From contig JBAZLG010000003.1 in NCBI GenBank assembly GCA_041650395.1, positions 310,917 to 374,916 on the forward strand: DNA of 64,000 nt. The letters run 5' to 3'. Under the pieces are notes generated by a model that ran no database searches, was not told the DNA's origin, and was given only the letters and a program-made list of their open reading frames with translations. A program made the position numbers and the translations under genes. Below, piece after piece: positions 1 to 64,000 of this stretch. How positions within the stretch are numbered: the first letter of the stretch is position 1; each line of letters starts with the position of its first letter. Origin of the DNA: Candidatus Micrarchaeia archaeon. GTDB lineage: Archaea; Micrarchaeota; Micrarchaeia; Anstonellales; VGKX01.

Positions 1-251
1 CCAAATTCGACGACTTGAACAAGAGTTTCACCCAAAGGAGGTTCAAGTGGAAGGAAATAATGGCCAACTGCGAAGAATTCCACGTCATAGCCTCGGACAA
101 CGACCCCTACGTGCCGCTGAAAAAGGCAGAGGAGCTTGCCGACATGCTGGACACCAAAGTCGAGATAGTGGAAGGCGCGGGGCACTTCAATGCCCTGGCA
201 AGGTACGACAGGTTCGAATACCTTCTTGACAAAATCAAAAAGAAGAAATAG
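1..251 (+). CDS. C-terminal fragment of an alpha/beta serine hydrolase (YdeN/RBBP9-like); the 5' end lies outside the window
   Basis: The ORF has no stop upstream in frame back to position 3, so it is 5'-truncated. The C-terminal pattern FHVIASDNDPYVP...GAGHF is typical of the YdeN/RBBP9 serine hydrolase family. Assignment is from memory of the family only. Confidence 0.4.
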   Translation, partial: KFDDLNKSFTQRRFKWKEIMANCEEFHVIASDNDPYVPLKKAEELADMLDTKVEIVEGAGHFNALARYDRFEYLLDKIKKKK

Positions 252-301
252 GAATGGCAGAGCCGCGCCTGCCAAGTTTGCCTGCCGAAAAAAAGAACAG
301 C

Positions 302-1099
302 CTAGTATATGACAAGCACAGGCTCGGTGTAGCGCCGGATTGAAAAGTCCGCCGCCCGTTTTTTTATCATCTCTGCCATGTGCTGCCTGGCAGTCACTAT
401 GTCGTCTTCCATGAGCCAGCCCAAAGGCAGGTTGAGCCTGATAATCCTGTCAGGTATCGAATGCCTGGTGGACTTTGGCGGGAGCGGGACTCCCGTCTTT
501 GCCTTTGCGACAATCTCGCTTTTAGTGAAATTGCGCCTGTAAAGCACCGTCCTGCCGGAATCGACCGCCTCCATGCACTTGAAGTCCTCGATATATCCCA
601 TGCCGTCAGCCGCGCCGATGCCCTTAAGCACGGCCTGCTGGTCCGCTATAATCTCGTCGAGGGAATTGCCGCCTGAAGCGTAAAGGCAGCATTTCAGCCC
701 AGACGCGGTCTTTGTCATTGCCATGAAATACGCCTGCTTGTTGTCCACTGCAGCCTTGCCAGCCTCGAAATCCACAATCTCGCACTTGAGCTTGCCCACT
801 GCGCTTGGGAACACGCCGGTTGTCGGGAGCCAGCCGCCCACCTTTATTTCCTCGTCATCGTAATCGACAACCTGGCAAGCTGCGCTGACGCACTGGATTG
901 CCTTGAGCACTGAAAACCTGTGGTTGCCGTCAAGGACCACGTGATGTTCCTTGTCCACTATGATTGGGTCCACGAGCTTGCCTATGTTGAGCATTGCCTC
1001 CTTCAGGTAAATCTCGTTCTTTTTTATGGTCTGCTCATGCCCAAGCAGCTTGTCAAGCGGCAATATGTCAAGCTTTGACAGGATTTCATCTGCAATCAT
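302..1099 (-). CDS. ParB/sulfiredoxin-fold domain protein (possibly SerK-like kinase family)
   Basis: 265-aa ORF with the motif HHVVLDGNHR, resembling the ParB/Srx DGxHR signature. I recognise no other domain. Confidence 0.4.
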   Translation of the reverse strand: MIADEILSKLDILPLDKLLGHEQTIKKNEIYLKEAMLNIGKLVDPIIVDKEHHVVLDGNHRFSVLKAIQCVSAACQVVDYDDEEIKVGGWLPTTGVFPSAVGKLKCEIVDFEAGKAAVDNKQAYFMAMTKTASGLKCCLYASGGNSLDEIIADQQAVLKGIGAADGMGYIEDFKCMEAVDSGRTVLYRRNFTKSEIVAKAKTGVPLPPKSTRHSIPDRIIRLNLPLGWLMEDDIVTARQHMAEMIKKRAADFSIRRYTEPVLVIY

Positions 1100-1241
1100 T
1101 CAAACAAACCCCCTTTGGTTAACTGGACGCACGTTATTGAAACATTGGAAAAGGCAAGGATTAAAACCAGATTACAACGACAATCGCCAAATATGCCGGC
1201 ATGCCGGGATTGGGGTTGCGGAATAAGGCAAGGCGCGCAGG

Positions 1242-4200
1242 CTAATCTTCCTTTGGCGCGGGCGGCGCCGGCTTTTGCGGCCCTTCCTTTTGTTCCCGGA
1301 GGCCATAATCCCCGATAGGAATGTCCTGGGGCGGAACCTGCCCGTCGCCCTTGCCCCGCCTCCTCCTCGCCAGGAATTCCTTGACTGTCGCGGGCAGGCC
1401 GGACTTTGTCACAATAACTAGCTCTATGGCTGCGACTGCGATTCCAATCACGGGGTGCACAAACATGCCCGCGACCACTGGCAGCAATCCAAGCTCTATC
1501 GGGAAGAACGCCATGCCGATTGAAACGCGGTAAACCATGTACGCGGAGGCCGCAAGCACGAGCCACGCAAGCGGCAGGGCAATGGATTCCACGGGTATCT
1601 GCGGGAGCTGGATGCCCGGGGCAGGCACCACTTCGCCAAGCACGCACCTGCCTTCCATGTTGCAGAAGCCCGTGCAGCAGTCCGATGAAATCTGGCACTT
1701 TTGCAATAGCGGCGAGCACTCGGCGCACCTGTTTGCCACGCATTCGCCAGAGCAGCATTCCTTCGTGGACTGGCAGGACGCGCTTGGCAGCTTGCACTGC
1801 GACACCGGCAGGCGCGCCTCGCATACCGCCGCCTCGGAACAGTAGCCGGAGCAGCAGCTCGTGCCAAGCGAGCAGACCTGCCCGTCCGGCAGGCAAGCAG
1901 GCGGCTTGGCGCAGTCGACCACCTCGAACTGCTTTTCAGAATAGAGATAGCCATTGCGCACCGCAGTGACAACGAACGTGCCGTTTTGCGACGGCTGGAA
2001 TATGTATGCGCCCGTGCCGTTGTGGAACAGGCTTTCAGGCACCCTCACGTTTTTCACAATCCTGTAAAGGCTTAGTGTTGCGTCCGGCGGGCTGACCGAC
2101 GCGCTCCCGTAGAACTGGGTGCACTGCGCGTTCACTGTAAGGTTGATTGGCGGCAGCACAACAGGCGTCTGGTTGCGCTCAAGCGAGCATATGCCGTCCG
2201 TGCATATGCCCGAGCAGCAGTCATAATCGTTCTGGCACGAGACTGTCAGGTTGCGGCACGACGGCGGCACTGCGCAGGACTGGACAGTGAAGTACTTGCT
2301 TGTGGACGAATAGCCCACCTTGGACACTGAAAGCTGGTATGAGCCTGCCTCGGGCACGAAGACGTACTTGCCGGCGGAGGAGGTTGAAACAGACACGGGC
2401 GAGAGACCGAGGCTTGACGGCGTGACCTCGACAGAGGAGTCAAGCAGCTGGCGCGTGGCATAGTCCCTGACTGTTATGGTGGCGGTCTCGCCTGCGCAGG
2501 TAGCGGCGAGGTCGACTTGCAGCTTGCGCTCCACAGCCCCGCCTCCCGAAGACACGGGCGGCGGGCTTTGCGAGAGCGAGAACGTGGCATTGGCTGTGTG
2601 CGAATAGCCGAGGTAATCCGTTTCATAGAGCCTGACGGTATAGGTGCCATAGGCAGGCGCAGCCACAGAAAGGCTTGTGGCATTGCACGCTATGGCCGAG
2701 CTGTTTATCACAGTGCCGTTCGAGTCCGCAAGCTCGTAGGAGCACGATATGGAATTCTGCGGGTTGAGTATCCTGTAGACCATGGCGAAGTCGAGCGTGT
2801 CGGCAATGACCTGCGACTGCGCGGGCGACGCGATGCTTGCAGCAAGCTCGGAGAAGTCGGCCCGCAGCGCGAACACGGGGCTCGAGGTCGAATTCAGGCC
2901 GTCGGATATGACAGCCTGCCAGTAATAGGTCGTGTTGTCGGCAAGGCTGAAATATGCCGAAGGCGACGTGCCGGACTGGGCAAGCGCAAGAGACGACAGG
3001 CTCGTGCCAAGGTAGAACGAATAGTTGAGTGCTTGCAGGCTCGACTGCAGGTCCGTCGCATTTGCATAGACCTGCCAGGGCTGCTCGAAGGCCACAGTTG
3101 CGTTGGCGGACGATACAGAAACCAGGCTTGGCGGCGAGTTCTCCATGTAGGTCCTGGTGCCTGAATAGCCAAGCCTTGAATCCGTTGTCGCCACGAGAAC
3201 GGAATAGTTGTATGAGCCTGCCTGCGCAGTTGGGAGCGAATAGGAACAGTAGGCAGGCGGCGCCTGCGAACTCAACGTGCCATTGAAGCTTATGCCGTTG
3301 ATGGTGACAGTGCATGAAGAGATGTTTGCAACCGCGCTGATTGACGCGTTTATGTCAAGCCTGCCAGTGCTGCCTATGTAGTTTTGCGCGGGCGTGGGCG
3401 CCACGAACTGAACCGAAGGCGCGCTCAAGTCTATCGTGAAGTTCCACTCGCTGGAATTCGCAGAGAATCCGGTGCCGTCAAACCCTGCCACGCGCCAGTA
3501 ATACGTGCCTGGCGAGAGCGACAAGTTGGTTGCCGATGAAGTTGAAATGCCATAGAATGCCGGGCCTGGCGAAGTGCCCATGTAGAGGTAATACGACACA
3601 TTGTCGCCGTCAGGGTCGGCGGAGTCGGACCAGTCGAAGCTGACATTGCCGTTTGTCAGGACCTGCCCGCTTGAAGGCGCAATCAGGTACGGCGCCTGCG
3701 GGGCTGTGTTTTGCACGGTGAGGGCCGACGAGTTCGCCGCAGTGCCATTGAGGGTGCCGTCCGTCGGGACAACCTCAAGCGTCCAAATCTGGCCTTTCAC
3801 GACTTCAGAAGCGGGGATTGACGAGACAAGGCCGGAAACCCCCGACTGGAAGCCGGAGGCAAAGCCGGTCCTGTTCCTCGCCCCATTGAGGTACCATGAA
3901 TAGTAATACGATATTGAATCGCCATTGGGGTCAGTTGACGTGGCCCAGCCGTATATGGCGTTCTGCCTGGCAACGTAGGTGCCGTTTGTGGAATTGAGCA
4001 GGCTGACAGAACCCGCCTGCGGCGGCGCATTGGGTATCGACTGGATGGTGGTAGACGCCGACGCATTGGTGTAGTCTGTGCCGTCGAACGCGCTTGCAGT
4101 GCACGTCAGGTTAGTGCCTGCCGGGCAAGTGGATGCAGAGCATGCGAACTGGCTCGAGGATGAGAACGCCTGCACCACGCCGGAGCCAGTTGAGAACTGG

Positions 4201-7200
4201 TAGCGCACTGCCAGGCTGTCCCCGTCAACGTCCGAATACGGCGTCAGGTTGGTGCAGTTCACAAGCGTGCCGGGGTATGCAGGGGCGGATATGCCGACTG
4301 CGAAGTCTGTCGGCGGCGTGTTGCCTATAGTGATTTCGGTGGAATTGATTGCCTGGCCGTCAGCCATGCCGTCGCTTGGCCTGATTTCAAGCACCCATCT
4401 CTGGCCTTTAACTATGCCGCCGGTCCTGTTTGCGGCATTGGACTCAATGCCCTGGGCGAAGTACGCAGACGAGCCCGAAGAATTGAGCGTGCCATTGAGA
4501 TACCACTTGTAATTGTAATATACCGGGTCTGACTGGTTGTCGGTGGCGTTTGCCATGCCAACAAGTATGTAGCCGCGCCTGAACCCGCTGCCCCCGGTGG
4601 AATTGACAATCCGCGAGGAGAGCGCCGCGGGCGGCGTGTTGGCAGGCGAGGATATCACCCTGCTTACAGTGGCGTCAGTGTGGTCCGTCCCGTCGCTTGC
4701 CCTGATTGTGCAGGACAGGGTCATGCCGGCCGGGCATGTGGCAGGCGAGCACGAGAGCGTGCCCGCCGGGGAGAATGCCTGAAGCTCGGTTGTGGAATTG
4801 AAGAACCTGTAAGTGAGGGACACGGCGTCGCCGTCAGCGTCGGTTATCGCCGAAGTGTTGGCGCAGGTCACGGTCGAGTTAGGATACATCGGGACCGGAG
4901 AGAGGCCCGCCCCGAACGTGGACGGCGGCGAGTTCTGCACCACGTAGGACGTCGAGTTCTGTGCCGTGCCGTTGAGATAGCCGTCTGTAGGTATTGCCTG
5001 GCAGAATACCGTGTCGGACTTGTTGAAGTACGAGCTTGGAATCACCTGCGAAGCCGATACGAGGGCGCCGTTGACATACCACGCGTAATGCATCGAAGTC
5101 GAATCATTCTCTGGGTCCGACACGCTCGCGTTCTGGCAGGTCAGGCTCGGGTTGGCCTTCATGACAGGCACCGGCACAATGGAAGGCGCCGATGTCACGG
5201 GCGCGCCGTTGGGGAACGCGTGGACAGAAGGCGTAGTGGATGCCTGCTGCGACGCGCTGTCCCTGAACGTGATCGAGATGGTGGTGGAGACGCCTGACGC
5301 GCCGGTGCAGTAATAGGTTGCGTTAAGCGTCTTTATGCCCTGGGATATCGACTGGACAGTGCACGTGCCAGAGCTTGCAGAAATCTGGATGTTCGTGATG
5401 TCCTCCGAGCCGTCCGCGTCATATACCCCGCCTGTAACAGTGAACGAGTGGTTGGACGCCGAGTCCGCAAAGGTGTTTTGCACTGCGATGTACGGCGGGC
5501 TGTTTAGTATCTGCGTCGAGTTTGTCGCCGAAGTCGAGTTGATGCCGTACTGGTTGATTATTATGGCGTCCACATAGAGCCTGCCGGAGCAGCCTGCGGC
5601 AATGGAGCAGTCAAACGTGGCATTGCTTGAATACGCCCTGAGCGTGGCGGTCGAGTTCCTCACCCTGTAATAATAGGTATAATTGGTTCCGTCAGGAGTG
5701 GACGCGCCATAGCCTGCGAACGTGAAGCTGGAATTGCCATAGCCAGGCGACGGGCTGATTGTCACATTGGCAGGCGGGAAGGGCACGGAGCTCACGATTG
5801 TCAGGTTTGCCGAAGACTGGCTCGTGCCATTGGCATAGCCGTCTGTCGGGGTTATGCTGCACGAGACAATGTCTCCAATGGAGTATGAGGAGTTTGTCAG
5901 GTAGGATGTGGCTATTCCTGCCGAAGCGCCATTGACGGACCACGAATAGTAGAATGACACAGTGTCATTGTCGGGGTCGCTGGTGCTGCCGTTGGTGCAG
6001 TTTATCTGCGGCGTCTGCTTGTATGCAGTCGACGGTGCAAGGGACGGCGCCGAGGTCGCGGGCGCGTGGTTGGGGTATGAGTTAGCTGCGGGCGCCGACG
6101 CGTTGTACGCGCCCGACTTGTCGGTGAACCCGATCGAGACGGTGCTTGAGGCGAAGGCTGTGCCTGTGCACTCGTATGTCACATTGAAGTAGGAGCCAGA
6201 AGTGTAATTGGAAACATAAACGCACGAGCCGCTTGAAGAGGAAATGTTGGTCGAGGCTATGTCAGAGCCGCCGTCGGCGTCATAAACCCCGGCAGTGGCC
6301 CTGAACTTGTGGCCCGCGCTCTGGTTGGCAAAAACACTCTCGACTGCCAGCGCAGGGTTGGAATTGGATATCGCAAGCCCGGAGGAATTTGCCGCAGTGC
6401 CATTGAGCAGGCCGTCTGTAGGCGTCACCTGGCAGATTACAATGTCATTCTTATAGAAGTACGAGTTGTTGATTGAAGCTGCCGAGGGGGCAACCGCCAC
6501 GCCATTGACATACCACTTGTAATAATACGATACAGTGTCGCCTTCCGCGTCGAACGTGTTGTTTGGAGTGCAGCTTATCTGGGCAGTTGACTTGTAGGCA
6601 GGAATTGGGGCGAGTATCGGGGCAGCGGTGGTGGGCGCCGTGTTGTTTATCAAAAGCGCGCTCGAGTTGCGCGCCGTGCCGCTTGCCGTGCCGTCAAACG
6701 GCCTGATTTCGCAAACCACGCTTTGGCCGTTGGTGTATGACGAGTTAGTTATGTACTGGGTCGTTATGCCCGAATACGCGCTGTTGACAAACCACCTGTA
6801 AGTGAATGAGACCGAATCGCCGTCAGCGTCAGAGGTTGTCCCGTTGTTGCAGGTTATGTTTAAGGTAGTCTTGGCTGCCGTGGGCGGCGCGAGAGTCGGC
6901 ACTCCCGTCACAGGCAGGCTGTTTGATATCACAAGAGCGGAAGAATTGGACGCTGTGCCGTTCTGGTAGCCGTCATAAGGAGTGGCCTGGCAGACAAGGG
7001 AGTCGCCCCTGGCATAGGAGGCATTCGTGATGGAGCTTGTTGAAACCCCGGCACTTGCGCCGTTCTTGAACCACGAATAGCTGACTGACACCGTGTCATT
7101 GTCGATGTCCGCGCCTGTCGCCGAGCAGTTGACCTGCGCCGTAGTCACATACGCCGTGGAAGGCGAGAGGCTGATGTTGGAGATGGCAGGGAGATGGTTG

Positions 7201-10200
7201 GGGTATGAGTTCGCTGCTGGCGCAGACGCGTTGTACGCGCCCGACTTGTCGGTGAACCCGATTGAGACGGTGCTTGAGGCGAAGGCTGCGCCTGTGCACT
7301 CGTATGTCGCATTGAAGTAGGGGCCCGAAGTGGAATTGGAAACGTAAACGCACGAGCCGCTTGACGAGGAAATGTTGGTCGAGGCTATGTCAGAGCCGCC
7401 GTCGGCGTCATAAACCCCGGCAGTGGCCCTGAACTTGTGGCCCGCGCTCTGGTTGGCAAAAACGTTTTCGACTGCCAGCACAGGGTTGGAATTGGACACC
7501 ACGAGCGCCGAGGAATTGACTGCCGTGCCGTTCGCGATGCCGTCAAAGGGCGTTACCTGGCAGACAACCAAGCTCGATTTGTTGAAATTCGAGCTTGCAA
7601 GGTACGGGGTCGAGGCAGCCTGCGCCACGCCGTTGACGTACCACCTGTAGAAGAAAGCCACAGTGTCGTTCTCATTGTCGCTTGTGGTGCCATTGGTGCA
7701 GTTTATTTGTCCGCTGGACTTGTATGCGGGAATTGGCGAAAGAGCCGGTGCTGCGGTTACAGGCGGGGTGTTTGTAAGGGCGAGTATCGTCGAGTTAACA
7801 GCCGCGCCATTGCCGATTCCGTCATTGGGAGTAATCTGGCAGCGCAGGTCCACTGCATTGTAATAGGTGGCGTTGGTGACGGACTGGCCAGTTATGCCGG
7901 TAGAGGCATTGTTCACAAACCACAGGTAGGAGAACGTGACAGAGTCGCCATCGGCGTCCGCCGTCGTGTTGTTATAACACGTTATTGCAGGCGTGTTCTT
8001 GTTTGCCACTGAAGGCACGAGGTATGGCGCGCTTGTCACAGGCAGGCTGTTGGAAACCACAAGCGCGGTCGAATTCACCGCCGTGCCGTTCTGATAGCCG
8101 TCATAAGGAGTGGCCTGGCAGACAAGGGAGTCGCCCCTTGCATAGGAGGCGTTTGAAATGGAGCTCGTGGCAATGCCAGTGGACGCGCCGTTTTTGAACC
8201 ACAGGTAATTCAGTGTTACCGTGTCATTGTCCGCGTCGGACGGGGAGGCCGTGCAATTCACCTGCAAAGTAGATGCGTAGGCCACGGCAGGCGCCAGAGT
8301 CACGTTGGTTGCCACGGGCAGGTGGTTTGGATATGCAGCCACTGAAGGAGTCGAGGCATTGTAAGCGCCCGACTTGTCCGTGAAGCCGATTGAGACAGTA
8401 GTTGATGCAAGCGCGGTGCCAGAGCACTCGTATGTCACGTTGAAATATCCGCCCGCGGTCGAGTTTGAAACGTAAACGCACGAGCCGGAGGTCGAGGAAA
8501 TGTTGGTCGAGGCCATGTCTGAAGCCCCGTCGCCGTCAAACACGCCCGCGCTCACGCGGAACCTGTGCCCGGCGCTCTGGTTAGCTATCGAGTTCTGCAA
8601 TGCCATCTGCGGCACGGAGTTCAGTATGGCGAGGGGCGAGGAATTGACGCTTGTGCCATTGACAAACGGGTCTGAAGGCGTTACCTGGCAGACTATGGAG
8701 TCGCCCTTGGAATATGATGAATTCGTTATTGACTGGCTTGAAACCCCGGCAGAATTGCCATTTACAAACCACTTGTACGACAGCGTGACATTGTCGCCGT
8801 CCGGGTCATAGGTCGAATTCGCGCTGCAGGTTATGGAAGGCGTGGTCTTGTAAGCGGGCGTAGGCGAGAGCACGGGCGTGCCTGTGACAGGCGGCGAGTT
8901 TATCACCTGGACCTGCGACGAGTTCATGCTCGTGCCGTTTAGCTCCCCGTCAAAGGGAGTTATCTGGCAGATTATGGTGGCTCCATTGGAGAATGAAGAG
9001 TTCGTCAGGTTCTGGCTTGTAATGCCGGAAAAGTTGCCATTGACAAACCACTTGTAGTAGAATGACACATTGTCGCCGTCAAAGTCGGAACTCGTGCCGT
9101 TCACGCACGACACCTGCGACGTGTTCTGGTAAATGGTTGGCGGCGCTATTGCGGGGACCGAAGTCACGGGCGCCGTGTCCAGCACGGTGATTGTGGTGGA
9201 ATTTACGGCAGAGCCATTGACAGGGCCGTTTGTGGGGGTGGCTTCAAGGGTCCAGTTCTGGTGCTTCACTACGCCCGTGCCTGTGATGTTGGCTATGTTC
9301 ACAAGCGCGCTAGACGCGAAGCCGTTTGGAGTAGAGTAATTGACAATGGCATATACCTGCGTGACAAAGGTCGAGCCTGAAGTCGCCGGCCCTTTCGCCT
9401 TTACGCCGATTTGCAGGCTTGACATGTCCGCGGAGTTCCAGTTGCCAAAGTCGCTTGGCCTGTATTGCCATGAATCCGAGTATGTAGCCCACGAGGAAGT
9501 GACAGAGTGCGCTGCCCCCAGGGTCGTCACATTGTGCTCGCGTATCGCAAGCTCCACGGTCCCGCCAGTGCCAGCGCCGAATGATTCTGCGACCGCGAAG
9601 AGTTCCAATGAAGTGATTGGCGAGCCCGAAGGCACAATGCCGGACGTCACAGTGTAGAGGTCGAGCAGGTATGAGCCCGAATCCGCGAACACGTAGGACG
9701 TGAGGCCGTCCATAGACGCCTCGTCAACGCTTTGCCAGTTTGGCGGCGCGGGTTCCGCGCTTAGCTGGCTTGAATTGCCGATTCCCGCGGGGCGCAGGGT
9801 TGCGTTAGACGGCGCGGAAACAACCCCGATAGAGCCGCTTGAATTCAGGGTGCCGTCAAGATACCATTTGTAGTAATAGCCGAGGTTGTTGCCGTCAAAG
9901 TCAGTGCCATTTGCATAGCCGAGAAGGCTGGAATTCGTGTAAAGCGCGCTGCCGCCCGTGGAGTTCCTTATCTGGACAAGCGAGAGCTGCGGCTCGGAGC
10001 CCACTGCCACAAAGACAGAGGACGTGGCATTGGAATAGCCGTTTGAAGCGGTGACCTCAAATTTCCACCTGTCCCCGCCCACGGCAGGCGTGGAGTTGCC
10101 TATGTTTGCTTCAATTCCTTGCAGCACCGGGCCGAAACTGCCCGTGGAATTGAGCACCCCGTTCCTGTACCACTTGTAAGTGTAATTGAGCGTGTCATTG

Positions 10201-13200
10201 TCAGCCTGCGACGCGTTGGCATAGCCTACAAGCACGGAGCCGTTCCTAAACGTAGTGCCGCCAGTGGAATTGAGCACGCGCAGGGATGGAATCGAAGGGG
10301 GCATGTGCGAGATGGCAAAGGGCGATGAGTTGAGGGCGGTGCCATTGTCCAGCCCGTCAAAAGGCGTGATTTCAAGCACCCAGACCGAGTCCGCGGACAG
10401 GGACGAGTTTGGTATGGAGGAAATGTTCACAAGCCTGCCCTGCGTGTAATTGCCCGCAGCCACGCCGCTTGAGAACAATGCCCCGTTCTTGTACCATTTA
10501 TAGTAATATGACAATGTGTTGTTGTCCGCGTCAGTGGCATTGGCAAAGCCCACAAGGGTTCCGGAGCTGTCTGCGTAAGTGCCGTTTGTGGCATTGAGTA
10601 TTGTGCTGTTCGCCATGACAGGCGGGATGTTGGCATATGATATATATACGGGGCTAGAGTTGAGCGCCTGGCCCCTGATGCCGTTTGAGGGCGTGACCTC
10701 GAGTGTCCAGTTCTGGTATGAGACCAGGCCCGAGAAGTTCTGGACATTCACAAGCGCGGACGGCGAATACCAGCCATACGTGGAGCGGGCTGCCTGCTGG
10801 CCTATGCTGGCGTTTAAAATCCGGACCTCGTCAATCAGGCCGACAAAGCCGGAGTTGCGCGAGCCTGTGGCAAAGCCGTTGTCAGGCTCATAATTCGCCT
10901 TGCCCCTGCCTATGAGCGCAGTGTCGAATGTCATTGCCGGCATGCCGAAGGAGAAATTCGCCGCCTGGAACTCGTTGAGGTAAATGCTGGTTGTTGTGGA
11001 ATTGGCGCTGTATGCGATGTATTCCCATTGGCTGCTGTCAAGCGGGCCAGTGTAGAGGTTGCCCGAGAACGGCGCTATTGTGCCCAGGTAATACGTTATC
11101 CCGCTCTCGCCAGTGCCCGCGTAAATCATGCCCGTTGATGCCTCAAGCAGGGACTGGACGTATTTGGAGCTTGTCGAGGGGCCTATGTTGGCGTTCATGA
11201 GCGACCATGAGGCGCCCTTGTCAGCGCTCTTGTACACCCTGCTCCTGTATGAGGACGAGCTTGTTCCAATCCTCGCGCCCGCGTAGATTGTTCCGTCCGA
11301 GCCTTCAAGCAGGGACTGGACGTCAGAAGCGCTTGTGAGCGTGCCGGTGTTTGCCCAAGTCGTGCCATTGTCAGTGCTTTTTAGCACCCTGCCCGAAGTG
11401 GATGTCTGTGACGCGGCCGCGTAGATGGAGCCATCGTCCGCCGCCAGGAACGCGTTTACCGAAACCGAGCCTGAATAAGCCGAAGACCAGCTGGAGCAGT
11501 CCGCGCTTTTGTAAATCTCCCCTGACGCGCTGCCCGCGAGGAACGTGCCCTGCGAAGTTATCATGAGGGAATTGACTGCCGTGGCGCCGACAACAGAGCC
11601 GCATGAGAGTTGCCATGAGCCGCCCGAATATTTCAATATGTTCTCGGTGTCCGTGGCCACGTAAATTGAGCCATCAGGCGCGCGCGCAAGCTGCGTGGCG
11701 GTGGTTGCTCCTGAAAGCGAGCCAGTGTCTGTCCAGTTGGACAGGTTTGAGGCCGAATAATAGACCTTGGCCGTGCCCGCACCGTCATCTCCCGCAGCAT
11801 AAACAGAGCCGTCGGGCATCACCAGAATCGAATTCACAAGGGTGGAAAGCCCCGCATAGCTCCAAGTGGCGCCGTCGTCGGAGCTTGAATACAGGCCGAT
11901 GTCGGTCCCTGCAAGAAGCTTGCCGGACGGGGACTCGGCAAGGCTCCTCACAATGCCGCCGCCGGAGATGGTGGAAGAGTTCCACGCCCCCGCCTTGTCA
12001 ATAGCAGTGGCGTAGAGCCTGCCAGATGAGAACGAATAGCCGATTTTGAGCTGGGAGAGGTTGCCGCCAAGGACGATATAGTCCATGTTGGTTTTGTTGC
12101 CGGAATAATTGGCAGAGAGGTTGGGGCGAAGCCACATTTCAACCGACAATGCGTTAAGGCCGGACATCTGGGCAGAAGTGACGTTCGCGTAGATTTGCGC
12201 CGCCGCCTGCGAGTTTGAAGAATATGATTCCTGCGGGAAATATCTCGCATTTCCAAAGCGCGCCGCAGAGACGCCTGCGCCGCTTGTCGCAGTCGCATTG
12301 AACCTGCCCGTGGCGTCTGCGACTAGGGTGCCGTTGGTTTCGCCCATGTGCCAGAGCCCCAGGGTTGAATTGCCAAGTGCGAAAGTCGAGGCATTTGAAA
12401 CGTGGTCGGCGTAGCGCAGAGTGCCGTCCTGGTACCATTTCAGGTAATAAGTAACCATGTCAGAGGAATTGGCGCTTGTCGCGTTTGCCCAGCCTGTCAG
12501 GTTCATCCTGGCATTGAAATACGTGCCGCCCGTAGAATTGAGTATTGCCGATAGGTTCATGCGCGGGGGCTTTGACCCGCCGCCGCCCGACTCCACGCAC
12601 GTCCACGCGCACGTGCCGTCCGGGCACATCATGTTTGGCGCAATGCAGTTCGGGTCATAATCGCAAGTTGACGGCGTGATGCCGTTTATCCTTACCCACG
12701 CGGCAGTGCCTGAAACAGATATGTTCTGTGGTATTCCTACGTGCACGAAGTCGGAGCCTATCAGGTTGTCGTTCGAGTCGTATACGCCCACCACGTTGCT
12801 CATTCTCGAGACATTGTCCGTAAGCTGCCATGAATAGTTGGTCAGCCGCAGGCCGGGGCTTGTGCAAAGCAGCCCTGTGTATGCGTCCGTGATATTTACA
12901 GTGACAACGGAGCCGGACTGGCTCATGTTCGCGCGGTAGCTGCCCACAAGCCAGCCGCCGGGTGCGTCCATTTTCTCCTGCTGGTCGCGCGTCACGTCGA
13001 GGCTCGTATAATTTGAAAAGACGACGGTGACAAGCCCGGGCAGGCGCGACTTTATGTCCTGCACGTCTATGTCGTAAAGCGAGCAGTTGACCGGGTCGGG
13101 CACGAAATAAGCCAGGCCGGGGCCGTAGTTGTGGACATATGAAGTGGTGTTGTTTTCAATGAAGAAAAGCCCGACCCTGGAGCTGTTATAGCCCGGCTGG

Positions 13201-13394
13201 CAGACCTTGAGCCAGAGGTTGTCCTGGTTTGTCAGGCTGCTGTCCTTGTAGCTTTCAGTGCCGCTGTCCCAGTGCAGCCAATATGTGTTATTGGACTGGT
13301 CGACGAAACTAACAGTGGCGAAAAGGTTGCCTGCTAGGATGAATGCCGCAATGGCGAGAAATGCATAAACTGATGCCTTGTGCAAATTGACCAC
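1242..13394 (-). CDS. Giant (4050 aa) secreted, membrane-anchored surface glycoprotein/adhesin. Architecture N to C: signal peptide, LamG-like jelly-roll domains, BNR/Asp-box beta-propeller repeats, more than 14 beta-sandwich modules with DxDxDG motifs, an FN3/PKD-like module, knottin-like Cys modules, 3 C-terminal TM helices and a K/P-rich cytoplasmic tail
   Basis: A single uninterrupted 12.15-kb ORF. N-terminal signal peptide MVNLHKASVYAFLAIAAFILAGNLFA. LamG-like motifs (LGLWHMGETNGTLVADATG...VEMWLRP and GLIDEVRILNASI). Asp-box repeats SxDxGxTW (SSSDDGATWSY, STDNGTTWANTG, SADKGASWSL). Repeated roughly 95-aa modules with DADGD/DPDGD followed by Y(Y)YKW(Y/F)xNG, then CQxTPxDG. C-terminal CxxxxxxCxxDxDCCSGxC cysteine modules, three hydrophobic helices, then a basic Pro-rich tail. 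Dozens of N-x-S/T sequons. The start codon lies 4 bp downstream of the upstream gene's stop. Confidence 0.85.
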   Translation of the reverse strand: MVNLHKASVYAFLAIAAFILAGNLFATVSFVDQSNNTYWLHWDSGTESYKDSSLTNQDNLWLKVCQPGYNSSRVGLFFIENNTTSYVHNYGPGLAYFVPDPVNCSLYDIDVQDIKSRLPGLVTVVFSNYTSLDVTRDQQEKMDAPGGWLVGSYRANMSQSGSVVTVNITDAYTGLLCTSPGLRLTNYSWQLTDNVSRMSNVVGVYDSNDNLIGSDFVHVGIPQNISVSGTAAWVRINGITPSTCDYDPNCIAPNMMCPDGTCAWTCVESGGGGSKPPRMNLSAILNSTGGTYFNARMNLTGWANATSANSSDMVTYYLKWYQDGTLRYADHVSNASTFALGNSTLGLWHMGETNGTLVADATGRFNATATSGAGVSAARFGNARYFPQESYSSNSQAAAQIYANVTSAQMSGLNALSVEMWLRPNLSANYSGNKTNMDYIVLGGNLSQLKIGYSFSSGRLYATAIDKAGAWNSSTISGGGIVRSLAESPSGKLLAGTDIGLYSSSDDGATWSYAGLSTLVNSILVMPDGSVYAAGDDGAGTAKVYYSASNLSNWTDTGSLSGATTATQLARAPDGSIYVATDTENILKYSGGSWQLSCGSVVGATAVNSLMITSQGTFLAGSASGEIYKSADCSSWSSAYSGSVSVNAFLAADDGSIYAAASQTSTSGRVLKSTDNGTTWANTGTLTSASDVQSLLEGSDGTIYAGARIGTSSSSYRSRVYKSADKGASWSLMNANIGPSTSSKYVQSLLEASTGMIYAGTGESGITYYLGTIAPFSGNLYTGPLDSSQWEYIAYSANSTTTSIYLNEFQAANFSFGMPAMTFDTALIGRGKANYEPDNGFATGSRNSGFVGLIDEVRILNASIGQQAARSTYGWYSPSALVNVQNFSGLVSYQNWTLEVTPSNGIRGQALNSSPVYISYANIPPVMANSTILNATNGTYADSSGTLVGFANATDADNNTLSYYYKWYKNGALFSSGVAAGNYTQGRLVNISSIPNSSLSADSVWVLEITPFDGLDNGTALNSSPFAISHMPPSIPSLRVLNSTGGTTFRNGSVLVGYANASQADNDTLNYTYKWYRNGVLNSTGSFGPVLQGIEANIGNSTPAVGGDRWKFEVTASNGYSNATSSVFVAVGSEPQLSLVQIRNSTGGSALYTNSSLLGYANGTDFDGNNLGYYYKWYLDGTLNSSGSIGVVSAPSNATLRPAGIGNSSQLSAEPAPPNWQSVDEASMDGLTSYVFADSGSYLLDLYTVTSGIVPSGSPITSLELFAVAESFGAGTGGTVELAIREHNVTTLGAAHSVTSSWATYSDSWQYRPSDFGNWNSADMSSLQIGVKAKGPATSGSTFVTQVYAIVNYSTPNGFASSALVNIANITGTGVVKHQNWTLEATPTNGPVNGSAVNSTTITVLDTAPVTSVPAIAPPTIYQNTSQVSCVNGTSSDFDGDNVSFYYKWFVNGNFSGITSQNLTNSSFSNGATIICQITPFDGELNGTSMNSSQVQVINSPPVTGTPVLSPTPAYKTTPSITCSANSTYDPDGDNVTLSYKWFVNGNSAGVSSQSITNSSYSKGDSIVCQVTPSDPFVNGTSVNSSPLAILNSVPQMALQNSIANQSAGHRFRVSAGVFDGDGASDMASTNISSTSGSCVYVSNSTAGGYFNVTYECSGTALASTTVSIGFTDKSGAYNASTPSVAAYPNHLPVATNVTLAPAVAYASTLQVNCTASPSDADNDTVTLNYLWFKNGASTGIATSSISNASYARGDSLVCQATPYDGYQNGTAVNSTALVVSNSLPVTSAPYLVPSVANKNTPAITCYNNTTADADGDSVTFSYLWFVNNASTGITGQSVTNATYYNAVDLRCQITPNDGIGNGAAVNSTILALTNTPPVTAAPALSPIPAYKSSGQINCTNGTTSDNENDTVAFFYRWYVNGVAQAASTPYLASSNFNKSSLVVCQVTPFDGIANGTAVNSSALVVSNSNPVLAVENVFANQSAGHKFRATAGVYDADGGSDIASTNISSSSGSCVYVSNSTSGPYFNATYECTGAAFASSTVSIGFTDKSGAYNASAPAANSYPNHLPAISNISLSPSTAYVTTAQVNCSATGADIDNDTVSVSYSWFKNGASAGVSTSSITNASYARGDSLVCQATPYDGYQNGTASNSSALVISNSLPVTGVPTLAPPTAAKTTLNITCNNGTTSDADGDSVSFTYRWFVNSAYSGITTQYITNSSYTNGQSVVCEIRPFDGTASGTARNSSALLINNTAPTTAAPILAPIPAYKSTAQISCTPNNTFDAEGDTVSYYYKWYVNGVAVAPSAASINNSYFYKNDIVICQVTPTDGLLNGTAANSSGLAISNSNPALAVESVFANQSAGHKFRATAGVYDADGGSDIASTNISSSSGSCVYVSNYTSGSYFNVTYECTGTAFASSTVSIGFTDKSGAYNASAPAANSYPNHAPATSAPSLAPSTAYKQTPQINCTNGSTSDPDNDTVSFYYSWSVNGASAGIATSYLTNSSYSIGDIVSCSITPTDGYANGTSQSSANLTIVSSVPFPPANVTISPSPGYGNSSFTFAGYGASTPDGTNYTYYYRVRNSTATLRAYSSNATFDCSIAAGCSGRLYVDAIIINQYGINSTSATNSTQILNSPPYIAVQNTFADSASNHSFTVTGGVYDADGSEDITNIQISASSGTCTVQSISQGIKTLNATYYCTGASGVSTTISITFRDSASQQASTTPSVHAFPNGAPVTSAPSIVPVPVMKANPSLTCQNASVSDPENDSTSMHYAWYVNGALVSASQVIPSSYFNKSDTVFCQAIPTDGYLNGTAQNSTSYVVQNSPPSTFGAGLSPVPMYPNSTVTCANTSAITDADGDAVSLTYRFFNSTTELQAFSPAGTLSCSPATCPAGMTLSCTIRASDGTDHTDATVSRVISSPANTPPAALSSRIVNSTGGSGFRRGYILVGMANATDNQSDPVYYNYKWYLNGTLNSSGSSAYFAQGIESNAANRTGGIVKGQRWVLEIRPSDGMADGQAINSTEITIGNTPPTDFAVGISAPAYPGTLVNCTNLTPYSDVDGDSLAVRYQFSTGSGVVQAFSSSSQFACSASTCPAGTNLTCTASAFDGTDYTNASASTTIQSIPNAPPQAGSVSLLNSTNGTYVARQNAIYGWATSTDPNGDSISYYYSWYLNGARNRTGFASGFQSGVSGLVSSIPASEVVKGQIWTLEVVPTDGTLNGTAANSSALTVQNTAPQAPYLIAPSSGQVLTNGNVSFDWSDSADPDGDNVSYYLYMGTSPGPAFYGISTSSATNLSLSPGTYYWRVAGFDGTGFSANSSEWNFTIDLSAPSVQFVAPTPAQNYIGSTGRLDINASISAVANISSCTVTINGISFNGTLSSQAPPAYCSYSLPTAQAGSYNYSVLVATTDSRLGYSGTRTYMENSPPSLVSVSSANATVAFEQPWQVYANATDLQSSLQALNYSFYLGTSLSSLALAQSGTSPSAYFSLADNTTYYWQAVISDGLNSTSSPVFALRADFSELAASIASPAQSQVIADTLDFAMVYRILNPQNSISCSYELADSNGTVINSSAIACNATSLSVAAPAYGTYTVRLYETDYLGYSHTANATFSLSQSPPPVSSGGGAVERKLQVDLAATCAGETATITVRDYATRQLLDSSVEVTPSSLGLSPVSVSTSSAGKYVFVPEAGSYQLSVSKVGYSSTSKYFTVQSCAVPPSCRNLTVSCQNDYDCCSGICTDGICSLERNQTPVVLPPINLTVNAQCTQFYGSASVSPPDATLSLYRIVKNVRVPESLFHNGTGAYIFQPSQNGTFVVTAVRNGYLYSEKQFEVVDCAKPPACLPDGQVCSLGTSCCSGYCSEAAVCEARLPVSQCKLPSASCQSTKECCSGECVANRCAECSPLLQKCQISSDCCTGFCNMEGRCVLGEVVPAPGIQLPQIPVESIALPLAWLVLAASAYMVYRVSIGMAFFPIELGLLPVVAGMFVHPVIGIAVAAIELVIVTKSGLPATVKEFLARRRRGKGDGQVPPQDIPIGDYGLREQKEGPQKPAPPAPKED
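4800..9300 (-). repeat. Four tandem copies of an intragenic repeat with an 1128-bp (376-aa) period inside the giant gene. The two central copies (about 5930-8185) are nearly identical at DNA level
   Basis: Antisense ORF translations recur at a 1128-bp offset (5962..6192 vs 7093..7320; 7096..7353 vs 8224..8481). The stretch 6181-6330 is about 95% identical to 7311-7460. The protein-level super-repeat NP(V/A)LAVE(N/S)VFANQSAGHKFRATAGVYDADGGSDIASTNISSSSGSCVYVSN... occurs twice almost verbatim, with two diverged flanking copies. Confidence 0.7.
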
Positions 13395-13398
13395 TTTT

Positions 13399-15099
13399 TC
13401 AGGACAGCCATTTCGTGACGTAAGAGTACAGCGAGGCCACGATGTTGTTCAGCGCAGCCACCTGTCCCTGGTTGATTATCCCTGTCCTCAATAGCCCGGG
13501 GTTTTGCGGATTGGGGTTGACAACTGTCATGTTGACCGACTTGAGCGCGGTGCCGGAGCTTGTGTAAGACGAGACGGAGATGTAATACGGCCCGAGTGCC
13601 GAAGTGTAAAGTGCCGGGTCAAGCACGTATGTCCTGTTTCCCGTGGGTATCAATGCAAACGACGCCATGCCCGACTCGTTCGCCATCACCTGCGCCATGC
13701 TTGTCGGCTTGAGGGAATAATTGGTATTGTTGGCGGCCCAGACCTGTATGGGCGCGAATATGCTCACGCCATTGTATTCGGCAAGCCTGATTATGTCGCC
13801 GAAGTGCGAGCCGCCGGCCGAGTCGTAGACAACCACTGTGACATTGTAAGGCCTGCCCGCGTACGTGAAGTTCGTTGACAGGCTGCCGTCCACGTAAACG
13901 TCCATGAACACTACCTTGTATATGGTCTTCTGGCTTGAGGCATTGTTGTTGGACTCGCTTGTCTCGTTCTGCACGTTCGCGCTGTCGCATGACACCCAGA
14001 ACGTGGTCGGGTTGTCATTCGCATTTGACAGGTTCCACATGGACGTGTTTATCGTGATGCTCTGCGTCGTGGTGGAGCCGGGCGGTATTTCGCCGGAAAC
14101 AACCGTGGAGCCCAGCACGTTTGAGGGGCTTATGCTGTTCCTGTAGAAGGTCACGTTGAAAGGCGTAGAGGCATTGACATTGCCCGCATTGCTCACGACG
14201 GTGCTTATCGTCAGGTTGTCGCCGTAATACACAGTGCCCGAGGGCGAGTATGACGGGGAGGAGCATGACAGGTCCACGCCAACTGAAAAGGAGGTTGAAA
14301 ATCCGTTATAGACAAGATACCTTGTCTGGGATGACGCCTTTGCCTGCGCTGCTGTCACCCCAGTCTGGAGAAGCACGGTGCCAGTCCGTGTTGTAAGGGT
14401 TGAGGAGGAACAGTTCTGCCCAACGGTGTCAGTGCAAACGCCTATGGCTATCTGCTGGTTGTCGGCGCTTATTGTCGAGGGGCCCGTGGTTGCCGTGCCG
14501 GTTATGGAGCTGAAACCCAGTAGGGTCACCTGACCTGTGTTCTGGTTGTACGATGAGGCGAAGGAGGGGACCGAATAAGAGCCCCTCATCCAGCCTCCGG
14601 ATTGCGGGATGAATACGAAACTGTCAGTCAGGCCGGGGCTTGAATCCGGCGAGACCACGGCATAGGCATAGGCGGGATAGACGCCCGGGGTGTCAAGGGC
14701 AGAGGTCGTGTCCCTGTAATAAGCCCCTGGGCTGCCCTGTTCCGAGCCGAAGGGGTCAAGGCCGTAAATGCCGTTAGTGGTGGTGGTGAAAACGTAATAG
14801 CTCGAGTTAACACGGTATGCGAAGCCGCCGTATGAGCCGTCGGCTATGTCCCCCGAATTGGTGTAATACACGCGCAGCTTGACGTTCGGGTTGCTTGTCG
14901 TGCCGTCAAGGAAGTTCTTGGCGCTCGTGTCGTAGTAAAGGCCCACGGGAAGCCCGGTGCTGTCGGAGGCTATGGTGGCGTTTATTATGTAGGGATATGC
15001 AACGGGCAATGCAAAAAGCGCGGCAAATAACAAGAACAGTAGCAATGAGCGTGGCTTAATACCCAATTTCCTCCCCTTATGCTTATTGCCGCGATACAT
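13399..15099 (-). CDS. Secreted sequon-rich surface protein (566 aa), co-operonic with the giant protein; possible S-layer or cell-surface component
   Basis: Signal-peptide-like N-terminus (KPRSLLLFLLFAALFALPVAYP). Very high density of N-x-S/T and Ser/Thr. The stop is 4 bp from the giant gene's start. No recognisable catalytic motifs. Confidence 0.7.
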   Translation of the reverse strand: MYRGNKHKGRKLGIKPRSLLLFLLFAALFALPVAYPYIINATIASDSTGLPVGLYYDTSAKNFLDGTTSNPNVKLRVYYTNSGDIADGSYGGFAYRVNSSYYVFTTTTNGIYGLDPFGSEQGSPGAYYRDTTSALDTPGVYPAYAYAVVSPDSSPGLTDSFVFIPQSGGWMRGSYSVPSFASSYNQNTGQVTLLGFSSITGTATTGPSTISADNQQIAIGVCTDTVGQNCSSSTLTTRTGTVLLQTGVTAAQAKASSQTRYLVYNGFSTSFSVGVDLSCSSPSYSPSGTVYYGDNLTISTVVSNAGNVNASTPFNVTFYRNSISPSNVLGSTVVSGEIPPGSTTTQSITINTSMWNLSNANDNPTTFWVSCDSANVQNETSESNNNASSQKTIYKVVFMDVYVDGSLSTNFTYAGRPYNVTVVVYDSAGGSHFGDIIRLAEYNGVSIFAPIQVWAANNTNYSLKPTSMAQVMANESGMASFALIPTGNRTYVLDPALYTSALGPYYISVSSYTSSGTALKSVNMTVVNPNPQNPGLLRTGIINQGQVAALNNIVASLYSYVTKWLS

Positions 15100-15137
15100 T
15101 TAAAATTACCTTTTCATGCCAGTGGAGGCAGGTTTTA

Positions 15138-16742
15138 TCATGTTCCATAGACAAGCCACGCATTGAGCCTGTCATAGGCCCTGAAAACGTAAAGAATCGC
15201 GGCGTCGAGGTTTGCCCTGTTTGGCAGGGTGCCGCCGTTATACGAGGGGGTTATTGTATAGTCCCTGTTTGTCACGTTGAATTCCTTTGAGAAAAATTGG
15301 CTGCCGCCCGGGTATTTGCCCACCATGACAAGCGTATATGGCCCGATTTTGGCTTCCTGCCCGATAACGCCGCCTGTAGGGGTGATGACGAACTGGACAT
15401 TGCCGTTTGAATCAGTGCGCGTGTATGCATAGCCGTAATTGGTCACATTGGAGTCCGTGAACTGGTTCATTGCCCATGAAATGTAGCCGTTTTTCTCCAT
15501 GATTTCTATGGTGGCGTTCGCGATTGGCGAGTTGTTGGCATATCTTGCAGTCAGGTTGAGGGCTATGGGCATGGCGGCCCTGACAGAGGAGGGGAAGCCG
15601 GTTGACGTGTTGTCCGAAAGGATGGTCACGTTGTAGGTCGGCCCGCCGCCATAGGTCATGTACGCGTCGTAAAGCCTGTAAATGAAATTGTTCTCCGCCT
15701 GTATGTTGGCCCTGTTCGCCGGGCTCTTGCGCATAGTTGCCGCGACTGAATCAGACGCAAGGTCCCTGTTTGTTATGTTGAGGTAGATTGTGGCAAGAAC
15801 CGAGCCTGTCGAGCTAAGCAGTTCGACCCGTGCCGAATAATTGCCTATCTTGGGGTCGATGAAGACGCTGCCGCCCGTCGGGACGATGGTGAATGACGGG
15901 AAAGTGCCGTTCACGGCTGAAACGATGCCCACTGCCTCGTTTGAGACATTGCTTTGCGTATATTGCGGCAGGGCGAGGGGCAGCCATGAGTTGTCCTCGA
16001 TTACCCTGACATAGGAGCCCGATGTGGCATTGAGCACGGTTAGGTTGAGCGGGTCGCCTGCGACGAACATGACAGTTGTGACGTTGTTGTCAAGCACCAG
16101 AGTGAAATTGCCAGTTTCGCCGCCGTACGCCCCAGTGAAGAAGAGCGTGATTGTCTCGTTGTACGTGCAGGTCTGGTTGCCGCCGGTGAATCCGCCAGAA
16201 AGGCGCAATGACTCGTTTTTTGTGTTGTTCGTGCCGTCGGGCGAGAAAAGGGAGCTTGAGACGTAATAGCTGCCGTTTATCAGCAGGAGGTCGTGGAAAG
16301 TGGTATAATTGAACACGTCGCAGACCTGCAATGGCGAGGCCGAGCTGTTTGGCACGCTTGTCCAGTTGGAAAGCGGGTTGGCGCAGGAAGCGGGGGCGTA
16401 GTTTGACGCAAGGACCTGGAAAAGCGGGTCCGCGCCCTGGTTGGTGAAAGAATTGGCATTGACGGATACCGGGACATTGCCGGTGTTGTTGAGTATGAAG
16501 TAGAAATCGTAATACGTGCCTATGCTGCCGTTGGTGACATTGAAGAAATGGATGGATGCGTTGGCGCCGCAGGTCGCCACGATTGTGAGGCCGAGAGTGC
16601 CGCCGGAGGAATAGGACTGCGCATGGACGGCGGGGGCAGCAAGAATCACAATAGGCAACAAGGCAAACAGGGCCATGAAGGCTGTTTTTGCAAAGTCCGG
16701 CAAGCCATTGGCCTGCCGCCTATCAATGCGTCTCCCACACAT
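15138..16742 (-). CDS. Secreted sequon-rich surface protein (534 aa), first gene of the surface-protein operon
   Basis: Hydrophobic signal segment MALFALLPIVILAAPAVHAQS (an alternative start is the Met at 16676). Many N-x-S/T sequons. There is a 38-bp spacer to the next gene on the same strand. Confidence 0.7.
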   Translation of the reverse strand: MCGRRIDRRQANGLPDFAKTAFMALFALLPIVILAAPAVHAQSYSSGGTLGLTIVATCGANASIHFFNVTNGSIGTYYDFYFILNNTGNVPVSVNANSFTNQGADPLFQVLASNYAPASCANPLSNWTSVPNSSASPLQVCDVFNYTTFHDLLLINGSYYVSSSLFSPDGTNNTKNESLRLSGGFTGGNQTCTYNETITLFFTGAYGGETGNFTLVLDNNVTTVMFVAGDPLNLTVLNATSGSYVRVIEDNSWLPLALPQYTQSNVSNEAVGIVSAVNGTFPSFTIVPTGGSVFIDPKIGNYSARVELLSSTGSVLATIYLNITNRDLASDSVAATMRKSPANRANIQAENNFIYRLYDAYMTYGGGPTYNVTILSDNTSTGFPSSVRAAMPIALNLTARYANNSPIANATIEIMEKNGYISWAMNQFTDSNVTNYGYAYTRTDSNGNVQFVITPTGGVIGQEAKIGPYTLVMVGKYPGGSQFFSKEFNVTNRDYTITPSYNGGTLPNRANLDAAILYVFRAYDRLNAWLVYGT

Positions 16743-16761
16743 TGGATATTACTGTATTTTC

Positions 16762-16782
16762 AGATATTTATAAATATAATTA
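16762..16782. promoter_or_regulatory. AT-rich palindromic TATA-like element (ATATTTATAAATAT) between the divergent surface-protein operon and proS; candidate bidirectional archaeal promoter
   Basis: TTTATAAATATA sits about 25-36 bp upstream of the 16742 start codon, which is leaderless-like geometry. It is the only AT-rich element in the 128-bp GC-rich divergent spacer. Confidence 0.35.
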
Positions 16783-16870
16783 TCCGAAAGCATATCACGG
16801 GCTTGGCGGGATGCTGCGAAAAGCTAAAAACAGCCGCATGCCATAATCAGGCAGGCAGGGCAAGGCGCCC

Positions 16871-18337
16871 TTGGAGCAAAAGGTAATTCTCATGAAAACG
16901 AAAAAAACTGAAAACTTCTCGGAATGGTACACGGAACTCATCAAGGAGGCGGAGCTTGCAGACATCCGCTACAATGTCAAGGGCTTTGTGGTCTTCCTCC
17001 CATGGTCGGTCATGAGCATGATGAAGATGTACAGGCTCTACGAGGCGGAGCTCGAGCGCACAGGGCACGTGCCTGCCTGGTTCCCGGCGCTCATCCCCGA
17101 GAGGAACTTCCACCTGGAATCAAAGCACGTGGAAGGCTTCACGCCTGAAGTGTTCTGGGTGACCGAAGCGGGCGGCAACAAGCTTGAGGAGAGGCTCGCC
17201 ATGCGCCCCACCTCGGAGACCGCGATGTACCAGATGTATTCCCTATGGGTGCAGGGATTGAAGGATTTGCCGCTGAAGATTTACCACTCCTCCCAGGTGT
17301 GGAGGCACGAGACCAAGGCCACGCGCCCGTTCATCAGGAGCAGGGAATTCCACTGGATTGAAAGCCACGACGCGTTCGCCACCCGCGAGGAGGCGGTGGC
17401 GCAGGTCCATCAGGACATGGAGATGGCGCAAAACGTCATAACGGGCAGGTTCTGCGTGCCGTTCCTGTTCTTCAGGAGGCCGCAGTGGGACAAGTTCCCC
17501 GGAGCGGACGACACGTTCGCAGCCGATACCCTGATGCCAGACGGCAAGGTGTTGCAATTGCCTTCGACCCACCTGCTCGGGCAGAATTTCTCAAAGCCGT
17601 TCAACATCACGTACCTCGACGAGAAGGGCGAGAAGCAGTTCGTCTACCAGACGTGCTACGGCCCCGCGATTTCAAGGATTTACGCCGCGGTGATTTCAGT
17701 CAATGGCGACGACAAGGGATTGCTTTTGCCTTCATGCCTTGCGCCAATGACGGTTGCGATAATCCCGATTTACAAAAAGGGCGGCGAGGAGGCGGTGCTT
17801 GCGAAGTGCAAGGCCGTCGAGAAAAGCCTTGCGGCCGCGGGCATAAAATGCACGATTGACACCACTGAAAACACCCCGGGCTTCAAGTTCAACAAGTGGG
17901 AGCTAAAAGGCGTCCCCGCGAGGATAGAGATAGGCGGCAGGGAGGCCGAGTCGGGCGAACTCACTGTGGCAATGCGCGACACTGGCGAAAAAGTCAAGGT
18001 GCACGAGTCGAAGCTTGCAACCGAGATTCCAAGGCTGCTTGCAGAAATGGACGGCAGGATTGCGGCTAAGTCCAGGGCAGGCTTTGAAGGGAAGATAAGG
18101 GACGCGAAGGATTATGCCGAGCTTGCAAAGGTGCTTGAGATTGGCGGGTTTGCGCGCGCCCCGTGGTGCTCGACAGACTTTGACGGCAAGGGATGCGCGG
18201 ACGAAGTGAAGGCGAAGACGACTGGCGACGTGCGCGGCACGCTTTTCGGGAAGGGCGAAAAACCCGCGGCGGGCGAGAAGTGCATCCACTGCGGCAAGGA
18301 AGCAAAGGAAATCGTCTACATCGCAAGGCAGTACTGA
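16871..18337 (+). CDS. proS: Prolyl-tRNA synthetase, archaeal/eukaryotic type with C-terminal zinc-binding domain
   Basis: Collinear similarity to archaeal ProRS: FSEWYTELI...RPTSET...REFHWIESHDAF...LGQNFSKPF...GEKQFVYQT...GDDKGLLLP...WELKGVPARIEIG...CIHCGKEAKEIVYIARQY. Confidence 0.93.
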   Translation: MEQKVILMKTKKTENFSEWYTELIKEAELADIRYNVKGFVVFLPWSVMSMMKMYRLYEAELERTGHVPAWFPALIPERNFHLESKHVEGFTPEVFWVTEAGGNKLEERLAMRPTSETAMYQMYSLWVQGLKDLPLKIYHSSQVWRHETKATRPFIRSREFHWIESHDAFATREEAVAQVHQDMEMAQNVITGRFCVPFLFFRRPQWDKFPGADDTFAADTLMPDGKVLQLPSTHLLGQNFSKPFNITYLDEKGEKQFVYQTCYGPAISRIYAAVISVNGDDKGLLLPSCLAPMTVAIIPIYKKGGEEAVLAKCKAVEKSLAAAGIKCTIDTTENTPGFKFNKWELKGVPARIEIGGREAESGELTVAMRDTGEKVKVHESKLATEIPRLLAEMDGRIAAKSRAGFEGKIRDAKDYAELAKVLEIGGFARAPWCSTDFDGKGCADEVKAKTTGDVRGTLFGKGEKPAAGEKCIHCGKEAKEIVYIARQY

Positions 18338-18419
18338 AACATTGCCCTGCCTATTTTTAATTTCCAGGCTGAAGCGCCCAGTCAATAGCTTTAATAATAA
18401 ATAATGTGGTAATAAGTGT

Positions 18420-19355
18420 ATGATTAACGGCACAAATGAACTGCGGGAAGAGCTTGGCGGCCCCTCCAAACCCCTAGTCACAGCCCTTGCGGCAGCAGAA
18501 GTCCTTTATTCCCTCAATTCAATGGAAAAGGAGGGCATGAAGCCATACGGCGATTACGCAACAAGCGCACTGCTGGAATTAGCCGGCACCACGGGGGATT
18601 TCAAGGTTCCTGTGGCTGCGGCGCACTTTTTCGCATGGCACTACATGTACAAATACGACGGCTCAAACGCCACGGCCAGGGATATGGCAGAAAGCCTCGC
18701 TGAATACGTAAAATCCGACTTCACGCCATGGGGAACAATCGAGGGAACCGGCGACGGGGCCACTTGCACGTATATTTCAGGCAGGAGCATAGTTCCACTG
18801 ATTCAAAAGCTTGAGAGCGCGCGCGCAGTGCTTTACATCGCTTCCGCTTCAGCAGCCGCAGGAAACGAAGCAATCAAGGGAATAAAGCGCGAAATAGGCT
18901 CATTGCGCTTGCGCGCGGGTTTCTTGCACATAGACCTCTTGCTTGGGGATACTGAATACAACCCGCTTTTCGGCTCGCAGTTCAAGCCAAAAGCCCGTGC
19001 CATATTGGGAGAAATCCTAAAGGCAAGCGAGATTGCAGACGACCTGCTCCCCGCAAGCGCGGAAATATCGGCAATGATATCCCTCAACTGGGATGCTAAA
19101 AAAGAAATAAACATCAAAAGCGTGCTTGCGGAAATGGAGGCAGTGCCAAGCCAGGAAGTCTGCGGCCTGCTTAGGGCAATGGAACAGCATGCGGACACAA
19201 AGTCCTCAAAGGAAACTATATCCGCCTCGCTTGCAAAGGCAATGGAAGGGAACATTGCGCTGCGGGGATTCACGCCAACAGGCAGCAAGAAGGCTGAAGG
19301 CCCGAAATTGCAGGACAAAGGAGGCCAGCAGGCGAAAACAAACAACACAGGTTGA
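18420..19355 (+). CDS. Hypothetical protein (311 aa)
   Basis: Long ORF with a TATA-like CTTTAATAATAAATA about 25 bp upstream, which is leaderless geometry. No recognisable motif. Confidence 0.5.
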   Translation: MINGTNELREELGGPSKPLVTALAAAEVLYSLNSMEKEGMKPYGDYATSALLELAGTTGDFKVPVAAAHFFAWHYMYKYDGSNATARDMAESLAEYVKSDFTPWGTIEGTGDGATCTYISGRSIVPLIQKLESARAVLYIASASAAAGNEAIKGIKREIGSLRLRAGFLHIDLLLGDTEYNPLFGSQFKPKARAILGEILKASEIADDLLPASAEISAMISLNWDAKKEINIKSVLAEMEAVPSQEVCGLLRAMEQHADTKSSKETISASLAKAMEGNIALRGFTPTGSKKAEGPKLQDKGGQQAKTNNTG

Positions 19356-19366
19356 GGCCGCACTTC

Positions 19367-20347
19367 TTAGGAACTGCCTGAAGGCTCGCCGCCCGCGGCA
19401 TTCCTGCCTTCTGTCTTGTGTATCAGTTCTGCGTAATATTTCTGGATGTAGGGGCGAAACGCGTCGTGGTATTTCATGGCCCTGATGAGATAGCGCGCGG
19501 ACGCGTCATAGTCCTCCTGCTTGAAATGGAAAACGCCAAGGTTCAGGCAGGCAAGCGATTTGAGCGCGTCGTCATCGCTTTTTCTAAGCAATTCCTCCAT
19601 GAAAGCCACGCCTGTTGGGGACCCGAGGGCCAGCTTGGACATGGAAAGCAGGAAATACGCCTCCTCGGAATCGGGATGCGCGCCCAGTATTTCCAAAAGC
19701 CCGTTTTGGGAGTCGAAGAACTTGGAATCGTCCTCGTTTGCGAACCCCATCATGAGCTTGCACGTCGCAAGCGAGAGCTTGACGTCAAGTTCGCGAGGCC
19801 TATATTCGACGAAAAGCGCCAGGAAGGAGAGGGCTTCAGGCAGGCTGCCTGAATAGAAATATGCCTGCCCCGCGTATTTCGCGCATGTTGCCATGGCGGC
19901 CTGGTTCTTCGCAGCCCGTGCGAGGCCAAATGCCTTGTCGAACATCTTGGCCGCCTCCTTGTGCCTGTGCGAATGGAAATCCATCATGCCAAGAATGAAA
20001 AATGGCAGGTGGTCGGCCTTGTTTGAGATGGAATAGCCCTCAAGAAGCCTCCTTGCGCCATCATAGTCGTCCATCTGCCAGAGGCACAGGGCCGCGTTTG
20101 CTGCCTGTTTGCCCGTGGGCTGCGAGAGTGAAAATGCGATTTCATAATCCCCGGCCGCAAGTCCGTACGAGCCGAGCCTCTGATATGCCATGGCCATAGC
20201 AAGCCTTTCCTTTGCAGTCAGGCTGCCCTTTGCCTGGAGCATGTCAATCATATCCATCTGCTTGGAGAAAAACCTGCCCTTTGCCTCTGGGATGTATTTT
20301 GTCCCGCCGCCCTTAATGGGCTTCTTGTCCATCAAAACATAATACAT
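19367..20347 (-). CDS. TPR repeat protein
   Basis: Repeated 34-residue TPR-like units (AYQRLGSYGLAAGDYEIAF..., FDKAFGLARAAKNQAAMATCAKYAGQAYFYSG...). Confidence 0.6.
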   Translation of the reverse strand: MYYVLMDKKPIKGGGTKYIPEAKGRFFSKQMDMIDMLQAKGSLTAKERLAMAMAYQRLGSYGLAAGDYEIAFSLSQPTGKQAANAALCLWQMDDYDGARRLLEGYSISNKADHLPFFILGMMDFHSHRHKEAAKMFDKAFGLARAAKNQAAMATCAKYAGQAYFYSGSLPEALSFLALFVEYRPRELDVKLSLATCKLMMGFANEDDSKFFDSQNGLLEILGAHPDSEEAYFLLSMSKLALGSPTGVAFMEELLRKSDDDALKSLACLNLGVFHFKQEDYDASARYLIRAMKYHDAFRPYIQKYYAELIHKTEGRNAAGGEPSGSS

Positions 20348-20382
20348 GGAAAATGCACCTTCAAAGCCAAGCCTGTGCCTGC

Positions 20383-21399
20383 CTATTCATGGTAGTCCGA
20401 GCCTGTTTCGCCGCGGAAAATGTCCTTGAGCTTTTCTATGTAGGGCGAGGCCATGATTGCGTAATTGCTGTTCTCCTCGACCGACCGCGCCAGGCATTCC
20501 ATCGACTTGGAGTAGTCGCCCGAATCAAAATAGAAAAGCCCCATGTTGTAAAGCGCGCCCGCGTAGTGCGGCCCTTTCTTCGCAAGCGCCTTCTCGAGAT
20601 AGCTAAACGCCTCCTCGCGGAAGCCCAGAATGGCAAGCGCCGCGCCAAGCTTCGTGATGGCGTCATAGTCGTCCGGGTCAAGCACGTGGGCGTACATGAA
20701 ATCGTCCACCGCCATGCTCGAGTGGCCGCAGGCGAGATGGCACTGGCCCCTGCGCATGTGCGCCTCCCTGTTGTCCTTGTCAAGCCTTATGATTTCCGTG
20801 AAGGATTTTATCGCGCCCTCAAAGTCGTCGGTGAAATACTGCGACATGGCAAGATAGGAGAGAGCCTTCTTGTAGAATGTCGGCTTTGATGCGGACAGGC
20901 CGTGCATCTGGATGGTCTTGACAGCCTCGTTCAGGTAGACCGCCGCCTCATCGTACTTCTCCTTCCTGTAAAGGAGCGCGCCTATGAAAAGCGAGGCTGA
21001 AAAATCATAGTCATAGAGCCAGTGCATGTCCTTTGCAAGCTCAATTGCCTTGTCTGGCTTGCCGGACCTGTCGAGGCAGATGATTGCGTTTTTCAGGTCC
21101 CTTGCGGGAAGCCTGGCGTCCAGCTTGAACGCCTCGATATAGTCGGCGGCGGCAAGGCCGTACTGCCCGAGCCTCTGGTATGCCATTGCCCGAGCTGTCA
21201 GGCTTTCGTGGGTTTTAGCAAGGGCTATGCTCTCGTTGGCGTCCTTGAGCCTGTTGAAATTCCTCTCGAATATCGACTGGACGCGCATGTGCCTTGCTGA
21301 ATCATTGCCCTGCCCGCTGGAAGGCGCAGGCTGCATGTTTGGATTCGCGCTTGCCATAACCATTTTCGGATAAACACATATATAAACATACAGTAACAC
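20383..21399 (-). CDS. TPR repeat protein, tandem with the previous one
   Basis: TPR-like repeats (AMAYQRLGQYGLAAADYIEAFKLD..., AGALYNMGLFYFDSGDYSKSMECLARSVE). TATA-like ATATATAAACA lies about 20-30 bp upstream of the start. Confidence 0.65.
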   Translation of the reverse strand: MLLYVYICVYPKMVMASANPNMQPAPSSGQGNDSARHMRVQSIFERNFNRLKDANESIALAKTHESLTARAMAYQRLGQYGLAAADYIEAFKLDARLPARDLKNAIICLDRSGKPDKAIELAKDMHWLYDYDFSASLFIGALLYRKEKYDEAAVYLNEAVKTIQMHGLSASKPTFYKKALSYLAMSQYFTDDFEGAIKSFTEIIRLDKDNREAHMRRGQCHLACGHSSMAVDDFMYAHVLDPDDYDAITKLGAALAILGFREEAFSYLEKALAKKGPHYAGALYNMGLFYFDSGDYSKSMECLARSVEENSNYAIMASPYIEKLKDIFRGETGSDYHE

Positions 21400-21494
21400 A
21401 AGCCGCGCCGGTGTTATTTCATAAAAAGCGGAAAATCATGAGATTGGGATAGGCTTAAAACCAGGGCAAGGCAAAGTGGGTTTCAGGTAAGGAA

Positions 21495-23546
21495 ATGCAA
21501 ATTGTCTATCCAGGGCACGCGACCGAAGGCGCGCTTTTTGGCATTGAATGGCTGGCAAGCGGGTTTGCAGGCAGTTATTCCTCCACAACCGCGCCGGGAG
21601 CCAACACGAGAAAATACCACGGCGTGCTTGCGGCGCCAGACCCGTCAGGCCTTCCAAAGAGATGGCTGATACTCCAGAAGCTTGACGAGAGGATAACGCC
21701 CCCGGAAGGCGCGGCACTCGAACTCGACACCAATTTCTACCCGGGCGCGGTATATCCGCAGGGGTACAAGAGCCTGCAAAAAATTTCCATGGGCGCGCAC
21801 GCAATAAGGTTCTCCTATTCCACCCGGCTTGGGAAAATTGAAAAGGAAATCCGCATGGTAGAAGGCGGCATGGCCGCCAAGGTTTCCTATTCTTTCGACC
21901 TGCAGGCGGAATCACGCATTGAATTAATCCCTAAATTCAACCACAGGCAGATACACTCGATTGGCGGCGCGTGCAGGCAGGAGTGCGATTTCCACACCTA
22001 CGGGTTTGGCACGAAAAACGGGCTGCTTGACATGCTGTCGCCAGACATGCGGTTTTCCCCAAAAGAGGAGACATTCAGGTCGTGCACGTATCCGCTTGAG
22101 AGGGAGAGGGGCTATGAGTTTTCAGAGGACCTTTATTCCCCCGGCGTTTTCATGGAATATGCCAAGTCTGGCAGGTTCTCCATATACGCGAGGGCATTTT
22201 ACAGGGACACGGCGGCCCACAACAATGACGGGAAGGCCTATGCGCAGGCCATGGCAGGAAAGGGCGCGGGATTGAAAAAAGGCAATGGCAAGCCGCCCGG
22301 GGCGCTGGCATGGGAGAGCAAAAGCCCGGACTGGTTTGCTGCGGGGCTTGAGGAGTCATGCGCAAAATTCATAACCGCCATGCCAAACGGGCAGGTAACC
22401 GCGCTTGCGGGCTATCCGTGGTTTTACGAGTGGAGCCGCGACGCAATGGTTTTCATTGACGGCGCCCTCCTCCCCTTCGGCAGGATGGGGATTGCGCGGG
22501 AAATACTTATCCATTTCGCCTCAATGCAGGAGAATGGCCTTGCACCGAACACTAGAGATTACGGCAGGGGCGGCGACAGGGCGGGAAGCGTTGATTCCAC
22601 GCTCTGGCTCATGTACGAGGCCCTGCTTTACATGAGAAAGTCCAATGACCCCCGCTTCGCGCAAATGCTTTGCCCGCATATAATGCAGGGCATAGGGGCG
22701 TACCTGAAAGGCAATGACGGGTTTGGCGCTGACGCCAAGGACCTGCTTGTGGAAACGCGGCAGGGCGGACTGACATGGATGGACGCTAGGGATGCCGCGG
22801 GCGCCGCGTTCACGCCAAGGATTGGAAAGCCCGTGGAAGTCAATGCCCTTTGGCACAACTGCCTTGCGCTTGCCGCAGGATGCCAGTGGATGAAACCGGA
22901 GGAGAGGGCGAATTTCTCGGCAATGGCGGACGAGACAGGAAGGCAGATGGGGAAGTTTTATGACAGGGAGAGGGCATGCCTGAAGGACGTGCTTGGCAAA
23001 GCCGAGTTCGAGATGCGCCCGAACCAGGCAATAGCCCTCGGTCTTGAGATAAACCCGTTTGGCAGGGAAGAGACTGCAAACTCGATAGAGGCAGTTGAAA
23101 AGGAGCTTTTGACGCCTTACGGCCTGCTCTCGCTCTCAAGGCAGGGCAAGGGGTTCATAGGCATTTACAGGGGAGGACAGCAGGAGCGCGACAGGGCCTA
23201 CCACAACGGCGCCATCTGGCCGTACCTCCTAGGATTCCACTTCAGCGCGAAAAAGAACGCGGGGATAATATGCAAGAAAAGGAAAATCGGGATGGACGGG
23301 TGTTACAGCGTAGAGGAGTTCCAGAAGAAATTCGACATTGTCCCGGTTCCCGGCAGCCAGCAATGGCGCCATGACGGCGGGCTAGAATTCTTCAACCCGC
23401 TGAAAAAGTCAATCGGCTCGTATGGGGCAGGGCACGTGCCGGAGCTGTATGAGCCTGACACGCGCATGCCCGCAGGCTCGCCTTTCCAGGCATGGTCGGA
23501 CGCGCAGGTGCTCAAGGCCTACTCTATCTGCCTTGGGACAATTTAG
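21495..23546 (+). CDS. Glycogen debranching enzyme, archaeal type (GDE N-terminal domain plus amylo-alpha-1,6-glucosidase C-domain)
   Basis: N-terminal ...NTRKYHGVLAAPDPSGLPKRWLILQKLDE... and C-terminal GYPWFYEWSRDAMVF...NGLAPNTRDYGRGGDRAGSVDSTLWL...AYHNGAIWPY... are characteristic of amylo-alpha-1,6-glucosidase/GDE_C enzymes. Confidence 0.8.
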   Translation: MQIVYPGHATEGALFGIEWLASGFAGSYSSTTAPGANTRKYHGVLAAPDPSGLPKRWLILQKLDERITPPEGAALELDTNFYPGAVYPQGYKSLQKISMGAHAIRFSYSTRLGKIEKEIRMVEGGMAAKVSYSFDLQAESRIELIPKFNHRQIHSIGGACRQECDFHTYGFGTKNGLLDMLSPDMRFSPKEETFRSCTYPLERERGYEFSEDLYSPGVFMEYAKSGRFSIYARAFYRDTAAHNNDGKAYAQAMAGKGAGLKKGNGKPPGALAWESKSPDWFAAGLEESCAKFITAMPNGQVTALAGYPWFYEWSRDAMVFIDGALLPFGRMGIAREILIHFASMQENGLAPNTRDYGRGGDRAGSVDSTLWLMYEALLYMRKSNDPRFAQMLCPHIMQGIGAYLKGNDGFGADAKDLLVETRQGGLTWMDARDAAGAAFTPRIGKPVEVNALWHNCLALAAGCQWMKPEERANFSAMADETGRQMGKFYDRERACLKDVLGKAEFEMRPNQAIALGLEINPFGREETANSIEAVEKELLTPYGLLSLSRQGKGFIGIYRGGQQERDRAYHNGAIWPYLLGFHFSAKKNAGIICKKRKIGMDGCYSVEEFQKKFDIVPVPGSQQWRHDGGLEFFNPLKKSIGSYGAGHVPELYEPDTRMPAGSPFQAWSDAQVLKAYSICLGTI

Positions 23547-23569
23547 AAAAAAATAATTCGCTTTTTTAG

Positions 23570-23590
23570 ATGCCTGCCCGCGCCTACGGG
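23570..23590. terminator. Perfect 7-bp stem hairpin (CTGCCCG-cgccta-CGGGCAG) flanked by T-runs between the convergent debranching-enzyme and pop5 genes
   Basis: The inverted repeat is seen directly. Adjacent TTTTTTAG and TTTTCTTTGGG T-tracts are typical archaeal termination signals. Confidence 0.3.
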
Positions 23591-23615
23591 CAGATTGTTT
23601 GCGCGCGTGGCAGGC

Positions 23616-23969
23616 TCAAGCCGTTTTCTTTGGGACAGATATTGCCGCGTCTTCAAGAAGCTTTTTCAGGCTGCCCGACGAGCGCAGGATTTGAAGGCGC
23701 GCCCTTTTGCCCTGTATAGCCCCGGAAATGGCAAGGCAGCCAAGCGCTTTCCTGTGCATCGCGTTTGAAACGCGGAAAACGCCCTTTTTAGATTCCATGT
23801 CGAGCCCGATTTTCTTGAAGCGCGCCCTGCTCATGCCAAGCGAGCCCAGGAAGGAGAACAATGAATTTGAAACGTGGTCCCATGCCTGGCCGGGGCTGAT
23901 TGAAGCCCTGTCAGGCCCGACTATCTTGAAGGCCACATACCTTTTTTTCGGATACAACGCCTTTGCCAT
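23616..23969 (-). CDS. rnp2: RNase P protein component 2 (Pop5)
   Basis: PKKRYVAFKIVGPD... N-terminus and the ...RLQILRSSGSLKKLLED C-terminus match the archaeal Pop5 pattern (KKRYIAFKVIS...IIKVLGVSGTIKRLKRKF). Confidence 0.75.
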   Translation of the reverse strand: MAKALYPKKRYVAFKIVGPDRASISPGQAWDHVSNSLFSFLGSLGMSRARFKKIGLDMESKKGVFRVSNAMHRKALGCLAISGAIQGKRARLQILRSSGSLKKLLEDAAISVPKKTA

Positions 23970-24041
23970 GATTACACCGGAATTTGACTTCGGGAAATTT
24001 CAATGAAGGCCGGAAATGGCAGCAAGCTGCCTGATTGGCCT

Positions 24042-24545
24042 TCACTCCCCCGTACCCTCCTGTACTGGTTTTTCCTTTTCCAGGTATATGTTCGCGATTG
24101 ATATGGCCTGCTTTGCCTTGGCCTCTTCCATGCCAAGCAGCAAGCCGAAGAAGACAAGCTCGCGTTCGGACGGGGCCATGAATTCCTCCCGCGCCATAGA
24201 GCACAGGATTACGCGCGCGCCTTCCTTCTTGCACGCCTTGATGAACAGCCGCGCCATGCCCAGCTTTTTTGCGATTGAAAACGGGCGGTTCTCGCCGCCC
24301 ATGACGAAATCGGAGAGCGGGAACGCGAAAGCGCCGTTGTTTTGCGCCACAGCCTTTATGGCCCCCGGGTCAAGCTCGTAGGATTTCAGGAAAAAAACAA
24401 GGGGCTTTTTTGCCATGTTGCCCAGGCTCTTGGCGTCCGCTGCGTAGATTATCCTGCTTTTGCAGTCATTGGCATTGTAAACAGACGAATAGCCGAGCTG
24501 GCGCAATGTGCCAATGTGCGTGAGAGCAATGTCGTAATATGCCAT
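24042..24545 (-). CDS. rnp3: RNase P protein component 3 (Rpp30), probably starting at the internal Met (MAYYDIALTH); compact, about 167 aa
   Basis: C-terminal ILCSMAREEFMAPSERELVFFGLLLGMEEAKAKQAIS matches the archaeal Rpp30 C-terminus ([34 protein letters not shown]). It is adjacent to pop5 as in the conserved rpp30-pop5 operon. The N-terminal 38 residues of the longer ORF (24042..24659) are hydrophobic junk and overlap the rpl15e 3' end. Confidence 0.65.
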   Translation of the reverse strand: MAYYDIALTHIGTLRQLGYSSVYNANDCKSRIIYAADAKSLGNMAKKPLVFFLKSYELDPGAIKAVAQNNGAFAFPLSDFVMGGENRPFSIAKKLGMARLFIKACKKEGARVILCSMAREEFMAPSERELVFFGLLLGMEEAKAKQAISIANIYLEKEKPVQEGTGE

Positions 24546-24639
24546 GATGACCAAGGGATATGCGCTGGAAAGAATAAAAAGCGGATTAAACGCCAGGAAA
24601 AAATGAAATTGAAAAAAAGAAAAAAGTGAAGGCAGGCCT

Positions 24640-25152
24640 TCAAGCCTGCTCGTAGCCATTGCCCCTGCCCCTCAAGCCCCTGTGCTTTTTGCCCGAGGAT
24701 GTCAGGCCCCTGAAGCCCCTGCCCATGTGCCTGTCTGTGCCATAGTAGACTTCGGAATCGAACATGAGGACTTCAAAGAACTGGTACTGCCCGTCCCTGC
24801 CAACGAAGTAGGAGTTGAGGACGTCCATGTTCCTGTAGCGCCTTGACGCCTTTTCCTCGGCTATTGCCTTGTAGGACTTGCCCGGGACGCGGTAGGCGGC
24901 GTTCTTTGCCGGCTTCCTTCCACCCCACGGGTGCGGCCTCTTCCTCTGGCCCCTGCCGGTCTTTACCCTGACGACGATTATGCCCTGCTTCGCCTTGTAG
25001 CCAAGCGAGCGTGCGCGCGCGAGGTTGGTGGGCTTTTCTACCCTGACAACCGTCGGCCCGCGCCTCCAGGTGGTAACGCGTTTCCTGTATTCGGGCGAGC
25101 GTTCCTTGTATTCCTTTTGGAAAGCCTCGCTAATGTACTTGTACATTCCCAT
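24640..25152 (-). CDS. rpl15e: Ribosomal protein L15e
   Basis: MGMYKYISEAFQKEYKER...LARARSLGYKAKQGIIVVRV...VLNSYFVGRDGQYQFFEVLMFD...FRGLTSSGKKHRGLRG matches L15e throughout. ATG chosen at 25152 (MGMYKY, cf. eukaryotic MGAYKY). TATA-like AATTAAAAAGGGG lies about 30 bp upstream. Confidence 0.9.
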   Translation of the reverse strand: MGMYKYISEAFQKEYKERSPEYRKRVTTWRRGPTVVRVEKPTNLARARSLGYKAKQGIIVVRVKTGRGQRKRPHPWGGRKPAKNAAYRVPGKSYKAIAEEKASRRYRNMDVLNSYFVGRDGQYQFFEVLMFDSEVYYGTDRHMGRGFRGLTSSGKKHRGLRGRGNGYEQA

Positions 25153-25651
25153 TCCAATCACCGTTGTGTTTTTTTGCCCCTTTTTAATTCGTTAATAGGG
25201 CTAGGCATCAAGACAATCAATGGACCAATCAAGGTTCAAGGCGAATCAATGCGCGAATCGGTTCAGGTAACGAACCCCACATTCCGAAAAGCTTCAGGAT
25301 ATACGAATCAAGGGTATTTAAAAGTAGCGGGGCAACCTAAAAGTAAATAAAGAGGAAATAGCGAATTAATGATGGGATGAATATGGACAAAAAGAACTCC
25401 ACAATTCTATCTGGCAAACAACTTGAGAGATACATAAACTCCGTTGACAAGGCCATTGAAAAAAGTTTTGCCGCTAACAAAAAGGCGCTGGAATACCTGG
25501 CCAAGAGATAGTGCAACCTCCATGGAATTCAGAGAGCACCGAAAAAATCAGGCAAGACACTGGAAATGTCTCTAGCAACTCTTTTTAAATAGGAAAAAGC
25601 AAGTTGAATCCAGGAAAGGGAGGATAGCTTATTCCGCATAGGTGCGACTTA

Positions 25652-27187
25652 ATGCAAATAACCGAGATAGTCAATCACGAATCAATAACAAACTTTGCCG
25701 AAAGATTGTCTAACTATTACTCCAATGAAAAGAAGGGGACAAACAAGAAAGAAAAAGGACAATATTTTACGCCTGCGAGTATCGCGGCATACATGGCATC
25801 ACTCGCTGATGTTCAATCCGAATCGATAAAAATACTTGATCCGGGAGCAGGTCTTGGGATACTTTCAGTTGCATTAATAGAAAAAATAAGAGAAAAAAAC
25901 AAGCGGCTAATCAATGTAGAATTGACATTATACGAGAACGACGAAAAAATTATACCTTACTTAAACGAAGTAATGAATATAATGAAGAAAAGACTTTCGA
26001 AATATAATGTAGGATTTAATTACGAAGTCAGACAAGAAGACTTCGTTGCATCTAATGTAAAATACATAACACCAAAACTTAATTCTTTTAACGAAGCGGA
26101 ATATCCGAAATACGATATAATAATATCTAACCCGCCTTATTTTAAAATAAATAAAAAAGAAATTGAAACCTACGGAATCGAGCAAATAACTGCAGGCCAG
26201 CCAAACATATACTACATTTTCATGGCAATTGCGACAAACATGCTAAGCAATGAAGGCCAAATGATATTCATTACACCAAGAAGCTTTTGCTCTGGGTTGT
26301 ATTATAGCAGTTTTAGGAATTGGCTAATCAAAAGAGTCCATTTCTCACAGGTCCACATATTCAAATCCAGGAAAAACGTGTTTGCAAAAGACAAGGTACT
26401 ACAGGAGAATGTGATAACCAAATTTACAAAGACCAAGCCACTAAAGATTGTCATGTCTACAAGTGAAGGAAGAGACATGGACGAGATAAAAAAAACAGAA
26501 GTAAATGAAGACGACATAATCTACAAATCTAACGGGCACATATTCTTCAGGTTGCCTGCGGATAAGGAAGAACTTGCAATAATAAGAAAACTGGACAAAT
26601 TGCCGATGAATTTCTACAAACTAGGGTACAAAATATCAACAGGAAAAGTAGTAGCCTTTAGAAATAGTGAATATTTGAAAAAAGAGATTGGTGAAAAAGA
26701 CATTCCGTTGATATGGATGCATAACATAAGAAATATGAGGATACTCTGGCCGAGCGAGAAAAATGGGAAGGCTAGGGCGATAGAAAAAAACGAAAAAACA
26801 AAAAAATTGCTAATAGAAAACGGCAATTACGTTGTTATGAAAAGATTTACCACAAAGGAACAGAAAAAAAGATTTGACGTTGCGCTTGTCACAGATGAAG
26901 ATTTTAAAAAACAAGGATATTTTGCATTAGACAATATGCTAAATTACATATATTGCCCTGGCAAAAAGCTGAATAGGGAAACAATAAGTGGCATTGCAGA
27001 ATATTTATCTCTCCCAATAGTGGACAGATATTTTAGGATATTAAACGGCCATACTCAGGTCAATGCAAATGAAGTCTACGCGCTTCCATTTCCAGAAGCA
27101 AAAAAATTAGAAAAAATAGGAAAGAACACTGATAAATTTGCTAATGAAAAACAGGAAAGAATATTGGAACAAATATTAACAAATTAG
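25652..27187 (+). CDS. N6-adenine DNA methyltransferase, gamma class (PstI/BsuBI/Eco57I-like), 511 aa
   Basis: QYFTP motif, motif I ILDPGAGLGILS, motif IV IISNPPYFKI. Size matches M.PstI/M.BsuBI-type enzymes. Confidence 0.85.
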   Translation: MQITEIVNHESITNFAERLSNYYSNEKKGTNKKEKGQYFTPASIAAYMASLADVQSESIKILDPGAGLGILSVALIEKIREKNKRLINVELTLYENDEKIIPYLNEVMNIMKKRLSKYNVGFNYEVRQEDFVASNVKYITPKLNSFNEAEYPKYDIIISNPPYFKINKKEIETYGIEQITAGQPNIYYIFMAIATNMLSNEGQMIFITPRSFCSGLYYSSFRNWLIKRVHFSQVHIFKSRKNVFAKDKVLQENVITKFTKTKPLKIVMSTSEGRDMDEIKKTEVNEDDIIYKSNGHIFFRLPADKEELAIIRKLDKLPMNFYKLGYKISTGKVVAFRNSEYLKKEIGEKDIPLIWMHNIRNMRILWPSEKNGKARAIEKNEKTKKLLIENGNYVVMKRFTTKEQKKRFDVALVTDEDFKKQGYFALDNMLNYIYCPGKKLNRETISGIAEYLSLPIVDRYFRILNGHTQVNANEVYALPFPEAKKLEKIGKNTDKFANEKQERILEQILTN

Positions 27188-27201
27188 GCAGGGGTTGTTT
27201 C

Positions 27202-28131
27202 ATGAGGAAAGTTGACGATGCACTGGAAATCTTGAGAGAGCTTAACGTGCCAAGAAAACAACAGAATGAAAGGACAGCCCTGACTCTATTGGCTTTACTC
27301 TCGCTAAAAAACAACAAGCCTTGGAAAAGTGCCAAGAAAACTTTGATAAGAATACATGACATCATGATTTTCATAAAAAATGAATACAAGAAGAAATACG
27401 CAGAAAACACCAGAGAAACAATAAGAAGACAAAGCCTTCACCAACTGGAAAAAGAAGTAGGAATTGTTGAAAGAAATTCAGATGACCCAACAAGACCAAC
27501 AAACAGCCCAAATACAAAATGGGCGGTTACAAAAGAGGCACTTGAAACAATAAGAAGCTACGGGACAAAACAATGGAAAAAGAATGTGGACAATCTGATG
27601 CAAAAGCGAGGAAGAAGTGAAAGCTCCGGCTGGCAACGCGCAAAACCCGCACAAGGAGTAATTATAGATGAGAAGGAATATCCCTTGTCGCCAGGAAAAC
27701 ATAATAAACTCCAAATAGACATAATTGGAAACTTCAGGGAAATTTTTTGCAAAGACGCAGAAGTGCTTTATTTCGGTGACACCGCTAAGAAAATGCTCTT
27801 CTTAAATGAAAAGAAATTGAAGGAGATAGGACTGAAGATAACAAAACATGAAATATTGCCAGACATTGTCCTACTGGACAATGCCAAAAATAGACTTTAT
27901 CTTATAGAAGCAGTTACATCACATGGCCCAGTATCAAAGAAGAGACAAATTGAATTGACAGAGTACTTCGCAAAAGTCGGCTTTAAAAAAATTTTTGTCA
28001 GCGCTTTCCCCGACTTTAAAGAATTCAAAAGGCATATAGATGACATCGCTTGGGAAACAGAAGTGTGGATAGCTGAAATGCCGGAGCACATGATTCATTT
28101 CAACGGCGACAAGTTCCTAAAAATAGACTGA
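27202..28131 (+). CDS. Candidate cognate restriction endonuclease (BsuBI/PstI family), 309 aa
   Basis: It starts 15 bp after the methyltransferase stop on the same strand in the AT-rich island. The size and the N-terminal winged-helix-like region followed by a C-terminal acidic/Lys-rich region are consistent with the R.BsuBI/PstI family. The assignment is from gene context and memory only, with no alignment. Confidence 0.5.
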   Translation: MRKVDDALEILRELNVPRKQQNERTALTLLALLSLKNNKPWKSAKKTLIRIHDIMIFIKNEYKKKYAENTRETIRRQSLHQLEKEVGIVERNSDDPTRPTNSPNTKWAVTKEALETIRSYGTKQWKKNVDNLMQKRGRSESSGWQRAKPAQGVIIDEKEYPLSPGKHNKLQIDIIGNFREIFCKDAEVLYFGDTAKKMLFLNEKKLKEIGLKITKHEILPDIVLLDNAKNRLYLIEAVTSHGPVSKKRQIELTEYFAKVGFKKIFVSAFPDFKEFKRHIDDIAWETEVWIAEMPEHMIHFNGDKFLKID

Positions 28132-28155
28132 CAAAAATAGCAAGAGGAAAAATTA

Positions 28156-28590
28156 ATGGGAAGGAACGAGATAAATGAATCGCTAAAAGATATAGCAACT
28201 CTTCTAGCAAAATACATAATCACAGCATTTGTATTTACTGCACTAGGAATCATTTTGATAATGCTTGTTCTTGGAATAAACCTACAGGAAATAAGAGAAA
28301 AAATAATGGGAGCATATGTAGTGAATATCGTAGCTGGCGCTGTTATTGTATTAGTGATGGCGAAATATGAAAAAAATAGAGAATTAACTTGGAAACTCGC
28401 AGGTCTTACCCTGTTAATAGTAATTTTTGCAGGGTTAGCTATTGGACAAATTATCGAATATAAAACTGTTCAAATCGACTACCTATTAGGACTAGTTAGC
28501 AGTTTAGTTATTGCATTTACTCTGTTAGGAATAACAAAAGATACTAATAATATGAATTCCTCTGCTCCCTCATCTCCTTCTGAGAAATAA
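28156..28590 (+). CDS. Small 4-TM membrane protein (144 aa), last gene of the AT-rich island
   Basis: Four hydrophobic helices. AT-rich codon usage like the R-M genes. Confidence 0.5.
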   Translation: MGRNEINESLKDIATLLAKYIITAFVFTALGIILIMLVLGINLQEIREKIMGAYVVNIVAGAVIVLVMAKYEKNRELTWKLAGLTLLIVIFAGLAIGQIIEYKTVQIDYLLGLVSSLVIAFTLLGITKDTNNMNSSAPSSPSEK

Positions 28591-28606
28591 GGGAGGTTTG
28601 GAGAAC

Positions 28607-29692
28607 TCAGGAATTCTCAGTCTCAAAGTCAAGCGAGCTTATGGCTGCGACCTGGCCAGAAGGGAGGTACATGCTCACAGGCGAGAAAGTGATTGAGTTG
28701 CCTTCGTGCTTCCTCGAGCCTATGTTGAGGTGGATTGAGCGCGGCTCCGCGCCCTCGTAGGACACTTCGAACTGCGCCACGACGACGCCGTCCGAGCCGC
28801 CCATTATCTCCGAGATGGTCTCCCTGACGAACGTGCTCTCGAACATGTCCAATAGAGCGTGGCGCGCGTTCTCGTCGACCTTGAATGATTTCCTTATCCC
28901 GTTATGCGTGGATTTCAATGTCACGTGCTTGCGGTCTATGAGGACCTTGCCCGCCACGAGCTGGATAAGGGACTTGACAAGCGCCACCTTGAACTTCTCA
29001 AACGAGCCTGCGGACGGCAAAAGCCCGGCTGGCGCGGACGGGGCGAGCATGGGCGGGGCTGGCTCGGGCATTGACTCCACAAGCCCTGAAATCTGTTTTA
29101 TGTTCTTCCTGATTTTGTCAAAATTCGAAAGCGCCTTTTCCGACTCGCCAAGCGAGGACGGCTGGGAATACAGCTTGCGCCTGATTTCCGAGAACTCGGC
29201 TGAAAGCGCTGCGAGCCTGCGCGAATTCTCCGACAGCTCCTCTTCCGACAACTGCCCGCCGTTTGATATCGCCTGGACAGAGGAATCGTTTATCAGGCCC
29301 TCAAGCTCCACCATGTTGCCAGCGAAATCCGCGCTAAGGTCGGAGGCGTTCTGGTGCATGTCCATTGCGTAAAGGTTTTCCGAAAGTGCCTTTGACGCGT
29401 CGACTATCCTGTTATAGGACTCGACAACCTGTTCCTTTTCCTGCGACTGGCCGGAGGGCCTTTTGAGCACGTCGGCTATGGCATTTGACAGGGAAAGGAG
29501 GAAAAGCGAGTCCTCATATACGCGCTGGGGCGAGACAGTGCCAGCCATGGCAAGGTTGTGCATGAGATGGGACTTCAATGATGCGTGGCTTGAATGCAGG
29601 TCGGCAATCCTTTGCCAGTATTCAGGTTCGCTAAGGGTGCGCGGCTTGCTGGACGCATGCCCCCGGCTGGCCTTTTTTCTGCTCTTTGACAT
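28607..29692 (-). CDS. Hypothetical coiled-coil protein with a C-terminal alpha/beta domain (362 aa from MSKSRKK), co-directional with the cysteine-ladder protein
   Basis: Long ORF. The internal Met at 29692 is preceded by a TATA-like TTACATTAAAT about 20-25 bp upstream. The central region is Ser/Glu/Leu-rich with heptad-like periodicity. No known motif. Confidence 0.5.
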   Translation of the reverse strand: MSKSRKKASRGHASSKPRTLSEPEYWQRIADLHSSHASLKSHLMHNLAMAGTVSPQRVYEDSLFLLSLSNAIADVLKRPSGQSQEKEQVVESYNRIVDASKALSENLYAMDMHQNASDLSADFAGNMVELEGLINDSSVQAISNGGQLSEEELSENSRRLAALSAEFSEIRRKLYSQPSSLGESEKALSNFDKIRKNIKQISGLVESMPEPAPPMLAPSAPAGLLPSAGSFEKFKVALVKSLIQLVAGKVLIDRKHVTLKSTHNGIRKSFKVDENARHALLDMFESTFVRETISEIMGGSDGVVVAQFEVSYEGAEPRSIHLNIGSRKHEGNSITFSPVSMYLPSGQVAAISSLDFETENS

Positions 29693-29827
29693 CTTGACCA
29701 CGGCTTGATTTAATGTAATGAACCTGTTAATAAACCTTGACATAAAACAAGGCGGAAAACAGGGCAGAAACAAAGTGCAAATCCCGCGTCCATTGGCAGG
29801 GCATGCCCGCGCAAGGCAGGAAAAACA

Positions 29828-31417
29828 TCATTTCGCCCCAAGCGTGAATATGCCCGCGCTTGTAGATTTGTTCCTTTCAAGCTCCCCCGCAAGCTGGGAC
29901 ACTATGGATTCCTTGACTGCCAGGTACTTGTCCCTTGGCATTGCGAGATTGCCTATCGCGTGGCGAAGCCCCTTGGAATTGAAGCAGAACATGCTATCAG
30001 ACAGCGCTTCCGAATTGTGGCAGAAATACGAGTCCGAGCACTTGGCGCACGAGTCAAGCTCGAAACACCTGTTGAGGTGCTGGGAATTGTAGCATTTCAG
30101 CGCGAACTGGGATTCGAGGACCCTGTAACAGCCATAGGCGTATTTTGAATTCAGGGCAAAGGAGCATAGCCCGATGTTTTCCGCATATACCGCGTCGTGC
30201 CCCTTGTAGGCATTGACCACATTGAACGCGTGCGGGAATGATACGAGCCCGGAATTCTGCCCGTCTGCAAGTTCAGGTGTAAAATAGGCTATTTCAGGCA
30301 GGGCACTGATTGCGGATGCGAGGTCCTCTATCTTGGCGCTTGCCGGGATTTTCCCAAGAGCCAGGGACTCGCGCATGGAGACCGTCCTTTTCACGGGGTA
30401 TTCCCTGAAAAAGGGGAGGGTCGATGGAAGCCAGGTGGCATCTCCAAACGCAGAGCGGACTGGCGACATGCCGACGCTTCCTTGCGAGAGCCACTCCCCG
30501 TATTCCCTTATGCCCGCCGGCTTCCTGCCAAAAAGCATGGAATAAGTGGCTGAAAAGCCCTTCTCGACCTGGCTTATGTCGGTACAAGCCTGCTGCGCCG
30601 GAAGGCCCAGGCCTGCACGCCCGGGCGGTTCCGAATCGCCTGCAAGTTCCAGCAAAGACGGGAACTCCCCGTCCCTTTCAAGCGCATCCGCCGCCTCGCC
30701 GAGTATTTTGGATTTTATGGCGAGATATTTGTCGCGGGGCAGCTGGAGGTTTCCGACGCAATACGCCCTGTTCCTCTGCCCGAAGCAAAAGAGCATGTCA
30801 TGGGAATTCAGCACATTGTGCGAGAAATAACAGTCGCTTGCCATGCCCACTATGGAACATTCAAAAGAGCGCTTCTGCCCGAAAGAGTCGAAAACGCGCA
30901 CGAGGAACTCGCCGGCGCCAAGCATGCCGGAGCCGAATATGTTCCTGCTGCCCTTCCTTACCATGAAGGAGGACGCGACGCACCGGGATTCCTCCACATT
31001 GCCGGAATTCATGACGTTTTGCGAGTCCAGGACAATGTCCGAGTCAATCACGCCCGAACTTGAGCCGAGATGCCTGTTGCCCGCGTATGCGGCCTGCCCG
31101 CGCATGCCCTCAAGTATAGAATCGAGGTCCTTGACCTGGTTTATGCCAAGTGAAAATGGCTTGTTGATTTCAACCTCTTCAGCGGAGACAAAGCGCGAGC
31201 CGCCAGCATAGCAGTCCATGGCAAGGGACACGCTCCTGCCCGAAACACATGATTTCCTCCTGGCGCGTGCGGGCATTGAGCGCGAAAGCCATGCCTCGTA
31301 TTTCCCGAGCGGGCCTATGCTCCTGCCAAAAATTATCCTGCATGTGGAATCCCATGCCGCCTCAACGGCGGCGCCCGCGCCCGCATCCCCGGGCGCCCGG
31401 ATTGTCTTGGTTGCCAT
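29828..31417 (-). CDS. Hypothetical internally duplicated protein: 2 x [Cys/Ser-ladder beta-solenoid-like repeats of about 12 aa, followed by a GNLxxPRDKYLAxK...ELER helix]
   Basis: The two halves are readable by eye: ...CSIVGMASDCYFSHNVLNSHDMLFCFGQRNRAYCVGNLQLPRDKYLAIKSKILGEAADALERDGEF and ...CYNSQHLNRCFELDSCAKCSDSYFCHNSEALSDSMFCFNSKGLRHAIGNLAMPRDKYLAVKESIVSQLAGELERN. No family recognised. Confidence 0.55.
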   Translation of the reverse strand: MATKTIRAPGDAGAGAAVEAAWDSTCRIIFGRSIGPLGKYEAWLSRSMPARARRKSCVSGRSVSLAMDCYAGGSRFVSAEEVEINKPFSLGINQVKDLDSILEGMRGQAAYAGNRHLGSSSGVIDSDIVLDSQNVMNSGNVEESRCVASSFMVRKGSRNIFGSGMLGAGEFLVRVFDSFGQKRSFECSIVGMASDCYFSHNVLNSHDMLFCFGQRNRAYCVGNLQLPRDKYLAIKSKILGEAADALERDGEFPSLLELAGDSEPPGRAGLGLPAQQACTDISQVEKGFSATYSMLFGRKPAGIREYGEWLSQGSVGMSPVRSAFGDATWLPSTLPFFREYPVKRTVSMRESLALGKIPASAKIEDLASAISALPEIAYFTPELADGQNSGLVSFPHAFNVVNAYKGHDAVYAENIGLCSFALNSKYAYGCYRVLESQFALKCYNSQHLNRCFELDSCAKCSDSYFCHNSEALSDSMFCFNSKGLRHAIGNLAMPRDKYLAVKESIVSQLAGELERNKSTSAGIFTLGAK

Positions 31418-31512
31418 GCTTGTTTGGGGCTTTCAGGAAATATTAAAATTCACATATAAAAATTGCACAAATAGAGAAAATATTATAAAGAATTGATAAT
31501 ATAAGCAATAAT
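31418..31512. promoter_or_regulatory. AT-rich divergent promoter region between the cysteine-ladder gene and the tandem Lrp regulator
   Basis: Several TATA-like elements (ATATTAAAATT, CATATAAAAATT, AATATTATAAAG, ATAATATAAGC) within 95 bp separating divergent start codons. Confidence 0.4.
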
Positions 31513-32502
31513 ATGGCAGGAAGTCAGGATGGCAGGCAGGGGCTGGACGCCCTGGACCGCAAAATCATGTACGAGCTCGACCTTAACGCCAGGGCAAGCG
31601 CGTCCGCGCTTGCAAAACGCCTGCGCAGGAGCAAGGAGACCATTAATTTCAGGCTCAACAGGCTTGTCAGGCAGGGCTGGATAAAGGGGTTCTACACGGT
31701 ATTCAACACCTCTGCGCTTGGGCTCTTCTACGTCAAGGCATACCTGAAATTCAAGGACGCGGCGCCGAAAAAGGAATCCGAGATTTTCTCATACATGTCG
31801 GGGCAAAGCCATGTGGCATACCTTGCAAGCCTAGAAGGGCGCTACGACGCCGTGGCGCTTGTGATGGTCAGAAGCATGGCGCAGGCAGACGGTTTTTTCT
31901 CCGCGTTCATGAAAAGGTACGGGGCATATGTGCAGGAAAAGGACGTGTGCGTGTTCCTCGCCACGCACAGGTTAAACCAGAAATTCCTCTACGCCGGGGG
32001 GAAAAGCGCGGACTGGACATACCCATACGAGCTTGGCGGCAAGAGGCTTGACAAGGAAGACATGGGGATACTTGAAAGCATCCAGTCAAACGCCAGGCTG
32101 CCCATAATCGGGATTGCAAAGGCCGCGGGCATAACCCCCGCCTCGGCAAAGTACAGGCTGAAAAGGCTTGAGAAAGAGGGGATAATACTCGCGTACGTCA
32201 CGTCGCCTAATTTCGACATGCTCGGATTGCAGTTCGCGCAGATAAACATCTCTCTTAACGACCCGAGCGCGAGAAAAGAGATAATGGCGTATTTCGATTC
32301 AACCAACAAGTGCCTCTTCGCGATTGAAATGCTTGGGAAATACGACGTGCTTGCCGAAGTCCACGTGCAAAGCCAGCAGGAATTGAGGGAAATAATAGCC
32401 AAATTCAAGGAGAGGTTCGTGGGCAAGTATAATGACTACGACGTCTCCACAATCACGAAGGAATACGTCGTCGTCTGGGGCCCCGTCGGGGAGAAGAAAT
32501 AG
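31513..32502 (+). CDS. Lrp/AsnC-family transcriptional regulator with two tandem fused HTH + RAM units
   Basis: Two copies of the Lrp-type HTH: LDALDRKIMYELDLNARASASALAKRLRRSKETINFRLNRLVRQGWIKG and LDKEDMGILESIQSNARLPIIGIAKAAGITPASAKYRLKRLEKEGII. Each is followed by a RAM-like region. Confidence 0.7.
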   Translation: MAGSQDGRQGLDALDRKIMYELDLNARASASALAKRLRRSKETINFRLNRLVRQGWIKGFYTVFNTSALGLFYVKAYLKFKDAAPKKESEIFSYMSGQSHVAYLASLEGRYDAVALVMVRSMAQADGFFSAFMKRYGAYVQEKDVCVFLATHRLNQKFLYAGGKSADWTYPYELGGKRLDKEDMGILESIQSNARLPIIGIAKAAGITPASAKYRLKRLEKEGIILAYVTSPNFDMLGLQFAQINISLNDPSARKEIMAYFDSTNKCLFAIEMLGKYDVLAEVHVQSQQELREIIAKFKERFVGKYNDYDVSTITKEYVVVWGPVGEKK

Positions 32503-32591
32503 TAAGGAACACGCATGCGGGAAAGCATGGAAAGGCTTGGAACAGCCAAGCCGCATGCATTGCCTGTGAAGGCGGGCGCCTGCTGGAACGC

Positions 32592-34028
32592 TTAGCCTTT
32601 GACTACGCCCATCGGCACAAGCCTTGCCACAATGTCTGAAATGCCTGCGGCCTTAACAGAATCAACCACCATGTCAACGTCCTTGTACGCGCCGGGGGCC
32701 TCCTCGGCTATCAGGCGCGGCTCTGTGGCGCGCACGATTATGCCGCGCTTTTTCAAGTCGCCTGCTATGTCCATGCCGCCCATCTTCTCTATGGCGGATT
32801 TCCTGGACATTGCCCTGCCTGCCCCGTGGCATGAGGAGCCGAAAGCCTGCTCCATGCCCGCCTGCTTGCCAACAAGGACATAGGACGCCGTGCCCATGGA
32901 ACCCGGGATTATGACAGGCTGGCCTGTGTTCCTGTACATGGAAGGAATCTCCTTCCTGCCAGCCGCAAACGCGCGCGTGGCGCCCTTGCGGTGCACGCAT
33001 ACCTGCCTGTTCTTCCCGTCTACCTTATGTGTCTCGAACTTTGCCACGTTATGGCACACGTCATAGACGACTGACATGCTGTCGCCCGTGCCGCCTCCAA
33101 AAACTGAATCGAACGTCTCCCTGACCCAATGGGTCATTACCTGCCTGTTGCAAAACGCGAAATTGACTGCGCACTTCATCGCCTTGAAATAATCGGACGC
33201 CTCCCTCGAATCAAGGGGAGCGCAGCAAAGTTCCCTGTCAGGCAGCTCTATCCTGTATTTTTCCGAGGCGCGAAGCATCACGCGAAGCGAGTCGTCGCAT
33301 ACCTGGTGGCCAAACCCGCGCGAGCCTGTGTGTATGAGTATTGTGGCCTCGCCTTCCACAAGCCCGAATTTCTTCGCCGCAGGGCTGTTTTCGATTTTCT
33401 GGATTTCCTGGACCTCCAGGAAATGGTTGCCCGCGCCAAGCGTGCCGAACTGCGGCATGCCGCGCTTTTTCGCCATGTCGGAAACAGCAAGCGGGTCGGC
33501 CCCGTCCATCCTGCCGTTCTCCTCGCAGGCGTCGAGGTCCTCCTTCCTGCCCATGCCGCTTCTCACGGCGTATTCCGCGCCATTGGCCAGCGCGTCCGCA
33601 AACTCGCCGGGCTGGAGCCGGAGCCTGCCTTTCACGCCCACGCCGCTTGGCACGTTCCTGAACAGGAGTTCCACGAGTTCGGGGAGCTTCTCGCGGACCA
33701 TCTTGGCGGGCATGCCCGTCCTTATCAGGCGCACGCCGCAGTTTATGTCATAGCCCACGCCGCCCGGGGATACCACGCCGCCCTCCTCCGGGTCAAACGC
33801 GGCGACCCCGCCAATAGGGAACCCGTAACCCTCGTGCCCGTCGGGCATAAGTATCGCGTTTGAGACAATGCCTGGGAGCTTTGCGACGTTTTTGAGCTGG
33901 TTGAAAGTCCTGTCCCTGCCCATGGTCGCCATGAGCTTTTCAGTGGCAAAGACTATCGCAGGCACGTTCATCCCGCCCTCTTGCGGGATTTGCCATACTG
34001 CCTCGGAAAGACGGTTCATTGAAATCAC
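32592..34028 (-). CDS. rtcB: RNA-splicing ligase RtcB
   Basis: Conserved segments MPDGHEGYGFPIGGV, GYDINCGVR, GAGNHFLEVQ, IPGSMGTASYVL and SSCHGAGRAMSR. Confidence 0.92.
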   Translation of the reverse strand: MISMNRLSEAVWQIPQEGGMNVPAIVFATEKLMATMGRDRTFNQLKNVAKLPGIVSNAILMPDGHEGYGFPIGGVAAFDPEEGGVVSPGGVGYDINCGVRLIRTGMPAKMVREKLPELVELLFRNVPSGVGVKGRLRLQPGEFADALANGAEYAVRSGMGRKEDLDACEENGRMDGADPLAVSDMAKKRGMPQFGTLGAGNHFLEVQEIQKIENSPAAKKFGLVEGEATILIHTGSRGFGHQVCDDSLRVMLRASEKYRIELPDRELCCAPLDSREASDYFKAMKCAVNFAFCNRQVMTHWVRETFDSVFGGGTGDSMSVVYDVCHNVAKFETHKVDGKNRQVCVHRKGATRAFAAGRKEIPSMYRNTGQPVIIPGSMGTASYVLVGKQAGMEQAFGSSCHGAGRAMSRKSAIEKMGGMDIAGDLKKRGIIVRATEPRLIAEEAPGAYKDVDMVVDSVKAAGISDIVARLVPMGVVKG

Positions 34029-34100
34029 CGGTAAGAATGATAATCAGGGAAATAGTATGAAGCAAGGACATTTTTAAAGGCAGGGATAAATTATCAATAT

Positions 34101-35366
34101 ATGTCAAGAAAATTATGGATTGGAAGTTTCGCGCGCACCAGCGTCAGGATGGGCGAGTCGCCGTCAAAATCCCAGCAGGAGACCCATGGGAAGGGGCCGG
34201 GCAGGAGAGACAGGCGCGCCGACAGGCAGCGCGGGCAATCGGAATCCCAGAAAAACGACAGGCAGGGCCGCAGGGGCGGCTACGGCGGCGCCCAGTACCA
34301 GCGCAGGGACGAGAGGCGCGGGCAGGGCGATGATACGGGCCGCGCATTCCAGTCAAGGGAGCAGAGGAAGTCCTATTACAGGGAAGCCATACTCGCAATC
34401 GACGTAGGGGGGACGAAGTCCCACGCAATACTCGAAGTCAACGGGAAGATAGTCGGCGAGCTTAGGGTCGGCACGCCGAAGAAAAACCACAAGCTTCTCG
34501 TGGACGCGATAACCACACTTGCCCAAAGGGTCGGAGCGCGCGATGTGAGCGCTATAGGCCTTTGCATGCCGGGCTTTGTCGAAGACGGGGTAGTGCACGG
34601 GCTGCCAAACATCGGGATAACCGGCAAGATAGAGATTGGCAAGGAAGTGTCAAAACGCCTCGGCGCGCCGGTGGTGGTTGAAAACGATTCAAAGGCATTC
34701 GCAATAGCCGAATACGCTGCGGGCGCAGGCAAGGGCGCAAACCCTCTCCTCGGCATAACTTTTGGAACCGGGGTCGGCGGCGGGGCGGTGATAAACGGCG
34801 AGATGTACACCGGAGCCAAAAACATGTCTTGCGAGTTCGGGCACGTGAAGGTCGCAGCCGAAGGCGAGGCCTGCGGATGCGGCGGCACCGGGTGCCTTGA
34901 AACCTTCTGTTCGGGAAAGGCAATAGAGCGCGAATACAGGAAACGCCTCGAAGCCGCGGGCGGGAAGCCGGGGGAGGACCATGACAGGCCCCACCAGCTC
35001 GATGCGCACATAATATCCCAGACAGCCTCCGCAAAGGAGATACTTGAGAACAATGACGACAAGATTGCCATCGAGGTTTGCAGGCGCGCGGCATGGTTTG
35101 CCGGCAGGGGCGCGGGGAGCATGGCGAACGCATTCAACCCGCAAAAAATAGTCATAGGCGGCTCCGTGGCGCCGCATTACCTGGAGAAATACGCGGCGGA
35201 TTTCAGGGAAGGCTTCCTGTCTGCGGCCATCGGGCCGTTGCAGGGCACGCCCGTGTCTCTGGCGAAATTCGAGAACCCGAGCCTGGAAGGCGCGCTGATA
35301 CTCGCAAAGGCATACTTGAGCGCGCAAAAAGGTATGCGGCAGCAGGGCAAGGGCGCCAGGCGCTGA
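34101..35366 (+). CDS. ROK-family sugar kinase (glucokinase-like) with an approximately 95-aa R/G/Q-rich low-complexity N-terminal extension
   Basis: ROK core AILAIDVGGTKSH...GTGVGGGAVINGEMYTGA...CGCGGTGCLE. The in-frame N-terminus is RRDRRADRQRGQSESQKNDRQGRRGGYGGAQYQRRDERRGQGDD. An alternative, non-ATG downstream start cannot be excluded. Confidence 0.8.
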   Translation: MSRKLWIGSFARTSVRMGESPSKSQQETHGKGPGRRDRRADRQRGQSESQKNDRQGRRGGYGGAQYQRRDERRGQGDDTGRAFQSREQRKSYYREAILAIDVGGTKSHAILEVNGKIVGELRVGTPKKNHKLLVDAITTLAQRVGARDVSAIGLCMPGFVEDGVVHGLPNIGITGKIEIGKEVSKRLGAPVVVENDSKAFAIAEYAAGAGKGANPLLGITFGTGVGGGAVINGEMYTGAKNMSCEFGHVKVAAEGEACGCGGTGCLETFCSGKAIEREYRKRLEAAGGKPGEDHDRPHQLDAHIISQTASAKEILENNDDKIAIEVCRRAAWFAGRGAGSMANAFNPQKIVIGGSVAPHYLEKYAADFREGFLSAAIGPLQGTPVSLAKFENPSLEGALILAKAYLSAQKGMRQQGKGARR

Positions 35367-35379
35367 CTTCTTTTGCAGT

Positions 35380-36708
35380 TCATGCCTGCTGGCCGGGCAT
35401 TTTCCCGGACAGGATATTCCGTGTCGCTGACTTGTAAAGCTCCACGTTGGGCTGGTCGTAAGGGTTGACGCCGAGCAGGTGGCAGAGAAGCACGACTTCT
35501 ATCATCTCAAACTGCATGATATAGCCAAGCGAGCTTGTGCTCTTTGATTTCAGCCTGACGTCCATGAACGGGATTGACAGGTCTGAAAACGTCCCCTTGA
35601 CGCCGCCAAGTATTGCGTCAAGTATTTCCTGCGTGTCCTTGCCCTGGATGTGGTTGACCAGGGAATCGTACTGGGGCATCTGCGGCACCTGGATGTGCCT
35701 GCCCGCAGGGTCGTAGGACACGAGCCTGAAATAAATGTTCCTCGAGCCTGCCAGGTAGAGCTGCGCCACCGAGTGCAGGTCCGTGGTGCCGATGGACACT
35801 GTAGGGAGTATGCCCGTGTTGACGCGGGCTGATTCGTCTATGTTCCACTCCTTGCCAGAACTCTCCGCGAGGAGCTGGCGGTACCACTTGCCCAAAGCTT
35901 CCATTTCCGGGGAAAATATGAACTGGTCGAAGACCTGCCTGCCCGACATGTAATGCCCGTAGAGTATGCTGGCGCTTTTTGCAGCAGGCGATTCCGAAAC
36001 ATCGCATTCAAGGCATGCAGAATTGGCCTTTCGCGCCCCTGCGAGCACAGACTTGACGTCCGCTCCGACTAAAGCCAGCGGGACAAGCCCGACAGTCGTG
36101 AATACCGAATACCTGCCGCCTATCTCGTGGGGGGAATGTATCGCCTCAATGCCGAATTCCGCGGCGACCCTCTCAAAGGGCGAGCCCTGGTCTGTTATGA
36201 TTGCCATGCTGTCCTTCACGTCCGCGCCAGCGGAGAGCAGGGTCTCGTGCAATATCTCAAAATTGGCCACAGTCTCCGTAGTCTTGCCGGACTTTGAAAT
36301 GCCAAGGACCATGACCTTCTTGCCTTCCCTGACCCTCGATTCCACAACCGAGAGTATGGCCCTTAGGGATTCCGGGTCGCAGCTTTCGGCAAAGAGCACC
36401 TGCTTGTCGCTTGTCAGGTTGCCGTACTTGCCTGTGAGCGAGCGTATGATTGCCTTTGCGCCAAGGTTGGAACCGCCTATGCCCGCGACCACTATGGTGT
36501 CCTTGTCGGCATGGCGCGAGGCGAAGGATAGCGCCGAGTCCGAGAACTCATGCGCAGCCGGAAGCGCGGAGAACAGGTCCCCCTGCATGGCTGCGGCGCC
36601 GGACATGGCGGATTTGAGTTCCTCGTGCCTGCGGCCAAGCCTGGACAGGCCGGATTCGATCTTGTCAGGGTGCATGCATACGTGGGAAAAGTCAATTTGT
36701 ACGCCCAT
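35380..36708 (-). CDS. pgi: Glucose-6-phosphate isomerase (short bacterial/archaeal PGI type)
   Basis: KDTIVVAGIGGSNLGAKAI, MVLGISKSGKTTET and overall collinearity with approximately 440-aa PGIs. Confidence 0.88.
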   Translation of the reverse strand: MGVQIDFSHVCMHPDKIESGLSRLGRRHEELKSAMSGAAAMQGDLFSALPAAHEFSDSALSFASRHADKDTIVVAGIGGSNLGAKAIIRSLTGKYGNLTSDKQVLFAESCDPESLRAILSVVESRVREGKKVMVLGISKSGKTTETVANFEILHETLLSAGADVKDSMAIITDQGSPFERVAAEFGIEAIHSPHEIGGRYSVFTTVGLVPLALVGADVKSVLAGARKANSACLECDVSESPAAKSASILYGHYMSGRQVFDQFIFSPEMEALGKWYRQLLAESSGKEWNIDESARVNTGILPTVSIGTTDLHSVAQLYLAGSRNIYFRLVSYDPAGRHIQVPQMPQYDSLVNHIQGKDTQEILDAILGGVKGTFSDLSIPFMDVRLKSKSTSSLGYIMQFEMIEVVLLCHLLGVNPYDQPNVELYKSATRNILSGKMPGQQA

Positions 36709-36786
36709 TTGTTATCCACATCTTGTGCTCTTGATGCACTTACATTTGATGCCTGACTTTATAAAGTATTTTTACGCATGTCTGGC

Positions 36787-36975
36787 ATGGTGGCTTACGT
36801 CAAGGTAATCTCCAACAGGAAGGAGAAGATAGTCAAGGATTACCCCAGCCCCAAGACCAAGAAGATCATTTTCCCAGTGAAAAAGAAGGATGATTTCATA
36901 ATCACGCCCTATGACTCTCGGCCAGAAGATTCAGGCATCAAGCCAGCCAAGGTCCACAAGAAAGGGAAGTTCTAG
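36787..36975 (+). CDS. Small basic protein (about 62 aa), possibly nucleic-acid binding
   Basis: Lys-rich ORF. TATA-like CTTTATAAAG lies about 27 bp upstream of the ATG at 36787; the 36778 ATG is too close to the TATA. Confidence 0.35.
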   Translation: MVAYVKVISNRKEKIVKDYPSPKTKKIIFPVKKKDDFIITPYDSRPEDSGIKPAKVHKKGKF

Positions 36976-37118
36976 ACTGCAGCCCCGAAACCCAGCATAA
37001 CAAGAGAGGGCTTTGGGATGTTTTCGTCAATGAGCGATGCGATATTAATATAAGCGGGAGCGTAGAAACAGATTCACATTCCAAGAGTGCCACTCATAGG
37101 TTTAGAGGTGTTATTGCA

Positions 37119-37409
37119 ATGGCAAAGATAGTATTCAAATCCCAGAACATGGAGATAGACGCTCCGGCAGGCTCGAACATAGCCGACGTGTGCGACTCGA
37201 ACAACGTCCCCTTCCCGTTCTCGTGCAGGTCGGGCGTGTGCACCACGTGCCTGTGCAATGTCCTTGAAGGCGCCGAACTCCTCAATGAAAAGGAGGACAA
37301 CGAGAAAATGACGCTTGAGGGCGCGGGCGCCAAGGAGAACCAGAGGCTTGGCTGCCAGGTCAAGGTGGTCAAGGAAGGCAGGGTAGTCCTTGAAAGCGTC
37401 GAATACTGA
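37119..37409 (+). CDS. [2Fe-2S] ferredoxin (plant-type fold)
   Basis: CRSGVCTTC...LGC cysteine spacing (CxxxxCxxC...C). A GAGGTG Shine-Dalgarno-like motif lies 9 nt upstream. Confidence 0.7.
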   Translation: MAKIVFKSQNMEIDAPAGSNIADVCDSNNVPFPFSCRSGVCTTCLCNVLEGAELLNEKEDNEKMTLEGAGAKENQRLGCQVKVVKEGRVVLESVEY

Positions 37410-37437
37410 TTAGCAGGGGACCCGGGGCGCCAAAGCG

Positions 37438-38466
37438 ATGGACTTGACTATTGCAGGCTATCTTGCAGGGCTTGGGATTCTCTCCCTCATTGCCGGCAAG
37501 GCGCTTGGCCCCGTCCTCATAGCGATAATACAGCATTTCACCGCAAGGACCAAGACTACCCTTGACGACAGGATATTCAAGGAGATATCCGGCCCCATAC
37601 AGTCCTTTTTCTTCGTATTCGTCTTTGTCATGGGCACGCACTACCTAGGCGTGTTCAATGACGCGGCGCGGGTAATCGACGATTACACGACCTCAATCGC
37701 CATAATTCTTGTGACCTACCTCCTTGTCAACGTGGCAAAGGCGTTTTTCGAGTGGTACGAGGAGGAGGGCATAAAGGACAGCAGGATAAAGCTGGACGTC
37801 ACCTTCCTGCCCCTTGTGAGGAAGATAGCGCAGATATTCATCGCAATAATCGGCCTTGCAATGGCATTGGCGCAGGTGGGCTTTGACGTCACGGGCATAC
37901 TGGCGGTGACAAGCGTCGCAAGCGTAGTGGTCGGCCTTGCGGCGCAGGAGACGCTTGGCAACATTTTCGCTGGCATGGCCCTGCAGCTCGACAGGCCATA
38001 TTATTACGGCGACTACGTGAAGCTCTCTTCAGGAGAGCTTGTCAGGCTGAAAAAAATAGGCATCAGGACCACGAGGCTTGCCGACATGGCGGGAAACACC
38101 ATAGTGGCGACGAACTCCGAATTCGCGAAACAGCGCGTCACCAGGCTCACGAAGGGCGCGAAAATCGCCTCGCTTGCTGTCCCGTTCGAGGCGCCCTGCG
38201 AAATATCTCCTGAAAGCCTGGAAAAGAGGATAAGGGAGGGGCTGACGCTTGGCCGGTTCGGGATTGACGACATGGGTTCTGTGCGGATTTACGTATCCAA
38301 GGTCAAGGCGCTTGGCTGGTACGAGGCGAACCTCATAGTCCATACGAAGGAGCCAGAACAGCTCGCGCTGTTTGCCGATTACGCGAACAGGATTATTTTC
38401 GAAATGATGGAAAAGGCCAGGCAGGGAAGCGGCGCAGCCAAGGGAGCAGGAAGGAAGAAAAGATAA
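37438..38466 (+). CDS. MscS-family mechanosensitive channel
   Basis: N-terminal TM helices followed by the MscS core VGLAAQETLGNIFAGMALQLDRPYYYGDYV. Confidence 0.85.
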   Translation: MDLTIAGYLAGLGILSLIAGKALGPVLIAIIQHFTARTKTTLDDRIFKEISGPIQSFFFVFVFVMGTHYLGVFNDAARVIDDYTTSIAIILVTYLLVNVAKAFFEWYEEEGIKDSRIKLDVTFLPLVRKIAQIFIAIIGLAMALAQVGFDVTGILAVTSVASVVVGLAAQETLGNIFAGMALQLDRPYYYGDYVKLSSGELVRLKKIGIRTTRLADMAGNTIVATNSEFAKQRVTRLTKGAKIASLAVPFEAPCEISPESLEKRIREGLTLGRFGIDDMGSVRIYVSKVKALGWYEANLIVHTKEPEQLALFADYANRIIFEMMEKARQGSGAAKGAGRKKR

Positions 38467-38493
38467 AAACAGGGAAATGCGGCAATCGGCCGC

Positions 38494-40644
38494 CTACTTG
38501 CAGAGATATACATAACCAGAAACAGTCGCCTGCCCGGAACAGCAATAGCTCTGGCTTGTGGCTGTCTTGCCCGCGGGAACGCAGCATTTCTTGTTGGAGC
38601 ATACAAGGCCGCTCTGGCAATCCGAGGATACAGAGCACGGGCCAAGGACGCTTGACTGGGGGCATGCCGTAGTCTGGGCTCTCCCGGAGCAGCAGTAATA
38701 GGGCGGATTATAAAGGTTAGGCGGGTTCCCGCAATAGCACATGCTGGTAATCTTGCCCTGGCCGCATTCCCTGTAGCACTGGTGCATGCCAACCCAGCAA
38801 TGGTATGTGGACGAGCAGTAGGCATAGCCGTCGCACATGCAGCTTGTCCCCCACGAGCCGCACTTGGCAGTGCACTTGGCGGTGGATGTTGAATAATAGG
38901 TAGTGCCTGTGCAGTATGCCTTTGCGGAGTCGAGGCAGTTCTGCTGCCCGTCCGAAGTGCACAATGGCACGCACTTCTTTGTGGCCGAATAGTAATACTT
39001 GCTTCCACTGCAAAGCGTATTGGAAGAGTCAAGGCAGTTTTGCTGGAGATTGGCCGTGCACTGCTGGGTGCAGGCGCTGTATTGGAGAACACCATTGCAG
39101 CAATAGCCTGAAACAGCAAGAGTGCCGCCGCAGTTGCAGCCTGTTGATACTACTGCGGCGTTGTTGGTGCATGAGGGCGCGCACACGTTGGTGAAGCAGT
39201 ACTGGCTTGTGCTGCAAACCGGCCCGTTGCCGCACTTGCACGTGCCCAGCTGGGCATTTGCACAGCATTGGGAAGTGGAATATGTATTCAGGCAGCAATA
39301 GCCTGAAGTCTTAAGCGAGCCTCCGCACAGGCAGCCTGATGAAGGTATGGCCCCTCCGGAGCACGCCACGGCGCACGTTGCCGACTGATGGGTGCCTGAA
39401 CAGCAAAAGCCGCTTGAATATATGCCGCTGCCGCACTTGCACGCGGAGGTTATGGAACCCTCGGAGCAGGAAGGGACGCATGTGTTCCCTGCGAGATAAC
39501 AATACTGGCTTGTGGTGCACACAGCGCCAGTCCCGCACTTGCATGAGCCCTGCTGCCCGTCAGTGCAGGCGACAGAGCATGCGCCGGACTGGCACGTGCC
39601 GCCATAACAGCAATACCTGCCTGTGGAGGAGGTGCAGACAGGGCCGGAAGTGCCGCACTTGCAGTCAAATACATTCAAGCCAGAGGCGCACTGGTCGTAA
39701 CAGCCGTTTACATCATAATGCCCGTCTGCGCAGCAGTAGCCGGAAGTCCTTGCCATTCCGCTGCACTTGCACTGCGAAGTTATCGGGCTGGTGTCGCTCC
39801 ATGCGCAGTCGGAAATGCAGGAGGCAGAACACGTGCCGTCAGTGCAGCACTTGCTTGAAGGCGAGCAGAGTGTGGAGGATGGGCCGCACTTGCACGTGGC
39901 ACTGACAGGGTTGTTGTTATTAGGCGTGCACGCCTGGGCGCAGGATGAGGAACATGACCCATCGGTACAGCACATGAGGCCTGCAGAGCAGACCTGATTG
40001 CCATTGCACCTGCACTGCTGGCTGGAGACAGAGCCTGTGGAGCACGCGGGGTAACAGTCGGACTTGCACGTGTTGTCGGAACAGCAATACTGCCCCGGGG
40101 AGCAGGTGCTTGAAGTCCCGCAAATGCAGGCCTGGCTGGCCTGCTGGCCTACGCCGCACTGCGAATATGCGGGGCAGGAAGTGCCCGAAGGCACGCACGC
40201 GCCATTGGAACAGCATGTCTGGCCTGAAGGGCATGTGCCAGTGCCGCCAACACTGCACGTGTTTGGAGGCGGATTGATTATTGATGATACCCAGCCGGAG
40301 CTGGAGCATGATACTGAAGTTCCTGCGAGCGTGGAGAGGAAGGGGGGCGCTACCGCGACCGTAGCCGCCGAGACAAGCGAGCCTGCCAGAAGGGTTGCAG
40401 CCCACACAGCGGCGCGCGCGCGCATTTCAGAGCCGGAGAACTGCCCGAACGCGTAGACGAGGCCGGACGAGATTGCGCCGATAAGGGAAACTATAGGAAG
40501 TACGGAAACAAGAGAGCCGCAAAGGTTTGAAGCAGTGGAATACAAAGTGTCGGTTTGCGAATATGCCAAGCCTGCGGCAATGGCCCAAACGAGCGCTAAA
40601 AACGAAATGCCCAAGAGGAAATCCCTGGCTTGAGAATGTCCCAT
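38494..40644 (-). CDS. Cysteine-rich (about 13% Cys) membrane-anchored surface protein, paralog A (716 aa)
   Basis: N-terminal 3 hydrophobic helices (FLLGISFLALVWAIAAG; LVSVLPIVSLIGAISSGLVYAFG; AAVWAATLLAGSLVSA). These are followed by about 600 aa of tandem CxxxxC/QYCCSDxTCxxxC knottin-like modules. Confidence 0.7.
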   Translation of the reverse strand: MGHSQARDFLLGISFLALVWAIAAGLAYSQTDTLYSTASNLCGSLVSVLPIVSLIGAISSGLVYAFGQFSGSEMRARAAVWAATLLAGSLVSAATVAVAPPFLSTLAGTSVSCSSSGWVSSIINPPPNTCSVGGTGTCPSGQTCCSNGACVPSGTSCPAYSQCGVGQQASQACICGTSSTCSPGQYCCSDNTCKSDCYPACSTGSVSSQQCRCNGNQVCSAGLMCCTDGSCSSSCAQACTPNNNNPVSATCKCGPSSTLCSPSSKCCTDGTCSASCISDCAWSDTSPITSQCKCSGMARTSGYCCADGHYDVNGCYDQCASGLNVFDCKCGTSGPVCTSSTGRYCCYGGTCQSGACSVACTDGQQGSCKCGTGAVCTTSQYCYLAGNTCVPSCSEGSITSACKCGSGIYSSGFCCSGTHQSATCAVACSGGAIPSSGCLCGGSLKTSGYCCLNTYSTSQCCANAQLGTCKCGNGPVCSTSQYCFTNVCAPSCTNNAAVVSTGCNCGGTLAVSGYCCNGVLQYSACTQQCTANLQQNCLDSSNTLCSGSKYYYSATKKCVPLCTSDGQQNCLDSAKAYCTGTTYYSTSTAKCTAKCGSWGTSCMCDGYAYCSSTYHCWVGMHQCYRECGQGKITSMCYCGNPPNLYNPPYYCCSGRAQTTACPQSSVLGPCSVSSDCQSGLVCSNKKCCVPAGKTATSQSYCCSGQATVSGYVYLCK
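39300..39790. repeat. Near-identical DNA block shared with 41362-41852 (offset 2062 bp) inside the paralogous Cys-rich genes. A second block, about 40366-40545 vs 42452-42631 (N-terminal anchors), is also near-identical
   Basis: Antisense ORF translations are identical or nearly so (39450..39674 vs 41374..41736; 39311..39544 vs the start of 40692..41606). Direct comparison shows 130 bp from 40379 vs 42464 differing at 2 positions. Confidence 0.75.
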
Positions 40645-40729
40645 ATATAATCCAGGGGATATTTGGCTGCAGTATATTTAATCCTGAGCAATTAGGGAAG
40701 CCGCCGGCATGATTGGAAAAAGGGCTTGC

Positions 40730-42730
40730 TCAAACGCAAACGTAATGCCCGCCGCTTTTCCTGCAAGAGTAGCCGGAGCAGCACTGCGAAGTGGAACTGC
40801 ACAGCATGCCATAGCCTATGCAGCAGTGATTGCTCTTGCACGCGAGGCCAGAACAGCAGGTATAGCCGGAAGTGCCCCCGCAGTAAGAGTTCTGAGTTGC
40901 GCATGAATAGGACGACTGCCACGTGCTTCCCTGGTTGTAGCAGTAGCCATAGGTCCTGATTGCGCCTGCGCAGTAGCACGCGCTTGTAATTTGCCCGTTG
41001 GGGCATTTGCCAACGCACTTGGAAGTGCCGGTGTAATAGTAATATGGCACACTGCTGTAACAGACATTGCCCGCGGTATCCACGCAGTTTTGCTGGAGGT
41101 TGGTTGTGCAGAGGTTGTAGCAGTTGGTTGCCTGCGGCACGCTGTTGCAGCAGTAACCCGAAGTGACAATTGTGGAACCGCACTTGCAGATGCTTGTGAC
41201 GGCCGCATTGTTGGTGCAGGCCGGGGCCACGCGGCAGTTGTAGCCGCCCACATAGTCGCAATAGCCATTTGAATTGCACAGGGTCTGGCCGCACTGGCAA
41301 TAACCCTGCTGGTTTTGTGCGCAGCACGAATACGTTGCCGAGTAGGTGCCCGAACAACAGTATCCTGACGTCTTTAGCACTCCATTGCACAGGCAGCCGG
41401 AAGAAGGTATGGCCCCTTCGGAGCACGCCACGGCGCACGTTGCCGACTGATGCGTGCCTGAACAGCAAAAGCCGCTTGAATATATGCCGCTGCCGCACTT
41501 GCACGCGGAGGAGATGGAACCCTCGGAGCAGGAAGGGACGCAGGTGTTCCCTGCGAGATAACAATACTGGCTTGTGGTGCACACAGCGCCAGTCCCGCAC
41601 TTGCATGAGCCCTGCTGCCCGTCAGTGCAGGCGACAGAGCATGCGCCGGACTGGCACGTGCCGCCATAACAGCAATACCTGCCTGTGGAGGAGGTGCAGA
41701 CAGGGCCGGAAGTGCCGCACTTGCAGTCAAATACATTGAACCCGGAAGCGCACTGGTCGTAACAGCCAGTTACATCATAATGCCCGTCGGCGCAGCAGTA
41801 GCCGGAAGTCCTTGCCATTCCGCCGCACTTGCATTGCGAAGTTATCGGGCTGGTGTCGCTGTGTGCGCAGTCAGGGACGCAGGATGAGCCGCAAGTGCCG
41901 TCAGAGCAGCAATACTGGCTCGGATAACAGATGCTTGCCGAAGGCCCGCAGGTGCATTCTGCCGCAAGCGGGGCAGTGTTGCTTTGCGGGCACGAGCAAA
42001 ATATCTTGCACGTGCCATCTGAACAGCACGTCAAGCCGGAGGAGCAGACCTGGTTGCCATTGCACCTGCACTGCTGGCTGGAGACAGAGCCTGTGGAGCA
42101 GGCAGGGTAACAGTCGGACTTGCACGTGTTGTCGGAACAGCAATACTGCCCCGGGGAGCAGGTGTTGGAAGTCCCGCAAATGCAGGTCTGGCTGGCCTGC
42201 TGGCCTACGCCGCACTGCGAATAGGACGGGCAGGAAGCGGTCGGGGCCACGCATGCCCCGCTCGAACAGCATTTCTGCCCAGCGCCGCACGCGCCCGCGC
42301 CCTGGCACGAGCATTGGGCGCTTGCTGTTGCGCCCGGGGTGCAGGCAGGGAGGCTGTTAAGGTCGAAAAACCAGCTCGGGCCCGAACCCTGGCAGCTCAC
42401 TTCAGAGCCAAGCATTGTCGAAAGCACAGGAGGCGCCACGGCCACTGCAATCGCCGAGACAAGCGAGCCTGCCAGAAGGGTTGCAGCCCACACAGCGGCG
42501 CGCGCGCGCATTTCAGAGCCGGAAAACTGCCCGAAAGCGTAGACGAGGCCGGACGAGATTGCGCCGATAAGGGAAACTATAGGAAGTACGGAAACCAGCG
42601 AGCCGCAAAGGTTTGAAGCAGTGGAATACAAGGGGTCGTTTTGGGAATAGGAAAGCCCGGCTATGGCAATCCATGCAATCATGAAAAACAAAGCCGCAAA
42701 AAGGAAGTCCCGTGATTGAGATATGCCCAT
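40730..42730 (-). CDS. Cysteine-rich membrane-anchored surface protein, paralog B (start at internal MGISQSRDF)
   Basis: The N-terminus is collinear with paralog A from MGISQSRDF; the ORF track start at 42796 adds 22 non-conserved residues. The same Cys module organisation is present. Confidence 0.7.
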   Translation of the reverse strand: MGISQSRDFLFAALFFMIAWIAIAGLSYSQNDPLYSTASNLCGSLVSVLPIVSLIGAISSGLVYAFGQFSGSEMRARAAVWAATLLAGSLVSAIAVAVAPPVLSTMLGSEVSCQGSGPSWFFDLNSLPACTPGATASAQCSCQGAGACGAGQKCCSSGACVAPTASCPSYSQCGVGQQASQTCICGTSNTCSPGQYCCSDNTCKSDCYPACSTGSVSSQQCRCNGNQVCSSGLTCCSDGTCKIFCSCPQSNTAPLAAECTCGPSASICYPSQYCCSDGTCGSSCVPDCAHSDTSPITSQCKCGGMARTSGYCCADGHYDVTGCYDQCASGFNVFDCKCGTSGPVCTSSTGRYCCYGGTCQSGACSVACTDGQQGSCKCGTGAVCTTSQYCYLAGNTCVPSCSEGSISSACKCGSGIYSSGFCCSGTHQSATCAVACSEGAIPSSGCLCNGVLKTSGYCCSGTYSATYSCCAQNQQGYCQCGQTLCNSNGYCDYVGGYNCRVAPACTNNAAVTSICKCGSTIVTSGYCCNSVPQATNCYNLCTTNLQQNCVDTAGNVCYSSVPYYYYTGTSKCVGKCPNGQITSACYCAGAIRTYGYCYNQGSTWQSSYSCATQNSYCGGTSGYTCCSGLACKSNHCCIGYGMLCSSTSQCCSGYSCRKSGGHYVCV

Positions 42731-42926
42731 GCTATCGGAATCAATATCCCCGCCCGGATATTTAAACTTGCGGTAGGTGCGGGCCCCGACGGGCATGGCA
42801 GGAGGATTAGGAAGGGAAAGCAGGCAGGGCGCCTCGTAGCGCGGGCTACAATATAATTATAAATCATATTAATTATACTTATTTTATGTCCCATGCCCAG
42901 GCATGGGAAAAAGCGTGGGGGATTTT

Positions 42927-43079
42927 ATGTCTATAGTAGAGTTCGGCGAATACAAGGGCAACAAGCTCATAAAGCTCAAAAGGGACGAGAACGACCAATA
43001 CCCGTTCAGCTTCGGCAAGTCAAAGGCAAAGCTCATTGTCGAGAACTTTGAGGAAATAAAGAAATTCGCAGAGGAATAA
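42927..43079 (+). CDS. Small ORF (50 aa) not in the ORF track; possible PC4/YdbC-like ssDNA-binding protein
   Basis: MSIVEFGEYKGNKLIKLKRDENDQYPFSFGKSKAKLIVENFEEIKKFAEE. The pattern xxFxxYKGxxLIxLRxxxxxxxPxSFGKxKAKLIxEN resembles bacterial/archaeal PC4-like proteins. An AT-rich promoter region lies upstream (42849-42886). Confidence 0.3.
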   Translation: MSIVEFGEYKGNKLIKLKRDENDQYPFSFGKSKAKLIVENFEEIKKFAEE

Positions 43080-43133
43080 GAGAGGCTCGCGCCTCCATTC
43101 CCGGCATTGGCCCTTGGATAAAAACGTGGAACA

Positions 43134-44258
43134 TTGGCTGACGCAGGCATAATATCAATAGGCAACTTCGACCCTTCGAGGCTGTTGCCCTTCATTTTCG
43201 CCGCGATAGTGGCGTATTCCCTCGCAAAGGCGCTAAATTATTCCATAAAAATATTGGCAAAAAGGATAGCGGGCAAGACCAAAACCATACTGGACGACCT
43301 TATCCTGAACGCCATAGACAATCCCCTGACAATCGGCCTGACAGGATTGAGCATATACATAGCCGCGGTGTTCTCCGGCATAGACGGCCTGCCGGTTTTC
43401 CAGTTCGTATCGAGGGAATTCCTAATCCTGCTTGCGGCCTACACCCTGTACAACCTCTTTTGCGCAACCCTGCGCTGGTACGTGGCGGAGGTCGCGCCAA
43501 AGCGCAATCCCGGCATTGCCGAGATGGAAACGACAATCAGGCGGATTGCCGGCATATTCATAGTTTCAGCCGCAATAATCATGATACTCACTGCGGCCGG
43601 CATCGAGGTCAGCCCCCTGCTCGCGTCATTTGGCATTGCGGGCCTGGCTGTCGCGCTGGCGTTCCAGGACACGCTTGGCAATTTCTTCGCGGGCATATAC
43701 ATTTCACTTGACAGGCCCATAAAGGACGGGGATTACATACAGCTTGAGACAGGTCAGGAGGGATATGTGGAGAAAATAGGCTGGAGGAGCGCGAAAATCA
43801 GGCTTATCACCAACAACACGGTGATTGTCCCGAACTCAAAGCTGGCCTCGAGCATACTGACAAATTTCTACGCGCCCGACAAGACGCTGACCATACTGAT
43901 TCCCTGCTCGGTAAGCTATGCCACAGACCTGAAAAAGGCGAAAAAAGTCGCTATCGAGGCAATGAAGAGGCTGCAAAAGGCGGACAAGGCGATAGACAAG
44001 AAAACCGAGCCCATTGTCTGGTTCGAGCAGTTCGCCGATTCGGGCGTGACATTCAAGGCGTGGCTTGCCATAACAGAGTATTACGAGAAATACCGCGTCA
44101 CAAGCGAGGCGATAATCGCCATCCACGAGGCTTTCAGGAAAAACGGCATAGAGATACCGTATCCAAAGCGCGACGTTTACATCAGGCAGGCCCCGGGCGG
44201 GGCGGCCCTTCCAAGGCAGGGCTGGCATTTGTCTGAAAGCAAGGGCGCCAAACCCTGA
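43134..44258 (+). CDS. MscS-family mechanosensitive channel (second copy, diverged)
   Basis: TM helices followed by LAVALAFQDTLGNFFAGIYISLDRPIKDGDYIQL. The hairpin CCCGGC-gcaaaa-GCCGGG after the stop (44296-44316) is seen in sequence; a pyrimidine/T-rich stretch follows it. Confidence 0.85.
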   Translation: MADAGIISIGNFDPSRLLPFIFAAIVAYSLAKALNYSIKILAKRIAGKTKTILDDLILNAIDNPLTIGLTGLSIYIAAVFSGIDGLPVFQFVSREFLILLAAYTLYNLFCATLRWYVAEVAPKRNPGIAEMETTIRRIAGIFIVSAAIIMILTAAGIEVSPLLASFGIAGLAVALAFQDTLGNFFAGIYISLDRPIKDGDYIQLETGQEGYVEKIGWRSAKIRLITNNTVIVPNSKLASSILTNFYAPDKTLTILIPCSVSYATDLKKAKKVAIEAMKRLQKADKAIDKKTEPIVWFEQFADSGVTFKAWLAITEYYEKYRVTSEAIIAIHEAFRKNGIEIPYPKRDVYIRQAPGGAALPRQGWHLSESKGAKP

Positions 44259-44399
44259 AATGCCCGCTTTGCACTGCCACGCGGCTGCCGCGCCTTCCCG
44301 GCGCAAAAGCCGGGCCTGCCATTCTGCTTATTATTTTAAATTATAGCCGGCAATTCCTATACCCTGAAAAAGCAACGGGTTGTGGGGCGGAGAATCATA

Positions 44400-46943
44400 A
44401 TGCAACTAACTCCAGGCATGCGCCAGTACATGGAGGTCAAAGGCAAGCATCCGGACTGCCTAGTGCTATTCAGGATGGGCGACTTCTTCGAGACTTTTTA
44501 TGACGACGCGCGGACAGTCTCGCGCGAGCTTGACATAGTGCTCACGTCAAGGGGCAAGGACGAGAAAAAGGCGCCGCTTGCCGGGATACCGTTCCACGCG
44601 CTGGACAGCTACCTGGCAAAGCTTGTCAAAAAGGGCTACAAGGTGTGCATCGTAGAGCAGCTTGAGGACCCGAAGCTTGCAAAGGGGCTTGTGAAGAGGG
44701 GAGTGGTAAGGATAATCACCCCGGGCACGGTTGTCGAGGAGAACATACTTTCCAAGGATTCGAACAACTACATCTGCGCAGTGGCAAAGGACAAGGATAC
44801 CTACGGCATCGCGTTCGCGGACATATCTACAGGCGAATTCGTGGCGACCCAGGCGGAAGGCGAGGCCAAGCTGCTCTCGGAAATCGAGAAATTCAAGCCA
44901 ACGGAGGCCATAATACCCGCGGCGCTAGCCGACCATTCGATAGCGAAGTCCATCAGGGACAGGGGCGCGTTCGTGAATTCATTCGACGAGCGCCATTTCT
45001 GGGAGGACAGCGCCAAAAAGGAGCTGATGGGGCATTTCAATGTCTCGTTCCTGGACGGGTTCGGGCTTGCGGGGAAACCCGCGGCTGCCTGCGCAGCAGG
45101 CGCTCTGCTCGCCTACCTGAAAAAGCACCAGATGTCCCAAATCACGCACGTCAAGAAAGTGTCCTACTACTCTCCCGAAGGATTCATGCTTCTAGACTCG
45201 GCGACCATCAGGAACCTGGAGATTGTGAGGAACATCAGGGACGGCTCGAGCCAGGGAACGCTTTTTGAAATGCTTGACAGGACCAAAACGCCCATGGGCA
45301 CGCGCACGCTCAAGCGCTACCTACTCCAGCCGCTGATGGACATCAGGGAGATTGAAAAAAGGCACGACGCAGTCTCCGAACTCGCAGGCAACACTTTCGC
45401 AGCGGAGAAAATCAGGGAGGCGCTTTCCCGCTTCGGCGATTTGGAGAGGATAAACGCCCGCGTGTCGCTTGGGACCGCCTCCCCGCGCGACCTGGTGGGG
45501 CTCAAGGCGTCGCTTGCCGCGATACCCGCCCTCAAAAGGGAGGTGGCGCCGTTCAAGTCGGGGCTGCTTGCCCAGGCGGCCGGGATGCCGGGCATGGAGG
45601 AACTGCATTCACTTCTGGACTCGGCCATAAAGGACGAGCCCGCGGCAACCACTAGGGAGGGAAACATCATCAAGGAAGGCTATAACGGCCAGCTCGACGC
45701 GTTGAGGAAATCCGGGAGTTCCGCACGCGCGGAAATTGAAAAAATGGAGGAAGAAGAGAAGGCGCGCACGGGCATCAGGACGCTCAAGATAAAATTCAAC
45801 AGGGTTTTCGGCTATTTCATTGAAATTTCCAACTCATACCTCAAGCAGGTGCCGCCCGAATACCAGCGCAAGCAGACGCAGGCCAACAGCGAGAGGTTCA
45901 CCACGGATAGGCTAAAGCAGATAGAGACTGGCTATCTCGGCGCGCAGGAGAAAAGCATTGCCCTAGAATACGAGCTTTTCATGGAAGTGCTCGCAAAGGC
46001 AGCGCTAAATTCCGGGAAGATGCTCGAGGCTGCCGGGCAGATAGCCTCGATAGACTGCATGCTCTCCCTTGCACAGGCGGCGGCCGAAAACGGCTATGTC
46101 AGGCCTGCCATGTCGGAATCATACGCGATGTCGGTCGTGAACGGCAGGCACCCCGTGGTTGAGAGGATTGCGCCCGGGTTCGTGAAAAACGACTGCGCGT
46201 TTTCCGACGCGGAGAAAATGAAGATAATCACGGGCCCGAACATGGCTGGCAAATCCACATATCTGAGGCAGAACGCGCTTGCCATACTCATGGCGCAGGC
46301 GGGCAGCTTCGTCCCGGCGGACAGCGCCGCCATGGGCGTCGTGGACAGGATATTCTCGCGCGTGGGCGCGTATGACGACCTGTCCATGGGGCAGTCCACG
46401 TTCATGGTTGAAATGAGCGAGTGCGCGAACATACTCAACAATGCCACGGCAAGGTCCTTTGTCATACTCGACGAGGTAGGGAGGGGCACAAGCACGTACG
46501 ACGGATTCGCGCTTGCGACGGCCATTGCGGAGCACCTGTATTCGAAAATAGGCGCGAAGACCCTCTTCGCCACGCATTATCACCAGCTAAACGGCCTCGC
46601 AAAGTCTTTCCCGGGGATAAGGAACTACCACGCGCTTGTCAGCGAGGACAACGGCGAGATAACCTTCCTGAGGAAAATCGTGAAGGGCGGGACAGACAAG
46701 AGCTATGGCATACACGTGGCAAAGCTTGCGGGCGTCCCGGACGGCGTGATACGCCGCTCGCGCGAGGTCATGGCTAGGATAGAATCGGAAAACGGCGTGC
46801 CAAAGTCCGTCGAGTCGACCACCACCACGAAGTCAGACATTGAACTGCACGAGCCTGACACGGGCAAGAAAATCAAGATTCGCGAGGAAAAGACCGAGAC
46901 GAGGTACAAGGACAAGGGGCAAAAGACGCTAATGGACGCATGA
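44400..46943 (+). CDS. mutS: DNA mismatch repair protein MutS (bacterial MutS1 type)
   Basis: MQLTPGMRQYMEVKGKHPDCLVLFRMGDFFETFYDDA N-terminus. Walker A GPNMAGKSTYLRQ. ...STFMVEM..., DEVGRGTSTYDG. Start chosen at the ATG 18 nt inside the track ORF; a GGCGGAG SD-like motif lies upstream. Confidence 0.92.
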   Translation: MQLTPGMRQYMEVKGKHPDCLVLFRMGDFFETFYDDARTVSRELDIVLTSRGKDEKKAPLAGIPFHALDSYLAKLVKKGYKVCIVEQLEDPKLAKGLVKRGVVRIITPGTVVEENILSKDSNNYICAVAKDKDTYGIAFADISTGEFVATQAEGEAKLLSEIEKFKPTEAIIPAALADHSIAKSIRDRGAFVNSFDERHFWEDSAKKELMGHFNVSFLDGFGLAGKPAAACAAGALLAYLKKHQMSQITHVKKVSYYSPEGFMLLDSATIRNLEIVRNIRDGSSQGTLFEMLDRTKTPMGTRTLKRYLLQPLMDIREIEKRHDAVSELAGNTFAAEKIREALSRFGDLERINARVSLGTASPRDLVGLKASLAAIPALKREVAPFKSGLLAQAAGMPGMEELHSLLDSAIKDEPAATTREGNIIKEGYNGQLDALRKSGSSARAEIEKMEEEEKARTGIRTLKIKFNRVFGYFIEISNSYLKQVPPEYQRKQTQANSERFTTDRLKQIETGYLGAQEKSIALEYELFMEVLAKAALNSGKMLEAAGQIASIDCMLSLAQAAAENGYVRPAMSESYAMSVVNGRHPVVERIAPGFVKNDCAFSDAEKMKIITGPNMAGKSTYLRQNALAILMAQAGSFVPADSAAMGVVDRIFSRVGAYDDLSMGQSTFMVEMSECANILNNATARSFVILDEVGRGTSTYDGFALATAIAEHLYSKIGAKTLFATHYHQLNGLAKSFPGIRNYHALVSEDNGEITFLRKIVKGGTDKSYGIHVAKLAGVPDGVIRRSREVMARIESENGVPKSVESTTTTKSDIELHEPDTGKKIKIREEKTETRYKDKGQKTLMDA

Positions 46944-46952
46944 GGGCAGGGT

Positions 46953-48695
46953 TTGGTTAAAATGGGAAAAATAAGGTTCCTTGACAAGGAGACTATAAAC
47001 AAGATTGCCGCTGGCGAGGTAATAGAGAGGCCGGCCTCGATAGTGAAGGAGCTTGCCGAAAACGCGCTTGACGCCGGCGCAACTGAAATAGGCATAGAAG
47101 TGCGCGATGGCGGCAAGAGGTTCATCGCAGTTTCAGACAATGGCAGCGGCATGTCCGCGGAGGACGCGCGCGTGTGCGCCCTGTCCCACACCACAAGCAA
47201 GCTGTCAGACCTCTTCGACATCAGGACGCTTGGGTTCAGGGGCGAGGCCCTTGCAAGCATGGCGGCAGTCTCGCGCATGGGCATAACCACATGCGACGCC
47301 GAGGGCGAGAAAAAGGGCGCTGGCATGGAACTCGCGATAGAGGCGGGGGAGATCAAGTCCGAGAAAAAGGCCGGGCCAAGCGTCGGGACGCGCATAGTGG
47401 TCGAAGACCTGTTTTTCAACACGCCCGCGAGGAAAAAGCACCTCAAGGGCGCCGAGGTGGAGTTCCAGCACATCCTCTCCCTGGTCTCAAACTATTCCAT
47501 CGCATACCCCAAAGTTGTCTTCAGGCTGGTTTCCGACGGCAGGCAGGCGGTTGTGACTCCGAGGGCCGCAAGCATGAGGGACAGGATAACCACGGTCTGG
47601 GGCGCTGACATTGCAAAAAACCTCGTGCCCGTGTCGTACAAGGACGGGTTTTGCGCGATATCCGGGTTCCTTGGCAAGCCCTACATAACAAAGCCCGATA
47701 AGTCCATGCAGGTCATATTCGTCAATGGCAGGCTGGTGAAATCCGAAACCGTGTCGAAGGCGCTTGCGGAAGCGTACAAGACAATGCTGTTTTTGGACAG
47801 GCAGCCTGTCTGCGCGCTTGAATTCGAGATTGACTTCTCAAAGATAGACGTGAACGTGCATCCCCAGAAAAACATCATCAGGATAGAGAGGGAGGACCTG
47901 CTCTATAATGCCGTGTTCGAGGCAGTGAAGTCCGCATTCGCCGCGCAAAACCTCGTGCCTTCGGTAAGCCCCGACAATGTGACACGGTCAAGGGCAGTGG
48001 GGCAGTACGGCCTCGACAAGGGGACGCAAAGCACGCTTAGCGCCCGGACAGGCGAGGCGGTGGCGCACGCGCCCGCGACGGCCGACGCGCAGGCAAGGCT
48101 TGAATCGTTCATGCCAAAAAAGCTCGGCCAGCTTTTCATGCTAGGGCAGGCCAACAGGACATACCTGCTTGCGGCAACGCCGGAAGGGATTGCCATATTC
48201 GACCAGCACGCGGTCGAGGAGAGGGTGAATTTCGAGAAGTTCCTCTCGCAGGTGAAAGATTCAAGCGTGCAGAAAAACAGCCTGATTGCGCCCATTGTGC
48301 TCAATGTCGGCCCGGCAAAGGCCGCCGCGATAAGGCAGAACATGGAAAGCCTTGAGAGGCTTGGGATGGGCATTGTGCAAAAGGGCGAGGCGACTTTCGA
48401 GATAACCCACATGCCCCTGCTGCTTGGCATTCCCGGGAAAGACCTGGCAATGGAGCTGATTGCGGCTGTTGAGGACTCCAGGGGCACGCTCGAGGAAAGG
48501 ATAGAGGGGAAAATAGCCACAAAGGCCTGCCGCGCGTCGATAAAGGCGGGCGACATTCTTTCAATGCCCCAGATAAAGGAGCTTGTGCTTAGGCTTGACG
48601 CGTGCAAAAAGCCGTATACCTGCCCGCACGGGAGGCCAACCGGAATCAGGCTGACCTATGCAGACCTCGAGAAGAAGTTCAAAAGGGTGGAGTAG
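46953..48695 (+). CDS. mutL: DNA mismatch repair protein MutL
   Basis: GHKL ATPase motifs: NKIAAGEVIERPASIVKELAENALDAGAT, DNGSGM, GFRGEALASM. C-terminal dimerisation region. Confidence 0.92.
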   Translation: MVKMGKIRFLDKETINKIAAGEVIERPASIVKELAENALDAGATEIGIEVRDGGKRFIAVSDNGSGMSAEDARVCALSHTTSKLSDLFDIRTLGFRGEALASMAAVSRMGITTCDAEGEKKGAGMELAIEAGEIKSEKKAGPSVGTRIVVEDLFFNTPARKKHLKGAEVEFQHILSLVSNYSIAYPKVVFRLVSDGRQAVVTPRAASMRDRITTVWGADIAKNLVPVSYKDGFCAISGFLGKPYITKPDKSMQVIFVNGRLVKSETVSKALAEAYKTMLFLDRQPVCALEFEIDFSKIDVNVHPQKNIIRIEREDLLYNAVFEAVKSAFAAQNLVPSVSPDNVTRSRAVGQYGLDKGTQSTLSARTGEAVAHAPATADAQARLESFMPKKLGQLFMLGQANRTYLLAATPEGIAIFDQHAVEERVNFEKFLSQVKDSSVQKNSLIAPIVLNVGPAKAAAIRQNMESLERLGMGIVQKGEATFEITHMPLLLGIPGKDLAMELIAAVEDSRGTLEERIEGKIATKACRASIKAGDILSMPQIKELVLRLDACKKPYTCPHGRPTGIRLTYADLEKKFKRVE

Positions 48696-48702
48696 GGAAA
48701 AG

Positions 48703-49317
48703 TCAGGCGATTATCCCAAGGTGCGTGAGGAGTATCTGGAAGCCGATTAGCACGAGCACCAGCCCTCCGATTATTCCCGACCATTTCCCTCCGGCCTTTC
48801 CAAGCCTGTGCCCGAATTTCAACCCTATTGCCGAGAATATGAAGGCCACAACGCCAATTGCCGCAAGGTAAGAGAGGAAATCGCCGGTTATCAATGCCAG
48901 GGATATGCCCACTGCAAGGGCGTCTATGCTCGTGGCAACGGAGACCATGAGTATTGAGCGCAGGTTGGTGTCAACTGCAGGGCACGAATCGCTCATGTAC
49001 GACGAGTACGCCATTTTCAACCCTACATAGGAGAGCAGGCCGAACGCAATCCAGTGGTCCACTGCCGAGATGAGGGGCAATATGAACGCGCCTGCAAGAT
49101 AGCCTGTCCCGGTCATGCCCACCTGGAAAACTCCGAACGAGAGTGCTGGGAAATAGTAATTCAGGTAGCCCTGGCCGGAGCTGTCCGCGCTTGGATGTGC
49201 GGGCCTGGCCTTGCGCCCAATGGCTACTGCCTGGGCATTTTGCGACATGCCTATGCACACTGAAACTGCGAAACAGTCGGCCGCAAGCCCGAGTGCGACG
49301 GCAAGTTGGGTTAACAT
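48703..49317 (-). CDS. mntP: Manganese efflux pump MntP (2 x DUF204)
   Basis: Two repeats containing LAADCFAVSV... and SIDALAVGISLAL, with 6 TM helices; the usual MntP layout. Confidence 0.8.
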   Translation of the reverse strand: MLTQLAVALGLAADCFAVSVCIGMSQNAQAVAIGRKARPAHPSADSSGQGYLNYYFPALSFGVFQVGMTGTGYLAGAFILPLISAVDHWIAFGLLSYVGLKMAYSSYMSDSCPAVDTNLRSILMVSVATSIDALAVGISLALITGDFLSYLAAIGVVAFIFSAIGLKFGHRLGKAGGKWSGIIGGLVLVLIGFQILLTHLGIIA

Positions 49318-49469
49318 GGGTTGGGATTTGGGAAACCGGGATTAAAAAAGCAGATGGAATTGATACCTCCAAAATGGCATTTCAGCCCAAAAAACAGATA
49401 ATAATAAACACCTTGCGCGGGTAATAAATAAACGCGGTTCTGGCAATCAAGGAGCCAGAAGGCGGGCAT

Positions 49470-50120
49470 ATGCGACAAACCATAAACAAGGTACTAACTA
49501 ACATGCCGGGGCAGAAAACCGAGCCTGCCGGGGACAATGGCCAGGGCATTTTCAGCAGGATGCAAAAAAAAGGCATAGAAAAGGCATGGGCCGACCTGCA
49601 CATACTCGAGACCAGGCAGTTCTCCACATGGCTCAAGAAAGTCGGCGCGTGCCAGGGATGCGCAATACGCGTAAGCGTCAATGACAAAAGGACGCAGATG
49701 AGCGTGGAGCAAGGCCCCGAGTCCGCTATAGCGTTTTTTGACAATAACATAGTGCCATTGAACGGCAAGGCCGTGCTCGTGGCGAAAATGCGGATGGGCG
49801 AGGAGGTCGCGGTGCCTGCAGGCGACGGCTACAGCTACACCATAGCCAGGGGCGTTGCCGGCTACGCGCTTTATGAAAACGACCTCCAGTACTCGCTTGA
49901 CAAGTGCGAGATTTCAAGGGAAGGCGCGAAAAACGCCGATGGGTTCACGTCAAAGCTGCTTGCTGAATTCGACAGGATACGCATTGAAAGGGAAAGCATG
50001 CGCCTTGCCTACGCCTCCCTTGGCGGAACCGGGCTAAGGCAGAACAAGATTATGAAAAGCATGCTGGACGTGCTTGGCAAGGTAAAGGCGGCAATAGATT
50101 CTGCAATGGAAAACCAGTGA
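49470..50120 (+). CDS. Hypothetical protein (216 aa)
   Basis: Clean ORF. No recognisable motifs. Confidence 0.45.
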   Translation: MRQTINKVLTNMPGQKTEPAGDNGQGIFSRMQKKGIEKAWADLHILETRQFSTWLKKVGACQGCAIRVSVNDKRTQMSVEQGPESAIAFFDNNIVPLNGKAVLVAKMRMGEEVAVPAGDGYSYTIARGVAGYALYENDLQYSLDKCEISREGAKNADGFTSKLLAEFDRIRIERESMRLAYASLGGTGLRQNKIMKSMLDVLGKVKAAIDSAMENQ

Positions 50121-50222
50121 GGCGGGAGTGCCACAGGATGAAGGCCGCTCTGCATCGGGCATCCGGCGAACAAGCCGCGCGTGGCAGGCGGGCTTGAAAA
50201 ACTTAGCCGATTCCCCGCCTGT

Positions 50223-51941
50223 TTAGAACCTGTCCCGCCTGGTGTAACTCGTGTGCAGGAGCATCTCCGCCTTTTCAGAGCCGGGATGGTCGAGGAACTC
50301 CGAGTATATCCGCTTCACTACGGGGTTTTCATGCGAGCGGCGCAGGGGCAGCTGCCTGTCGGCCAGGTAAATCGCCTCCGCGCGCTTTTGCAATGTGTCT
50401 GGAGCCTGGTAAATGGGCTGCCCGCCGCCGCCGATGCACCCTCCGGGGCATGCCATCATTTCTATGAACTGGTAATCGTCTTTAACTTCAAGGAGTTTCC
50501 TTATGTTCATGCCCCCGCTGGCGCAGGCGAATTTCACTTCCTTGCCCTTGATTTGAATGGAGCCTTCCTTGATGCCTTTCATGCCCCTTAGCTGGTCGAA
50601 CTCGAGCCTCGATACTGCCTTGCCCTCCGCGAACTCATAGGCGGTCCTCAATGCGGCTTCCATGACCCCGCCGGAAGCGCCAAACACTGCGCCCGCGCCT
50701 GTGGACACGCCAAGCGCCGGGTCGAAGTTCTCGTCTGGGAGCTTGGCGAAGTCGACCTTGTTCATCTTGATGAGCCTGCCAAGCTCGCGAGTGGTGAGCA
50801 CGTAATCCACCGCGGAAGCCATTTCATCCCGCGTGGACTCGAATTTCTTGGCAGTGCAGGGCATGATGCTCACGACCACGATGTCCTTCGGCTTTATGCC
50901 CGCCTTTTTCGCCCAATATGTCTTTGTGAGCATGCCAAGCATCTCGTGCGGGCTCTTGCACGTGGACATGTGCGGGAACAGGTCCGGGAAGAAATGCTCC
51001 ATCATCAGTATCCATGCTGGGCAGCAGGTGGTAATCATCGGGAAAGTGCCGCCGCGCTCGAACCGCCTTAGGAATTCGGACGCCTCCTCCATTATGGTCA
51101 TGTCGGCGCCGAGGTTGACGTCGAATACATAGTCGAAGCCAAGCCGCCGCAGGGATGATACCATCTTGCCGGTCACAAGCGCGCCCGCGCCCATGCCGAA
51201 AAGCTCGCCAAGCGCCGCCCTGATTGAAGGCGCTGTCTGCGCCACTACGACTTTTGAATCGTCCGCGAGCGCCTCCCTGACCTCTTCAATGTGCGACCTC
51301 TCGGAAATGGCGCCTACGGGGCAGTTGAGTATGCACTGGCCGCACCTGATGCATGCCACGTCCGCCAGGTGCTTGCCGCCATAGGGCGAGACGTGCTCGC
51401 TGTAGCCCCTGCTTGAGAAATCTATGGCGTAAACGCCCTGTATTTCCGCGCAGACCTTGACGCACCTGCCGCAGTTTATGCACTTGTTGTTGTCGCGTAT
51501 CACGGAGCTGCCAAGGTCGGGCTTGTAATTCTTGAGGACTTCGAAGCGCGTGAACTCTATGCCCACCTCGTTGTAAACGCCGCAAATCTCATTGTCGTCC
51601 GTGACGGAGCACGACTGCGGCTTTGGAATCATCAGGTTGATGTTGAGCTGCCGTGCCCTCTTCACCCTCTCGTTTGAAGTGTTGACTACAGAGCCCTGCC
51701 TAGGCCTTGTCGAGCATGCGGGCACGAGTTTCCCGTCCATCTCGACCATGCAAATCCTGCACCTGCTTTCAGGGAACAGGCTCGCGTGGTAGCAAAGAGT
51801 AGGGATTTTGATTCCCTTTTCCTTGCATATGTCAAGCAATGTCTTCGAGCCGTCGACCTGCACGCCTGCCCCGTCAAGGGTTATTTCCATGGGCCTTGGC
51901 GCCGCGTCCTTGCCGCCGTCGGGTTCTATCCTGATTTTCAT
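50223..51941 (-). CDS. hydA: [FeFe]-hydrogenase catalytic subunit HydA (N-terminal 2Fe-2S domain, two 4Fe-4S domains, H-cluster domain)
   Basis: H-cluster signature motifs are all present: L1 TTCCPAW, L2 MPCTAKKFE, L3 EMMACPGGCIGGGGQP. N-terminal CYHASLFPESRCRIC (2Fe-2S) plus CINCGRCVKVC and CIRCGQCILNC (4Fe-4S). ATG chosen at 51941 (MKIRIEP). The track ORF begins with a TTG immediately abutting the hydB stop. Confidence 0.85.
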   Translation of the reverse strand: MKIRIEPDGGKDAAPRPMEITLDGAGVQVDGSKTLLDICKEKGIKIPTLCYHASLFPESRCRICMVEMDGKLVPACSTRPRQGSVVNTSNERVKRARQLNINLMIPKPQSCSVTDDNEICGVYNEVGIEFTRFEVLKNYKPDLGSSVIRDNNKCINCGRCVKVCAEIQGVYAIDFSSRGYSEHVSPYGGKHLADVACIRCGQCILNCPVGAISERSHIEEVREALADDSKVVVAQTAPSIRAALGELFGMGAGALVTGKMVSSLRRLGFDYVFDVNLGADMTIMEEASEFLRRFERGGTFPMITTCCPAWILMMEHFFPDLFPHMSTCKSPHEMLGMLTKTYWAKKAGIKPKDIVVVSIMPCTAKKFESTRDEMASAVDYVLTTRELGRLIKMNKVDFAKLPDENFDPALGVSTGAGAVFGASGGVMEAALRTAYEFAEGKAVSRLEFDQLRGMKGIKEGSIQIKGKEVKFACASGGMNIRKLLEVKDDYQFIEMMACPGGCIGGGGQPIYQAPDTLQKRAEAIYLADRQLPLRRSHENPVVKRIYSEFLDHPGSEKAEMLLHTSYTRRDRF

Positions 51942-51965
51942 GTGGGTTCTCCGCCTTGCCGCCAA

Positions 51966-53102
51966 TCACGCTTTTGTCGGTTTTTTCTTGAGGTATTCGA
52001 TGTAATCGGGCATGAAATGCTCAAGCCCCGTGAGTATGTGGTTGCCCGCCGACTGCCCAAGGCCGCAGATGCTTGTGTCCTGTATGTGCCTTGCAAGCTC
52101 TTTCAGGTCAGCGAGGTCTTTCACCTCGCCCTTCCCGGACCTGATTTTCTTGAGGAAGTCGAGCACCCTGATAGTCCCTTCCCTGCAGGGCGTGCACTTG
52201 CCGCAGGACTCGTAGGTGTAGAATTTCGCAATGCTGTAGGATATGTCCACTATGTTCTGCTTCTCGTCTATGAATATTACGGAGTATGCGCCGTGCTGGC
52301 AGTTTTCCTTGCAAATCATGTCCGATGTTATGGAGGCGCCGTAGTCGACCGGCATTATCCCCCCAAAACAGCCAAACGACATAGCCTTGAGCCTGTTCTT
52401 GGGCCTTGCGATGTCGACCACGGTGGACATCTTCACTCCAAGCGGGAATTCGTACACTCCGGGGTTTGTGATGTTCCCGGAAAGCGAGAACATGCGCATG
52501 TCCGGGTTCCAGTCGTCATAGAGCATGGCCTGCGCGGCGCACGTGAGGGTCTCGACGTTGTTTATCACAGTCGGCTTGCCCCAGAGACCGTGGACTGTGG
52601 GGTGCGAGTCGTCCGGGCAGCCGCGGAATCCCATGATAGACTGGACAATGGCCGTCTTTTCCCCGCACACGTATGCCCCGGCGCCCCTGACAATCTCGAT
52701 GGACACGTCCATGCCGGACTTCGCCACTACGTCGTCGACGTGCTCCTGAAGCCTCTCGCGCAGGTAGCCATATTCCCCGCGCAGGTAGATGAACGCCCTT
52801 TTCGCCCCTATGGCGTATGCGCATATCAGCATCCCCTCGACCATTGTGCGGGGATTGTGCATTATGATGAACTTGTCCTTGAAAGTCCCAGGCTCCCCCT
52901 CGTCCGCATTGCAGATTATGAACCTCTCGTCCGCTTGCGCGGCCCTGCACGCGCGCCATTTCCTGCCGGTTGGGTAGGCGGCGCCGCCCCTGCCCACAAG
53001 ACCTTTTTTCTCTATGAGCGCGATAACTTCCTCCGGCTGCATGGCTTTCGCCTTGTCAAGCGCGTACATGTTCGTCTGCCTTAGGATTTGCATAACCATC
53101 AA
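51966..53102 (-). CDS. hydB: NuoF-like NADH-binding flavoprotein subunit (HydB), core-only form
   Basis: GLVGRGGAAYPTGRKW (NADH/FMN site) and the 4Fe-4S motif ESCGKCTPCREG. Its stop abuts the hydA start region. Confidence 0.85.
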   Translation of the reverse strand: MMVMQILRQTNMYALDKAKAMQPEEVIALIEKKGLVGRGGAAYPTGRKWRACRAAQADERFIICNADEGEPGTFKDKFIIMHNPRTMVEGMLICAYAIGAKRAFIYLRGEYGYLRERLQEHVDDVVAKSGMDVSIEIVRGAGAYVCGEKTAIVQSIMGFRGCPDDSHPTVHGLWGKPTVINNVETLTCAAQAMLYDDWNPDMRMFSLSGNITNPGVYEFPLGVKMSTVVDIARPKNRLKAMSFGCFGGIMPVDYGASITSDMICKENCQHGAYSVIFIDEKQNIVDISYSIAKFYTYESCGKCTPCREGTIRVLDFLKKIRSGKGEVKDLADLKELARHIQDTSICGLGQSAGNHILTGLEHFMPDYIEYLKKKPTKA

Positions 53103-53118
53103 CTATTGTTCCTGCGGC

Positions 53119-53574
53119 TCACTTGCGCTTTTTCTGCCCCGGCTTTTCGGAGGGCTTCGCAGCCTTTTCCCTGAATTTCCTGATTACCTGGAGAATGCGC
53201 TCCTCGCTCAGCTTGGTATGCGGGACGCCATTGACAAGCATGGCGGGAGCCTCGTCGCAGCAGCCTATGCACGACGTCTTGTAAAGCGAGAACATCCCGT
53301 CCTTTGTGGTCTTGCCGAACTTTGCCCCAAGCTCCTTTTCAAGGAACTTCTCCATTGTCATGCCGTTGTTTAGCACGCATGACGGGGAGCCGCATATCTC
53401 AATCACGTTCTTGCCCTGCGGCTCGGTCTTAAGCATTGTATAGAACTTGGCAGTGCCCCAGACCTGCGAGATTGGAATGTCCAGGTCTATCGCTATCTGC
53501 TTGAGAGCGTGCTCCGACAGGTAGCCGTGCCTCTCCTGCGCGTCATGGAGGACATTGAGTAGTATTTTCGCCAT
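53119..53574 (-). CDS. hydC: NuoE-like thioredoxin-fold [2Fe-2S] subunit (HydC)
   Basis: CGSPSC...CIGCCDEAP cysteine pattern typical of NuoE/HydC. It lies 16 nt upstream of hydB. Confidence 0.8.
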   Translation of the reverse strand: MAKILLNVLHDAQERHGYLSEHALKQIAIDLDIPISQVWGTAKFYTMLKTEPQGKNVIEICGSPSCVLNNGMTMEKFLEKELGAKFGKTTKDGMFSLYKTSCIGCCDEAPAMLVNGVPHTKLSEERILQVIRKFREKAAKPSEKPGQKKRK

Positions 53575-53726
53575 TTTCTCTCACCCATCGGAAACAACCG
53601 GCACGTCGTATTTAACGTTTGATTGGGCGGCTTTTAAACATGGCAGTCAATTGATACCCGCGAGGTAGCAATTTGGCAGGAAAAGAAGCTGCAGTGGCGA
53701 AAAGGCGGAAAAAGAACAGGGGAAAA

Positions 53727-54557
53727 TCAGGCTGGGGCGGGCATTTGGGCCGCAGGCTGCCTGCGCACAGGCAAGAAGCGGTTGAAGGCCGGCACGAGAA
53801 GGTTTGACGCCAGCAGCGCGACAAGAATCCCGTCAATCGAGAAAGGCAGGCTTGGCGACACGTAGCCGAACGCCAGGTTGAATGCCACCACGAAAATGCC
53901 CTGCGCAACAAGCGCGTTCCTTGAATAGCACGAGGTCTTAGGGTCTGTCAGCATGATGCCTGCGAAAAACGAGAACCCGAGCACTGCCGCAAGCATCTGC
54001 GCGTTTAGAAGGGACGCCGGGCCGAGGTATGCGGCAGATACCAGCAGGGTGCCTGCAAGGAACGCGAGGGTGATGGGCAGCTTGCCGATTTTCCAGCCTG
54101 CCGCTATGGCAAGCGCGGCTGCTATGAAACTTGCAGGTGCGGATATTGAGAGGCCCGCTGCCCACCAGCTGTCTGATGACTGGAATATAACCGCGGATGC
54201 GAGGAGCCCGAACGCCGCAGGGTTGAAAATTGGCCTTTTCATGTATGTGACAAGGTGCTTTGCGGCAATGGCAAGCGCCGCTGCTGCGACTGCAGACAGC
54301 GGGCCTGACGGGTAAATCACAAGAGAAATGATAAGGCCTGTGATAAGCCCGCTTTTGGGGAAAGCGTCCCTGCCTTTTAGGAACCTGTAGGCAAGATAGT
54401 CAAGCGCGAGAGCAGTAATTGGCGCCAGGACAAGCTGCCATGAAACAGCCCCGAACCCGTAATAGAGCCCTATGGCTGCGCAAACCGCAAGCGCGGCTAT
54501 GGTATAGTCATAGACGTTTATCGACTTGAATTTTTTTACAATGTCCAAGCAAAGCAC
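53727..54557 (-). CDS. RnfD/NqrB-family-like polytopic membrane protein (short, 276 aa), orphan
   Basis: IAAKHLVTYMKRPIFNPAAFGLLASAVIF resembles the conserved RnfD/RsxD segment ([26 protein letters not shown]). 7-8 predicted TM helices. No other Rnf/Nqr subunits nearby. Confidence 0.5.
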   Translation of the reverse strand: MLCLDIVKKFKSINVYDYTIAALAVCAAIGLYYGFGAVSWQLVLAPITALALDYLAYRFLKGRDAFPKSGLITGLIISLVIYPSGPLSAVAAAALAIAAKHLVTYMKRPIFNPAAFGLLASAVIFQSSDSWWAAGLSISAPASFIAAALAIAAGWKIGKLPITLAFLAGTLLVSAAYLGPASLLNAQMLAAVLGFSFFAGIMLTDPKTSCYSRNALVAQGIFVVAFNLAFGYVSPSLPFSIDGILVALLASNLLVPAFNRFLPVRRQPAAQMPAPA

Positions 54558-54652
54558 CAGTCAGGCCCCAATGCCTGCAATGTATGGCAAGGCAGCTGAT
54601 ATATTACCCTGCCTAGCCATGGCCGGATGGGAAAAAAGGAAAAAAAGGGATG

Positions 54653-55144
54653 TCAGCCCGGGACCACGTAGCCGCTTGGGTCAACTATGACAAAGCTGTC
54701 GTCGCCAAAGGACGTCTCTCCGTTTGGCTGCGGGTCGTCGCCATAGCTTGTCTCTATTATGTAGAGCGAATAGCCCGGCTTGAGGCTTACCTGCGATGTC
54801 TGCCCTGTCCTTGCCACTGTGAGGTTCACAAGGATTGAGCCGTCAGCCTGCTGTTCCTGCGAAATGCCAAAGCCGCTCATCGCCCTTTTCGCAGCGTCGC
54901 TAAGCCCGCCGGGGGCTATCTGGAGAGCGTATGGCGCGTATGGCTCGTCGGAAAGTTTCACGGCGTTTGGGGCGGGGAGGCCCTGGGAGCCTGCGCCCGC
55001 CTGCGTGCCTGCCCCTGTTGCCGCATTGGGGGCCATGGACGAGGCGTGCTGGCTTGCAGCCTGCTGGGTGTTGCCTGTGCCTGTGCAGCCGAATATCAGC
55101 AGCATGCCCACTAGTATCGCTATTATGAAGTTCTTCATTTGCAT
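54653..55144 (-). CDS. Secreted lipoprotein-like protein (163 aa)
   Basis: Signal/lipobox-like MQMKNFIIAILVGMLLIFGCTG. Low-complexity Ala/Gly/Gln region. Confidence 0.5.
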   Translation of the reverse strand: MQMKNFIIAILVGMLLIFGCTGTGNTQQAASQHASSMAPNAATGAGTQAGAGSQGLPAPNAVKLSDEPYAPYALQIAPGGLSDAAKRAMSGFGISQEQQADGSILVNLTVARTGQTSQVSLKPGYSLYIIETSYGDDPQPNGETSFGDDSFVIVDPSGYVVPG

Positions 55145-55270
55145 GCACCTCTTTACGTTGGTTATGTAAGGCTAATGTAACCTTAAGGAAAATAAGGTTT
55201 AAAATACTACCTAAAGAGTATCAATTGAAGGAGGGAAGAATCCTGCGGCGGAAAGCCGGAAAAGCGTGCG

Positions 55271-55849
55271 TCAGTTTTTCTTCGCGTATTTCGCCTTAAG
55301 CGCTTCAATCCTGTCAAGCACTGCCTGTTCCGGCTTGTGGAGCCTTTCGCCAAGTTCGTAATATTTCCCAAAGGAATACGCAAGCGGCCGCTTTTCCTTG
55401 TCAGTGGATATGTCCACTATCTCGCCTATGAACATGGCATGGTCGCCAAGCTCCTTGATTTCAACGAGCCTGCACTCGATATTGGTGGCAGCGCCCCCGA
55501 CCATGAGGGCCCCGATTTTCCTGCCTGGATAGAAATTGCAGCCAAGCTCCTTGAGGACTGAAACCTTGTCGACCTCGTGGCCCGAACTCCCGCCTGCCAC
55601 GCTTGCAATCACGTTCTGGCCGGAAGCCGCCATGCTTATGCCGAATTCCTTGGAGGCTGTTATGTTCTGCGACGTGGCCTTGCCAGTCTTGTTCCCGCCG
55701 ACATGGACAGCCATGAGCGCAGGCGACCATGAAACGTAATACGTCCATTCCGCAGCCATTATGTCATGGCCGTTGGGGCCGTGGCTTGTTATCAGCCCGA
55801 CGCCGGTCACGAACTTGCTTGCCAGCTCATTTCCCCATCCTAGGTCCAT
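55271..55849 (-). CDS. Flavin reductase-like (FMN-binding split-barrel) domain protein
   Basis: VGLITSHGPNGHDIMAAEWTYYVSWSPALMAVHV...EFGISMA pattern typical of the flavin reductase-like family. Confidence 0.65.
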   Translation of the reverse strand: MDLGWGNELASKFVTGVGLITSHGPNGHDIMAAEWTYYVSWSPALMAVHVGGNKTGKATSQNITASKEFGISMAASGQNVIASVAGGSSGHEVDKVSVLKELGCNFYPGRKIGALMVGGAATNIECRLVEIKELGDHAMFIGEIVDISTDKEKRPLAYSFGKYYELGERLHKPEQAVLDRIEALKAKYAKKN

Positions 55850-55885
55850 TAGAAACGCCTCTCAAATCCGCGCGGCAGGGGCAGG

Positions 55886-56338
55886 TCAATTTACAATTAC
55901 CTTTCCCCTCATGCCCGGATGTATAGTGCAATAATAGTCATAAGTTCCGCTTGAATTGAACTGGTAGCTCCACGAACTCCCGGCGGGGATGTTGCCTGAA
56001 TTGAAAATCCCGGAAGTTGAAGTGGCAGTGTGCGCCACAGGGTCGCTGTTTGACCATGTAACAACCGTGCCCGCTGGCACCGTGATTTCCGCAGGCGAGA
56101 ACGCAAAGCCGCCTATGTCGACGCGGGCCTGCGCCGAAGGCGCGCCTGCGGGCTGGGGCGGCTGCGGGATAGCGCCATTGCCAGGCTGCCCGGAATCAGG
56201 CGGCGCGGGCGGCATTGCGCCCTGCCCCGTGTTTTGCGCGCCGGGCTGTTGGGGCGCGGCCTGGCCGCCAGTGCAGCCAAAAAGCAGGATTGCGGAAATA
56301 ATCAGCACGAATAAAAACCATTTGCCCATTGGAACCAC
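55886..56338 (-). CDS. Halocyanin/amicyanin-like type-1 blue copper protein (cupredoxin) lipoprotein
   Basis: Lipobox-like LLFGCTGG; Pro/Gln-rich linker. Copper ligands in DPVAHTATS (His) and CTIHPGM (Cys-x2-His-x2-Met). Confidence 0.75.
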   Translation of the reverse strand: MVPMGKWFLFVLIISAILLFGCTGGQAAPQQPGAQNTGQGAMPPAPPDSGQPGNGAIPQPPQPAGAPSAQARVDIGGFAFSPAEITVPAGTVVTWSNSDPVAHTATSTSGIFNSGNIPAGSSWSYQFNSSGTYDYYCTIHPGMRGKVIVN

Positions 56339-56445
56339 CTTCCGTTTGCTTAAAGGTATATTCCACTAAGTTTATAGCAATTTGGTCTGGAAAAAATAGG
56401 GAAATAAGCAGGGGAGCAAAAAACCCAAAAAGGAAAAAACAGGGC

Positions 56446-56805
56446 TTACTGGCCCGAAGGCCTCTGCCCCAAAAAGCCTGTGCGGTTCCGGGCGCACAAA
56501 AGGGAGCCGTTTAGGTTCTGGCAGGTGCCTGTCATGTTGAAGCGCCCTGAATCCGCAGCGCATGAGTCGCCCGCGGATTTTCCATTGCATGCCTGCCCGA
56601 GGGCCTGCTGCATTGCCTGCCTTTGCGAATCGTCGAGGGCTCCTGTCCTGTTGCCTGAAAAGTCCCTGTTTCCGTCAGCCTGCCAATTGGCGCCCTTCTC
56701 GCCCTGGGGCTGGCTCGTGCAGCCCTGCGAGAGCACGATGAAGGCTATGAGGAGCACAAGCAGGAGCACGAGGAATTTCTCGAGGTTCTCGTTCATGTCA
56801 TACAC
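56446..56805 (-). CDS. Small secreted lipoprotein-like protein (119 aa)
   Basis: LVLLIAFIVLSQGCTS signal/lipobox. Six cysteines. Confidence 0.45.
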   Translation of the reverse strand: MYDMNENLEKFLVLLLVLLIAFIVLSQGCTSQPQGEKGANWQADGNRDFSGNRTGALDDSQRQAMQQALGQACNGKSAGDSCAADSGRFNMTGTCQNLNGSLLCARNRTGFLGQRPSGQ

Positions 56806-56902
56806 CCGTGGAGCAGCCCATAATCAAGAAAAGCCAGGGGGAAGGGCATGCGCAGCCGGATAAAAGATTAGGTGATCCATCCCCCTGGCTTAAAAAAATC
56901 CC

Positions 56903-57499
56903 TTACTGCCGGGACTCGCCGCCTTCGGCGGCCGGAGGGGGCATCCTGCCTTCAAATTCCCCGTGGCCAAGCCCCATGCCAATGCCTTCATGAAGCCCGG
57001 GCATTGTAGAGTTCAGCCCAAGCTCCTCGTGCAGTTGCCTCGAGAGCACGGCTATCTGCGAGTACGTGGCAAACGTTGTCTCATTGAGCTTGCCAAACAT
57101 AGGCCCGCCAAAGCCGTATTCCGAGTGCAGAGAGCTTGCGGCCGCATAGTCGCCTGAAAGCACGGCGTTCTGGAATTCCTCCATTGCCGTGGAGTTGAAA
57201 GTCCCGTTCATTGCTTCCCTGCCGCGCATTAAGCCCCTTGTCCCGTTGAAGGATTCGTTGCCCTCGAACCAGCACGCCCTGCCGGACGAGCCGTTTTGGG
57301 CCTGGCAGCCCATCTCAACCTCGCCGCGGGCAAACCCGTGCGGGTCTGTGAAATTCCCTGTGCCGTTGAAGGTCCAGTTGCCATGCGCCATTTCGCCTGG
57401 CATGCGAACGTCGAACCCGCGCCATCCGGAAGCGGCGAATGTCACGCCAACGGAGACCGCAAGCGCCAGCGCGAGCACGGCGATAAACGTCTTGTCCAT
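56903..57499 (-). CDS. Secreted sequon-rich protein (about 198 aa from MDKTFIAV)
   Basis: Signal peptide MDKTFIAVLALALAVSVGVTFAAS. Multiple NxT/S sequons (NWT, NGT, NFT, NGS, NES, NGT, NST...). Confidence 0.5.
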   Translation of the reverse strand: MDKTFIAVLALALAVSVGVTFAASGWRGFDVRMPGEMAHGNWTFNGTGNFTDPHGFARGEVEMGCQAQNGSSGRACWFEGNESFNGTRGLMRGREAMNGTFNSTAMEEFQNAVLSGDYAAASSLHSEYGFGGPMFGKLNETTFATYSQIAVLSRQLHEELGLNSTMPGLHEGIGMGLGHGEFEGRMPPPAAEGGESRQ

Positions 57500-57672
57500 A
57501 TTCCCACCTCTAAAAAGCCGCATCACGCAGCGGCTCAAAGTAATACCAATGTAACCTTAATGTAAGAAAGTTTAAAAGCCTTGCGAAATAGCACTGCCAT
57601 GCGGGAAAAACCCGAAAGGCACGCAAAGCAAAATAAGGCAGAGGGGCAAATGTGATAGAGGAAGCTGGTGCA

Positions 57673-58215
57673 ATGCTCGAACTTGTCCAAAGGATTTTTC
57701 TAATAGCAAAAGCAGACTTCACGGGAAAGTGCGCCCCGGACCTGAAGCTGGAGTCGGTTCTGGGGCTGGACCCTGGCTGGCTCGATTCAAACGGGATAAA
57801 ATGCGTCATTTTCGACGCAGACAATACCCTGTTCCCCCACCACGCCGGCAGGGCAGGCTCGAAAACCCTCGCATTCCTCAAAAGCCTTTCGAGAAAATAC
57901 AGGCTTGGGATTGCAAGCAACGCCCCGAATGAGGCGCGCGTGGCGCAGCTTGAAAATTATTTCAGGGCTAAGGGAGTGAAAATCGCAGTGAGCAGGGGAA
58001 AAGGCAAAAAGCCCCTGCCCGGGCAGTTCGAATACATTGCGAAAAAATTCAGCCTTAAGCCAGCCCAGTGCGCCATGGTAGGCGACAACCTGTTCACGGA
58101 CATAGCAGGCGCAAAACTTGCTGGGATGAAGGCCGTGAAGGTCAGGCCCTATGACCAAAAGTCGGAGCCATGGCACTTTGCATTCATGAGATTTTTAGAG
58201 AAGGCGCTGGAATAA
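57673..58215 (+). CDS. HAD-superfamily phosphatase, subfamily IIIA (YqeG-like)
   Basis: CVIFDADNTLF (DxDxT motif I), GIASNAP, and a Lys in KGKKPLPG. Start chosen at ATG 57673. Confidence 0.7.
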   Translation: MLELVQRIFLIAKADFTGKCAPDLKLESVLGLDPGWLDSNGIKCVIFDADNTLFPHHAGRAGSKTLAFLKSLSRKYRLGIASNAPNEARVAQLENYFRAKGVKIAVSRGKGKKPLPGQFEYIAKKFSLKPAQCAMVGDNLFTDIAGAKLAGMKAVKVRPYDQKSEPWHFAFMRFLEKALE

Positions 58216-58302
58216 GGCATAATAGGATGAGAAAAAGCCTGAAGAAGAAAAATAAAAAAAGGAAAAAAAAGAAAACTTTTTAGAAGAGCGATTTTTTGGA
58301 AA

Positions 58303-58524
58303 TCAGAACTTCTTGTGCTTCGGGAAGCAGTTCCTGCAGTATACAGGCCTGCCTTCTGTCGGCTTGAAAGGCACTTCGCACTCCTGGCCGCAGTCTGAAC
58401 ACACAGCCTTGTGCATTTCCCTGTCGCCGCCGCCGTAGCCGCCTCTGCTGCCGCCACCGTAGCCGCCCCTGCCGCCTCTTCCGCCGCCGTAATTGTCTCT
58501 GTCGTCGAAACTCATTCTTTCCAC
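58303..58524 (-). CDS. Small RGG-repeat zinc-ribbon protein (73 aa)
   Basis: GGGRGGRGGYGGGSRGGYGGG followed by CSDCGQEC...x16...CRNCFP (CxxC-x16-CxxC). Confidence 0.6.
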   Translation of the reverse strand: MERMSFDDRDNYGGGRGGRGGYGGGSRGGYGGGDREMHKAVCSDCGQECEVPFKPTEGRPVYCRNCFPKHKKF

Positions 58525-58670
58525 CTATTTATATTGGACATTAAATGTCCCTGTTAGGATGTAACCTGTGTAATTTATAATAGCCCCCAATGCGGCAAAA
58601 AACGCGTTTTTTGGGAAATTGCGACAATTTTGGGGGAAATTAAGAAGATAAAAGGAAAAAAAAGGAATGG

Positions 58671-58859
58671 CTAATCCCAGAAAATGTCCTCAATCCTGCA
58701 CTTGAACGTCTTTGCAAGCGCAAAGGCGAGTGTCAGGGACGGAAGGTATTTGCCATTCTCGATTGCGACTATAGTCTGCCGTGTGACACCCGTCTTTGTC
58801 GCCAGGTCGTCCTGGGTGAGCCTGTGCCTCGCCCTAAGTTCGCGCAGCTTGTTTTCCAT
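58671..58859 (-). CDS. XRE-family HTH transcriptional regulator (62 aa)
   Basis: LRELRARHRLTQDDLATKTGVTRQTIVAIENGKYLPSLTLAFALAKTF is a classic Cro/C1-type HTH. Confidence 0.75.
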   Translation of the reverse strand: MENKLRELRARHRLTQDDLATKTGVTRQTIVAIENGKYLPSLTLAFALAKTFKCRIEDIFWD

Positions 58860-58881
58860 GGTTGCACCGGTTCAAGACAAT

Positions 58882-59361
58882 TCAGGACTGGCGCTCAAGG
58901 TATATCAGGGTAAAGCCCTTTGCCGCCGCCATCCCAAGCCCCACCACTATGAGTGGAAGCAGGAGGGGCTCTAAAGCTTCCGGCTTTACAGCCAGCGAGA
59001 GGTAGAAGCCGTAAACCACCAGCCCGACAACAGCTACAAATGCGGAGTTCCTCTCGGCAAGCGCCTGGTGCATCTGCTCGCGCTCGTCAAGCCCCGAATA
59101 GACCTGCGTCATTATGTGCAGTACGTCTATCAGGAGGATGCCGATTGCCAGCGCGGAGAGGCCAAGCCTTATGTCAAGAGGCATTGGCAATGCGTTAATC
59201 ACAAGCACAATGGCAACGAACACGAGTATGTACGCAATACCCTGCCATGTGTTGACGCCGAGGCCCCAACCGAATTTTCTAGGAGTAAACCATTTTGGAT
59301 TTCCGAACATGCTGATCACCAAGTATAGTTTATTTGACATAAAGTATATAAAACTATACAT
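58882..59361 (-). CDS. Membrane protein (4 TM) co-transcribed upstream of the XRE regulator
   Basis: Four hydrophobic helices, 23 bp upstream of the XRE gene. This recalls the DUF2178-type membrane protein plus HTH pairing. Confidence 0.55.
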   Translation of the reverse strand: MYSFIYFMSNKLYLVISMFGNPKWFTPRKFGWGLGVNTWQGIAYILVFVAIVLVINALPMPLDIRLGLSALAIGILLIDVLHIMTQVYSGLDEREQMHQALAERNSAFVAVVGLVVYGFYLSLAVKPEALEPLLLPLIVVGLGMAAAKGFTLIYLERQS

Positions 59362-59431
59362 TACACCCGCCCCTCCGGGGCAGAAGGCGAGAACGGTGTT
59401 AGTTTATATAATTTTGTGGCGAAAGAAAATC

Positions 59432-60526
59432 ATGCAAAACGCTCAAATGCTTAGCCCAAGGCAGGCTGTTGTGAGGCAGGTTTCATCAGGCGGAAAAATC
59501 ACTGTGCCGCAGAAGGAGATAGACGCCAAGGTGAAAACACTTCTCGAGATAAGGCCGCTTGTGCGCACCACTGAAGATGAAAAGCTCATCATAGCTTCTG
59601 CCACAAATGCCGCGTTTGTAAGCTATTGGGATAAAATGGGCGGCCTGGCGAACAGGATAATCGACGGCGACACAGCACTCACAGGCAAGCCGGATTTGGA
59701 CATTGGGCAGAGGCGGGAGCTGGTAGCAAGCGCTTTTTCCGACTGGGAGGGTTCCAAAACAAAATTCGAGTGCAAATGCGACAAGAATCAATGTTCCAAA
59801 AGGATTACATTTGAGAAATACCGCACGCTTTCTGATTACAATGGCAAGGAAGGAGTGGACATTGCCGGCGCAGTCGCCATCTCATGCAAAAACGACGGCT
59901 TCCCGGCAAGGATACTCGAAGTAGGCGCCGGCGACTCAAACACTCTCCATGAATTGAAAGGGCAGTTCGGGGACAGGATAGAAACCCACGCGCTCGGCCT
60001 TTTCGAGGAGCCGCATGCCCCGGTGGACGCGCACCACTCGCTAAGCGCGGAGTTTTACCCAGCGGAATTCTCCAAAAAGTTTGACATGATATTCTCGTTT
60101 TATACTATGGGCTATCTCGCCCTCCCGCATCTGGGGCTTAGAAACATAGCGCATTCGCTTTCTGATGGAGGCAAGGCCATTGTGCATTTTGCGCTTGGAG
60201 ACTTGAAGTCGGGCAATGATGAAAAGGGCCTGGCGGGCATGCTTGAAAGCCACCTTAAGGAATACCTCGGCATGATTACCGACGGGAAATCGGTAATAGC
60301 CAATTATTATGGCGAGCTTGTTACAGGGTTCATGCGCCTGGAAAACCTGTCGCCTGGCACTCTATTTGAAAAGGCGAGCAACGTATACAGGGCCGCAGCA
60401 TGGGCATGCGAACTTGGGCTCATTGGCGCATCAACGAGATTCAAGCTCGAGATAAACAGAATCCAAAAGGACAAGTTTGGCGACTACCCAGACATAGTCA
60501 CGATAGAAAGGCGCAAGGAATCCTGA
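59432..60526 (+). CDS. SAM-dependent methyltransferase-domain protein (trimmed to ATG at 59432)
   Basis: Class I MTase motif I-like ILEVGAGDSNTLHEL. The track ORF (59114..) would overlap the membrane-protein gene on the opposite strand, so the internal start is preferred. Confidence 0.5.
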   Translation: MQNAQMLSPRQAVVRQVSSGGKITVPQKEIDAKVKTLLEIRPLVRTTEDEKLIIASATNAAFVSYWDKMGGLANRIIDGDTALTGKPDLDIGQRRELVASAFSDWEGSKTKFECKCDKNQCSKRITFEKYRTLSDYNGKEGVDIAGAVAISCKNDGFPARILEVGAGDSNTLHELKGQFGDRIETHALGLFEEPHAPVDAHHSLSAEFYPAEFSKKFDMIFSFYTMGYLALPHLGLRNIAHSLSDGGKAIVHFALGDLKSGNDEKGLAGMLESHLKEYLGMITDGKSVIANYYGELVTGFMRLENLSPGTLFEKASNVYRAAAWACELGLIGASTRFKLEINRIQKDKFGDYPDIVTIERRKES

Positions 60527-60587
60527 AGAAAAAGCATGTTGGGGGCAAAACGCCCCGCATCTATGCCATCCGTGTTTTCCCTGGCAA

Positions 60588-60875
60588 TCACATGCCAAGG
60601 AATTTCATTGCCCCGAACACGAGGTATGCCGGCCAGAATATTGCCTTAAACACCCCGACCACTCCCATCCAAAGGCTTGTGGCCGTAGTCAGGAAATATA
60701 CCAAAGCGCCAATGAAGCCCAGGATATAAACCGCGCTTGCGCCCCCATGGTTGGATGTAGGCCCTTTGAAGTTCCATCCCTTGTAACAGCCGTCCTTGCT
60801 TTCCTTCTCTATCTTTGCACCGATTGCCTTTCCGATGCTCTCCCATGACTGCTCCTTTGCCGGCGTTTTTTTCAT
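60588..60875 (-). CDS. Small membrane protein (95 aa)
   Basis: Two C-terminal hydrophobic helices. Clean ORF in an otherwise non-coding gap. Confidence 0.4.
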   Translation of the reverse strand: MKKTPAKEQSWESIGKAIGAKIEKESKDGCYKGWNFKGPTSNHGGASAVYILGFIGALVYFLTTATSLWMGVVGVFKAIFWPAYLVFGAMKFLGM

Positions 60876-61011
60876 ATTTTTTCACCACTTGGTATAAGGA
60901 TGGTTCCATTTGTTTATATTTCTTTTTCCGGCAGGGCCAAGCTGCCCGCCCGGGTTGATAAAACCGCATCAGACCGCCCGCTACAACCGATTTTGCCAAG
61001 AATTGCTTTTT

Positions 61012-62592
61012 TCAGTTCCTGCTGTTGAATGCAAATTCTATGAGGCTTGCCCTTATCTCAAGCAGTTGCCTCATTTTCCCGTCAAGGGCAGATGCAACAG
61101 AGAGCAGGTAGCATTCTATTGCATTTTCAAATTGTTTGGCTTTATAGAAGTTTTCCGCAGCTTCCAGATAATACTGCGAGTGCACGCTCTCGCCGCACAG
61201 GGGCACGACATATTGAAGCCACATGCCTGCCTCGCCATGCCTGCCTTCGGCCTCAAGCTCTCTTGAGTAATTAATGCCATTTGAGGCTATTTTGATATTG
61301 CAAATCGCCTTTACTTGCGGGACTTGAGTCAAGTTCTCCGCCTGCGAGTACATTGAAATTATGTCTTCATAGCGGCCTTCTGATTCAAGGTAAGCCTGAA
61401 TGCCAACGAGCATTTTCAATCCAGAATTTGCAAGCTCTTCGGCTTCCTGGCTGCTCATTGCATGGTTTCCTGCCTTCAACAATGAAAACGCGGAATCCAG
61501 GTCATTATTGCTTCTGGCAAAATAGTCCGCCGCCTTGAGGTGGTACGCCTTTTTTATGTCATTCTCAATTGCGGTTTCAGCGCCTGCATTGTACAACTTT
61601 CCAAGCCTTTCAAGCAGCCATTCAAGTGCGGGTGCCGGGCGGTTTTTCACGTATTCAGATTCTGCCTGCTTGAAATTCGACTCTGCCTGTGCCTCGTATT
61701 TGAAAGCTCTGTCCTTGCTGTTTGTGGCAAGGCTCGCGTAATGATAAGCCACACCCGCCTCTTCAGGCTTTTTTGCAAGTGCATAATGCCTGCCAGCCAA
61801 TGCAAAATAGTATTCTTTTTTCTCGCTGTCGTCTGTTGCCAGGCCCGCCTTCATGTATGACTCCGCAGCCAGGCGGTTCTGGACACTGCTTCCATAGCCT
61901 GTCCCCTGGCTGTAATGCTTTCCTGCCAGGGCATTGCATTTCTCAATTGCCGCGGGCTCTTCTGACAATTTCGCCATTTCCTCGTACGCATTGCCGAGAT
62001 AATCGCTGTTTTTGCAATTGCCGCCAATAACTTTTTTGAGAAGGCTTATTTTTTCAATTTTGCCTTCGGTTTTTTCTGCCGCCCGCAAGTACATGAAATA
62101 TGCCAGTTCGTCTCCGTTTTTTTCAAGTATGTCTCCCATCCTGGCAAGGTAACTGGGCGTTTCCTTCCCTTTCCATGCAGCGCAGGAAGTTGCATACTCG
62201 AAACCGTTTAGCATCTTGTTTATGCTGCCTGCGATTATGGCCTCCTCGCCTCCAAGTGCATAGCTCTTTTCCGCCTTTTCAAAATAGTGCGATTTTTTTT
62301 CCGGTTCTGACGCCGTATTTCCGGCATCCTGGTATGCGCGCCCCGCGTCGCGGTAGCATTCCGAGGCATTCAGGTGGTCGTCTGCTTTCAGGTAATAATG
62401 CGCAGCCTTCTGAAAATGATTGGCGCAAGTGTCGTCTTCTTTGGTGCGCCTGCCTTTGATTTCGTGGTATTTCGCCTTTGGGACGTTTAGCAACTTGGAG
62501 AGGAAAACAAGTTCTGCGCCCTTTTGCCTGCCGCTTGCCTTGGCCTCTGCACTTTGGGCCTGGGCTGGCATTTTGCATTCTGCGGGTTTCAT
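61012..62592 (-). CDS. TPR/SNAP-like alpha-solenoid repeat protein (526 aa)
   Basis: Recurrent motifs (KKSHYFEKAEKSYALGG; KKEYYFALAGRHYALAKK; AAHYYLKADDHLNASECY; AAESYMKAGLATDD) with a roughly 35-40 aa period. Confidence 0.55.
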   Translation of the reverse strand: MKPAECKMPAQAQSAEAKASGRQKGAELVFLSKLLNVPKAKYHEIKGRRTKEDDTCANHFQKAAHYYLKADDHLNASECYRDAGRAYQDAGNTASEPEKKSHYFEKAEKSYALGGEEAIIAGSINKMLNGFEYATSCAAWKGKETPSYLARMGDILEKNGDELAYFMYLRAAEKTEGKIEKISLLKKVIGGNCKNSDYLGNAYEEMAKLSEEPAAIEKCNALAGKHYSQGTGYGSSVQNRLAAESYMKAGLATDDSEKKEYYFALAGRHYALAKKPEEAGVAYHYASLATNSKDRAFKYEAQAESNFKQAESEYVKNRPAPALEWLLERLGKLYNAGAETAIENDIKKAYHLKAADYFARSNNDLDSAFSLLKAGNHAMSSQEAEELANSGLKMLVGIQAYLESEGRYEDIISMYSQAENLTQVPQVKAICNIKIASNGINYSRELEAEGRHGEAGMWLQYVVPLCGESVHSQYYLEAAENFYKAKQFENAIECYLLSVASALDGKMRQLLEIRASLIEFAFNSRN

Positions 62593-62755
62593 GCAAATAT
62601 ATGGTAATTAGTGTTTAAAAATGCATTGGTATCGGGCAATACCCCATGCCTTGCACAAGCCAGCCAAATGGGGTTTTACGGCGTTTAATTATGGCGGAAA
62701 TCTTTAAATATGAGCTTTTTGGTAACATTAAAGCGAGCGCATGGAGGCGGGTAAT

Positions 62756-63367
62756 ATGAGAAAACTGGTTGTGCTGACTTTCATAAGCCTTGACGGAGTG
62801 ATGCAGGCGCCTGGCGGACCTGAAGAGGATACCACCGGCGGCTTCAAGTACGGAGGCTGGACTTTCCCCTACTTTGACGATTTTGGGAATAAGGTGATGG
62901 GAAAGCAGATGGGGCATAAATTTGATTTGCTTCTTGGCAGGAAAACCTACGAGATATTTGCAGGCTACTGGCCCAATGCAAAGCCCGAGCAGAAGGCAAT
63001 TGCAGATCCGTTGAACAACGCGAAGAAATACGTTGCATCAAGGACGTTGAAGAAGCTTGAGTGGAAAAATTCCGAGCTTCTCAAAGGCGATGTCGCGCAG
63101 GCAGTCAGGAAAATAAAGGAACAGGACGGGCCTGAAATACAGGTCCATGGCAGTGGCGACCTTATCCAGACGCTTCTGAAAAACGACTTGGTGGACGAGC
63201 TTTGGCTGAAAATATTTCCTGTCACTTTGGGCAGCGGCAAGCGGCTGTTTGCACAAGGCACCATACCTGCGGGTTTCAAGCTAATTGAAAGCTCGGTTTC
63301 CCCAAGCGGGGTGATATTTGCGTCTTACGCACGAGCAGGTGCGGTAAAGACAGGCTCGTTTGCCTAA
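62756..63367 (+). CDS. Dihydrofolate reductase-like protein (RibD C-terminal domain family)
   Basis: MRKLVVLTFISLDGVMQAPGGPEEDTTGGFKYGGWTFPYFD is the characteristic N-terminus of this family. GGAGG lies 8 nt upstream of the ATG at 62756. Confidence 0.75.
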   Translation: MRKLVVLTFISLDGVMQAPGGPEEDTTGGFKYGGWTFPYFDDFGNKVMGKQMGHKFDLLLGRKTYEIFAGYWPNAKPEQKAIADPLNNAKKYVASRTLKKLEWKNSELLKGDVAQAVRKIKEQDGPEIQVHGSGDLIQTLLKNDLVDELWLKIFPVTLGSGKRLFAQGTIPAGFKLIESSVSPSGVIFASYARAGAVKTGSFA

Positions 63368-63500
63368 ATGAACAGGCTTTCACTTTCGGCAAACTTCTCA
63401 AAAAAGAAGGGTTAAAGTGATAAAAGCGGCAACAGCGGAAGGATTTTTCAGCGCATATCCCAAACATGCCCGTGTAGCTAAGGCAAGCAAAAACGCATCT

Positions 63501-63592
63501 ACTTGTCGCAAGCGACAAGTCAGTCGTAATTCTTGCGAATTACTCCTTCTACTTGCCCTGTCGGGCAAGTCTGCAAAAATGTTATTTTTGCA
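63501..63592. promoter_or_regulatory. Cluster of four consecutive perfect inverted repeats (hairpins) in a convergent intergenic region
   Basis: ACTTGTCGC-aa-GCGACAAGT (63501-63520). GTAATTC-ttgc-GAATTAC (63526-63543). ACTTGCCC-tgtc-GGGCAAGT (63551-63570). TGCAAAAAT-gtt-ATTTTTGCA (63572-63592). The first and third share ACTTG...CAAGT ends. Confidence 0.6.
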
Positions 63593-63670
63593 TCAGACCG
63601 TCCGCTAGGCTCTCGTTAGTCTGCCTGAGCGCCACACACAGGTCATTTCCGCGGAAACAGGGCGCCATCT

Positions 63671-63988
63671 TCATTTGAATAGGGCATCCCTCAGCTCTTT
63701 CTTCAACTTCAGAAGGTTCGTCTTCCCGACCTGCTCCTTTACCAAAACGCCGCGCCTGACGAGCTTTTCCACCGTGCGGTGGGTCTTCACTTTGCCAAGC
63801 CCCTCGAGCCGGGAAACGCTCGCCTGCATGGCCTGGCCCCCGCCCTCCAGGATTTTCTCAAGAACCTTGGATTCATCCGCGCCCAACACCGAAAGAAATG
63901 CCTTTTTCCTGTCGATGTGCGGGCCTGGAACGTCTATTTTCTTCTCAAAGTAAAGGTAGGCCGCCATCACTCCGAAAACAAAGCCCAA
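63671..63988 (-). CDS. Membrane-anchored winged-helix transcriptional regulator-like protein (105 aa)
   Basis: N-terminal TM helix (MGFVFGVMAAYLYF). C-terminal wHTH-like region LSVLGADESKVLEKILEGGGQAMQASVSRLEGLGKVKTHRTVEKLVRRGVLVK. Confidence 0.5.
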   Translation of the reverse strand: MGFVFGVMAAYLYFEKKIDVPGPHIDRKKAFLSVLGADESKVLEKILEGGGQAMQASVSRLEGLGKVKTHRTVEKLVRRGVLVKEQVGKTNLLKLKKELRDALFK

Positions 63989-64000
63989 GAGGACGAACGC

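Follow-up and report, generated by a model that had tools for sequence, protein, structure and literature searches.

A DPANN hydCBA [FeFe]-hydrogenase operon in a Micrarchaeia genome is probably NADH-dependent, non-bifurcating and separate from the adjacent RnfD-like gene

The 64 kb of DNA analyzed here (the window) lie on a 375,815-bp contig of a MAG that NCBI names "Candidatus Micrarchaeia archaeon". The ORF list of the window places a hydC-hydB-hydA block on the minus strand between positions 50223 and 53574, with an RnfD/NqrB-like gene and a putative lipoprotein gene upstream on the same strand (Table 1).

Table 1. Genes and putative signals at the hydrogenase locus, in window positions
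Feature	Coordinates	Strand	Description
hydC	53119..53574	-	NuoE-like thioredoxin-fold [2Fe-2S] subunit, 151 aa; first operon gene
hydB	51966..53099	-	Short NuoF-like NADH/FMN/[4Fe-4S] subunit, 377 aa
hydA	50223..51941	-	Group A [FeFe]-hydrogenase catalytic subunit, 572 aa
RnfD/NqrB-like membrane protein, short	53727..54557	-	276 aa; without covalent-FMN threonine motif
Putative lipoprotein	54653..55144	-	163 aa; N-terminal hydrophobic segment, then Cys
Putative hydCBA promoter and ribosome-binding region	53581..53615	-	Predicted from the sequence
T-rich tracts, archaeal-terminator-like	53680..53726	-	Putative; directly 3' of the RnfD-like stop codon

The abutting gene stops and starts described in the first-pass annotation arise only if hydA is taken to begin at the TTG of its longest ORF (51965, 580 aa). 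With the ATG starts used in databases, which come with Shine-Dalgarno-like sequences, the spacers measure 16–25 nt between hydC and hydB and 24 nt between hydB and hydA; public gene calls begin hydA at ATG 51941 (572 aa), and hydB may start at TTG 53102 (378 aa) or ATG 53099 (377 aa). Upstream of the hydC ATG at 53574 lie a TATA-like TTAAATA (53615–53609) and a Shine-Dalgarno-like GGTGA (53585–53581), and comparable A/T-rich TATA-like boxes precede hydC in those Micrarchaeota relatives in which it heads the operon. The RnfD-like stop lies 152 nt from hydC and is followed by T-tracts (TTTTCCCCTGTTCTTTTTCCGCCTTTTCGCC...CTTCTTTTCC). Going by these promoter and terminator calls, which were made by eye, hydCBA and the RnfD-like gene would be transcribed as separate units.

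HydA, deposited as MFA5106608.1 ("[FeFe] hydrogenase, group A"), combines an N-terminal [2Fe-2S] domain with two [4Fe-4S] clusters and the H-cluster domain and ends in a region resembling the small subunit (Pfam PF13510, Fer4 dicluster, PF02906 and PF02256), and its translation carries the three H-cluster motifs reported earlier (TTCCPAW, MPCTAKKFE and EMMACPGGCIGGGGQP). Its assignment to group A is borne out by the NCBIfam model TIGR02512 (500 bits, cutoff 406), while the top-ranking NCBIfam model, NF040763 ("NADH-dependent, group A6"), reaches 730, short of the cutoff of 765. The closest PDB match is HydA1 of Thermoanaerobacter kivui (8a6t_A, E = 9e-170). The window HydA and 49 DPANN sequences show no variation in the ligands of FS2, FS4A, FS4B and the H-cluster, and the proton-relay Cys is likewise strictly conserved, pointing to purifying selection; the His-ligated [4Fe-4S] site (HxxxCxxCxxxxxC) is missing from all of them. 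The CpI sequence that served as reference for these ligands was checked by the recovery of the expected ligands and, independently, by the T. kivui alignment.

HydB is a bare NuoF core, as the first-pass annotation had proposed: its Pfam content is limited to PF01512 and PF10589, and the Pfam scan found no Fer4 or [2Fe-2S] extension at either terminus. It aligns to residues 174–563 of T. kivui HydB (630 aa) and to full-length Aquifex NuoF, and contains the motifs ADEGEPGTFKD and GAGAYVCGE without GGPSG. HydC matches PF01257 (E = 9e-41) and, in NCBIfam, the NuoE and HoxE families, each under its cutoff. Taken together, the Pfam, NCBIfam and PDB matches confirm that this archaeal genome encodes all of a HydC-HydB-HydA group A [FeFe]-hydrogenase; the three-gene operon is real, and its product would be heterotrimeric and soluble.

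The RnfD-like protein matches no Pfam or NCBIfam model, even at E ≤ 10. The earlier RnfD/NqrB-like call stands as one of distant homology: a profile of this protein and six homologues matches PDB RnfD chains (E = 9e-14) in two segments, neither of which covers the region of the FMN site, Foldseek matches of its AF2 model (pLDDT 80.7) are RnfD/NqrB folds only, and a homologue at 46% identity passes the PF03116 gathering score. No [ST]GA[ST] covalent-FMN motif could be read in its sequence. The gene for the 163-aa protein is its conserved upstream partner: the product is homologous (BLASTP E = 3e-9) to a 179-aa protein encoded directly upstream of the RnfD-like gene at another locus (L084), and a gene for 164 aa takes the equivalent position beside P0002. 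The 163-aa protein has no Pfam match, and we call it a putative lipoprotein because its N-terminal hydrophobic segment is followed by a Cys. In the large RnfD-like family two kinds of partner recur, FMN_bind together with ApbE in some cases and a small extracytoplasmic protein in others, and the window pair probably forms a degenerate member of this "Nqr/Rnf-like" FMN_bind-ApbE-RnfD-like family of membrane electron-transfer modules. Two-subunit extracytosolic Nqr/Rnf-like complexes (Meheust 2021, PMC8238504; 2024 preprint, PMC10979944) share with it the RnfD/NqrB fold, the lack of a conserved flavinylated threonine and a location apart from full Rnf/Nqr operons, with relatives in FMN_bind-ApbE-RnfD-like trios. 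The window protein differs in having no fused NAD-binding domain and no ApbE or FMN_bind gene in the window, and its 163-aa partner is uncharacterized and without a flavinylation motif.

Two rival readings fare poorly. One holds that misassembly or mis-binning put a bacterial fragment here, or that the hydrogenase genes were gained very recently by horizontal transfer; [FeFe]-hydrogenases were long thought to be bacterial and eukaryotic only, and MutS and MutL of bacterial type are encoded nearby. The latter also qualify the earlier statement that every informational gene in the window is archaeal, which holds for L15e (E = 2.7e-47), an archaeal-type ProRS and a weak Rpp30 match. Against a foreign origin, the block is compositionally indistinguishable from its archaeal flanks (tetranucleotide correlation 0.854, the median for the window being 0.871; GC3 0.75–0.77, as in ProRS, MutS and RtcB), whereas a restriction-modification island at 25.6–28.1 kb, our positive control, is a clear outlier. 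The nearest HydA and HydB relatives are all from DPANN archaea, at 69–75% identity in Micrarchaeota-labeled loci and no more than 48% in bacteria; HydA identity is 57–75% across 53 DPANN loci from GTDB species genomes and at most 48% in Clostridia. The same region recurs in an independent 27-kb ENA contig, and the operon is embedded in long DPANN contigs and in the closed Woesearchaeota chromosome CP070803.1. Every DPANN locus with sufficient flank (about 50) retains the hydC-hydB-hydA order, with hydC directly upstream of hydB. To the extent that composition and synteny are informative, this order and the matching composition exclude a chimera. We give a foreign block next to no credence, and the best explanation is that hydCBA is native to, and vertically inherited in, a Micrarchaeia (DPANN) archaeon. 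The other reading, raised in the first-pass annotation as an undescribed membrane anchoring or coupling arrangement, is that the RnfD-like protein anchors HydABC to the membrane or couples it energetically, yielding a new membrane-bound [FeFe]-hydrogenase. The gene is immediately upstream, the 152-nt gap is compatible with read-through co-transcription, and RnfD/NqrB subunits belong to ion-translocating redox complexes according to the PDB matches. Some membrane association is conceivable, since "hyd6TM", a different and uncharacterized protein of 4–6 TM segments, accompanies hydCBA in 19 DPANN loci. Yet hyd6TM shares no homology with the RnfD-like protein (hhalign probability 0.1), and tblastn and family HMM searches found no RnfD-like gene within 10 kb on either side of hydA at any of 53 DPANN and 27 Clostridia loci, so that among these 80 related loci and the window it adjoins hydCBA in the window genome only. 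Conversely, no hydrogenase gene occurs near its relatives in 27 metagenome loci and the contigs of three database homologues. With T-tracts and a TATA-like box within the spacer, no covalent-FMN motif, no other Rnf/Nqr subunit nearby (as already noted at first pass) and other partners across its family, an anchoring role is very improbable, and the RnfD-like protein is probably neither a subunit nor an anchor of the hydrogenase.

Whether such a trimer bifurcates electrons can be judged by published discriminating criteria (Losey 2020, PMC7311640; Schut 2022, PMC9304861; Furlan 2022, PMC9499530). Clostridia HydB proteins are 596–656 aa long in 23 of 24 cases (one ORF call is 447 aa), with ADEGDPGAFMD and GGPSG in all 24, GAGAFVCGE in 21, a C-terminal extension with 9–10 Cys in all 24 and an N-terminal one with 5–6 Cys in 23. 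These signatures are shared by bifurcating BfuB proteins of characterized structure, namely A. woodii HydB, A. mobile NiFe-Bfu (A202/M204) and NfnB. DPANN HydB proteins are nearly all 355–394 aa long (a single ORF call is 430 aa) and show ADEGEPG[T/S]FKD and GAG[A/S]Y[I/V]CGE, without GGPSG or Cys-rich extensions. By every published sequence criterion tested, all based on a handful of characterized enzymes, they fall with the non-bifurcating, NADH-only type, and the earlier suggestion of possible bifurcation finds no backing in HydB. Because HydB lacks the N-terminal [2Fe-2S] and C-terminal 2×[4Fe-4S] clusters and has NuoF-type residues, and because HydA is missing the His-ligated cluster, the enzyme is most likely a non-bifurcating NADH:H+ oxidoreductase that works without ferredoxin. 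A canonical group A3 HydABC, oxidizing NADH and reduced ferredoxin together to form H2 by electron bifurcation/confurcation, is the likeliest alternative: HydDB defines A3 by HydA together with NuoF-like HydB and NuoE-like HydC, HydA finds its closest PDB counterpart in a bifurcating enzyme, PFOR-using fermenters need a ferredoxin sink, and the DPANN clade has been assigned to bifurcating/confurcating A3 (Huang 2021, PMC8421398; Greening 2024, PMC11216029). A separate ferredoxin could dock on the [2Fe-2S] of HydA, and a trans-acting ferredoxin-domain protein could replace the missing HydB domain. However, HydB has no ferredoxin domain of the IPR017896 type, by which BfuB is defined (PMC9304861), carries T/K, Y and no GGPSG where the bifurcating type has A/M, F and GGPSG, and HydA is without the His-ligated cluster that joins protomers in TmHydABC (PMC9499530). 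We therefore consider canonical A3 activity unlikely and favor, with moderate confidence, a native NADH-only, non-bifurcating HydABC like Syntrophomonas wolfei Hyd1ABC, with the RnfD-like gene separate. An inactive enzyme, or one with a non-hydrogenase role, would follow if the genome could not build the H-cluster, and no HydE/F/G, radical-SAM or HydF-type protein is found among scanned ORFs of at least 150 aa in the window, in agreement with the first-pass annotation. But the H-cluster ligands and proton-relay Cys are strictly kept, and archaeal [FeFe]-hydrogenases from maturase-less genomes are active when produced heterologously (Greening 2024, PMC11216029), work which makes an alternative maturation route likely; we regard inactivity as quite improbable.

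The likeness to the S. wolfei type lies in sequence features. In both, the NuoF-like beta subunit is short and carries no additional Fe-S domains, the NADH site contains T/S-x-K, a Tyr lies near FMN, GGPSG is absent and the NuoE-like gamma subunit is separate; the host here is archaeal, and the window HydA is also missing the His-ligated [4Fe-4S]. The bifurcating HydABC enzymes of Thermotoga maritima, T. kivui and Acetobacterium woodii (7p5h, 8a6t, 7q4v) share the three-subunit layout and the core chain of FMN, HydB [4Fe-4S], HydA [2Fe-2S], 2×[4Fe-4S] and H-cluster. The window HydB is about 220–250 residues shorter, lacks their N-terminal [2Fe-2S] and C-terminal B3/B4 clusters and has NuoF-type rather than Bfu-type signature residues, and the window HydA lacks their inter-protomer His-ligated cluster (A4).

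The DPANN hydCBA hydrogenase is itself already published: trimeric "group A3" enzymes occur across DPANN, generally without HydEFG, and among archaeal [FeFe]-hydrogenases they are reported to be the type with the widest distribution (Huang 2021, PMC8421398; Greening 2024, PMC11216029). The window operon shares with this group, represented by loci of Micrarchaeota, Woesearchaeota, Pacearchaeota, Nanoarchaeota and Diapherotrites, its gene organization, its lack of HydEFG (for our genome, in the 64-kb window) and its tie to sugar fermentation. With 53 close DPANN relatives and no fewer than 120 clusters of short HydB sharing 58% identity or above, the operon is no rare H2 module for an archaeon, contrary to the first impression. 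What our analysis adds is the probable NADH-only assignment of a clade labeled bifurcating in those papers, and the treatment of the RnfD-like gene as a neighbor only, unique to this locus, which in turn lacks hyd6TM.

The electron path, coupling to NADH alone and physiological role that we infer would begin with oxidation of NADH at the FMN of the short HydB. Electrons would pass through its single [4Fe-4S] to the HydA [2Fe-2S], the two HydA [4Fe-4S] clusters and the H-cluster, where protons would be reduced to H2; the HydC [2Fe-2S] would lie off this path, as N1a does in complex I. H2 formation driven by NADH is thermodynamically difficult except where H2 stays very low, and HydABC would re-oxidize glycolytic NADH only at very low H2 pressure, a requirement that fits a symbiotic or syntrophic lifestyle. 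Glycolysis genes lie within 10 kb of the hydrogenase in about half of the DPANN loci (26 of 53), and in some of them GAPDH-PGK directly follows hydA.

Four ORFs share the same orientation across 50223-54557 on the minus strand, and three of them form the hydC-hydB-hydA operon described in the first-pass annotation, an observation that we confirm, together with an interpretation that we can support in part. HydA scores 500.4 bits against the NCBIfam "group A" model TIGR02512, above the cutoff of 405.95, and Pfam places in it a PF13510 [2Fe-2S] domain, a Fer4 dicluster, PF02906 (E=3e-93), and PF02256 (E=2e-22), bearing out its assignment to group A. Translation and alignment recovered all three claimed H-cluster motifs, L1 TTCCPAW, L2 MPCTAKKFE, and L3 EMMACPGGCIGGGGQP, with the CCCC ligands and the proton-relay Cys kept; group A was recognized by a TSCCPxW-like L1, MPCxxKxxE at L2, ExMxCxxGCxxGGGQP at L3, and all four [4Fe-4S]H/bridging Cys. 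Pfam finds only PF01512 and PF10589 in HydB and PF01257 in HydC, and hydA is contiguous with NuoF-like hydB and NuoE-like hydC, the gene organization by which HydDB defines the trimeric subgroup A3. Exact matches to the proteins lie in an NCBI MAG of "Candidatus Micrarchaeia archaeon," where HydA is already annotated as "[FeFe] hydrogenase, group A" (MFA5106608.1), on a 375,815-bp contig. An exact database look-up of a 580-aa TTG-start HydA gave no match, the recorded gene being the 572-aa ATG form. Because public gene calls start hydA at ATG 51941 and hydB at 53099 or 53093, the spacers within the operon measure 16-25 nt and 24 nt, and both contain a ribosome-binding site of AGGA- or GGAG-like sequence; the genes are closely spaced and do not abut as had been thought.

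Features of the window and of the database loci (L numbers) compared with it
Feature	Coordinates	Strand	Remarks
Giant ORF, 4050 aa	1242-13394	-	only weak Sde0182_C and CarboxypepD_reg matches
CARDB-domain protein, 566 aa	13399-15099		after the 4050-aa ORF; followed by a 534-aa unknown
Ribosomal protein L15e and adjoining RNase P Rpp30 match	24042-25161	-	L15e E=2.7e-47; Rpp30 match weak
R-M system, low-GC island	25652-28131	+	Eco57I/N6-type DNA methylase and BsuBI/PstI-family restriction endonuclease
MutS and adjacent MutL	44382-48695	+	bacterial-type MutS with all five MutS domains; GC3 0.74-0.76, native-like composition
hydA	50223-51941	-	
hydB	51966-53099	-	
hydC	53119-53574	-	
RnfD-like gene	53727-54557	-	276-aa membrane protein
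Neighbor of the RnfD-like gene	54653-55144	-	163 aa
Flavin-reductase-like protein and cupredoxin	55271-56338	-	cytoplasmic PF01613, 192 aa; PF00127, 150 aa; just upstream of the 163-aa/RnfD-like pair
hydCBA inside glycolysis clusters	L038 11711-13896; L034 6703-8897; L040 2414-4462; L014 11671-16240		Woesearchaeota and Pacearchaeota
4-6 TM neighbor of hydC, 165-222 aa	L004 7785-8348; L030 7698-8261; L047 6202-6747; 16 further DPANN loci	divergent from hydC in most	no Pfam match

Within the published DPANN HydABC clade, the operon is nothing out of the ordinary. When one genome per GTDB species was scanned, 53 DPANN loci came up with HydA at 57-75% identity; they belong to Micrarchaeota, Woesearchaeota, Pacearchaeota, Nanoarchaeota, and Diapherotrites, one of them on the closed chromosome CP070803.1, and Clostridia form the next tier (45-48%). 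The hydC-hydB-hydA order is kept in all DPANN loci with enough upstream sequence, about 50, and a HydB search gave at least 120 clusters at ≥58% identity, all but two of 364-395 aa, in which every source-named taxon is DPANN or "archaeon." Trimeric [FeFe]-hydrogenases of Woesearchaeota, monophyletic with those of Micrarchaeota, have been described (Huang 2021, PMC8421398), and at least six DPANN phyla carry "group A3" with HydB and HydC (Greening 2024, PMC11216029). As our relatives match this clade, the operon belongs to an already known class, to which it adds one more Micrarchaeia example of low discovery value. No bacterial donor clade was identified in a pattern-seeded scan, where Clostridia gave the best non-DPANN matches and differ in HydB architecture. 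In line with the first-pass annotation, HydE, HydF, and HydG were not found among ORFs of at least 150 aa scanned with Pfam in the 64-kb window; the full HydEFG set occurs in only 5 of 130 hydrogenase-bearing archaeal genomes (Greening 2024, PMC11216029). All 27 of the closest bacterial HydA proteins (Clostridia, L057-L083) read TSCSPGW rather than TSCCPxW at L1, with the second Cys replaced by Ser; the other H-cluster Cys are kept, and these loci encode a long, bifurcating-type HydB.

The DPANN clade is labeled bifurcating in both publications (Huang 2021, PMC8421398; Greening 2024, PMC11216029), and the window operon had likewise been called possibly electron-bifurcating. Overall HydB similarity was rejected as a discriminator: PDB bit scores are 233-271 for both NuoF and bifurcating HydB, and for this reason our argument rests on domains and signature residues. 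BfuB is partly defined by a 4Fe-4S ferredoxin-type domain (Schut 2022, PMC9304861), and the domain criterion that we applied asks for a 2x[4Fe-4S] ferredoxin domain (B3/B4; IPR017896) at the C-terminus of HydB/BfuB plus a [2Fe-2S] at its N-terminus (Schut 2022; Furlan 2022, PMC9499530). Non-bifurcating homologues, including that of S. wolfei, lack B2-B5, and in A. mobile the residues A202 and M204 are specific to Bfu (Schut 2022, PMC9304861). Bifurcating beta subunits have A/E232, M234, F367, and GGPSG, and non-bifurcating ones T/S, K/S/A, and Y with no GGPSG (Losey 2020, PMC7311640); TmHydB 232 and 234 correspond to A. mobile A202 and M204 at the NADH site, the Phe lies beside FMN (GAGAF), and GGPSG belongs to the SLBB domain. 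Among PDB structures, A. woodii HydB, A. mobile NiFe-Bfu, and NfnB share the Bfu signatures, A202 and M204 being exactly the "GAFM" residues.

By both domains and Losey residues, the window HydB falls outside the Bfu group. In alignment, this 377-aa protein spans T. kivui HydB residues 174-563, and Pfam and alignment reveal no extra Bfu Fe-S domain and no Cys outside the core; whereas bifurcating HydB of the T. kivui/A. woodii type has N- and C-terminal Fe-S extensions, the window protein is core only. It reads PGTFKD and GAGAYVCGE and lacks GGPSG, residues shared by the DPANN HydB proteins with matchable motifs, and its bare NuoF core with T/S, K/S/A, and Tyr at the diagnostic positions agrees with the published description of S. 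wolfei Hyd1ABC-type beta subunits. The difference from Clostridia is consistent across the set: nearly all DPANN HydB are 355-394 aa (one ORF call of 430) vs 596-656 aa for 24 Clostridia HydB (one of 447); the NADH-site motif is ADEGEPG[T/S]FKD vs ADEGDPGAFMD (24/24); the FMN-side motif is GAG[A/S]Y[I/V]CGE vs GAGAFVCGE (21/24); GGPSG is absent from the former and present in 24/24 of the latter; and none to one Cys lies outside the DPANN core, whereas the extensions of Clostridia HydB hold 9-10 at the C-terminus and 5-6 at the N-terminus (23/24).

HydA, too, differs from its clostridial relatives. Ligands for the [2Fe-2S], both ferredoxin-type [4Fe-4S], and H-clusters are all kept in the window protein and in 49 DPANN sequences, and the HxxxCxxCxxxxxC site of the [4Fe-4S] cluster with a His ligand is gone from DPANN HydA (the window reads PKPQSCSVTDDNEIC there, and many Woesearchaeota and Pacearchaeota proteins have no Cys whatever at this site) vs retained in 27/27 Clostridia. 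In TmHydABC this cluster, A4, joins two protomers and lies off the FMN-to-H-cluster path of A1, A2, A3, and B2 (Furlan 2022, PMC9499530). Judged from these ligands, the predicted NADH-to-H-cluster electron route is intact and both candidate ferredoxin routes are missing, because the extra Fe-S domains of HydB and the His-ligated cluster of HydA are absent. The bifurcating label finds no footing in the HydB criteria applied here, and we favor a ferredoxin-independent NADH:H+ oxidoreductase, in which NADH electrons would pass to the H-cluster with no ferredoxin partner, because the ferredoxin routes are missing, the NADH route is kept, and genomic context agrees; the window HydABC is probably such an enzyme. 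A 2026 Caecomyces study supports the idea that Hyd joined to a bare NuoEF acts as an NADH-dependent hydrogenase that does not bifurcate. The agreeing context is glycolytic: genes of this pathway lie within 10 kb in 26 of the 53 DPANN loci (ROK kinase in 19, TIM in 16, aldolase in 13, PfkB in 13, PGK in 10, and GAPDH in 9) and in no Clostridia locus, GAPDH directly follows hydA in L034, L038, and L050, and in the window itself ROK, PGI, and glycogen debranching enzyme genes lie 14-29 kb from the operon.

Extending the NADH:H+ oxidoreductase reading to the whole DPANN "group A3" clade, we lean slightly toward regarding it as a distinct, minimal, non-bifurcating [FeFe]-hydrogenase lineage mis-assigned as electron-bifurcating, whose features are a short HydB, no B1, B3, or B4, loss of the His-ligated cluster of HydA, and ties to glycolysis and GAPDH. 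A literature search, incomplete and so weak evidence of novelty, found no paper on a non-bifurcating [FeFe]-hydrogenase in DPANN archaea. It is the mechanistic label that matters, as present metabolic reconstructions of DPANN archaea take HydABC to be bifurcating and to balance NADH as well as ferredoxin. If the NADH-only mechanism is true, DPANN fermenters would dispose of NADH directly as H2, H2 could form only where its partial pressure is very low, PFOR-derived ferredoxin would need another sink, and dependence on an H2-scavenging host or partner would be a thermodynamic necessity, offering a testable basis for DPANN symbiosis.

In the Woesearchaeota and Pacearchaeota glycolysis clusters, GAPDH and PGK genes stand directly downstream of hydA, and the same clusters hold TIM, a DeoC-type aldolase, PfkB and ROK kinases, and a cupin-type PGI. 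One L040 ORF of 682 aa, which matches GAPDH, may encode GAPDH fused to PGK.

The RnfD-like protein upstream of hydC is a real RnfD/NqrB homologue, divergent and shortened. It has no Pfam or NCBIfam match even at E<=10, and homology was shown through profile and fold: a profile built from it and six homologues matches the RnfD chains of C. tetanomorphum, A. vinelandii, and A. woodii in the PDB (E=9e-14 to 6e-11), in two stretches that leave out RnfD residues ~135-201, which we take to be the region of the flavinylated Thr. A 46%-identical database homologue, P0002, exceeds the PF03116 gathering score (55.3 vs 27.7), and an AF2 model (pLDDT 80.7, pTM 0.78) finds 15 RnfD/NqrB chains at E<=2e-4 (TMq 0.57-0.69), with no other match below E=0.4. 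The [ST]GA[ST] covalent-FMN Thr motif is absent from the 276-aa sequence. As first noted, no other Rnf (A, B, C, E, G) or Nqr subunits occur among the window ORFs scanned, and HMMs run against the six-frame translation found no FMN_bind or ApbE in the window.

The first-pass annotation had proposed an undescribed membrane anchoring or coupling arrangement for this gene and the operon, and a new membrane-coupled [FeFe]-hydrogenase is a tempting idea that our analysis leaves unsupported. The two are neighbors on one strand, and nothing that we found suggests that the RnfD-like gene lies next to hydCBA by more than coincidence: across the 80 related loci, tblastn and HMM searches of the +/-10 kb around hydA turned up no family member, the conserved partners of the family are not hydrogenases, and between the two lie T-rich tracts downstream of the RnfD-like stop codon and, ahead of hydC, a TTAAATA box and GGTGA, seen likewise in relatives where hydC heads the operon. 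In 19 DPANN loci, the position upstream of hydC is taken by a conserved gene for a 4-6 TM protein, unrelated to the RnfD-like one and in most loci transcribed divergently from hydC, presumably the uncharacterized "hyd6TM" neighbor reported by Greening 2024 (PMC11216029). The window has no hyd6TM, and the RnfD-like protein was rejected as a variant of it (hhalign probability 0.1).

What emerges instead is a large and so far little described family of short RnfD-like proteins whose partners are FMN_bind and ApbE. Searching with the profile recovered 5813 representatives at E<=1e-3, of which 624 reach E<=1e-30, with top matches mostly of 235-300 aa; metagenomic relatives came from a scan seeded with a 2-sequence alignment, the protein alone as query giving no match there. 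At least 14 of 27 metagenomic relatives lie in FMN_bind(SGAT)-ApbE-RnfD-like trios with the RnfD-like protein unfused. Published "Nqr/Rnf-like" complexes comprise an ApbE and FMN_bind (RnfG/NqrC-like) cluster with an RnfD-like subunit in NqrF-type fusion to NAD-binding PF00175 (Meheust 2021, PMC8238504), and their RnfD-like subunit, lacking the flavinylation site, is paired with an RnfG-like subunit (PMC8238504; 2024 preprint, PMC10979944). The window protein resembles them in having lost this site and differs in having no fused NAD-binding domain, and the window contains no ApbE, FMN_bind, or PF00175 fusion. The three-gene module itself, FMN_bind with SGAT, ApbE, and a short RnfD-like protein of about 255-300 aa without the flavinylated Thr, recurs widely (metagenome loci L085-L111 and L002) and seems only partly covered by the published class.

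The closest RnfD-like relatives have a small extracytoplasmic protein directly upstream. In the window this is the 163-aa protein, which matches a 179-aa protein at L084, a locus with a related RnfD-like gene (E=3e-9); next to P0002, a gene of 164 aa fills the same position. A divergent FMN_bind domain in the 163-aa partner found no support (hhalign probability 0.7%). With the flavin-reductase-like protein and the cupredoxin, whose N-terminal hydrophobic segment followed by Cys marks a putative lipoprotein, the pair could make up a small module that carries electrons from NAD(P)H to the extracytoplasmic side; the few relatives examined do not share this linkage.

The L15e/Rpp30 pair is archaeal and is the clearest evidence inside the window for an archaeal host; the window also carries an archaeal-type ProRS, RtcB, and bacterial-type MutS and MutL. 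Scanning it for tRNAs and Rfam families found none, which gave no RNA-based taxonomy. The concern that the hydrogenase block is a misassembled bacterial fragment is not borne out by composition, which argues against a foreign origin: its tetranucleotide correlation with the window is 0.854 vs a median of 0.871, and its GC3 (0.75-0.77) is that of ProRS, MutS, and RtcB. The test has power because the PstI-type R-M island at 25.6-28.1 kb (GC3 0.36-0.40) stands out as an obvious outlier. The same 27-kb region is also present in an independent ENA assembly. The R-M island, the strongest tetranucleotide outlier in the window with a GC of 0.34-0.38 vs about 0.57, is a horizontally acquired R-M system, and MutS/MutL lie only about 1.5 kb from the hydrogenase operon.

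Elsewhere in the window, the 4050-aa ORF probably encodes a giant surface or adhesion protein; such proteins have been reported in DPANN archaea.

Follow-up and report, generated by a model that had tools for sequence, protein, structure and literature searches.

The four perfect hairpins that stand close together at positions 63501-63592 of the 64,000-nucleotide stretch analysed here (the window; Candidatus Micrarchaeia archaeon, contig JBAZLG010000003.1) belong to an undescribed, dispersed and modular family of short intergenic palindromes in Micrarchaeota, which most likely is similar to bacterial REP elements. Two modules of the family, with two hairpins each, stand here in tandem; the original prediction, which started from the four palindromes, overlooked both the tandem arrangement and the family. 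Since the module recurs at unrelated intergenic sites, the cluster is most likely REP-like and not an operator for the neighbouring regulator. What might such modules do? The preferred reading, which is given a probability of about one half, is that tandem modules of the family work in both directions as a back-stop terminator or insulator, that they also block exonucleases at RNA 3' ends, and that they spread as units. DPANN archaea have tiny, gene-dense genomes whose non-coding DNA is almost unstudied. A literature search found no description of such elements.

The four palindromes do not overlap and are found at exactly the coordinates first reported for them:

63501-63520: H1, a type-A hairpin, ACTTGTCGC-aa-GCGACAAGT, with perfect 9-bp arms and a 2-nt loop
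63526-63543: H2, an AT-rich 'AATT-core' hairpin, GTAATTC-ttgc-GAATTAC, with perfect 7-bp arms and a 4-nt loop
63551-63570: H3, a type-A hairpin, ACTTGCCC-tgtc-GGGCAAGT, with perfect 8-bp arms and a 4-nt loop
63572-63592: H4, an A5/T5 palindrome, TGCAAAAAT-gtt-ATTTTTGCA, with perfect 9-bp arms and a 3-nt loop; a candidate bidirectional oligo-T terminator

Each hairpin is 18-21 bp long and, whichever strand is folded, has an energy of -6 to -14.6 kcal/mol, the two strands differing by 0-1.5 kcal/mol per hairpin. As RNA, H1 forms 8 bp with a tetraloop, at -9.8 kcal/mol on the plus strand and -10.4 kcal/mol on the minus strand; H3 reaches -13.1 and -14.6 kcal/mol on the two strands. When perfect hairpins with a stem of at least 7 and a loop of 2-6 are counted, the window holds 27, four of which lie in the 92-bp cluster and 23 across the other 63.9 kb. 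Block shuffles (1000) gave a total of 17.3 +/- 4.0, and placed at least four hairpins within 100 bp in 2 of 1000 cases. The 141-nt region around the cluster folds better than its shuffles on the plus strand (z -3.67) and on the minus strand (z -5.67), the latter being the top outlier of the window in GC-corrected folding. The hairpin cluster is real and clearly non-random. Do the hairpins form parts of a larger fold? RNAfold draws a 'closing helix' round all four, in which the pairing of the flanks is not above that of shuffled flanks (z -0.2 and +0.8). By this flank-shuffle test a closed multibranch RNA is rejected for the window, where the four hairpins are independent of each other. No Rfam or tRNA model reached its gathering score in the window, and positions 63350-63700 gave only chance matches (E 0.2-0.7). 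A D-arm-like stretch to the left of the cluster (GTAGCTAAGG..) was considered as a tRNA remnant and has no Rfam support at E<=10.

The hairpins fall into a regular pattern. The direct repeat TCTACTTG occurs at 63498 and again at 63548, and TCTACTTG..CAAGTC marks a period of 50 bp. H1 and H3 have the frame TCT-ACTTG-YC..GR-CAAGT-C in common, and an AT-rich hairpin follows each of them; on these grounds the cluster divides into two tandem modules of about 50 bp:

63498-63547: module 1, consisting of TCT, type-A H1, CAGTC, AT-rich H2 and TCCT
63548-63597: module 2, consisting of TCT, type-A H3, C, the A-run/T-run palindrome H4 and TC

The type-A hairpin can be written TCT-ACTTG-YC(N)..(N)GR-CAAGT-C, its outer 5 bp and flanks being conserved and its inner stem variable. 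A family covariance model, R1, scores H1 at 38.3 bits and H3 at 43.4 bits. Run with filters off, the same model found no further type-A copies in the 64-kb window, which therefore has two in total. Neither a target-site duplication nor a terminal inverted repeat flanks the copy in the window, where the pairing of the flanks equals that of shuffles. Just to the left, positions 63481-63496 may be an incomplete copy of the H3/H4 junction (GGCAAG..CAAAAA), which is a weak call.

Are the modules found elsewhere? The pattern TCTACTTGYC-N6-GRCAAGTC was searched over 596 Gbp of species-representative genomes and matched 14 loci. Two of these, L006 and L007, lie in one other Micrarchaeota MAG, WY5.bin13; the other 12 have neither the flanks of the family nor neighbouring hairpins, and at least one is within coding sequence. 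In metagenomes the same pattern matched 38 loci, mostly by chance, and two were clear members, L052 and L053, on contigs of 421 kb and 629 kb from one sample; these two and the window could come from the same source organism. The four members outside the window are these:

L006, 2199-2249, at the AMMECR1 3' end: TCT-ACTTGCCC-tatc-GGGCAAGT-C and, 1 nt on, TAGAAAAAATG-cacta-CATTTTTTCTA
L007, 7227-7177, 25 nt past tRNA-Arg: a type-A hairpin of the L006 type and, 1 nt on, TGAACTTTTTG-tatgg-CAAAAAGTTCA
L052, 3' of tRNA-Thr: TCT-ACTTGTCC-tgct-GGACAAGT-CAGTC-GCAATTC-ttc-GAATTGC-TCCTTC
L053, 5' of an intron-containing tRNA: ACTTGTCC-tggc-GGACAAGT-C-TCGTCGC-ttgc-GCGACGA and a third type-A copy, which is degenerate and has CCAC in place of CTAC

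L007 continues with an H1-like hairpin, CATGTCGC-ttt-GCGACATG, and then an AT-rich hairpin, and so makes up a four-hairpin cluster. The order of modules is [H1-type, AT][H3-type, A/T] in the window and reversed, [H3-type, A/T][H1-like, AT], in L007. The H3 stem is the same in L006 and L007, and the spacing of 1 nt between an H3-type hairpin and an A/T-run palindrome is common to module 2 of the window, L006 and L007. L053 has more hairpins 3' of the intron-containing tRNA, facing a convergent P-type ATPase gene. In all, related units were found at five other loci (L006, L007, L052 and two sites in L053), with 6-7 clear copies overall. Each cluster elsewhere also has two ACTTG-type hairpins, and the number, order and orientation of hairpins differ between loci.

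The neighbours differ as well. Clusters other than that of the window adjoin tRNA-Arg, tRNA-Thr, the intron-containing tRNA, the AMMECR1 3' end, the P-type ATPase, a small ORF and PurA. Three of the six clusters lie between convergent units and the rest past a tRNA gene, at a gene 3' end or 5' of a tRNA; one related palindrome, at 2347-2368 of L006, is intragenic. Relatives were sought in viral contigs, plasmids and phages: BLAST found none and the viral scans gave unrelated matches only, by which a viral, plasmid or phage origin of the hairpins is ruled out.

The stems are conserved as pairs. Positions 63514-63549 of the window match 630-596 of L052 with 92% identity over 36 nt (E 3.7e-6), in a segment that extends beyond the search pattern. 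Within it, GTAATTC/GAATTAC of H2 corresponds to GCAATTC/GAATTGC in L052, two base differences that make up one compensatory pair (U-A to C-G). An alignment of six type-A copies has all 48 of its 48 cells paired, and 2 of the 8 pairs change on both sides, by C-G to U-A and C-G to G-C exchanges; 3 of 500 shuffles reach its score. This conservation is partly a matter of ascertainment, since the search pattern fixed six of the eight pairs and found four of the six aligned copies. CTAC/GTAG stands at the stem base in all six aligned type-A copies and was demanded by the search pattern in four.

The genes and T-runs next to the cluster are these:

62756-63367, plus strand: RibD_C ('dihydrofolate reductase family') gene (Pfam RibD_C, 9.5e-24)
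63671-64000 in the window and on to window-equivalent position 64171, minus strand: wHTH gene, stop at 63671, 166 aa with 2 TM and a DUF7343 wHTH
63582-63674, minus strand: called 30-aa ORF, predicted, which overlaps the wHTH stop (ATGA) and has its TAA end in the H4 loop
63444-63448, plus strand: T5 run, the first oligo-T past the RibD_C stop (+77), which precedes the cluster
63489-63493, minus strand: T5 run (A5 on the plus strand) just past H1, within the possible partial H3/H4-junction copy, a weak call

The setting is as it had been described, a DHFR-like gene converging on the gene of a membrane-anchored wHTH protein. The RibD_C protein is 75-77% identical to bacterial proteins, and the genes of its two closest relatives (88-89% identical) stand in other contexts that have no hairpins, nucleotide similarity ending at the ORF boundaries. 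The RibD_C gene therefore looks laterally acquired and seems to lie outside the hairpin element. The gene content of the window, which includes L15e, Pop5, RtcB and a ProRS of archaeal type, fits an archaeon. No homologue of the wHTH protein was found: its sole match among 5.8 billion proteins was itself. Orthologous loci were tried as a source of synteny and covariation and given up: the wHTH gene is an orphan, the RibD_C relatives lie elsewhere and the PurA fragment of L052 has no close relatives. Contigs from ENA and Logan are 100% identical to the window, so that strain polymorphism is uninformative.

How do transcripts end in this region? The other genes of the window usually have, as their 3' signal, a bare T5-T8 run 3-25 nt past the stop and no hairpin. 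Archaeal RNA polymerase terminates at oligo-T aided by aCPSF1/FttA (PMC8716108) and does not require a hairpin. Since such bare runs seem to be the normal terminators of this genome, hairpins are not generally needed for termination here. H1-H3 have no U-tract. H4 has T5 on both strands, at 63585-63589 on the plus strand and as the complement of 63575-63579 on the minus strand, and contains the first run of at least five T past the wHTH stop, at +92; its distance from the RibD_C stop is +218. A second palindrome of this kind, with A6/T6, lies at 58596-58613, 3' of another gene.

The original prediction had offered three readings: a multi-hairpin terminator or RNA-stability element, a structured small RNA, and tandem operator sites for a dimeric regulator, possibly the adjacent wHTH protein. 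The first of these survives as the best functional guess, and a terminator or RNA-stability element is the most plausible candidate function for an array that lies between convergent 3' ends; the operator and the small RNA have fallen away. A polymerase that enters from either side would give a transcript in which every palindrome folds, and since the stems consist of Watson-Crick pairs only, they can fold on both strands. H4 would offer an oligo-U tract in both directions. Taken together, two-way folding and the oligo-U of H4 would make the array a bidirectional (back-stop) terminator or insulator. The array might also serve as a 3'-terminal hairpin block against exonucleases, and the two functions together would correspond to the dual role of bacterial REP elements. 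More speculatively, each module could move as a unit, through insertion akin to transposition or through recombination of one palindrome with another, and the conserved base of the type-A stem, with its flank, may be the recognition site of a mobilising or binding protein. The proposed function has parallels in published data. Perfect inverted repeats peak at +50 to +80 past stop codons, in archaea too (PMC13155455). In Escherichia coli, REPs attenuate read-through and stabilise the upstream mRNA, convergent pairs being among the genes affected (bioRxiv 10.64898/2026.03.23.713779), and the places where REPs occur include gaps between genes in tandem and in convergent order (bioRxiv 10.64898/2026.03.23.713779; PMC3733652). 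The T5 run that precedes the cluster on the plus strand means that H1-H3 may rarely be transcribed from that side. Together with the usual use of bare T-runs, it weakens a role as primary terminator and keeps open a neutral or selfish reading.

According to that reading, the palindromes have no host function and are REP- or MITE-like passengers, or by-products of template switching, in 'safe' DNA past the terminators; it is a possibility of second rank. It would account for the position of the cluster beyond the first plus-strand T5 run and for the shuffled order and orientation of modules among loci. The convergent gap that holds the cluster is 303 bp long, the longest of the window, against 7-102 bp for all the others, which fits insertion. 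In L053, exactly one 42-nt two-hairpin module splits a tRNA 5'-end copy between GCAGGGGT and GGCGG, and this single filled-versus-empty comparison suggests, from the arrangement of the sequence, that modules may be mobile. Palindromes are also nested in palindromes derived from tRNA ends: the four hairpins of L052 lie inside a perfect inverted repeat of 10-13 nt that consists of tRNA-Thr 3'-end copies, and the 12-nt direct repeats of L052, like the inverted ones, are adjacent tRNA-end copies. The possible partial copy at 63481-63496 would be a further trace. Against passengers without function, the stems are perfect across different genomes and have compensatory changes, which argues for selection on pairing, and the H4-type palindromes bear T-runs, the termination signal of this genome. 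A mobilising enzyme was also sought: none of the roughly 48 ORFs of the window and the loci that were scanned or annotated encodes a transposase or integrase, a scan that leaves aside four Pfam-less ORFs (one of 4050 aa) and a few small ORFs. The same result bears on an unlikely alternative in which the hairpins act as single-stranded DNA read by a HUH/Y1 nuclease (of the IS200/IS605, RAYT or Rep type), as PATE- or REPIN-like ends or as a site of replication or recombination. Perfect Watson-Crick stems, the pairing of related hairpins within each cluster and the insertion-like event in L053 would suit it, and CTAC/GTAG at the type-A stem base recalls the GTAG-tagged REPs (PMC3733652). However, no Y1/HUH gene occurs among the window ORFs scanned. 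Within the tag, GT is base-paired; on its own strand the tag follows the hairpin on the 3' side, whereas E. coli REPs have the opposite polarity; and the search pattern already contained the tag for four of the six copies.

Could H1 and H3 be read as double-stranded DNA? As tandem operators they might serve a dimeric regulator, for instance the adjacent wHTH protein, or they might be bound by an insulator protein or a global DNA-binding protein, which is quite improbable. ACTTG-N10-CAAGT does occur in both hairpins, 50 bp apart, as had been reported, and a search of the 64-kb window added one non-hairpin site at 62493, so that three sites lie within 1.1 kb where 0.05 are expected per 64 kb. 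The constancy of the outer 5 bp and flanks of type A beside a variable inner stem, and the two ACTTG-type hairpins in each cluster elsewhere, could also be taken as marks of binding sites. Yet the cluster lies between two stop codons, away from any promoter or 5' end. The N10 interior is always self-complementary, a covarying stem, for which a B-DNA operator has no need. Copies at unrelated loci have no HTH neighbour, motif and regulator were not found together in other genomes, and the wHTH protein is the orphan described above. The same genome has an operator-like palindrome at its ArsR operon (L001, 15644), which differs from the hairpins and sits at a promoter. The half-site words are not over-represented; an over-representation like that of uptake sequences was excluded by these word counts. 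Very unlikely is an independent four-hairpin non-coding RNA, most probably on the minus strand. Its merits are that this strand gives the strongest folding outlier of the window, that its loops include GCAA and CUUG and that it has the T5 run past H1; a strand assignment by loop type was dropped, however, because loop types are inconsistent among family members. The hairpins match no Rfam family even at E<=10, and no TATA/BRE-like promoter was found on either side of the cluster, unlike at the neighbouring genes, which TATA-like boxes do precede. The closing helix is no better than shuffles, the strands hardly differ in energy, and hairpins whose number, order and orientation vary by locus are not what one RNA gene would leave.

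Tandem modules with a back-stop function remain the preferred reading, and a bolder form of it is doubtful. It holds that the 42-50-bp two-hairpin modules are an undescribed class of mobile or actively maintained DPANN element, whose type-A base (T|CTAC-TTG..CAA-GTAG) would be read by a dedicated putative protein, perhaps a nuclease of the HUH/Y1 type or a termination or processing factor specific for hairpins. The modules would insert beside or inside palindromes, including copies of tRNA termini, and would have been co-opted as hairpin-dependent bidirectional terminators where bare oligo-T is the default. There is a smaller chance that a new mobile-element or hairpin-recognition system exists in archaea, and the defined hairpin TCT-ACTTGYC..GRCAAGT-C could be used as bait for the protein that binds or mobilises it. 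If the modular family is conserved, it would provide a marker of gene boundaries and terminators in DPANN genomes and possibly a non-bacterial case of selfish or domesticated DNA of the REP/REPIN kind. If the modules are plain neutral repeats, their value is modest and descriptive. For annotation, such clusters carry the warning that they are repeats, and not locus-specific operators or sRNA genes.

How does the cluster compare with known systems? Canonical archaeal oligo-T terminators (a U-tract with aCPSF1) are matched by the T5 runs on both strands of the region. The other terminators of the window are hairpin-free. Nothing in the known mechanism corresponds to the sequence-conserved type-A hairpin. 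The bidirectional intrinsic terminators of convergent bacterial genes resemble the cluster in their position between convergent 3' ends and in their A-run and T-run arms, which provide a hairpin and a U-tract on each strand, as in H4 and at 58596-58613. They differ in that the archaeal polymerase has no need of a hairpin and uses oligo-T with aCPSF1/FttA (PMC8716108), in that the U-run here lies inside the 3' arm and not past it, and in that three further hairpins here have no U-tract; the combination of a hairpin and a U-tract on both strands between convergent genes is found in H4 only.

MITEs and PATEs, the IS derivatives with palindromic ends of the IS200/IS605 type, are likewise short, non-coding, dispersed, intergenic and strongly structured, and one insertion-like filled-versus-empty comparison (L053) is available here. 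The copy in the window differs from a MITE in having neither terminal inverted repeats nor a target-site duplication, and the units are only 42-50 bp long. To our knowledge, two-hairpin modules of this kind have no cognate transposase.

The closest likeness is to bacterial REP/BIME elements, which include GTAG- and CGTC-tagged families (PMC3733652). Both are palindromes of 20-25 bp with stems of 7-9 bp and loops of 2-4 nt, fall into sub-families set apart by complementary stem changes, and occur in clusters within which the order and orientation of the units vary. Both lie downstream of genes and between tandem or convergent ORFs, with an occasional intragenic unit (here in L006), and have a proposed role as terminator and mRNA stabiliser; a short conserved tag at one end of the stem may be a further likeness. 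The differences are that the host here is a DPANN archaeon, that two hairpins seem to make up one unit, that half of the CTAC/GTAG tag lies within the stem, with a polarity opposite to that in E. coli, and that no RAYT occurs among the ORFs scanned in the 64 kb and a further 4.8 kb of genome read. As for repetition, units at five other loci are related, and the 64-kb window, the part in which copies were counted, holds two of type A. The stable short palindrome, the extragenic 3' location and the sub-families with complementary stem changes by which REP elements are recognised are all found in the archaeal modules.

Do the hairpin modules move as discrete elements? Related modules lie beside tRNA genes on two metagenome contigs, referred to as L053 and L052, and the first of these gives a hint.

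L053 (contig Ga0265297_10000030), 2040-2136: split copy of a tRNA 5' end
L052 (contig Ga0265297_10000053), 586-762: copies of a tRNA-Thr(GGT) end, with four hairpins

The L053 sequence GCAGGGGT/GGCGG, in which the slash marks the split, copies the 5' end of the adjoining intron-containing tRNA (46 bits with Rfam; missed by ARAGORN). Exactly one 42-nt module of two hairpins splits the copy, and this comparison of filled and empty sites suggests that the module inserts as a unit. In L052, GCCCGAGGCTCAC corresponds to the tRNA-Thr(GGT) 3' end and its trailer, and it recurs downstream as a perfect inverted copy of 13 nt (at 39 nt) and as a direct copy of 12 nt (at 165 nt). The four hairpins are enclosed by a perfect closing helix, which is formed by the two tRNA-Thr end copies paired with each other. 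These copies look like either att-like sequences or the product of a fold-back duplication.

A protein-coding context is provided by L006, a locus of the Micrarchaeota MAG WY5.bin13.

L006, 2347-2368: perfect 10-bp palindrome CTTGTCGCAC-gt-GTGCGACAAG, within the AMMECR1 coding region

This palindrome encodes the residues LSHTCDK, shares a core with H1, the first hairpin of the window cluster, and lies about 100 nt from a copy of module 2 (H3 and H4). The following genes flank or overlap the cluster itself.

62756-63367: RibD_C gene
63582-63674, minus strand: predicted 30-aa ORF, MKMAPCFRGNDLCVALRQTNESLADGLMQK (a gene call)
63671-64000, running on to about 64171: membrane-anchored DUF7343 wHTH gene (10916-11416 in L001, the source-genome locus that extends past the window end)

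The 30-aa ORF has an ATGA overlap with the wHTH stop, and its terminal TAA lies in the loop of H4, just as the AMMECR1 stop of L006 lies in the loop of an A/T-run hairpin. A search of 5.8 billion proteins returned no homologue of the wHTH protein besides itself. The RibD_C protein shares 75-77% identity with proteins from Deltaproteobacteria and Armatimonadota; for those of two short unclassified contigs the figure is 88-89%. Since the nucleotide similarity stops exactly at the ORF ends, a gene-sized lateral transfer into the source archaeon is suggested.

An independent Logan assembly (SRR8542065) has two contigs that match the window at 100% identity, one ending at 63604 and its partner at 63575, with a shared stretch of 30 nt (k-1) inside H4. 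This means that the assembly graph forks at the cluster, because of a repeat or of a variant in the population.

Other features of the window are as follows.

1242-13394, minus strand: single 4050-aa ORF, then CARDB-containing and unannotated large ORFs
25652-28131: low-GC island (35% versus 55% GC)
56100-56260: stretch of 75-78% GC with a strong folding score

The 4050-aa ORF probably encodes a giant surface protein. The island, which carries an Eco57I/N6-type DNA methylase and a BsuBI/PstI-family restriction endonuclease, is probably a laterally gained R-M system. The GC-rich stretch just encodes the linker, rich in Pro, Gly, Gln and Ala, of a cupredoxin lipoprotein.

Motifs and palindromes outside the cluster are listed next, two in the window and one beyond its end.

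62493-62512: third exact ACTTG-N10-CAAGT, ACTTGGAGAGGAAAACAAGT, without a hairpin
58596-58613: second perfect A-run/T-run palindrome, CAAAAAAC-gc-GTTTTTTG, 58 nt 3' of a small HTH_3 gene
L001, 15644-15661, about 4.4 kb past the window end: palindrome TATGAAT-gttt-ATTCATA, where an ArsR(HTH_5)-P-type ATPase operon begins

The first lies 1 kb from the cluster in the 5' end of a 526-aa ORF; 0.05 exact occurrences are expected per 64 kb, and it may be due to chance or may be a real site. The second resembles H4 and is terminator-like on both strands. The third has the look of a classical autoregulatory operator, a useful contrast to the hairpin cluster.
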